A stretch of 34,838 bases of DNA. It comes from a virus. Taxonomy: Duplodnaviria > Heunggongvirae > Uroviricota > Caudoviricetes. The stretch lies in IMG/VR virus record IMGVR_UViG_3300027804_000053; one strand, given 5' to 3'. Below are positions 1 through 34,838 of the stretch, in pieces. The notes below the pieces were generated by a model, which worked only from the letters and a program-made list of their open reading frames with translations, had not been told where the DNA came from and searched no databases. The stretch's first letter is position 1. Each line of letters begins with the position of its first letter. The translations under genes and the position numbers were made by a program.

Positions 1-2
1 CA

Positions 3-3000
3 ACTGGAACAAGTGGAACTTCGGGTACTTCAGGTACAACTGGAACAAGTGGAACTTCGGGTACTTCAGGTACAACGGGAACATCAGGTACATCTGGCAC
101 ATCAGGCACAACAGGTACAAGTGGTACATCAGGAACATCAGGCACATCTGGCACAACAGGTACAAGTGGTACTTCAGGTACAAGTGGAACAACTGGAACA
201 AGTGGAACAACAGGTACCTCTGGCTCAAGTGGTACATCAGGTACGACAGGTACAAGTGGAACCTCCGGCACTAGTGGTACATCTGGTACGACGGGTACTA
301 GTGGAACGTCAGGAACATCCGGTACAACAGGTACTAGTGGTACTTCGGGAACATCTGGCACAACAGGTACTAGTGGAACATCAGGTACATCTGGCACAAC
401 AGGTACTAGCGGAACATCAGGTACATCAGGTTCATCAGGGACTAGCGGTACTGATGGAACTTCAGGAACAAGTGGAACATCAGGTACATCTGGAACCAGC
501 GGAACAACGGGAACATCCGGTTCAAGTGGTACTTCAGGTACAACTGGTACTTCAGGCACTTCAGGCACATCAGGAACAAGTGGCACTTCAGGTACAACTG
601 GTACTTCAGGTACGTCAGGAACCTCTGGAACAACGGGTACTAGTGGAACATCCGGGACAAGTGGTACTTCTGGTACGACGGGAACAAGTGGTACATCTGG
701 TACAACGGGAACAAGTGGTACTTCAGGAACAAGCGGAACTTCTGGAACAACGGGTACAAGTGGTACTTCAGGTACAACAGGTACAAGCGGAACTTCAGGT
801 ACAAGTGGAACAACAGGTACAAGTGGAACTTCAGGAACATCAGGTTCATCAGGTACAAGTGGAACTGATGGAACCTCGGGTACAAGTGGAACTTCAGGAA
901 CGTCAGGTTCTTCAGGAACAACTGGAACAAGTGGAACTTCGGGTACTTCAGGTACAACTGGAACAAGTGGAACTTCGGGTACTTCAGGTACAACGGGAAC
1001 AAGTGGAACTTCGGGTACTTCAGGTACAACGGGAACAAGTGGAACTTCGGGTACTTCAGGTACAACAGGAACAAGTGGTACATCAGGAACATCTGGTACA
1101 ACGGGTACCTCTGGCACAAGTGGAACTTCTGGTACAACTGGAACTAGCGGTACATCAGGTACTAGTGGAACATCGGGTACAACAGGTACAAGTGGAACTT
1201 CCGGTACTACAGGTACTAGCGGTACTTCTGGAACATCAGGTTCATCAGGAACTAGCGGTACAGATGGAACTTCCGGAACTTCAGGTACATCGGGTACTTC
1301 AGGTACAACTGGAACAAGTGGTACCAGCGGTACATCGGGTACAACTGGAACAAGTGGTACCAGCGGTACATCGGGTACAACAGGTACAAGTGGGACCAGC
1401 GGTACATCGGGTACAACAGGTACAAGTGGGACCAGCGGTACATCGGGTACAACAGGAACATCAGGTACAAGTGGAACTTCAGGCACTACAGGAACATCAG
1501 GTACCAGTGGTTCTTCAGGAACCTCGGGAACCTCAGGCTCTTCAGGGACAAGTGGAACTGACGGTACATCAGGTTCAAGTGGAACTTCGGGAACATCTGG
1601 TACTTCAGGTACAACCGGAACATCAGGTTCAAGTGGAACTTCAGGAACATCCGGAACGACTGGAACTAGCGGTACCTCAGGAACTTCAGGTACTACAGGT
1701 ACATCAGGTACAAGTGGAACTTCAGGAACTACTGGAACTTCAGGAACATCAGGCTCATCAGGAACAAGTGGAACTGACGGTACATCAGGTTCAAGTGGAA
1801 CTTCGGGAACATCTGGTACTTCAGGCACAACAGGAACAAGTGGTACATCAGGTACATCTGGCACAACTGGAACAAGTGGTACGTCAGGAACATCTGGTAC
1901 TTCTGGAACTACAGGAACTAGTGGAACATCAGGAACAAGTGGTTCATCGGGAACAAGTGGAACGGATGGTACATCGGGCACTTCAGGTACTTCAGGTACT
2001 TCAGGTACGTCAGGAACCTCTGGAACAACGGGCACTTCAGGAACCTCTGGAACAACGGGCACTTCAGGTACCTCAGGCACATCTGGAACCTCAGGAACAA
2101 CAGGTACTTCAGGTACATCTGGAACTTCAGGTACGACAGGAACAAGTGGTACGTCTGGTACAAGTGGTTCATCAGGAACAAGTGGTACTGATGGTACATC
2201 TGGAACTTCTGGTACATCGGGAACTTCTGGAACAACAGGTACAAGTGGTACTTCAGGTTCTTCAGGAACAAGTGGAACAACAGGAACAAGCGGTACTTCA
2301 GGTTCAAGTGGAACATCAGGTACTTCAGGAACAACTGGTACATCAGGTTCAAGTGGAACATCAGGTACATCTGGCACAACCGGAACTAGCGGTACTTCAG
2401 GTACATCGGGAACTTCTGGTACAACTGGTACAAGTGGTACTTCAGGAACTACGGGTACATCAGGTTCTTCAGGAACAAGTGGTACAGATGGTTCATCTGG
2501 AACCTCAGGGACAAGTGGTACATCAGGAACATCAGGTTCATCAGGTACGTCAGGTACAAGTGGAACGACTGGTACATCAGGTTCAAGTGGAACGTCTGGT
2601 ACAAGTGGAACATCAGGAACTTCAGGTTCAAGTGGAACGTCAGGTACAAGTGGAACGACTGGTACATCAGGTTCAAGTGGAACATCTGGTACAAGCGGAA
2701 CAACAGGTACTTCAGGAACATCAGGTACGAGCGGAACAACAGGTACTTCAGGAACATCAGGTTCAAGTGGAACATCAGGTACGTCAGGAACTAATGGTTC
2801 TTCAGGAACCTCAGGCACATCTGGTACAACAGGAACGTCAGGTTCAAGTGGAACGTCTGGAACAAGCGGAACAACAGGTACTTCTGGCTCATCAGGTACG
2901 TCAGGTACGAGTGGAACAACAGGTACTTCTGGGTCATCAGGTACGTCTGGCACTTCGGGTACAACAGGAACGTCAGGTTCATCTGGAACATCTGGTACAA

Positions 3001-3965
3001 GCGGAACTACAGGAACTTCAGGTTCATCCGGAACTTCTGGTACATCTGGAACTACAGGAACATCAGGTTCATCTGGAACATCTGGTACAAGCGGAACTAC
3101 AGGAACATCTGGTACATCAGGAACTACAGGAACCTCTGGCTCATCAGGTACGTCTGGTTCATCTGGTACAAGCGGAACTACAGGAACATCTGGTACATCT
3201 GGAACTAATGGTTCATCAGGTACTAGTGGAACTACAGGAACCTCTGGAACATCTGGGACTACGGGAACTTCTGGTTCTTCTGGAACATCTGGTACAAGCG
3301 GAACTACAGGAACCTCTGGTACATCCGGAACTAATGGTTCATCAGGTACTAGCGGAACATCAGGAACGACTGGTACAAGCGGAACGTCAGGAACAACAGG
3401 TACTTCGGGTACAACCGGTACTTCAGGTTCATCAGGAACATCTGGTTCATCAGGAACTACAGGAACCTCAGGTACTTCAGGTCTTGGAACGATTAACAAT
3501 AATGTAAACAACTACGTTCTAACAGCAACTGGAACAGCGGGAACTATCAATGGTGAAGCAAATTTACAATTCGACGGTACAACCTTATCAGTTACGGGCG
3601 ATGTTACGATTACAGGTTCACTAACAGCGGCGTCCAAGTCATTTGACATTCCTCACCCAACAAAAGAAGGATATAGATTAAGATACGGTGTGTTGGAAGG
3701 TCCTGAACACGGAGTTTACCACAGAGGTAAAGCTACAAGTGAAGTAATTGAATTACCTGACTATTGGAGTGAATTGGTAGACCTTGAAACAACAACAGTT
3801 CATCTAACACCTATCGGAAAGTCAAACGACCACTTCGTGGTGAAAGTTGAAGAGAACACAGTTGTGATTGGCTCTGAGACAGGTGAAATAAACGCTTACT
3901 TCATGGTTCAAGCTGAACGTAAAGATGTGGAAAAGGTCTTATTAGAGTACAAACCGAATAAATAA
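3..3965 (+). CDS. 5'-partial collagen-like (Gly-Thr/Ser-Ser/Thr)n fibre protein with globular C-terminal domain; putative tail/virion fibre
   Basis: Frame +3 reads act gga aca agt gga act tcg ggt... (T-G-T-S-G-T-S-G) from base 3 and runs without a stop into GLGTINNNVNNYVLTATG...KSFDIPHPTKEGYRLRYGVLEGPEHGVYHRG, ending at TAA 3963-3965. The track ORF 3690..3965 is only its C-terminus, because the first ATG/GTG in this frame is at 3690. The start lies upstream of the window. Confidence 0.88.
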   Translation, partial: TGTSGTSGTSGTTGTSGTSGTSGTTGTSGTSGTSGTTGTSGTSGTSGTSGTTGTSGTSGTSGTTGTSGTTGTSGSSGTSGTTGTSGTSGTSGTSGTTGTSGTSGTSGTTGTSGTSGTSGTTGTSGTSGTSGTTGTSGTSGTSGSSGTSGTDGTSGTSGTSGTSGTSGTTGTSGSSGTSGTTGTSGTSGTSGTSGTSGTTGTSGTSGTSGTTGTSGTSGTSGTSGTTGTSGTSGTTGTSGTSGTSGTSGTTGTSGTSGTTGTSGTSGTSGTTGTSGTSGTSGSSGTSGTDGTSGTSGTSGTSGSSGTTGTSGTSGTSGTTGTSGTSGTSGTTGTSGTSGTSGTTGTSGTSGTSGTTGTSGTSGTSGTTGTSGTSGTSGTTGTSGTSGTSGTSGTTGTSGTSGTTGTSGTSGTSGSSGTSGTDGTSGTSGTSGTSGTTGTSGTSGTSGTTGTSGTSGTSGTTGTSGTSGTSGTTGTSGTSGTSGTTGTSGTSGTSGTTGTSGTSGSSGTSGTSGSSGTSGTDGTSGSSGTSGTSGTSGTTGTSGSSGTSGTSGTTGTSGTSGTSGTTGTSGTSGTSGTTGTSGTSGSSGTSGTDGTSGSSGTSGTSGTSGTTGTSGTSGTSGTTGTSGTSGTSGTSGTTGTSGTSGTSGSSGTSGTDGTSGTSGTSGTSGTSGTSGTTGTSGTSGTTGTSGTSGTSGTSGTTGTSGTSGTSGTTGTSGTSGTSGSSGTSGTDGTSGTSGTSGTSGTTGTSGTSGSSGTSGTTGTSGTSGSSGTSGTSGTTGTSGSSGTSGTSGTTGTSGTSGTSGTSGTTGTSGTSGTTGTSGSSGTSGTDGSSGTSGTSGTSGTSGSSGTSGTSGTTGTSGSSGTSGTSGTSGTSGSSGTSGTSGTTGTSGSSGTSGTSGTTGTSGTSGTSGTTGTSGTSGSSGTSGTSGTNGSSGTSGTSGTTGTSGSSGTSGTSGTTGTSGSSGTSGTSGTTGTSGSSGTSGTSGTTGTSGSSGTSGTSGTTGTSGSSGTSGTSGTTGTSGSSGTSGTSGTTGTSGTSGTTGTSGSSGTSGSSGTSGTTGTSGTSGTNGSSGTSGTTGTSGTSGTTGTSGSSGTSGTSGTTGTSGTSGTNGSSGTSGTSGTTGTSGTSGTTGTSGTTGTSGSSGTSGSSGTTGTSGTSGLGTINNNVNNYVLTATGTAGTINGEANLQFDGTTLSVTGDVTITGSLTAASKSFDIPHPTKEGYRLRYGVLEGPEHGVYHRGKATSEVIELPDYWSELVDLETTTVHLTPIGKSNDHFVVKVEENTVVIGSETGEINAYFMVQAERKDVEKVLLEYKPNK
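6..3482 (+). repeat. 9-nt-period coding repeat (Gly-X-Y), about 386 triplets, with internal 36-nt tandem duplications
   Basis: Gly codons fall at 6+9k, and the phase is still kept at 3480 ((3480-6)/9=386). Near-exact 36-nt units occur at about 1-82, 919-1068 and 1307-1450. Confidence 0.92.
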
Positions 3966-3970
3966 AATTG

Positions 3971-4000
3971 AAAAGGGAAGTGAAAACTTCCCTTTTTTTT
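3971..4000. terminator. bidirectional intrinsic terminator between convergent genes
   Basis: AAAAGGGAAGT-GAAA-ACTTCCCTTTT(TTTT): 11-bp stem, GNRA loop, A-tract and T-tract flanks. It lies between stop 3965 (+) and stop 3999 (-). Confidence 0.85.
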
Positions 4001-4670
4001 ATCTATTATCTATGTAAATTATAATTTCAGTAAAAACATCTATGAACTCATCAGTCCAAAATTTTTCTTCTATGTTTAAACCATTCCAAGACCTTACTTT
4101 GAAATTTGGGAAAATCCTCAGGTAAGTGTCTCTGAAAATTTTAAATTTAGATTTTAATTCTGGTGTTCTTAGGTGCCATTCTCCTACAATTTTTCTAACA
4201 TTAGATTTTATCCAAAGTAAATTTTCAATATTGAAAATATCATATTCACCTCCCTCGCAATCAGTTTTTAAAAAATCGATTTTCGAAATATTGTAACTTG
4301 AAATTACAGATTTGAATGTGGTTGAGTATAGTTTATTATTATCTTGGTTTTCAAAAACGAATTCAAAATTGAATTCACCATCAACATTAGAGATACCTTT
4401 ATTAATTTGTGTAACAGGACCAAAGTTAGTATTCTTAACTAGTGTTATGAATTCAGCTAAAGATGGTTCAAACGCGAAGACATGAGAGGGATTTTTATTC
4501 AAAATAGAGAAAGTGAAAGGACCCAAACTTGCTCCTACATCGAAAACAACATCTCCTGGTTCAACCTCAAAGTATTTTTCATACAGATTATCTACAAAAA
4601 TTTCTTTGTAAACTGTTTGTTTAAAACCCTCATAACACTCGGGTTCCCAAATAAAATTTTCTAAATTCAT
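3999..4670 (-). CDS. FkbM-family SAM-dependent methyltransferase
   Basis: VVFDVGASLGPFT (SAM motif I), VFAFEPS, IDFLKTDCEGGEY. Confidence 0.85.
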   Translation of the reverse strand: MNLENFIWEPECYEGFKQTVYKEIFVDNLYEKYFEVEPGDVVFDVGASLGPFTFSILNKNPSHVFAFEPSLAEFITLVKNTNFGPVTQINKGISNVDGEFNFEFVFENQDNNKLYSTTFKSVISSYNISKIDFLKTDCEGGEYDIFNIENLLWIKSNVRKIVGEWHLRTPELKSKFKIFRDTYLRIFPNFKVRSWNGLNIEEKFWTDEFIDVFTEIIIYIDNR

Positions 4671-7600
4671 AATAAATGTTGTATTTGTTTGATTAACATG
4701 TCGGATGTGATTGATTTATGACATTCGAAATGTCTTTCAGTTCCTTTGTGTACAGGACACCAATCCCAGTCCCCTTTATCAAAAGTAAATTCGGGTTTAT
4801 TCCAACAACCATTACAAACTGATAAGTTTATTATTCTTGTACAGTTGGATTGAAATTCGTGGTCAGGAGTTGTAAAGTTACTAATCATTACAACATGTTT
4901 ACCCATTCCCCAAGCGAGCCAACTTAATCCACTCGACAATCCTATGAAAAATTCACTATGGTGTATAACATTCATGGTATTCTCCATTGAGGTGTCGGTA
5001 ATTCTAATTTGGTTTTCAAATGGGTTATTTTCTTTGGAAACGTTTACTACTTTATAACCGAGTGATGTTAGATAATTTATGGTTTCTTGCCAACCTTCTC
5101 TTGTCCAAAACTTACATCCTGCGGTAGAGTTTGTTGCTATTGTCACATACTTTTCCGCATATGGTCTTTCTTTAATCTCATAATGTATTTTTGGTTGAAT
5201 TTCTTTGTATTCCAAACCAAGAATGTCGGTTGCTGTCTGTTGTAAGGGGATAAGGTTTGGTTTTGTGGGTTGCATATCTACATTATAGAACCAACCAAGT
5301 TTATACATTCCGTGAATTCCATTGACAGTAGTCCCTGGATGTACAAACTTTAAATCGGGGTAAACAGATTCAAAAAGATGATTCCAAAAAGTTGAAACCA
5401 CTACTTCACAGTTATGAACTTTTCTGAATTCTTCTGCGTAAGGAACCCATGAAATTGTATCACCCAAGGATTTCGAGTCAAAAGCAATGTAAACACGTTT
5501 ACCTTCGTAATTTAAAGTGTTTTCATAAACTAAATTGTCATTTTCCCAAACCTTCGTGGTCCATCTTGTGAAATATTGTCTATTAAGTTTAACCCAACTG
5601 TTAATCGCAAGATGATTTTCATAATGTAAAACCCCTTTTTCATCAAAAAACTGAATTTTGAATTTGTTTTCACTTTTTCCTTTTATTTCTATGAAAGGTT
5701 GATTAATGAAATATTGGGTTACAGACAATTTTGTTTTAAAGTATTGTTCTCTTACAGGAAGGTCCAAAACCTTTTTATAAAAATCAGAATATTTGGAAGC
5801 AAAAATTTCTTCTTGTCCTTGTGGAGTTTTGTATTTAACATCTTCTTTGATAAGAGACAACAACTTTTCTTTTGTTGTTTCGATATTCTCATCAATTGGT
5901 TCGATGTATGGAGTAAACATATCCATATATTGTGGAAGGTTTCTACATAAAACCTTTAACCCATAGGATATTGCTTCTCTTAGAACGAGGGGGTTACATT
6001 CCCAAGTCGAGTTAAACATGAAAACATCCGCGGCTTTCATAAAAGTATCCACATCCGCACGTTCACCCCAAACTTTCACGTTCATCGGGAGATTTTTCAT
6101 GATTGGTCCCCAATAGTCTTTGAAATTGGACGCTTGGTTTCCAATAAAATGAAATACTATTTCGGGGTTTGTTTTTCTCAGAAGTCTGGCAATTTCAACA
6201 CCTTCCCCCTGATTTTTTCCTTTTGTCCAAAGTCCAACATTTATCACATGGATTTTGTCTTTTCCGAACCCTAACTCTCTTCTAGCGGCAATACGTTCTT
6301 CCTCTGTAAAGATTTTCTTTTCAATTGGGAATTCAATATTTTCACTATATGATGGAACATTTTTGAATGTAACATCTTTGTGATAAGGGGTACAGAATGC
6401 AAAGGCCTCAGGATAAAATATCTTGTGTTCCTCGTGGTTGAACCACACGTTATGGCAAGTTTCAACCATTTTCCATGTCCTATCATTACTATAAAGTTGA
6501 CTCATTATTTCAGGAGGCATTTGATTAAAAGAATCAAATCCTTCTATCATTTCTTGTACGTGGACAATATCTATTTCATTGCTTTTAATAATACGGATAA
6601 GTTCAGATTTATCGGGACCGAGAGTCCAGAAATTACCTCTATCAACAATGTCGATAATTTGATTTCTTTGAACAACATATGCGTCTCCATAACTCTGATA
6701 CTCTACGACGTAGATTTTAATTTCAGGGTAATACTGCTTTAATAATTGAATTTTTTTCAATAGGAACCCGGGCATTCCACCTGTGGATAAATGCGGGGCA
6801 ACAAATAGTAATCTCATTTTTTTGTTTGAATTAAATAAAATACATGATGGGTCATTCCAAGGTGCGGATTCTAATAGTTTATCCGCAATACTTGTATCCC
6901 CTAAATCGAAAACGAGTTCATTAATTAATTGTTCTGCGTTTTCGTAAGTTATTGTTTTTGGCGTTTCATAATGTCTATTAACAGAATAATAATAGTCCAT
7001 GTATTTGAAATCGCCGCCATTGATGTTATTTGAAAAATATATTCTTGAGTTTGGAATTCCATAAGCATCTGCGGCTATAAGACCGTGTAGACTTGATGAG
7101 ATTACAAATTCAACCTCTTTTAATTGGTCAACAAATTCATATAAACCCGCCGTAATGTTAATTATTTTAGCTCCCATCTCCTTTAACTTTTTAAGGCATT
7201 TTAAAGTCTCTGGGTGTCTAAAATCTATGTAGTGTGGAATTACTCCATACTTATATTTTTTCTCAATGTCGGGGTTGTATATTCTTGGAAACAAAAGTCC
7301 AGGGTCTCCATATACTTCGGGACATTCCCTGTTTACTTTCAAAAGTTCATTTCGTGTTAATGGTCCTCTGACAGCATAATATTTTTTTGGTGGGAGACCC
7401 ACTTCGTTTTCTTTGATACATCCCGAACCCCAAACATAATCTGTTGGTAGGGAATACATAAGGATACTTCCTGCGGCCAATAGTTTTCCTTCCAAGAAAG
7501 GAACTCTCGCGTCTGGGTCAAAATGAAACACATCTGAAGAATATATTTTTTGACCTGAAAAATGTTGAATAACTTTATGAGAAATTATATCACCCCAATT

Positions 7601-9820
7601 TTTCGGAGGTTTAATATCATATTCAAAATAACCCTTAATCTTCTCAATCATTTTTTCCATTTTATCTATTCTTTTTTCACCATGGAAAAACAATATTTTT
7701 TCTTTGGATTCAGGTGCTCGAAGCCAATTTCCTAAATGATTTCTTACATCTTCTCCTAAAAATTCTACTTCTGTATACATTTTATCTACAATCTCTGGAC
7801 CACCGTTCACGTAGATATATGGAAGACCATCAAATATTTTATGTTTGTAAGTCAGAACATTCATAATTGTTTCTTCATTGTACGCGGCGTACCAAGAAGT
7901 ATTTTTTAATACTTTTGGATGAGTACAGTACCAATACCACTCCTCAAGGAAATCTAAGGATTTTTGACCAGCAACAAAATACCCTGTTTGTCTATATTTT
8001 TGTCTAACATATTGGTCAATGTTGAATAATTCACAAGCGGGGGCCTCTAATGTATTGCTAAGGTCATCCATGGACTCGGCACCACCTCTACCATTGAGAA
8101 ACATCCAATCATAAATTCCTTCAACAAAGAAAGGATATGTGGTTTCTTCATTATACATGTCAAAAATGGAATCAATGTATGGAGTTGCGATAGAATCACT
8201 ATCGATATAAACAGCGGTTTGAACAAAATTTTCAAGAGCGTGTTTAACAGCGTTAATTCGTTGAATTAATATATTATAAATGGTGGAATTACTTCTATCG
8301 ATATAAAAATTTTCACCATCAGAGTTATACATCGGTTCAGAGGATTTAGGTAAATTTACATCCCACCGAATTGTCGTTGTATTTTCAACATTTACCTTTT
8401 TGTCTGAGTTCAACATGTAAACAAAAATTGGATACTTACTAAACTCTCTAACAGAACGAGCCGAAGTTTGAACAATATCGAAATATTTTTCATTTGCTAA
8501 ATAGACATAACCTCTTTGATGAACTAAACTTTTCCAAAATACATCTTTCATTATGGAATCATAATTTTGAATTTTGTTTTCATTATCAGAATAACTTAAC
8601 GTCTGAGTAAAAATCATCGGGATTGTAATTCCAAAATCAAAAACTTTGTGACCTGCTCCGTGACGGAATCTAAATTGAGAGTTTGTTGAATCATTCAAAA
8701 ACATATCAATGGTACATTTGTAAAGGTAATGGCTCGGGTCAAGATAGTTCTTCATTTGGTCTACATAATGTTCTATAAAATTTCTTTTATAAAAAAGAGA
8801 TTGGGAACATAACATTTCTTTAAAAGAACCATCCGTTTCTGAGTTGGGGTATATTTTGCTTCTCGGGAGTAGTTTAATTCCAAGCGCTAAAACATCGTAT
8901 CTTTCAACCGATTCATGCCAATTATCAAATATCTTATCTAATTGTTTTTCGGTTACTCCGTCCATCAATTTCAAATCGTCTTCAAAAATCAAAATATTTT
9001 GCATATCTGAATCAAGAAAATCTTGGAATATGTTCATATATGCTTGTGTACAACCTAATTTCTTGTATTCTTCATTCTCCATTACAACACCATCCACAAA
9101 TTCGAAACCACTGAAATTTAATTCTGTTAATGTTTTTTCAATATTAATCCTTCTATCATTTCTTTCGGGTAAATTGATTACACAACCTCTGTCTGCAATT
9201 TTTTTACCTTTGTAAAAAAGACCTGATACTTTGTGTAAAACAATATCCTCTTCCAATCTTTCAATTGTGTAATTGGGTAAATTCTTTATTAGTTTTTCAA
9301 GCTCCTCTTTGTTTGAGGACTCATTATATTCGAACATAATCTTGTTTGCGTAAAGACTTGGGTTTTTTTCACAATATTCAAAATAATTTTTTAGTATCAC
9401 GTGGTCATAACCTTCAGTGTCAATTTTAACGTAACCGACACTCTTTACTTCATTTTCGTTAATGATTGTATTCCAGTCGATTGTTGGCACTTTTTTAATT
9501 TTTACGATACTATCATAAAAATCAGGACCCAACTTGTTTCTAGTAAATTCGTGAGGTTTATTAACTGAGTTACATCCTTTTACCCAAATAGGTAAGTTAT
9601 TCTTAATGATGTCTTCAGGTTCAATTAAATAAATTTCTATTTCTCCGTTTTCATTAGAGACTGCGGCATTAATTTTTTTTACATTTTTTTTATTGGGTAA
9701 TCTGTTCAAATAATATTCTATTGGTTCAATACTTAATCCAACAGTATTGTCAGTTGATTGTTCTATTAGGGTGTGAAAATCGGATGTTCCAATTTCAATG
9801 AAATTAAAATGTTTTTTCAT
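4667..9820 (-). CDS. 1717-aa multidomain glycan-modifying enzyme: FkbM MTase + GT25-like + GT8/GT77-like GT-A + polysaccharide pyruvyltransferase + GT4 + TibC/Aah-like O-heptosyltransferase
   Basis: FIEIGTSD...KIDTEGYD (FkbM); VINLPERNDRR...LGC...ILIFEDD (GT25); YVYLANEKY...AVYIDSD (GT-A DxD); NWGD...AVRGPLTR...GDPGLL...SSSLHGLIAADAYGIP (pyruvyltransferase); HLSTGG...GKNQ...AADVFMFNSTWECNPLVLREA (GT4); SKSLGDTISW...CNGCWN...WCP...FEC (BAHT). Confidence 0.85.
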   Translation of the reverse strand: MKKHFNFIEIGTSDFHTLIEQSTDNTVGLSIEPIEYYLNRLPNKKNVKKINAAVSNENGEIEIYLIEPEDIIKNNLPIWVKGCNSVNKPHEFTRNKLGPDFYDSIVKIKKVPTIDWNTIINENEVKSVGYVKIDTEGYDHVILKNYFEYCEKNPSLYANKIMFEYNESSNKEELEKLIKNLPNYTIERLEEDIVLHKVSGLFYKGKKIADRGCVINLPERNDRRINIEKTLTELNFSGFEFVDGVVMENEEYKKLGCTQAYMNIFQDFLDSDMQNILIFEDDLKLMDGVTEKQLDKIFDNWHESVERYDVLALGIKLLPRSKIYPNSETDGSFKEMLCSQSLFYKRNFIEHYVDQMKNYLDPSHYLYKCTIDMFLNDSTNSQFRFRHGAGHKVFDFGITIPMIFTQTLSYSDNENKIQNYDSIMKDVFWKSLVHQRGYVYLANEKYFDIVQTSARSVREFSKYPIFVYMLNSDKKVNVENTTTIRWDVNLPKSSEPMYNSDGENFYIDRSNSTIYNILIQRINAVKHALENFVQTAVYIDSDSIATPYIDSIFDMYNEETTYPFFVEGIYDWMFLNGRGGAESMDDLSNTLEAPACELFNIDQYVRQKYRQTGYFVAGQKSLDFLEEWYWYCTHPKVLKNTSWYAAYNEETIMNVLTYKHKIFDGLPYIYVNGGPEIVDKMYTEVEFLGEDVRNHLGNWLRAPESKEKILFFHGEKRIDKMEKMIEKIKGYFEYDIKPPKNWGDIISHKVIQHFSGQKIYSSDVFHFDPDARVPFLEGKLLAAGSILMYSLPTDYVWGSGCIKENEVGLPPKKYYAVRGPLTRNELLKVNRECPEVYGDPGLLFPRIYNPDIEKKYKYGVIPHYIDFRHPETLKCLKKLKEMGAKIINITAGLYEFVDQLKEVEFVISSSLHGLIAADAYGIPNSRIYFSNNINGGDFKYMDYYYSVNRHYETPKTITYENAEQLINELVFDLGDTSIADKLLESAPWNDPSCILFNSNKKMRLLFVAPHLSTGGMPGFLLKKIQLLKQYYPEIKIYVVEYQSYGDAYVVQRNQIIDIVDRGNFWTLGPDKSELIRIIKSNEIDIVHVQEMIEGFDSFNQMPPEIMSQLYSNDRTWKMVETCHNVWFNHEEHKIFYPEAFAFCTPYHKDVTFKNVPSYSENIEFPIEKKIFTEEERIAARRELGFGKDKIHVINVGLWTKGKNQGEGVEIARLLRKTNPEIVFHFIGNQASNFKDYWGPIMKNLPMNVKVWGERADVDTFMKAADVFMFNSTWECNPLVLREAISYGLKVLCRNLPQYMDMFTPYIEPIDENIETTKEKLLSLIKEDVKYKTPQGQEEIFASKYSDFYKKVLDLPVREQYFKTKLSVTQYFINQPFIEIKGKSENKFKIQFFDEKGVLHYENHLAINSWVKLNRQYFTRWTTKVWENDNLVYENTLNYEGKRVYIAFDSKSLGDTISWVPYAEEFRKVHNCEVVVSTFWNHLFESVYPDLKFVHPGTTVNGIHGMYKLGWFYNVDMQPTKPNLIPLQQTATDILGLEYKEIQPKIHYEIKERPYAEKYVTIATNSTAGCKFWTREGWQETINYLTSLGYKVVNVSKENNPFENQIRITDTSMENTMNVIHHSEFFIGLSSGLSWLAWGMGKHVVMISNFTTPDHEFQSNCTRIINLSVCNGCWNKPEFTFDKGDWDWCPVHKGTERHFECHKSITSDMLIKQIQHLL

Positions 9821-10761
9821 TTTTCTATTGTATTCATTATTTTATTGTAAACCTGTAAAACATTAGGGTGACAAAGGAATGTTTGATAATTTTCTAAACA
9901 ACCAACAAGAGAAGGAATCCCTCTTACTGACTCCCAATATTTTACACCATATTTCATGTCAGAAGCACAAGCTATTTTGCATTCACCTGAAATATAGTCA
10001 TATTTGTAGTTTTGTAATCCATTCCTGAAGGGTGCTCTGAGTTTGTAATCTACCGAACTACCTAATTGAAAGATATGGGCATCAGTTGTTCCAGCTAAAT
10101 GAAGCATTCCCGAATCCATCGTTACAACACCAACTGATTTTTCCATTAACCACCAAGTCTGAGATAAATTAGCATTGTTGAGTAAATTTAAACCTAGTTC
10201 AATAGGGAAATCAAAAACCGGTTTTTGCACATTTGAATTTCCAATTTCACTTGAATCCTTTCCAACCGAGACTACACCAATTCCCGAATCGTTCAACATA
10301 TTGGTTAAAAGTGTCCAATTTTGTTTTGACCAAGTTCTCGATGCCCAAGTTTGTACTGGATGAATTACCACAAACCTTTCGGGTAAATTTTCGATAGTAA
10401 TAAATTTATCAGGAAAAAAATCCATGTCCATATCTTCGGGAAGGAGTTGAAATCCTAAACCTGAGGCATGGAATTGTCTAATGTCAAATTGATTGTGTCT
10501 TAAACTTATTCCAAACTTATTTTCAATGTTCGGATAAAAACTTGTGAGAACTTCGTAATTTTCAGAAATAATATCTCTATTACTATTTTCAGTAAAATAC
10601 AGTTCACTAACGTATGGACTATTTTTAAAAACGTCAGGATGAACCGTTAATACCGCAATCTTTTTCCCATAAGAATTATATAATTTTCTAAGAGATGGAG
10701 TTGCACAAATAGTGTCACCTAAACCTCTTGCAAGGGATAAATCTAAGCATACCTCTTTCAT
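9817..10761 (-). CDS. GT9 (heptosyltransferase-like) glycosyltransferase
   Basis: GLGDTICATPSLRKL, VVIHP...RTWS, LSQTWWLMEKSVGVVTMDSGMLHLAG; Cys cluster at the C-terminus. Confidence 0.8.
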   Translation of the reverse strand: MKEVCLDLSLARGLGDTICATPSLRKLYNSYGKKIAVLTVHPDVFKNSPYVSELYFTENSNRDIISENYEVLTSFYPNIENKFGISLRHNQFDIRQFHASGLGFQLLPEDMDMDFFPDKFITIENLPERFVVIHPVQTWASRTWSKQNWTLLTNMLNDSGIGVVSVGKDSSEIGNSNVQKPVFDFPIELGLNLLNNANLSQTWWLMEKSVGVVTMDSGMLHLAGTTDAHIFQLGSSVDYKLRAPFRNGLQNYKYDYISGECKIACASDMKYGVKYWESVRGIPSLVGCLENYQTFLCHPNVLQVYNKIMNTIEK

Positions 10762-10766
10762 CCCTT

Positions 10767-10774
10767 CAAAAATA
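10767..10774 (-). promoter_or_regulatory. Bacteroidota-type -7 element (TATTTTTG)
   Basis: The minus strand reads TATTTTTG-aaggg-ATG(10761), matching TAnnTTTG. No properly spaced -33 TTTG was seen. Confidence 0.45.
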
Positions 10775-10844
10775 ATTAAAATAACAACAAAATCTATATG
10801 GACCGAACTGATTTATGAAAATTAAACATCAGTTGTGTAATAAA

Positions 10845-11024
10845 TTAATCTTTGGAAATTTTGGTTTTTTCTTTCCCATTATAAAGTCTAAGAAGTTTCA
10901 AGGAATCCTTGTAGTGTTTTTCCAACCTATCCAATTCTTCGATGGGCGTATTTGTTTCACAAGCCAAATTATATTGTTCTTCAGCCTCTTGTATTATCTT
11001 CTTTATTGTTTTGAGAAGTTTCAT
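10845..11024 (-). CDS. small hypothetical protein, 59 aa (below the ORF-track cutoff)
   Basis: Manual translation: MKLLKTIKKIIQEAEEQYNLACETNTPIEELDRLEKHYKDSLKLLRLYNGKEKTKISKD*. It is preceded by TATTTATA-N4 and fills the gap between divergent units. Confidence 0.7.
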   Translation of the reverse strand: MKLLKTIKKIIQEAEEQYNLACETNTPIEELDRLEKHYKDSLKLLRLYNGKEKTKISKD

Positions 11025-11028
11025 ATCC

Positions 11029-11036
11029 TATAAATA
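11029..11036 (-). promoter_or_regulatory. putative phage promoter motif TATTTATA
   Basis: Lies 4 nt upstream of ATG 11024 on the minus strand; same motif as at 18730. Confidence 0.5.
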
Positions 11037-11108
11037 TTGTCAATTCCTTCCTTTATTTACCAAGTTAAGAAATTATATTTTGAAGTGTATAAAAACATTG
11101 GAACGGGT

Positions 11109-11116
11109 TATTTATA
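11109..11116 (+). promoter_or_regulatory. putative phage promoter motif TATTTATA
   Basis: Lies 19 nt upstream of ATG 11136, at the head of the structural gene block. Confidence 0.45.
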
Positions 11117-11135
11117 AGGTAAGAGCAAATTTATA

Positions 11136-14100
11136 ATGGCAGGATTTTGGGTATTTTCAGGTGATAGTTGTACAGATGGTCTGAACTACGAGTTATGGGA
11201 CAATTTTCCCACTGCTGGTACAGTCACAGTAGGTGCTGTATATAGTGGAATATCTGGAGATTTTTACACTGTTACGTATAGTGGAAATACTGGTACTAAC
11301 ACTGGTATTTTTGTTGATACCTCTGTAGATTATGGGACATGTCCTGTGACTCCTACTCCAACAGAAACTACAACACCTACTGTAACACCTACTACTTGGG
11401 GTGGTTGTATTGTATGGGACGACGATGTATATGATACCATAAACTCACCTTGTGGAATTGGAAACACTGATACGAGAAGAAGAATACAACTTCAATTGTT
11501 AGATAGTCCGGGAGGAAATCAAATTCCTGCACCTACCAACATAACTGTTGTATTTTCCGCCACTTCAACAAGCACTTGTCCTGACTACAACGGAACCGTA
11601 TATTATAATACAGGAATCCTTGCTGGAAACAGCACTAATCTCTTTGTATATGTTCAAAACGGATATGACACATGCCCAACAGATTCGATTTGTACGAGTT
11701 TCAATGTAAGTACTCTTAGTTTAGGTATTTCAGGAATTACACCTTCTCAGTTCCAAGTCTGTGCTGATGTGACCCCGACTCCAACTTCAAGCGAAACACC
11801 AACTGAAACTCCCACCCAAACAGAAACCCCATCTCAAACTCCTACACCTTCAACAACTGCAACAATTGGATTAACACCTACGGCGACCGAAACCCAAACA
11901 CCCACACAAACTGAAACACCGAGTCAAACTCCTTCCGTAACTCCAACTGAGACACCTACACAAACTGCAACGGAAACCCCTACACAAACTGCAACTCAAA
12001 CACCCACATTCACCGAGACGCCTACTCAGACTTCTAATGACACTCCGACTCAAACACCTACACAAACTGAAACACCAACGCAAACCTCTACCGACACTCC
12101 AACTCAAACGCCTACACAAACTGAAACACCTACACAAACTCCAACTGAAACTCCAACTCAGACTGCAACTCCATCAACTACGGCAACAATAGGTTCCACG
12201 CCTACACAAACTCCAACGGAAACCCCTACGGAAACACCAACTCAAACTGCAAGTGAGACCCCAACGGAAACCCCAACTCAGACTGCGAGCGAGACACCTA
12301 CTGAAACTCCAACGCAAACAGAAACACCAACTCAAACTCCAACACCTGGTAATTCACCAACTCCAACACAAACAGAAACTCCAACAGAGACTCCTACTGA
12401 AACCCCAACTCAGACTGCGAGTGAGACACCTACTGAAACTCCAACGCAAACCGAGACGCCTACACAAACTCCGACACCTAATAGTACCCTAACACCTACA
12501 GCTACAGAAACTCCAACAGAGACTCCAACAGCAACAGAGACAGCCACACAAACTCCTTCCGAAACACCTACTGAAACCCCAACACAGACTGCAAGTGAGA
12601 CACCAACACAAACTCCAACTAATACAGAAACTCCAACTCAGACTGCAAGTGAGACGCCAACCCAAACCCAAACACCAACCCAAACGTTGACTCCTGAGTT
12701 AGTTATTCAATTTAGAGAGTGTGATTCGAACTTTGTATTCCGTTTTGCGGGTAGTCCGATGCCTTATCTCCCTGTTGATTCAGTTTATTTGATTGAGGGT
12801 AGTTTGGATTTCTCAGGTTGCGCCACTGTCGTATCATACACTTCAGAAGGTCCCCTTTATAATTCTGCTGGAGTTACATTTACTGAAATTGATTACTGTG
12901 GTAATACGACTTACTGTCCAAGAACTGATAGAAAGGCTGCACAACTTGCAAGATGTAGGGATGGTCTGTTGAGTTATTTCATGGTGGATGTAGACACGGC
13001 ATTTCAATACGGTGTTTATTTCTATCAAGGAGATTGTTGGAAATTTGTGAGATTTGATGGACCTGGTGGTCCGTACCTTGGTTCACCAAGTTATTTTGAT
13101 TGTGAAGATACGGCATGTATACCAACACCAACACCAACCGTAACGCCAAGAGAAACGCCAACTCACACTCCAACACCTTCACCAACACCAAGTGCATGTA
13201 CATATTCTACTTTCTGTTTTAGAACGACTTTACCTGAGTTGGAAGACTATAGTGGAAATTATACAGAATACGGATATATCTACAACACTCAATTAACATA
13301 TTCAGGTGATGGAATTAACACCGGTGTAATTTATTATTTTACTTCTTCAACTGAAAGTTATTGGTGTTTGAGTGATTCACTTGGAGGCTCCTGTTTGTTA
13401 AGAGGCGCATCTCCTTGTAATTCCAACTGTCCTGATGTAAGTGGAAACTTCTTCACTTCAGGTGTTTGTCCTACACCTACACCTTCACCATCTGCCTGCA
13501 CAATTGACTTTGTTGCATATTTCGATTGTGATTGGGAACCTATACCAACACCTAGCCCGTCAGTACCGTGTGATGACGTTGATTTTGATTTTAACAGTTT
13601 TGGATTGACTCCAACACCTACATCAACAAATCCATGTACAGGAAAAGCCGTGGAATTCCAATTATATGAGTCCACACCTACACCAACACCAACTAACACT
13701 ACAACACCAACTAGCTCAAGAGTTTATGAACCTCTGGGTGGAAAAGTCTCATTCGAAATTTTTGATTCACCAATCTCTTGTCCTGAGGTGGCCATTCTAA
13801 AAGAATGTACTCAAGGAACAGATTTCTATTTCTGTGCACTAAATCAATTGGTATATAACGGTCTTGTTGTGGAACCTGGTACAATAATGAATGCAATCAT
13901 CAATGGACAGTATGTTTGCGTTGAATATATTGGTAATCGTTCTAACACTTCATCAAATTCTGTAATAACCTCTATTATTAACCTTTATTCAGATTGTCAG
14001 AGCTGTGTTGTCTTCCCAACACCAACAGTAACTCTTACTCCTACTCAAACTCAAACACCTTCTAATACTGCAACACCCACCCAAACTGCGACAGTAACAC

Positions 14101-14957
14101 CGACCACAACAACTACAAGAACACCAGGTTTGACCCCTGACCCAACTACATCAATAACACCGACAAATACGGCTTCAAATACTCCAACTCCGTCTTATAC
14201 TCAGACACCAACGCCAACAAATTTGCAAAAGTATTATGTGTTTACCCTTTGTCCTAATCAAGAAAGTACAATAAGGTTTAATAGATTATTCCAAACTTCA
14301 TCATTAACGGTTCCAATTCTTCCAACCAAAGTATTCACCGATGACAATGGTTTGTGTTGGACATATGAAGGATTTACAACAGCGATTGTTCCAAATCCAA
14401 ATTACGTTGACTTGATTTGGCAAGACAATTATTTCGGTACCGCGGGAGAATTACAATCAGACACTTGTGACGAGTGCCTTACAACATCTACAAAGATAAA
14501 TCTTCAACTTCAGGTTTTACCGAGCTTCGAGGGATATATTCCAAGTGGGGCGACAACAACATTCGATAGTCCAAATTTTGGAGTCTCTTTTTATGATGGA
14601 ATTGACCCAAATAATGGAACATTGTTCTACCCACCATCTGATGTGTTGAACGATGGTGTAATTGTATCCAATTTGATTACCTTAATTGGTTCAGACCCAT
14701 ATTCGATATCCAAGCTAGCTGTCGGAGTAATACACGGAAGATTTTTCTCGAAAGCAAATGTTGTTGTCAAAGCATACATAAATGGAGTTTTAGCAAGCCA
14801 AGTAACACAACTTATTGAGGGAAATAGCGAAAACTTTGGAATTCAAATTGGAGGTTTGTTCGAACAAATAAACTGTGTATCAAACCCGTGTTTGAGAGAA
14901 TTAAATAGAGGAGACATATTACTTATAACGGTAGAACAAAATTCAGAAATAGGATAA
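11136..14957 (+). CDS. 1273-aa Thr/Pro-rich, Cys-rich putative virion structural protein
   Basis: Long (TPTQTETP)-type mucin-like tracts (about 11770-12700, plus shorter ones) separate Cys-rich beta-type domains; no enzyme motif recognised. Confidence 0.75.
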   Translation: MAGFWVFSGDSCTDGLNYELWDNFPTAGTVTVGAVYSGISGDFYTVTYSGNTGTNTGIFVDTSVDYGTCPVTPTPTETTTPTVTPTTWGGCIVWDDDVYDTINSPCGIGNTDTRRRIQLQLLDSPGGNQIPAPTNITVVFSATSTSTCPDYNGTVYYNTGILAGNSTNLFVYVQNGYDTCPTDSICTSFNVSTLSLGISGITPSQFQVCADVTPTPTSSETPTETPTQTETPSQTPTPSTTATIGLTPTATETQTPTQTETPSQTPSVTPTETPTQTATETPTQTATQTPTFTETPTQTSNDTPTQTPTQTETPTQTSTDTPTQTPTQTETPTQTPTETPTQTATPSTTATIGSTPTQTPTETPTETPTQTASETPTETPTQTASETPTETPTQTETPTQTPTPGNSPTPTQTETPTETPTETPTQTASETPTETPTQTETPTQTPTPNSTLTPTATETPTETPTATETATQTPSETPTETPTQTASETPTQTPTNTETPTQTASETPTQTQTPTQTLTPELVIQFRECDSNFVFRFAGSPMPYLPVDSVYLIEGSLDFSGCATVVSYTSEGPLYNSAGVTFTEIDYCGNTTYCPRTDRKAAQLARCRDGLLSYFMVDVDTAFQYGVYFYQGDCWKFVRFDGPGGPYLGSPSYFDCEDTACIPTPTPTVTPRETPTHTPTPSPTPSACTYSTFCFRTTLPELEDYSGNYTEYGYIYNTQLTYSGDGINTGVIYYFTSSTESYWCLSDSLGGSCLLRGASPCNSNCPDVSGNFFTSGVCPTPTPSPSACTIDFVAYFDCDWEPIPTPSPSVPCDDVDFDFNSFGLTPTPTSTNPCTGKAVEFQLYESTPTPTPTNTTTPTSSRVYEPLGGKVSFEIFDSPISCPEVAILKECTQGTDFYFCALNQLVYNGLVVEPGTIMNAIINGQYVCVEYIGNRSNTSSNSVITSIINLYSDCQSCVVFPTPTVTLTPTQTQTPSNTATPTQTATVTPTTTTTRTPGLTPDPTTSITPTNTASNTPTPSYTQTPTPTNLQKYYVFTLCPNQESTIRFNRLFQTSSLTVPILPTKVFTDDNGLCWTYEGFTTAIVPNPNYVDLIWQDNYFGTAGELQSDTCDECLTTSTKINLQLQVLPSFEGYIPSGATTTFDSPNFGVSFYDGIDPNNGTLFYPPSDVLNDGVIVSNLITLIGSDPYSISKLAVGVIHGRFFSKANVVVKAYINGVLASQVTQLIEGNSENFGIQIGGLFEQINCVSNPCLRELNRGDILLITVEQNSEIG

Positions 14958-15173
14958 ATGGCACTTACAATAACCATATCATCAATAACTGGCACGTCAC
15001 CTTACAATGTATATCTCTGTGAAGGGGATGGTACTGGATGTTTTTATATAAATCAGATTTCATCCACACCTTATACATTTGACATACCCGCACCTTATGA
15101 TACATCAACTTCATATATGGTAAAAATAGTAGATGCTGTAGGTTGTATTATAACTTCCACCCAATCATTATGA
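14958..15173 (+). CDS. 71-aa small beta-domain protein, paralogous to the N-terminus of the next gene
   Basis: ITISSITGTSPYNVYLC...PYTFDIPAPYD...KIVDAVGC; abuts the previous stop and overlaps the next gene by ATGA. Confidence 0.75.
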   Translation: MALTITISSITGTSPYNVYLCEGDGTGCFYINQISSTPYTFDIPAPYDTSTSYMVKIVDAVGCIITSTQSL

Positions 15174-16471
15174 GCCAACAAGTAACCATAACATCAGTAA
15201 CTGCAAACACCCCGGTAAACATATATTATTGTGATTCACTCAGTGCTTCTTGCGTTTTTGTTTCTAGTGTGGCTACATTCCCATTTGTTTTTGACGTACC
15301 AGCACCCTACGATGAGCAAAATTTCGTTATTAAAATTGAGGACACACAGGGATGTGAATATTATGAATTAGTTCCTATTACACCCACACCGACAGGACAG
15401 GTGACACCAACACCAACGGTTTCACCAACACGAACTTCCACGGTTACACCAACGAATACACCTTCAAACTCACAAACACCCTCTCAAACAGGAACCCCAA
15501 CACAAACACCGACCTCAACAATCGTTGTGTATCCTCCAGTTGAACCAACAAATAATGTTGTTCAACACCAAATTGGACAAAGTGTTGGTTGTGACTCCTC
15601 AAATGCCTGTGCAGACGTTCTTACCACACAAAAACTTTATAACTATACAGTCGATGCTACAGTTGAACCTGTCTTGGGTGTTACAATATACTCAACGTAT
15701 TACAATTCTGTTTTGTACAATCAATACAACGGTGGAAACAATTGGATTTTGATGAGTTGGATAAATGGAACCTATGCGGTTTTAATTTCCCCACAGGGAA
15801 TCATTGAAGATTTTGTTCTTTGTCAAGAAAATCCAACTCCTTCACCAACAAAAACACCAACTTCCACACCAACTAATACACCAACTAAGACCTCAACTCC
15901 AACGAACACACAAACCTCTACACAAACACCAACTCCGAGTGTGACTGAAGGTTTAACACCAACAACAACTGAAACACCTACTCAAACACCAACTCAAACT
16001 TCTACAGAGACACCAACTCAAACACAAACGCAGACACAAACACCAACTCAAACGACAACACCTTCAACTACAGCAACTATAGGTTCTTCACCAACACCTA
16101 CCGAAACACCAAGTCAGACTCCAACACAAACGCCAACTACAACTACAACCCTTACAGCGACACCAACACAAACGCCAACTACAACTACAACCCTTACAGC
16201 GACACCAACACAAACGCCAACTACAACTCCAACCCTTACAGCAACACCAACACAAACTGAAACATCAACTCAAACTCCAACACCTTCACCCATAACTTGT
16301 ACACAATGGATAAATCTGTCAGGTATTGATGCTTTTTATGATTGGAACGATTGTGATGGAACATTACATTTGAATCAAGCGATTCCGAATAATATTTCTA
16401 TTTGTGCTCAAGACGGTACAGTGTCTTTCCAATCAGGAGGGGTGCTAACTGCACAAAGTAGTTGTACATAA
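15170..16471 (+). CDS. Thr/Pro-rich putative virion protein (start revised to ATG 15170)
   Basis: ATGA overlap with the upstream stop gives MSQQVTITSVTANTPVNIYYC; contains two TP-rich tracts. Confidence 0.75.
   Translation: MSQQVTITSVTANTPVNIYYCDSLSASCVFVSSVATFPFVFDVPAPYDEQNFVIKIEDTQGCEYYELVPITPTPTGQVTPTPTVSPTRTSTVTPTNTPSNSQTPSQTGTPTQTPTSTIVVYPPVEPTNNVVQHQIGQSVGCDSSNACADVLTTQKLYNYTVDATVEPVLGVTIYSTYYNSVLYNQYNGGNNWILMSWINGTYAVLISPQGIIEDFVLCQENPTPSPTKTPTSTPTNTPTKTSTPTNTQTSTQTPTPSVTEGLTPTTTETPTQTPTQTSTETPTQTQTQTQTPTQTTTPSTTATIGSSPTPTETPSQTPTQTPTTTTTLTATPTQTPTTTTTLTATPTQTPTTTPTLTATPTQTETSTQTPTPSPITCTQWINLSGIDAFYDWNDCDGTLHLNQAIPNNISICAQDGTVSFQSGGVLTAQSSCT
16121..16257 (+). repeat. 42-nt tandem repeat, about 3 copies (PTQTPTTTTTLTAT)
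   Basis: ccaacacaaacgccaactacaactacaacccttacagcgaca begins at 16121, 16163 and 16205. Confidence 0.85.
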
Positions 16472-16504
16472 AAAAAATGAAACTATAATTATAGAATATA
16501 AAAA

Positions 16505-25860: not shown

Positions 25861-26208
25861 ATGACACAATTATTTTTATGGATGGTTATGACTTATGGAA
25901 TAAGTAACATCCTCGTTTACGGAAGTATTTTTAATAGACCAAGAACTTACATCTTTAATGAAGCCGAACACGGCAAAGGTCTATTTCATGGATTATACGT
26001 ATTTTTAGCGGACATGTTAAAATGTATGATGTGTACACCAACTTGGGTTGGATTTTTCTTCGGAATTTTCTTATATTCTCCTACAAGTGAGATTCTTTTG
26101 GTGACACCTTGGGTTTCTTGGTTTTTCGATGGGATGCTCGCTTCAGGCTCAACATGGGCAATAAACTCAATTATAGAATGGTTTGAAACAAACAGACCAA
26201 AAAATTAA
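25861..26208 (+). CDS. membrane protein, DUF1360-like
   Basis: Several hydrophobic segments and the motif LKCMMCTPTWVG. Confidence 0.55.
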   Translation: MTQLFLWMVMTYGISNILVYGSIFNRPRTYIFNEAEHGKGLFHGLYVFLADMLKCMMCTPTWVGFFFGIFLYSPTSEILLVTPWVSWFFDGMLASGSTWAINSIIEWFETNRPKN

Positions 26209-26213
26209 AAATT

Positions 26214-26414
26214 ATGACAGTAGACGCAGAATTCAAATTGACCATCAAAATCAATGATATGGTCGTATCGAACAACATTTCAGGTTTTGAATTGAAAAAC
26301 AAAATCATGGAAGAAGGTGAAAAGAGGGTAAGACTTCTTTGTTCAGGTTTCCTTCAGGACCCTCAAGGGAAAGTAATCCATAAAGACGTGACTTATGTAA
26401 TTAAAGAAGATTAA
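26214..26414 (+). CDS. hypothetical protein
   Basis: 66-aa ORF in packed operon. Confidence 0.6.
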   Translation: MTVDAEFKLTIKINDMVVSNNISGFELKNKIMEEGEKRVRLLCSGFLQDPQGKVIHKDVTYVIKED

Positions 26415-26415
26415 A

Positions 26416-26616
26416 ATGCCACAAAGTAAAAAAAGAAATGGTGCCAAGGCCCACAGAAAAAAAGTCAGTTCAAGAAACGAGACTATTAAAAAACAACAAG
26501 GTGCAATCCAAAAATTGTTTGAAGAATCTATTAAACTACAAGTAGAGGAGTTAAAGAAAAAAAATGCAGAATCCTCAGGAAATACGGTCTCAGACGAAGG
26601 AGTGGAATCTGTTTAA
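26416..26616 (+). CDS. small basic hypothetical protein
   Basis: 66-aa ORF with K/R-rich N-terminus. Confidence 0.65.
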   Translation: MPQSKKRNGAKAHRKKVSSRNETIKKQQGAIQKLFEESIKLQVEELKKKNAESSGNTVSDEGVESV

Positions 26617-26644
26617 TCCGAAACCAGAATATAATTATAAAAAG

Positions 26645-28975
26645 ATGGCTACAAAGCTGGACATTTCTCAATTAGAAAATCCCAATATTCAAGTCATTTG
26701 GGAAGATACTGCGGAGAACTTTACACAAGAAAGAATCAAGTCAGTCAAACAATACTTCTACAAAAAGTATGGTTCAACTAATGTAAACGTTATCACCAAG
26801 GTTAAAGTAACTGACGATTCACAGCAAACCATCGACGTGTCCATTAACCTTATGGACAAGAACTATCTTAGAGAACTTATTAAAAATCTATTGGAGTCCA
26901 AATCACTTGAGAAATATTACGAACAAGTGATGAATATAGATTTAGCAGTGGAGAACAAAATGACTGCTGAAGAAATTGAAGTATCACCATTCAAAAGGTG
27001 GTATATTAAAAAGATAGAGTTCAGTAACTTTTTATCTTATGGTGAAAATCAAATTTTGGACTTCGAAAAGTGTAATGGAATTTCTGTAGTTGAATCAGAC
27101 CCACCAAACTTCGGAGGAAAAACAGTTCTAACGGTAGACCTTCTACTATTTTTATTTTTTAATACCACAACTAAAACTCAAAAAGCAGAAGAAATATTCA
27201 ATAGATTTACGGACAAAAATAAGGTATCAGTCAGGGGAGAAATTCAAATTGATGGTGAGGAATATATAATTGCTCGTCAGATAGAAAGGAAGAAAGCGAA
27301 GTCTGGTGAATGGAATGTCAAAACAGAGTTAGATTTCTTCAAAAAACTTCCAAACGGAGAATTACAAAATTTCACAGGAGAACAAAGAAGAGAAACTGAG
27401 AACTTCATCAAAAACTCAATTGGAACAATGGATGACTTTTTGATGACTATCTTAACAACGGCATCCAATCTTGAAGACTTACTCGAAGCTAAACCAACAG
27501 CAAGAGGACAAGTTTTATCAAGATTTTTGGGTTTGGAATTTTTGAGAAAGAAAGAAGAGTCTGCAAAAGAAATCTATTCTGATTTTTCAAAATCCATGAT
27601 GTCCAATGTCTATAATACGGAAACCCTTAAACAAAACAACGAAGAACACAAATCAGAGATTGAAACTCTAAACACTGAAATTGAATCTGCACAAAAAAAC
27701 ATAGTCGACGTTGATAATAGATTGCAGAAAGGACAAGAATATAAAGACAACCTTCTCAAGTCCAAGTTCAGTGATTTGGACCAAGAACTTGTCATTTTAA
27801 ACCCAACAAAACTCCAAGAGGATATCTATTCTTTGGAAACTCAACAAAATCAAACACAAAAGAGTATTGATGAGATTGAAATCGTTGAACCAAAAGAGTT
27901 TTATCATGAAGACAAACATGATGAGATTAAAGAGGAAATGAAGAGAGTAAACGGTGAATTAGTTCTTGCTCAGAACAAGGTTGAAGAGATTGAACAACTT
28001 GTTAAAAAGTTCGGGGACGGTATTCAATGTGAACACTGTGGTATCAAATTGATGGAAGCCGCCTTAACCAAGAAAAAAATTGATGAGTTGGGTGATTGGG
28101 AAAAGAAAGTTGATAAGTTATCTAAAGTATGGAAGACCCTTGATTCAAAAGAAAAAACTTACACACAACTTAAAAAAGACTTTGATGAATATGAAAGAAA
28201 AAAGTTGATTAAAGAAAAGTATGAAATCTCTTTGGAATCAATTAAGTTGAAATTAGAACAACAAAAATCAAAATTAAAAAAATACGAAGAGGTTCAAGAT
28301 AAAATAAAGAAAAACAAAGAAATTGAGGCTCAATTAGTCAAGGCTAATCTCAGAATTGATGAATTAATAATTGAGAAGAGAGACTATGAGAGAGTTCAAA
28401 CCTCAAACCAAACTCAAATAAAAAATTTACAAAGTCGGATTGAAAACAATAACGACATCATTTTGAAAATCGCTGAAGAGTTTGAAAAAGAAAAAATATT
28501 CAAAATCTATCTCGATGTGTTTGGGAAAAACGGAATATCCAAAATCATCATGAAAACTATGATGCCAATCATTAATCAAGAACTTCAGTTTCTATTGATG
28601 GACTCTTGTTACTTCAATTTGGAAATCAGAATTAATGATAAAAATGAAGTTGAATTCATTATGATTGACAATTCAACAGGGGTTGAAAAACTAATGACAA
28701 GTGGAAGTGGTTACGAAAAAACAATTGCCGCTCTGGCTCTTAGAGCTGTGTTGACAAAAGTATGTTCTTTACCGAAACCAAATATCATAGCTTTTGATGA
28801 GGTTTTTGGAAAAATATCAAACGACAACTTAGATTTAGTTGGTGAGTTTTTCACCAAATTGAAAAACTATTTCGAGAAAATTTTTGTAATTACCCATAAC
28901 CCGATGGTTAATAATTGGGCAAACAATATCATTAGGATTACAAAGGTTGACAATATTTCAAAAGTTTCACAATAA
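26645..28975 (+). CDS. Rad50/SbcC-like SMC ATPase (start revised to ATG 26645)
   Basis: IEFSNFLSYG, PPNFGGKT (Walker A variant), long coiled coil with CEHC zinc hook, SGSGYEK signature, FDEVFG Walker B, VITH. The revised start avoids overlap with 26416..26616 and follows TAATTATA-N5. Confidence 0.88.
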   Translation: MATKLDISQLENPNIQVIWEDTAENFTQERIKSVKQYFYKKYGSTNVNVITKVKVTDDSQQTIDVSINLMDKNYLRELIKNLLESKSLEKYYEQVMNIDLAVENKMTAEEIEVSPFKRWYIKKIEFSNFLSYGENQILDFEKCNGISVVESDPPNFGGKTVLTVDLLLFLFFNTTTKTQKAEEIFNRFTDKNKVSVRGEIQIDGEEYIIARQIERKKAKSGEWNVKTELDFFKKLPNGELQNFTGEQRRETENFIKNSIGTMDDFLMTILTTASNLEDLLEAKPTARGQVLSRFLGLEFLRKKEESAKEIYSDFSKSMMSNVYNTETLKQNNEEHKSEIETLNTEIESAQKNIVDVDNRLQKGQEYKDNLLKSKFSDLDQELVILNPTKLQEDIYSLETQQNQTQKSIDEIEIVEPKEFYHEDKHDEIKEEMKRVNGELVLAQNKVEEIEQLVKKFGDGIQCEHCGIKLMEAALTKKKIDELGDWEKKVDKLSKVWKTLDSKEKTYTQLKKDFDEYERKKLIKEKYEISLESIKLKLEQQKSKLKKYEEVQDKIKKNKEIEAQLVKANLRIDELIIEKRDYERVQTSNQTQIKNLQSRIENNNDIILKIAEEFEKEKIFKIYLDVFGKNGISKIIMKTMMPIINQELQFLLMDSCYFNLEIRINDKNEVEFIMIDNSTGVEKLMTSGSGYEKTIAALALRAVLTKVCSLPKPNIIAFDEVFGKISNDNLDLVGEFFTKLKNYFEKIFVITHNPMVNNWANNIIRITKVDNISKVSQ

Positions 28976-28991
28976 TTAATTTGCTGAAATT

Positions 28992-29663
28992 ATGGCACGT
29001 ATAAAAGATTATGATTCGTCGAAAAATAAATCTTCAGGAGGTTACTCTAGATTATTTTCGGACTCAGATATGGCTTTACACCATACCGCTGTACACAGCA
29101 CAGTAATTCGTAATGGTAATGAATTACCTATAAAGATGTCCAAACACTATAACGGTAATTTACCCATATTTGGAGGTAAAGAGGTAAATTCGCTCGACAA
29201 AACAAAAAAAATAATTTCGAAAAACCCAAATGGTTGTATCATCATTGGTGGAAAAATAAAAATAAAAAATTCAAACGGTAAGGATAAAGTTTGTGAAGTA
29301 GATTTGTTGATAATTCAAAACCAAAATATCAAAATAATCGAACTCAAAGATGGTAATAATCTTGATACTAAAAAATCTATGGCGGAAATTGATACCATCT
29401 TGAATTGTGCTGAAACCTTAAGAAATGAAGGATACACCACAGTATCTAAATTGATAGCGTTCAACTCGGATGGGGACCACGATATCAAAGATGATAGAAT
29501 AGATGAAGTATTTCAAACAGGTTTTGACTTTTGTACAGAAAATAATTTTGATTTTGACGAAATTAATAACGAAAGGTCAATGGATATCGAAGAAAACGAT
29601 ATAACTGAAAAAGAATATTGTTTGAAAATTGCTCGTAGATACTATCCTGACTTATTCAAATAA
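28992..29663 (+). CDS. putative PD-(D/E)XK (type II restriction-like) endonuclease
   Basis: VCEVDLLII...IIELKDG catalytic-type motif; immediately upstream of a DNA methylase. Confidence 0.5.
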   Translation: MARIKDYDSSKNKSSGGYSRLFSDSDMALHHTAVHSTVIRNGNELPIKMSKHYNGNLPIFGGKEVNSLDKTKKIISKNPNGCIIIGGKIKIKNSNGKDKVCEVDLLIIQNQNIKIIELKDGNNLDTKKSMAEIDTILNCAETLRNEGYTTVSKLIAFNSDGDHDIKDDRIDEVFQTGFDFCTENNFDFDEINNERSMDIEENDITEKEYCLKIARRYYPDLFK

Positions 29664-29682
29664 AAGACTATACTTATAAAAT

Positions 29683-30519
29683 ATGAAGAAAAAAACACTA
29701 AAACCCTTGTGTAAGTGGTCTGGAGGTAAAAGGGATGAAATTAAATTCTTTAAAAAATATTATCCAACTAATTTTGAAAGGTTCCTTGAACCGTTCGCAG
29801 GTGGGGCGGCAGTTTATTTTGATTTGAATTTTAGTGGCTCGAATGTTATAAACGATATACACCCTGAACTTGTTAACTTTTATAGACAAATTTCTTTAGG
29901 TCACGCCAAAGAAATTCATGATATAATTTCAAGGTACGGAACAACTGAAAAAGATTATTATATTGTTAGAGGTGGAGGTAAAAAATTGACTCCTAATGAT
30001 GTTCCATTCAAACCGAAAAATGATATTGAAAAAGCAGCTCAGTTTTTCTATTTAAGAAAAACTTGTTTTAGAGGAATGTTGAGATACAACTCAAAAGGGG
30101 AATTTAATATTCCTTGGGGAAAATACAAAACAGTAAATTTTTCAGAACTACTAAATGAAAATTATGTAAATCTTCTTCAGAGAACAGAAATAATGGAAGG
30201 TGATTACACAAAAGTTTTCGAAAAATTTCCTGGCTCAGAAAATTTTTATTTCATAGACCAACCATATGACTCCGTTTTTAACGATTATGGGTTTGATAAC
30301 TTCGATAGACAAAAACAAATTGAACTGTCCGAAATATTCAAAAATACAGAAAGTAAATGTTTGATGGTTGTTGGGGGTAGTGACTTTATAAGAGAACTTT
30401 ACGATGGTTATATTAAATTCGAATACCCAAAGAAGTACTCTTTCAAAATATATGGGGGAAGAATTGGTGATGAAATCAACCTCAATCATTTAGTAATTAC
30501 AAATTACCCTATAGAATAA
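29683..30519 (+). CDS. Dam/D12-class N6-adenine DNA methyltransferase
   Basis: KWSGGKR, FLEPFAGGAAV, INDIH, FRGMLRYNSKGEFNIPWG, and motif IV as DQPY rather than DPPY. Confidence 0.88.
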   Translation: MKKKTLKPLCKWSGGKRDEIKFFKKYYPTNFERFLEPFAGGAAVYFDLNFSGSNVINDIHPELVNFYRQISLGHAKEIHDIISRYGTTEKDYYIVRGGGKKLTPNDVPFKPKNDIEKAAQFFYLRKTCFRGMLRYNSKGEFNIPWGKYKTVNFSELLNENYVNLLQRTEIMEGDYTKVFEKFPGSENFYFIDQPYDSVFNDYGFDNFDRQKQIELSEIFKNTESKCLMVVGGSDFIRELYDGYIKFEYPKKYSFKIYGGRIGDEINLNHLVITNYPIE

Positions 30520-30543
30520 TTTTTTTACTTGTTTTTAATTTAT

Positions 30544-30551
30544 TATATTTG
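30544..30551 (+). promoter_or_regulatory. Bacteroidota-type -7 element TATATTTG
   Basis: Lies 4 nt upstream of ATG 30556. The same 8-mer occurs at 31561-31568 before 31581. Confidence 0.5.
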
Positions 30552-30555
30552 CTCC

Positions 30556-31047
30556 ATGCAAATATTTTTACCGTATCCAAGTTTTAGACAATCTCTTAAA
30601 GTCTTGGACAATAAAAGATTGGGAAAACAACGAGTTGAAACCTATCAAATAATTTCGGCTATCACAAGAAGACCAAAACTCGATGGAACACCTTACAAAG
30701 GTTGGTTAAATCACCCTTGTACAATAATGTGGAAAGACTATGTACCGGCCCTCAAACTTTATCTGAAAATTTCAATAACAGAATGGGTTGAAAGAGGTTT
30801 CAAAAACACAATGTTCGTGGATGACTTTTCAGAAAAAGATATTATAATTCCACCCTTCATTGGAAACGAAAAATTTCATTCATCTCACAGAGCAAATTTA
30901 TTAAAAAAAGACCCTCTGTTCTATTCTAAATACGGGTGGACAGAAGACCCCTCAGACCCTTATGTTTGGATGGATGCTGAAGGAAAATGGTACGAACAAC
31001 ACTCAGGAAAAAATGGGAGAAAATATTATGAAGAAACTTACGTATAA
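30556..31047 (+). CDS. pyrimidine-dimer DNA glycosylase / endonuclease V family (MSMEG_6728-like); start revised to ATG 30556
   Basis: MQIFLPY...LDNKRLGKQRVET...GWLNHP...MW...HSSHRANLLKKDP. Confidence 0.8.
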   Translation: MQIFLPYPSFRQSLKVLDNKRLGKQRVETYQIISAITRRPKLDGTPYKGWLNHPCTIMWKDYVPALKLYLKISITEWVERGFKNTMFVDDFSEKDIIIPPFIGNEKFHSSHRANLLKKDPLFYSKYGWTEDPSDPYVWMDAEGKWYEQHSGKNGRKYYEETYV

Positions 31048-31558
31048 GAGAAAAGGAGTTGTCCATCAACCTATTAAACATTGGAGAATGAACGATGGGA
31101 CAATCATTGCTATGTACCAAGGAGAAAGGGGTGCTAATCCAGATTTGGATTTTGTGGTTAAATACCTTGCACCCAATAAACGATTGAGGGCTATTTCACA
31201 CACCCACTGGATTGTTGATTTAATCGTAAAATCATTTTCCAACAATATAAATGTAGAAGGGTTCGTGGATGATTGGATTAAGCTTTACGATTCAATAGAA
31301 CCTTTCAAATCGGTCGAAGAGAGAAACAATTACCAACTTTTATACACAGAACAATTTTCTGAAAGTTATGACATTGCTCTCAATCACTATGGTACATATA
31401 AAGTTGACTTTCTTTCTACAATTATAGAGCTCTTTACAAAATGTGAAAAACAAACTCCCAACGCGTTCATGTTCAAAGGTCTTTTACTTCTTATGAAAGA
31501 TTTTTGTGAAGGAAAGAAAGATTTCTATCAAATTATTTCTCATTCAAAAAGAGTTTAA
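31028..31558 (+). CDS. hypothetical protein (start probably ATG 31028)
   Basis: MKKLTYKRKG... gives a short overlap instead of the 86-nt overlap implied by the track. Confidence 0.65.
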   Translation: MKKLTYKRKGVVHQPIKHWRMNDGTIIAMYQGERGANPDLDFVVKYLAPNKRLRAISHTHWIVDLIVKSFSNNINVEGFVDDWIKLYDSIEPFKSVEERNNYQLLYTEQFSESYDIALNHYGTYKVDFLSTIIELFTKCEKQTPNAFMFKGLLLLMKDFCEGKKDFYQIISHSKRV

Positions 31559-31580
31559 CCTATATTTGTAAAAATTAATT

Positions 31581-32093
31581 ATGAAAAAATATTTTTTGAT
31601 TTTGTTTGGAGATTTCGAGTCTGAGGATATATGTAAGAAAGCGGCTTTAGCTTTAACCCCTCTTGTTGACTCCTCACATTTAAAATTTAATCACACTAAA
31701 GGGGCAATAGTTTTCCACTTCGCAACAGAAGTGAGTCAAGAAGAGATGTATGATTATATTATGGTAAGTCTTTTTGACATGGTTTCATCTTTTGTTCTCG
31801 CAGAAAATACTGACAAAGTGTCATTATATTTACCAAAAAAAGTAAGAGAACACTTGTTAGATTTAGACAACGACAGTGATGATGTTGAAATGAAGATTAA
31901 TATTAATCAAACCCGTACCTTCGACGAGTTGGAGAAGGACGATGAGTTTGTGGCACTTCTTTTGGATGAAGTAAAAAAACAAATTAAAACTCCCACCTTG
32001 GACCAACTTTTGGACAAGGTGTTAGAAAAAGGTGTTGAGTCTTTGACCCCATATGAAAAAGACACATTAGATTCTTACTCAAAGAACAAGTAA
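31581..32093 (+). CDS. hypothetical protein with C-terminal DUF6576-like helical motif
   Basis: C-terminus PTLDQLLDKVLEKGVESLTPYEKDTLDSYS. Confidence 0.6.
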   Translation: MKKYFLILFGDFESEDICKKAALALTPLVDSSHLKFNHTKGAIVFHFATEVSQEEMYDYIMVSLFDMVSSFVLAENTDKVSLYLPKKVREHLLDLDNDSDDVEMKININQTRTFDELEKDDEFVALLLDEVKKQIKTPTLDQLLDKVLEKGVESLTPYEKDTLDSYSKNK

Positions 32094-32118
32094 ATATATA
32101 AATCCGTAAACCCACTTT

Positions 32119-32916
32119 ATGAAAGAAAAATCAGTAATCCCTATCAACCAAGAAGAAATTTCGAGTTACCTTAAAGACATTCGTAAAATTACTGTCATGA
32201 CTCCTGAGAGAGAAAGAGAATTGGCAGAGAAAATGCTTAATCCTAATACTTCTAATAAGGAAAAGGATGAAATTAAGAAAGAATTATTGGAAGGAAATCT
32301 CCGATTTGTAATTACTGTTTCTAAACAGTATCAAAATCAAGGGTTAGATTTTCCTGACTTGGTTGCAGAGGGGAATTACGGATTAATGAAGGCAATCGAA
32401 AATTTCGATTGGTCAAAAAAACTAAGATTTATTTCATACGCCGTTTGGTGGGTACGTCAATCCATTCTTCAATCATTGAACGAGAACGCTAGAACCATAC
32501 GTCTTCCTGTAAACGTTGTACAAGAACTCCAAAAAGCAAAAAAAGAATTAGACAAAGCGGGAGTTGAACTCCCTGACAAATTTGTCAATCTTCCTTACAC
32601 TGTAGATTTGGATAGCCCCCTCAATGAGGATGGTGATACACTTATGGATGTCTTGATAAACCCAAATGCAGATGCTGCAGATACTTGTGAATCTACAGAG
32701 CAAACTCTTAAAGATAAACTTTTGTCTATGTTAGATGTCTTGGATGAAAGAGAGAGGGTGATTATTGAAGATTATTTCGGTCTCACAGGTAACACTAGAA
32801 CCCTTGAAGATATTGGTAATGATTTTGATTTAACTAAGGAGAGGGTCCGACAAATTAAGGAGAAAGCCCTTCGAAAACTCCGAAATGAAACTGGAATTCT
32901 ATTTGACTTCCTATAA
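32119..32916 (+). CDS. phage-encoded RNA polymerase sigma-70 factor (RpoD/RpoS-like, Bacteroidota type)
   Basis: NLRFVITVSKQY...DLVAEGNYGLMKA...RFISYAVWWVRQSI...RTIRLPVN (region 2); TLEDIG...LTKERVRQIKEKALRKLR (region 4.2). Confidence 0.92.
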   Translation: MKEKSVIPINQEEISSYLKDIRKITVMTPERERELAEKMLNPNTSNKEKDEIKKELLEGNLRFVITVSKQYQNQGLDFPDLVAEGNYGLMKAIENFDWSKKLRFISYAVWWVRQSILQSLNENARTIRLPVNVVQELQKAKKELDKAGVELPDKFVNLPYTVDLDSPLNEDGDTLMDVLINPNADAADTCESTEQTLKDKLLSMLDVLDERERVIIEDYFGLTGNTRTLEDIGNDFDLTKERVRQIKEKALRKLRNETGILFDFL

Positions 32917-32921
32917 ATTGA

Positions 32922-32954
32922 ATAAAAGGTGTATTTATATGATACACCTTTTAT
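32922..32954. terminator. 13-bp perfect hairpin after the sigma gene
   Basis: ATAAAAGGTGTAT-TTATATG-ATACACCTTTTAT. Confidence 0.65.
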
Positions 32955-32984
32955 ATTTAAAGGATGTATTAAAATTATATTATT

Positions 32985-33269
32985 ATGAAAAAATTTATCG
33001 AAACAAATTTTACCGTAATTGTACTTGTCATTGCCCTTCTCAGTTTTTTCAAAGGTTGTGGAGATTCTCGAGAGATTACAAAAATCAAAAAAGAAATTCA
33101 ATCAATCAAAGATTCAACATACACCAAACGTGAATTGAGTATTGAACTCAGAATTTCTGGATTGGAGGCTGAAAAAAGAATGATTCAGGCTACCGACAGA
33201 AAACTTTTGGATGTTAGAAGACAGACTGAAATTGAAGAAGAGATAAAAAAATTAAACAGTCTTAAATAA
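32985..33269 (+). CDS. membrane-anchored coiled-coil protein (possible spanin-like lysis component)
   Basis: N-terminal hydrophobic helix ending FFKGC, then coiled coil; located upstream of an amidase. Confidence 0.55.
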   Translation: MKKFIETNFTVIVLVIALLSFFKGCGDSREITKIKKEIQSIKDSTYTKRELSIELRISGLEAEKRMIQATDRKLLDVRRQTEIEEEIKKLNSLK

Positions 33270-33949
33270 TGAACTGGTTTCAAAAAAACTTCAAAACCCT
33301 TATATATTTTGCATTTTTGGTGCCAATTATAACGGTTGCGATAGTTTCTATTTCACACGTAACAAAATGGTATGGAATATCAAATCCATTTAGTTGGGCA
33401 ATCTATCTATCTGTAGGTATAGAAATTGCAGCACTTTCTGCTCTTGCAGCGATTGCCGCACAGATGGGTAAGAAAGTTTATTTTCCTTTCATAATTGTAA
33501 CTCTTATACAGTTTATCGGTAACATATTTTTTGCTTATCAATACATTAATATCAATAGTCAGTCTTTCAAAGATTGGGTTGATATGGTTGACCCGATAGT
33601 AAGTTTTATGGGAGTTGAGTCAGGAGATTTTGTAGGTCACAAAAGATTTTTGGCATTATTTGCCGGTGGAATGCTTCCTATAATTTCCCTTTCATTCTTA
33701 CACATGTTAGTTAAATTTGAAGAAGAGGGAAAAAAAGATAAAACCCTTGAGATTAATATTGAGGAACTAAGTAGAAAAGCAGGAAAAATGGAAGCTGAGA
33801 TTGAAGAAGAAAGATATGTTCCATCAGAAGGAGACTTACAAAAACTAAACGAAGAACTTAATAAAATTCAACAGTTTCAAGAAATTGAACCTGAGGAAGT
33901 TAGAAATAAAAGAAGATTGAGTTATTTAAAAAGGGATGCTCAAACTTGA
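33269..33949 (+). CDS. multi-pass membrane protein (possible holin-like)
   Basis: About four hydrophobic helices and a charged C-terminal tail; adjacent to the amidase. Confidence 0.55.
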   Translation: MNWFQKNFKTLIYFAFLVPIITVAIVSISHVTKWYGISNPFSWAIYLSVGIEIAALSALAAIAAQMGKKVYFPFIIVTLIQFIGNIFFAYQYININSQSFKDWVDMVDPIVSFMGVESGDFVGHKRFLALFAGGMLPIISLSFLHMLVKFEEEGKKDKTLEINIEELSRKAGKMEAEIEEERYVPSEGDLQKLNEELNKIQQFQEIEPEEVRNKRRLSYLKRDAQT

Positions 33950-34553
33950 GAAATACGGAAATTTTAAGTCTTTAGGTAAACACAAAGATAAGACACAAAT
34001 AATTCTTTGTCATACATCAAGGGAGGTGGGGGATTATCTCACCTCCCTTAAATTTAGATACAATGGTAGGTATGATAAGATACCAAATTTTGTGCTTACA
34101 AACAAAGGTGAGATAATACAACTTTTGGACGTCCATGGATACTCTAATTACATCGGGGACGATGTAATGAATAAAAAATCTGTAACCATCGTTTTGGAGA
34201 ATTTAGGTTGGTTGGAGAAGAAACCCCTTACTGACTATTATATTAACTGGAATGCGAGTATTTATAAGGGTAAGGTTTTCGAGAAAAAGTGGAGAGATTA
34301 CTTTTTTTGGGAACCATATAGGGAAGAACAAATTTTGAGTTTGGGTCAACTTTGTTCGGACTTATGTGAGGACCTACGAATACCTAAAACTTGTGTCGGA
34401 CACAATACGAGAGTGGAGGGAATGACAAAGTTTGAAGGTATATGTTCAAGAAGTAATTACGACACAAGGTTTACAGACCTAAGTCCCTCATTCGATTTCG
34501 AAACTTTAATTAAAAAAATTGAAAATGAACAATATACACAACGAGAGATATGA
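33936..34553 (+). CDS. N-acetylmuramoyl-L-alanine amidase (Amidase_2-like), putative endolysin
   Basis: IILCHTS, NFVLTNKGEIIQLL, SVTIVLEN, EEQILSLGQLC, VGHN, TDLSP. Confidence 0.7.
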   Translation: MLKLEKYGNFKSLGKHKDKTQIILCHTSREVGDYLTSLKFRYNGRYDKIPNFVLTNKGEIIQLLDVHGYSNYIGDDVMNKKSVTIVLENLGWLEKKPLTDYYINWNASIYKGKVFEKKWRDYFFWEPYREEQILSLGQLCSDLCEDLRIPKTCVGHNTRVEGMTKFEGICSRSNYDTRFTDLSPSFDFETLIKKIENEQYTQREI

Positions 34554-34838
34554 TGAAATCAAATCACTTTTAAGAAAGTCGAGGATGATTTTTGAACAAA
34601 CTGATTTGAATGGTCAAACTGACACTCAAATTGATGTTGCAAAAGACATCGAAACTAAAATAACTCAGGATGATGAAGAGTTCAAAGACGAAGAAACAAC
34701 ACCTGAGGACAAGGTTCAGAAGTATAGAGTTTCTGGAGGTATTTTAGCTTTACACGGAAAGTACAAAACTGATTTAGATATTACTTCTGATGACAAAATT
34801 GCCTTTCAACAAACAATGGATGAGTTCATCGATGAAGT
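34525..34838 (+). CDS. 3'-partial acidic hypothetical protein
   Basis: Manual translation from ATG 34525: MNNIHNERYDEIKSLLRKSRMIFEQ..., open to the window end. Confidence 0.7.
   Translation, partial: MNNIHNERYDEIKSLLRKSRMIFEQTDLNGQTDTQIDVAKDIETKITQDDEEFKDEETTPEDKVQKYRVSGGILALHGKYKTDLDITSDDKIAFQQTMDEFIDE

Follow-up and report, generated by a model that had tools for sequence, protein, structure and literature searches.

The DNA analysed here, 34,838 nucleotides from an uncultured phage that we call the window, encodes a true relative of the glycosyltransferase TibC, a homologue of the BAHT family, as the C-terminal module of a 1717-residue multi-enzyme protein (P0001; 4667..9820, minus strand). 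The operon to which this gene belongs stands tail-to-tail with a giant gene for a Gly-Thr-Ser collagen-like fibre, and this arrangement recurs across phage lineages and beside related bacterial enzymes. We consider it probable that the BAHT domain, which represents a sister clade of the known enzymes, adds the first sugar to this fibre of the phage's own, and that the other modules extend and decorate the glycan. What suggests the fibre as acceptor is, throughout, gene neighbourhood.

The identity of the domain (residues 1385-1717; 4670..5668, minus strand) is evident from profile, sequence and fold. TIGR04414 scores 285 bits on full-length P0001 and 291 bits (E = 1e-86) on the isolated domain, above the curated equivalog cut-off of 200 bits, and TibC itself (4RAP) matches the domain with E = 2e-51 in phmmer. 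An AlphaFold model (pLDDT 90.4) superposes on 4RAP with a TM-score of 0.85 and an rmsd of 2.4 Å over about 371 columns (Foldseek); WaaC and other GT9 or LPS heptosyltransferases reach TM 0.4-0.5, and the next-best fold stays below 0.5. Profile search and superposition were among the checks that the initial annotation had proposed for its TibC/Aah reading, and both bear it out. As in TibC of ETEC and Aah (AAH) of DAEC (TIGR04414; 4RAP, 4RB4; PMC4358343), to which the domain is homologous along the whole enzyme, the modelled protomer consists of an N-terminal beta-barrel, an atypical GT-B catalytic domain and, as an insertion, a 1Fe-0S-type four-cysteine finger with predicted metal binding. The first barrel strand lies at about residue 1366 (nt 5725), and the limits originally given for the domain (4667-5720) fit a domain that includes the barrel.

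Catalytic and metal-binding positions are conserved as well. The SKSLGDTISW motif, from which a TibC-like catalytic region had been supposed, is present in the P0001 reading frame, and its Asp-1454 (codon 5459..5461, minus strand), within SLGD, does align with Asp-110, the catalytic base of TibC; 4RB4 carries the D110A mutant in the same column, and the position is invariant in 142 homologues (62 viral, 80 bacterial). In TibC, Thr-226 and Lys-230 bind the beta-phosphate and Trp-305 binds the heptose O4 (PMC4358343); the equivalents in P0001 are Thr-1566, Lys-1570 and Trp-1634, and these three positions, together with Asp-1454 and the four finger cysteines, are invariant in 62 distinct viral domains. 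The cysteine motif, C1669-x2-C1672-x15-C1688-x11-C1700 (4721..4816, minus strand), was found exactly as reported, with a spacing (x2/x15/x11) identical to that of TibC Cys-339/342/358/370, the iron ligands of the finger (PMC4358343), and save for two gapped rows its cysteines are invariant in the 62 viral and 80 bacterial homologues. We regard the domain, predicted to be catalytically intact, as belonging to a distinct sister clade of the autotransporter heptosyltransferases that is carried mainly by phages. A chance occurrence of the cysteine motif can be excluded, as it sits within a profile match of E = 1e-86, and so can a decayed or vestigial domain, as the clade shows no variation at any catalytic or metal position. 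Nor is the serine at the site of TibC Pro-300 a special feature, as serine, also found in Aah, is the family norm and TibC the exception.

Three marks distinguish the clade from classical BAHTs, from which it is parted by a single long and fully supported tree branch (length 0.96, SH-aLRT 100). One concerns Arg-286 of TibC, which touches adenine N1 and is the basis of its ADP specificity (PMC4358343): the site is Thr-1615 in P0001 and threonine in 60 of the 62 viral domains, while arginine is kept in 67 of 80 bacterial homologues. Another is the beta-hairpin thumb (Phe-265/Val-266), which links TibC dimers into a dodecamer ring (PMC4358343). Counted on the alignment, this segment has 27 residues in TibC and 63 of 64 classical BAHTs but 17 in P0001 and 57 of 62 viral domains, and the model of the P0001 domain has no hairpin there. 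Because the dodecamer-building thumb is 10 residues shorter, the processive ring mechanism of TibC probably does not apply to the phage enzyme. The third mark is fusion to other transferases: the phage domain is a module of a 1717-residue protein, whereas TibC and Aah are stand-alone bacterial enzymes of about 400 residues.

P0001 comprises six modules. From N- to C-terminus, all on the minus strand, these are an FkbM-type methyltransferase (residues ~1-200; 9221..9820), a GT25-like module (~205-440; 8501..9208; 28.5 bits, cut-off 24), a conserved GT-A-fold module (~440-720; 7661..8503), a polysaccharide pyruvyl-transferase-like module (~760-1000; 6821..7543), a GT4-type GT-B glycosyltransferase (Pfam Glycos_transf_1; ~1008-1340; 5801..6799) and the BAHT domain. 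The GT-A module was assigned by fold because Pfam and NCBIfam searches of residues 430-780 gave no match; it has an invariant D-x-D (Asp-540, Asp-542), and the best PDB matches of its model (pLDDT 91.7) are GT6 enzymes (TM 0.45-0.50). The GT4 module is fused to BAHT in 40 of 41 viral homologues and the GT25-like module is found in 4 of 41, while the pyruvyl-transferase-like module occurs in P0001 only among the 41 proteins compared.

Two further genes on the same strand adjoin that of P0001, encoding a GT9-family glycosyltransferase with weak likeness to LPS heptosyltransferases I and II (314 aa; 9817..10761; PF01075, 41.5 bits) and a second FkbM-family methyltransferase (223 aa; 3999..4670; TIGR01444, 51 bits, cut-off 37.7). 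The GT9 stop overlaps the start of the 1717-codon gene, and the TGA of the latter overlaps the ATG of the FkbM gene; by these ATGA overlaps the three genes are predicted to be translationally coupled. No membrane-spanning segment was found in the three operon proteins (maximum Kyte-Doolittle 19-residue mean 1.23). The exact P0001 protein occurs on three metagenome contigs of 14-33 kb, which extend little past the window; when 15 kb of the window were compared with phage records by megablast, there was no match, and atlas look-ups returned only viral clusters without names. The window is phage DNA, as seen from its primase, SbcCD, RuvC, sigma factor and tail-fibre PHROGs, and Bacteroidota as the host are a plausible guess. 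The initial annotation had overlooked that the BAHT domain is the last module of so large a protein, and that a giant Gly-Thr-Ser gene lies tail-to-tail with the operon; its TibC/Aah reading is supported but was incomplete, leaving the acceptor unnamed and missing the fusion context.

The fibre gene in the window (3..3965, plus strand) is the 3' part of a longer gene whose 5' end lies outside it; on L307 the same frame runs to at least 1953 residues. It encodes an unbroken run of 387 Gly-X-Y triplets reaching to nt 3489, with Thr at 89% of X and Ser at 78% of Y positions and proline absent from the repeats, and the part in the window contains 789 Ser and Thr residues and 6 Pro. In bacterial collagens the triple helix is stabilised by X/Y positions rich in proline or in charged residues, a feature that these repeats do not show. 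The gene nevertheless matches Pfam Collagen (PF01391, 33 bits on the last tract) and tail-fibre PHROGs, and its repeats are followed by a non-repeat C-terminal domain of about 160 residues (3490-3962, plus strand; phrog_17490, E = 4e-40), for which a sequence search of the PDB gave no match. A bidirectional terminator-like hairpin (3970..3997; 12-bp stem, T-runs on both strands) separates the fibre gene from the convergent transferase operon.

This pairing is not peculiar to the window. A convergent Gly-Thr-Ser gene (X mostly Thr, Y mostly Ser) lies downstream in 41 of the 52 distinct viral loci that have at least 3 kb of downstream sequence, as compared to a collagen-like ORF in 6 of 55 on the upstream side, which served as control (Fisher p = 3e-13), and the paired gene is convergent in every case (41/41). 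One cultured phage, Microcystis phage Mel-JY01, also carries both the module and a Gly-Thr-Ser gene. After collapsing relatives, the pairing is found in 9/9 clusters at 50% identity, 16/20 at 60% and 32/39 at 70%. Five loci that lack a neighbouring fibre gene were followed up, and all five have a Gly-Thr-Ser tract elsewhere in the record: four contain a large frame (906-5,216 aa), three of these just past the flank examined and the fourth at the far end of the contig, and the fifth, a fragment that is 6% complete, has only a weak tract of 8 triplets at the edge of its contig.

The pairing is also independent of the fusion partners of the BAHT domain. In bacterial contigs, including Methylobacter chromosomes, BAHTs of this clade are stand-alone proteins of 373-440 aa, and small collagen-like ORFs of the Gly-Thr/Ser-Ser type lie 35-1,106 bp away; a collagen-like neighbour is present for 13 of 16 bacterial members of the clade versus 0 of 64 classical BAHTs. 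As a positive control for neighbours being substrates, 4 of 8 sampled classical loci adjoin AIDA-repeat or autotransporter proteins, whereas the ORFs of the window include no autotransporter or AIDA-repeat gene and the neighbour of P0001 is the proline-free collagen-like fibre. Conversely, 16 of 47 viral records selected solely by Gly-Thr-Ser repeat DNA have a BAHT above cut-off, against a baseline of 4 in 50,697 phage records overall. Gly-Thr-Ser fibres do not require a BAHT, however, as three of the six near-complete phages sampled that carry such a fibre have none.

ADP-heptose is the default candidate for the donor of the P0001 domain. As had been noted at the outset, heptose-pathway genes are absent from the window, profile searches of its ORFs having found none; likewise gmhA, rfaE domains I and II and the generic NTP_transferase family gave no match in five related phage records, four of which are perhaps near-copies of one phage. 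Supply of ADP-heptose by the host is possible, because RfaE-II scores above cut-off in all five bacterial genomes or bins, Bacteroidota bins among them, that carry or are co-binned with a BAHT of the clade, and GmhA matches are strong in four of the same five. Its use is uncertain, on the other hand, because threonine takes the place of the adenine-contacting Arg-286 in 60 of 62 viral domains. The early suggestion that the donor sugar may differ thus gains from the substitution in the enzyme and loses from the pathway in the associated bacteria. As the adenine-reading Arg is systematically Thr, one may propose that the clade uses a donor other than ADP-heptose and that the glycans replace hydroxyproline in holding the proline-free Gly-Thr-Ser triple helix, a combination that we think rather unlikely. 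In Riftia cuticle collagen, galactosyl-threonine holds the triple helix in place of hydroxyproline. Were the same true here, a large proportion of aquatic phages would rely on phage-directed glycosylation for fibre folding and, through it, for infectivity.

According to the reading that we favour, glycosylation of the fibre by the BAHT domain and its partners, the soluble 1717-residue protein would act in the host cytoplasm during infection. The BAHT module would put the first sugar on Ser/Thr hydroxyls of the proline-free (Gly-Thr-Ser)n fibre from a host-made nucleotide sugar, by default ADP-heptose, with Asp-1454 as general base in an inverting reaction like that of TibC. Elongation of the glycan would then fall to the GT4, GT-A and GT25 modules of P0001 and to the GT9 enzyme encoded beside it, and decoration of the glycan to both FkbM methyltransferases and the pyruvyl-transferase module, so that the resulting virion would bear a densely glycosylated fibre, with possible effects on fibre stability or host recognition. 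GT4 enzymes are also able to start protein O-glycosylation, for example of serine-rich repeat adhesins, and the GT4 module may therefore add the first sugar instead. As counterpoints to the scheme as a whole, tail-fibre regions are hypervariable islands that collect unrelated genes, and the collagen triple helix is structurally unlike the beta-helical substrate of TibC.

Glycosyltransferases in phage tail-fibre regions are usually interpreted in the literature as acting on the host (PMC7029224; PMC10202952), and the operon might accordingly remodel the host envelope (LPS core or O-chain, capsule, or a surface protein), for example blocking superinfection, with the fibre not being a target. The GT9, GT25, GT4 and pyruvyl-transferase families are indeed typical of LPS and polysaccharide synthesis, but the sole module with a characterised close homologue corresponds to a protein O-glycosyltransferase rather than to a lipid- or glycan-directed enzyme. 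Moreover, the operon proteins lack a detectable membrane segment, the ORFs of the window yielded no flippase, polymerase, ligase or polyprenyl-phosphate transferase, and envelope remodelling leaves unexplained the Gly-Thr-Ser pairing in 9/9 deep clusters and beside stand-alone bacterial BAHTs. We consider it quite unlikely.

Other virion proteins could be modified instead of, or besides, the fibre, such as the capsid, the tail tube or the large SprB-repeat and phrog_15511-type proteins encoded at 11136-20991, divergently from the operon. Several large structural-looking ORFs do lie directly upstream of it, and beta-helical phage fibres would be closer than collagen to the natural substrate of TibC. 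Extensive glycosylation of virion proteins is described for mycobacteriophages (Freeman et al. 2023, Cell Host Microbe, as cited in PMC12582341). Yet it is not these upstream ORFs that are conserved beside the operon; the partner that recurs across loci is the Gly-Thr-Ser gene, the only one that the bacterial loci retain, and a different virion target is in our view very unlikely. Still more doubtful is a mere hitch-hiking of both genes as cargo of one variable fibre island, the true acceptor being encoded elsewhere. Fibre regions are known metaviromic islands (PMC10202952; PMC7029224) and the converse association is incomplete (16/47), but the pairing at 35-1,106 bp exists outside phage fibre islands in bacterial contigs, including Methylobacter chromosomes, the orientation is uniform (41/41 convergent), and the neighbours of the classical clade are its proven substrates.

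To our knowledge, iron-finger BAHTs are known to O-heptosylate proteins solely in the context of virulence, their targets being autotransporter adhesins of Proteobacteria, and glycosylation of phage particles has been directly demonstrated in mycobacteriophages only. There, capsid and tail-tube subunits are reportedly modified in their C-terminal parts, by enzymes other than BAHTs, whereas the presumed target here is a collagen-like fibre and the lead enzyme an iron-finger BAHT homologue. Common to both would be phage glycosyltransferases that modify the phage's own structural proteins in the cytoplasm (Freeman et al. 2023, as cited in PMC12582341). With TibC and Aah, P0001 likely shares its chemistry, in which Ser/Thr residues of a long repetitive protein, the product of an adjacent gene, are hyper-O-glycosylated. 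The repeats of BclA, from the Bacillus anthracis exosporium, are largely Gly-Pro-Thr and its glycan begins with GalNAc and is made by unrelated enzymes; in giant viruses, the collagen glycan is linked to hydroxylysine. BclA is likewise a collagen-like repeat protein, forming trimeric surface filaments, and short oligosaccharides, decorated by methylation, are densely O-linked to its collagen-like region (PMC10050317), but it is non-viral and involves no BAHT. Giant viruses with glycosylated collagen-like fibrils (reviewed in PMC9614988) encode collagen-like proteins and their own glycosylation machinery together, as the phage does here, but they are eukaryotic viruses with different enzymes, whereas the phage acceptors would be Ser/Thr.

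If fibre glycosylation is the true function, a whole sister branch of the BAHTs, common in environmental phages, would be devoted to Gly/Thr/Ser collagen-like acceptors, and many uncultured phages would bear mucin-like, sugar-coated fibres, with a bearing on host recognition, particle stability, adhesion and antigenicity. The annotation of 'LPS-type' glycosyltransferases in phage fibre regions would change, and P0001 would represent a compact, soluble multi-enzyme tool for defined O-glycans on repetitive proteins. Within the range of lengths searched, at least 2,511 protein clusters belong to the clade, and one pattern scan returned 97 viral contigs.

Opposite the fibre repeats there is an antisense Pro-rich frame (2..3511, minus strand), which can be ruled out as a real gene, as only the Gly-Thr-Ser frame continues into a conserved C-terminal domain and stops at the terminator. 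Public gene calls read the fibre on the wrong strand, which may be the reason why the pairing has gone unnoticed.

The BAHT (bacterial autotransporter heptosyltransferase) domain forms residues 1385-1717 of P0001, a multi-module protein of 1717 residues (4667..9820, minus strand), and lies at the 3' end of its ORF. The initial annotation had proposed a TibC/Aah-like domain from the peptide SKSLGDTISW, which is present, and from four cysteines (residues 1669, 1672, 1688 and 1700), which fall at nt 4721-4816 exactly as it had given them. Their spacing, C-x2-C-x15-C-x11-C, is identical to that of the TibC iron ligands Cys-339, 342, 358 and 370 (PMC4358343). The observation and the family assignment are confirmed, as the profile search and the structural comparison that it had named both came out positive. 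TIGR04414, the NCBIfam equivalog model for Aah/TibC (curated cut-off 200 bits), scores 285 bits with the whole of P0001 and 291 bits with residues 1340-1717. The predicted domain model, built from 42 homologues (pLDDT 90.4, pTM 0.85), matches TibC in Foldseek at TM 0.85 and 2.4 Å rmsd over ~371 columns, the next-ranked folds (WaaC, WaaF and another GT9) reaching just TM 0.4-0.5, and a phmmer search recovers both TibC structures, 4RAP and 4RB4, with E = 2e-51. Judged by homology, the domain is a member of the BAHT family.

Its catalytic core and metal-site residues are intact. With TibC numbering transferred via a HMMER alignment and residue roles taken from PMC4358343, the catalytic base Asp-110 corresponds to Asp-1454, the beta-phosphate contacts Thr-226 and Lys-230 to Thr-1566 and Lys-1570, and the heptose O4 contact Trp-305 to Trp-1634, while Phe-368, from the hydrophobic cluster where dimers meet through the thumb, is retained. 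Pro-300, which gives TibC its selectivity for the D,D-heptose isomer, is replaced by Ser as in Aah, and Ser is the family norm at this site (60 of the 62 viral homologues, 69 of the 80 bacterial ones). Three features of the TibC/Aah equivalog are changed or absent, however: Arg-286, which contacts adenine N1 and is the proposed basis of ADP specificity, is Thr-1615; the beta-hairpin thumb, which links TibC dimers into a dodecamer, is a segment of 27 residues in TibC but of 17 in P0001, whose predicted domain model has no hairpin at this position; and the window encodes no autotransporter partner. We have therefore filed the P0001 domain as a distinct sister clade.

The maximum-likelihood tree falls into two sets divided by a single branch of length 0.96 (SH-aLRT 100), and the clade signatures follow this split. 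One set, the classical clade, consists of 64 Arg-type loci without a collagen-like neighbour, while the other unites all 62 viral rows with the 13 bacterial rows that have a collagen-like neighbour and three more whose contigs are too short for a judgement. At the Arg-286 position, 60 of the 62 viral members have Thr but all 64 classical ones Arg, the thumb segment has 17 residues in 57/62 versus 27 in 63/64, and ORFs longer than 700 aa are found in 56/62 versus 0/64. As a control, four of eight sampled classical loci adjoin genes for AIDA-repeat and/or autotransporter beta-domain proteins, the class to which the proven substrates belong.

The presumed acceptor in the window is a collagen-like fibre, the 3' part of whose gene (3..3965, plus strand) converges on the P0001 operon across a 12-bp bidirectional terminator hairpin (3970-3997). 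It encodes 387 Gly-X-Y triplets without a break, where X is Thr in 89% and Y is Ser in 78% and proline is absent, followed by a domain of ~160 residues similar to functionally uncharacterised phage families (E = 4e-40). On L307, a contig with an identical P0001, the fibre frame (15856-21717, minus strand) comprises at least 1953 residues, is still open at the locus end, and has its Gly-Thr-Ser tracts split by a globular non-repeat insert of ~170 residues. Public gene calls for three contigs with identical P0001 interpret the repeats as antisense-encoded, Pro-rich proteins of 1,200-1,300 aa (2..3511 of the window, minus strand; 16310-20215 on L307; 16322-19942 on the contig L308) and assign the fibre C-terminal domain to a separate 91-aa gene, so that the collagen-like fibre is largely invisible in protein databases. 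The GC content is 46-49% over positions 1..4000, which hold the repeat gene, and 31-36% across most of the remainder, rising to as much as 42% across the large ORFs located at 12-18 kb; for the repeat gene this reflects the Gly/Thr/Ser codon make-up rather than a foreign origin.

The pairing of BAHT domain and collagen-like gene recurs in other viruses. A pattern scan of IMG/VR yielded 97 contigs with a BAHT domain (48-66% identity), of which 80 were kept, representing 65 distinct loci. In nearly all, the domain terminates an ORF of 700-1,600 aa; among 41 sampled proteins it is fused to GT4 in 40, a methyltransferase is frequent, and GT25 and FkbM occur in four each. For 52 distinct loci, 3 kb or more of downstream sequence is available; a collagen-like ORF lies on that side in 41 of them, always convergent and with mostly Thr at X and mostly Ser at Y, whereas the upstream control side has one in just 6 of 55 (Fisher p = 3e-13). 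When relatives are collapsed, such a locus is present in 9/9 clusters at 50% identity, 16/20 at 60% and 32/39 at 70%. Five of the 11 exceptions were traced into full records, and each of these contains a Gly-Thr-Ser tract free of proline at some other place. Four have a large frame (906-5,216 aa), situated just past the flank examined in three cases and at the far contig end in the other; the fifth, a record 6% complete, has no more than a weak tract of eight triplets at the edge of its contig. In the cultured Microcystis phage Mel-JY01 (PP395634.1, 1-8430), the BAHT-bearing 1226-aa CDS is labelled just "methyltransferase FkbM", and a 203-triplet Gly-Thr-Ser frame ~4 kb upstream appears in the annotation as short hypothetical proteins, of which two are on the opposite strand.

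In the converse scan, IMG/VR was searched for eight consecutive Gly-Thr-(Ser/Thr-type) codon triplets irrespective of BAHT, and of 47 of the resulting records searched with TIGR04414, 16 contain a match above cut-off (3 of the 6 rated at least 90% complete). The domain is present in just 4 of 50,697 GenBank phage records, and the enrichment is very large. BAHT is not an obligatory partner, as Gly-Thr-Ser fibres clearly exist without it. Three near-complete records (G015, G037 and G061; loci L187, L215 and L259) have no BAHT at all, and fibres of this type may be glycosylated by other enzymes or be unglycosylated.

Among species-representative genomes, 397 relatives were identified, and 13 of the best 80, which were analysed, have a Gly-Thr/Ser-Ser collagen-like neighbour: 10 of the 13 without the Arg-286 equivalent and three Arg-type loci at ~38% identity, compared with none of the 64 remaining Arg-type loci. 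On gammaproteobacterial or related chromosomes and MAG contigs, a stand-alone BAHT of 373-440 aa and a small collagen-like ORF are spaced 35-1,106 bp apart. Such pairs, which occur in free-living bacteria (L089 and L090 on Methylobacter chromosomes; L088 and L092-L097) with Gly-Thr/Ser-Ser ORFs of 105-534 aa, possibly represent a system for a glycosylated collagen-like surface protein. Because bacteria have these stand-alone pairs, we argue that BAHT itself, rather than another module, would be the collagen-directed enzyme.

P0001 begins with an FkbM methyltransferase module (residues ~1-200) and a GT25 module (~205-440). Residues ~440-720, which have no sequence-profile assignment, adopt a GT-A fold in the model predicted from a 36-sequence alignment (pLDDT 91.7), with an invariant D-x-D and GT6 enzymes as best structural matches at a modest TM of 0.45-0.50. 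A polysaccharide pyruvyl-transferase-like module (~760-1000; 6821..7543) separates it from the GT4 module (~1008-1340). A GT9 gene (314 aa, 9817..10761) overlaps the P0001 start and an FkbM gene (223 aa, 3999..4670) its stop, as ATGA; no membrane-like segment was found in any of the three proteins. This translationally coupled operon thus supplies, in soluble form, up to five glycosyltransferase folds together with two methyltransferases and one pyruvyl-transferase. As the pyruvyl-transferase module occurs in P0001 alone among 41 BAHT-bearing phage proteins compared, the sequences suggest a pyruvylated glycan specific to its lineage.

Glycosyltransferases of phage fibre regions have been read from genomes as modifiers of host O-chains or of DNA (PMC7029224, PMC10202952), and our literature search found no work tying BAHT enzymes to phages or collagen-like proteins. 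We infer instead that P0001 as a whole O-glycosylates the fibre. The BAHT module would attach the initial sugar to Ser/Thr residues of fibre chains that are nascent or not yet assembled, and the remaining modules would lengthen and cap a short methylated glycan, pyruvylated in this phage. Precedents for the general idea are virion glycosylation in mycobacteriophages, as cited in PMC12582341, and BclA, whose collagen-like region is densely glycosylated (PMC10050317). Given its shortened thumb and its tethering to other modules, the enzyme probably does not work by the ring-based, processive mechanism of TibC.

The initial annotation had noted that the window has no heptose pathway, which holds, and had reasoned from the heptose-poor LPS of many Bacteroidota that the donor may differ or be made elsewhere in the phage genome, an argument weakened by RfaE domain II. 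This domain scores above cut-off in all five bacterial genomes or bins carrying, or co-binned with, the collagen-linked BAHT type, among them Chitinophagaceae and Bacteroides-labelled bins, and four have strong GmhA matches. Five related phage records, two of them complete genomes (Mel-JY01 and one of 321 kb that has terminal repeats), contain no gmhA, rfaE I or II, or generic sugar-phosphate nucleotidyltransferase, so in these phages the donor would be host-made. We consider it about an even chance that this donor is ADP-heptose, since the systematic Arg-to-Thr exchange at the adenine contact leaves room for another nucleotide sugar.

The window is phage DNA, with tail-fibre PHROGs, a RuvC-like resolvase, primase, exonuclease, SbcCD, DNA methyltransferase, sigma factor and amidase, and a GC content of ~33% outside the repeats. 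Four large ORFs (11136..14957, 15143..16471, 16505..18703 and 18742..20991), divergent from the transferase operon, probably encode further virion or fibre proteins; a phrog_15511-type domain is common to three, and SprB repeats (PF13573), which typify the gliding adhesins of Bacteroidota, are present in one. The SprB repeat and the binning of close relatives with Chitinophagaceae are hints to the host, which may belong to the Bacteroidota. The SbcC-like protein (26564..28975) has only distant matches in the phage collection searched (at most 28% identity), the longest (~24%) in Mel-JY01 and uncultured phages of 484-735 kb; four of eight matching records also carry BAHT, a co-occurrence that may point to a distant relationship between these large phages.
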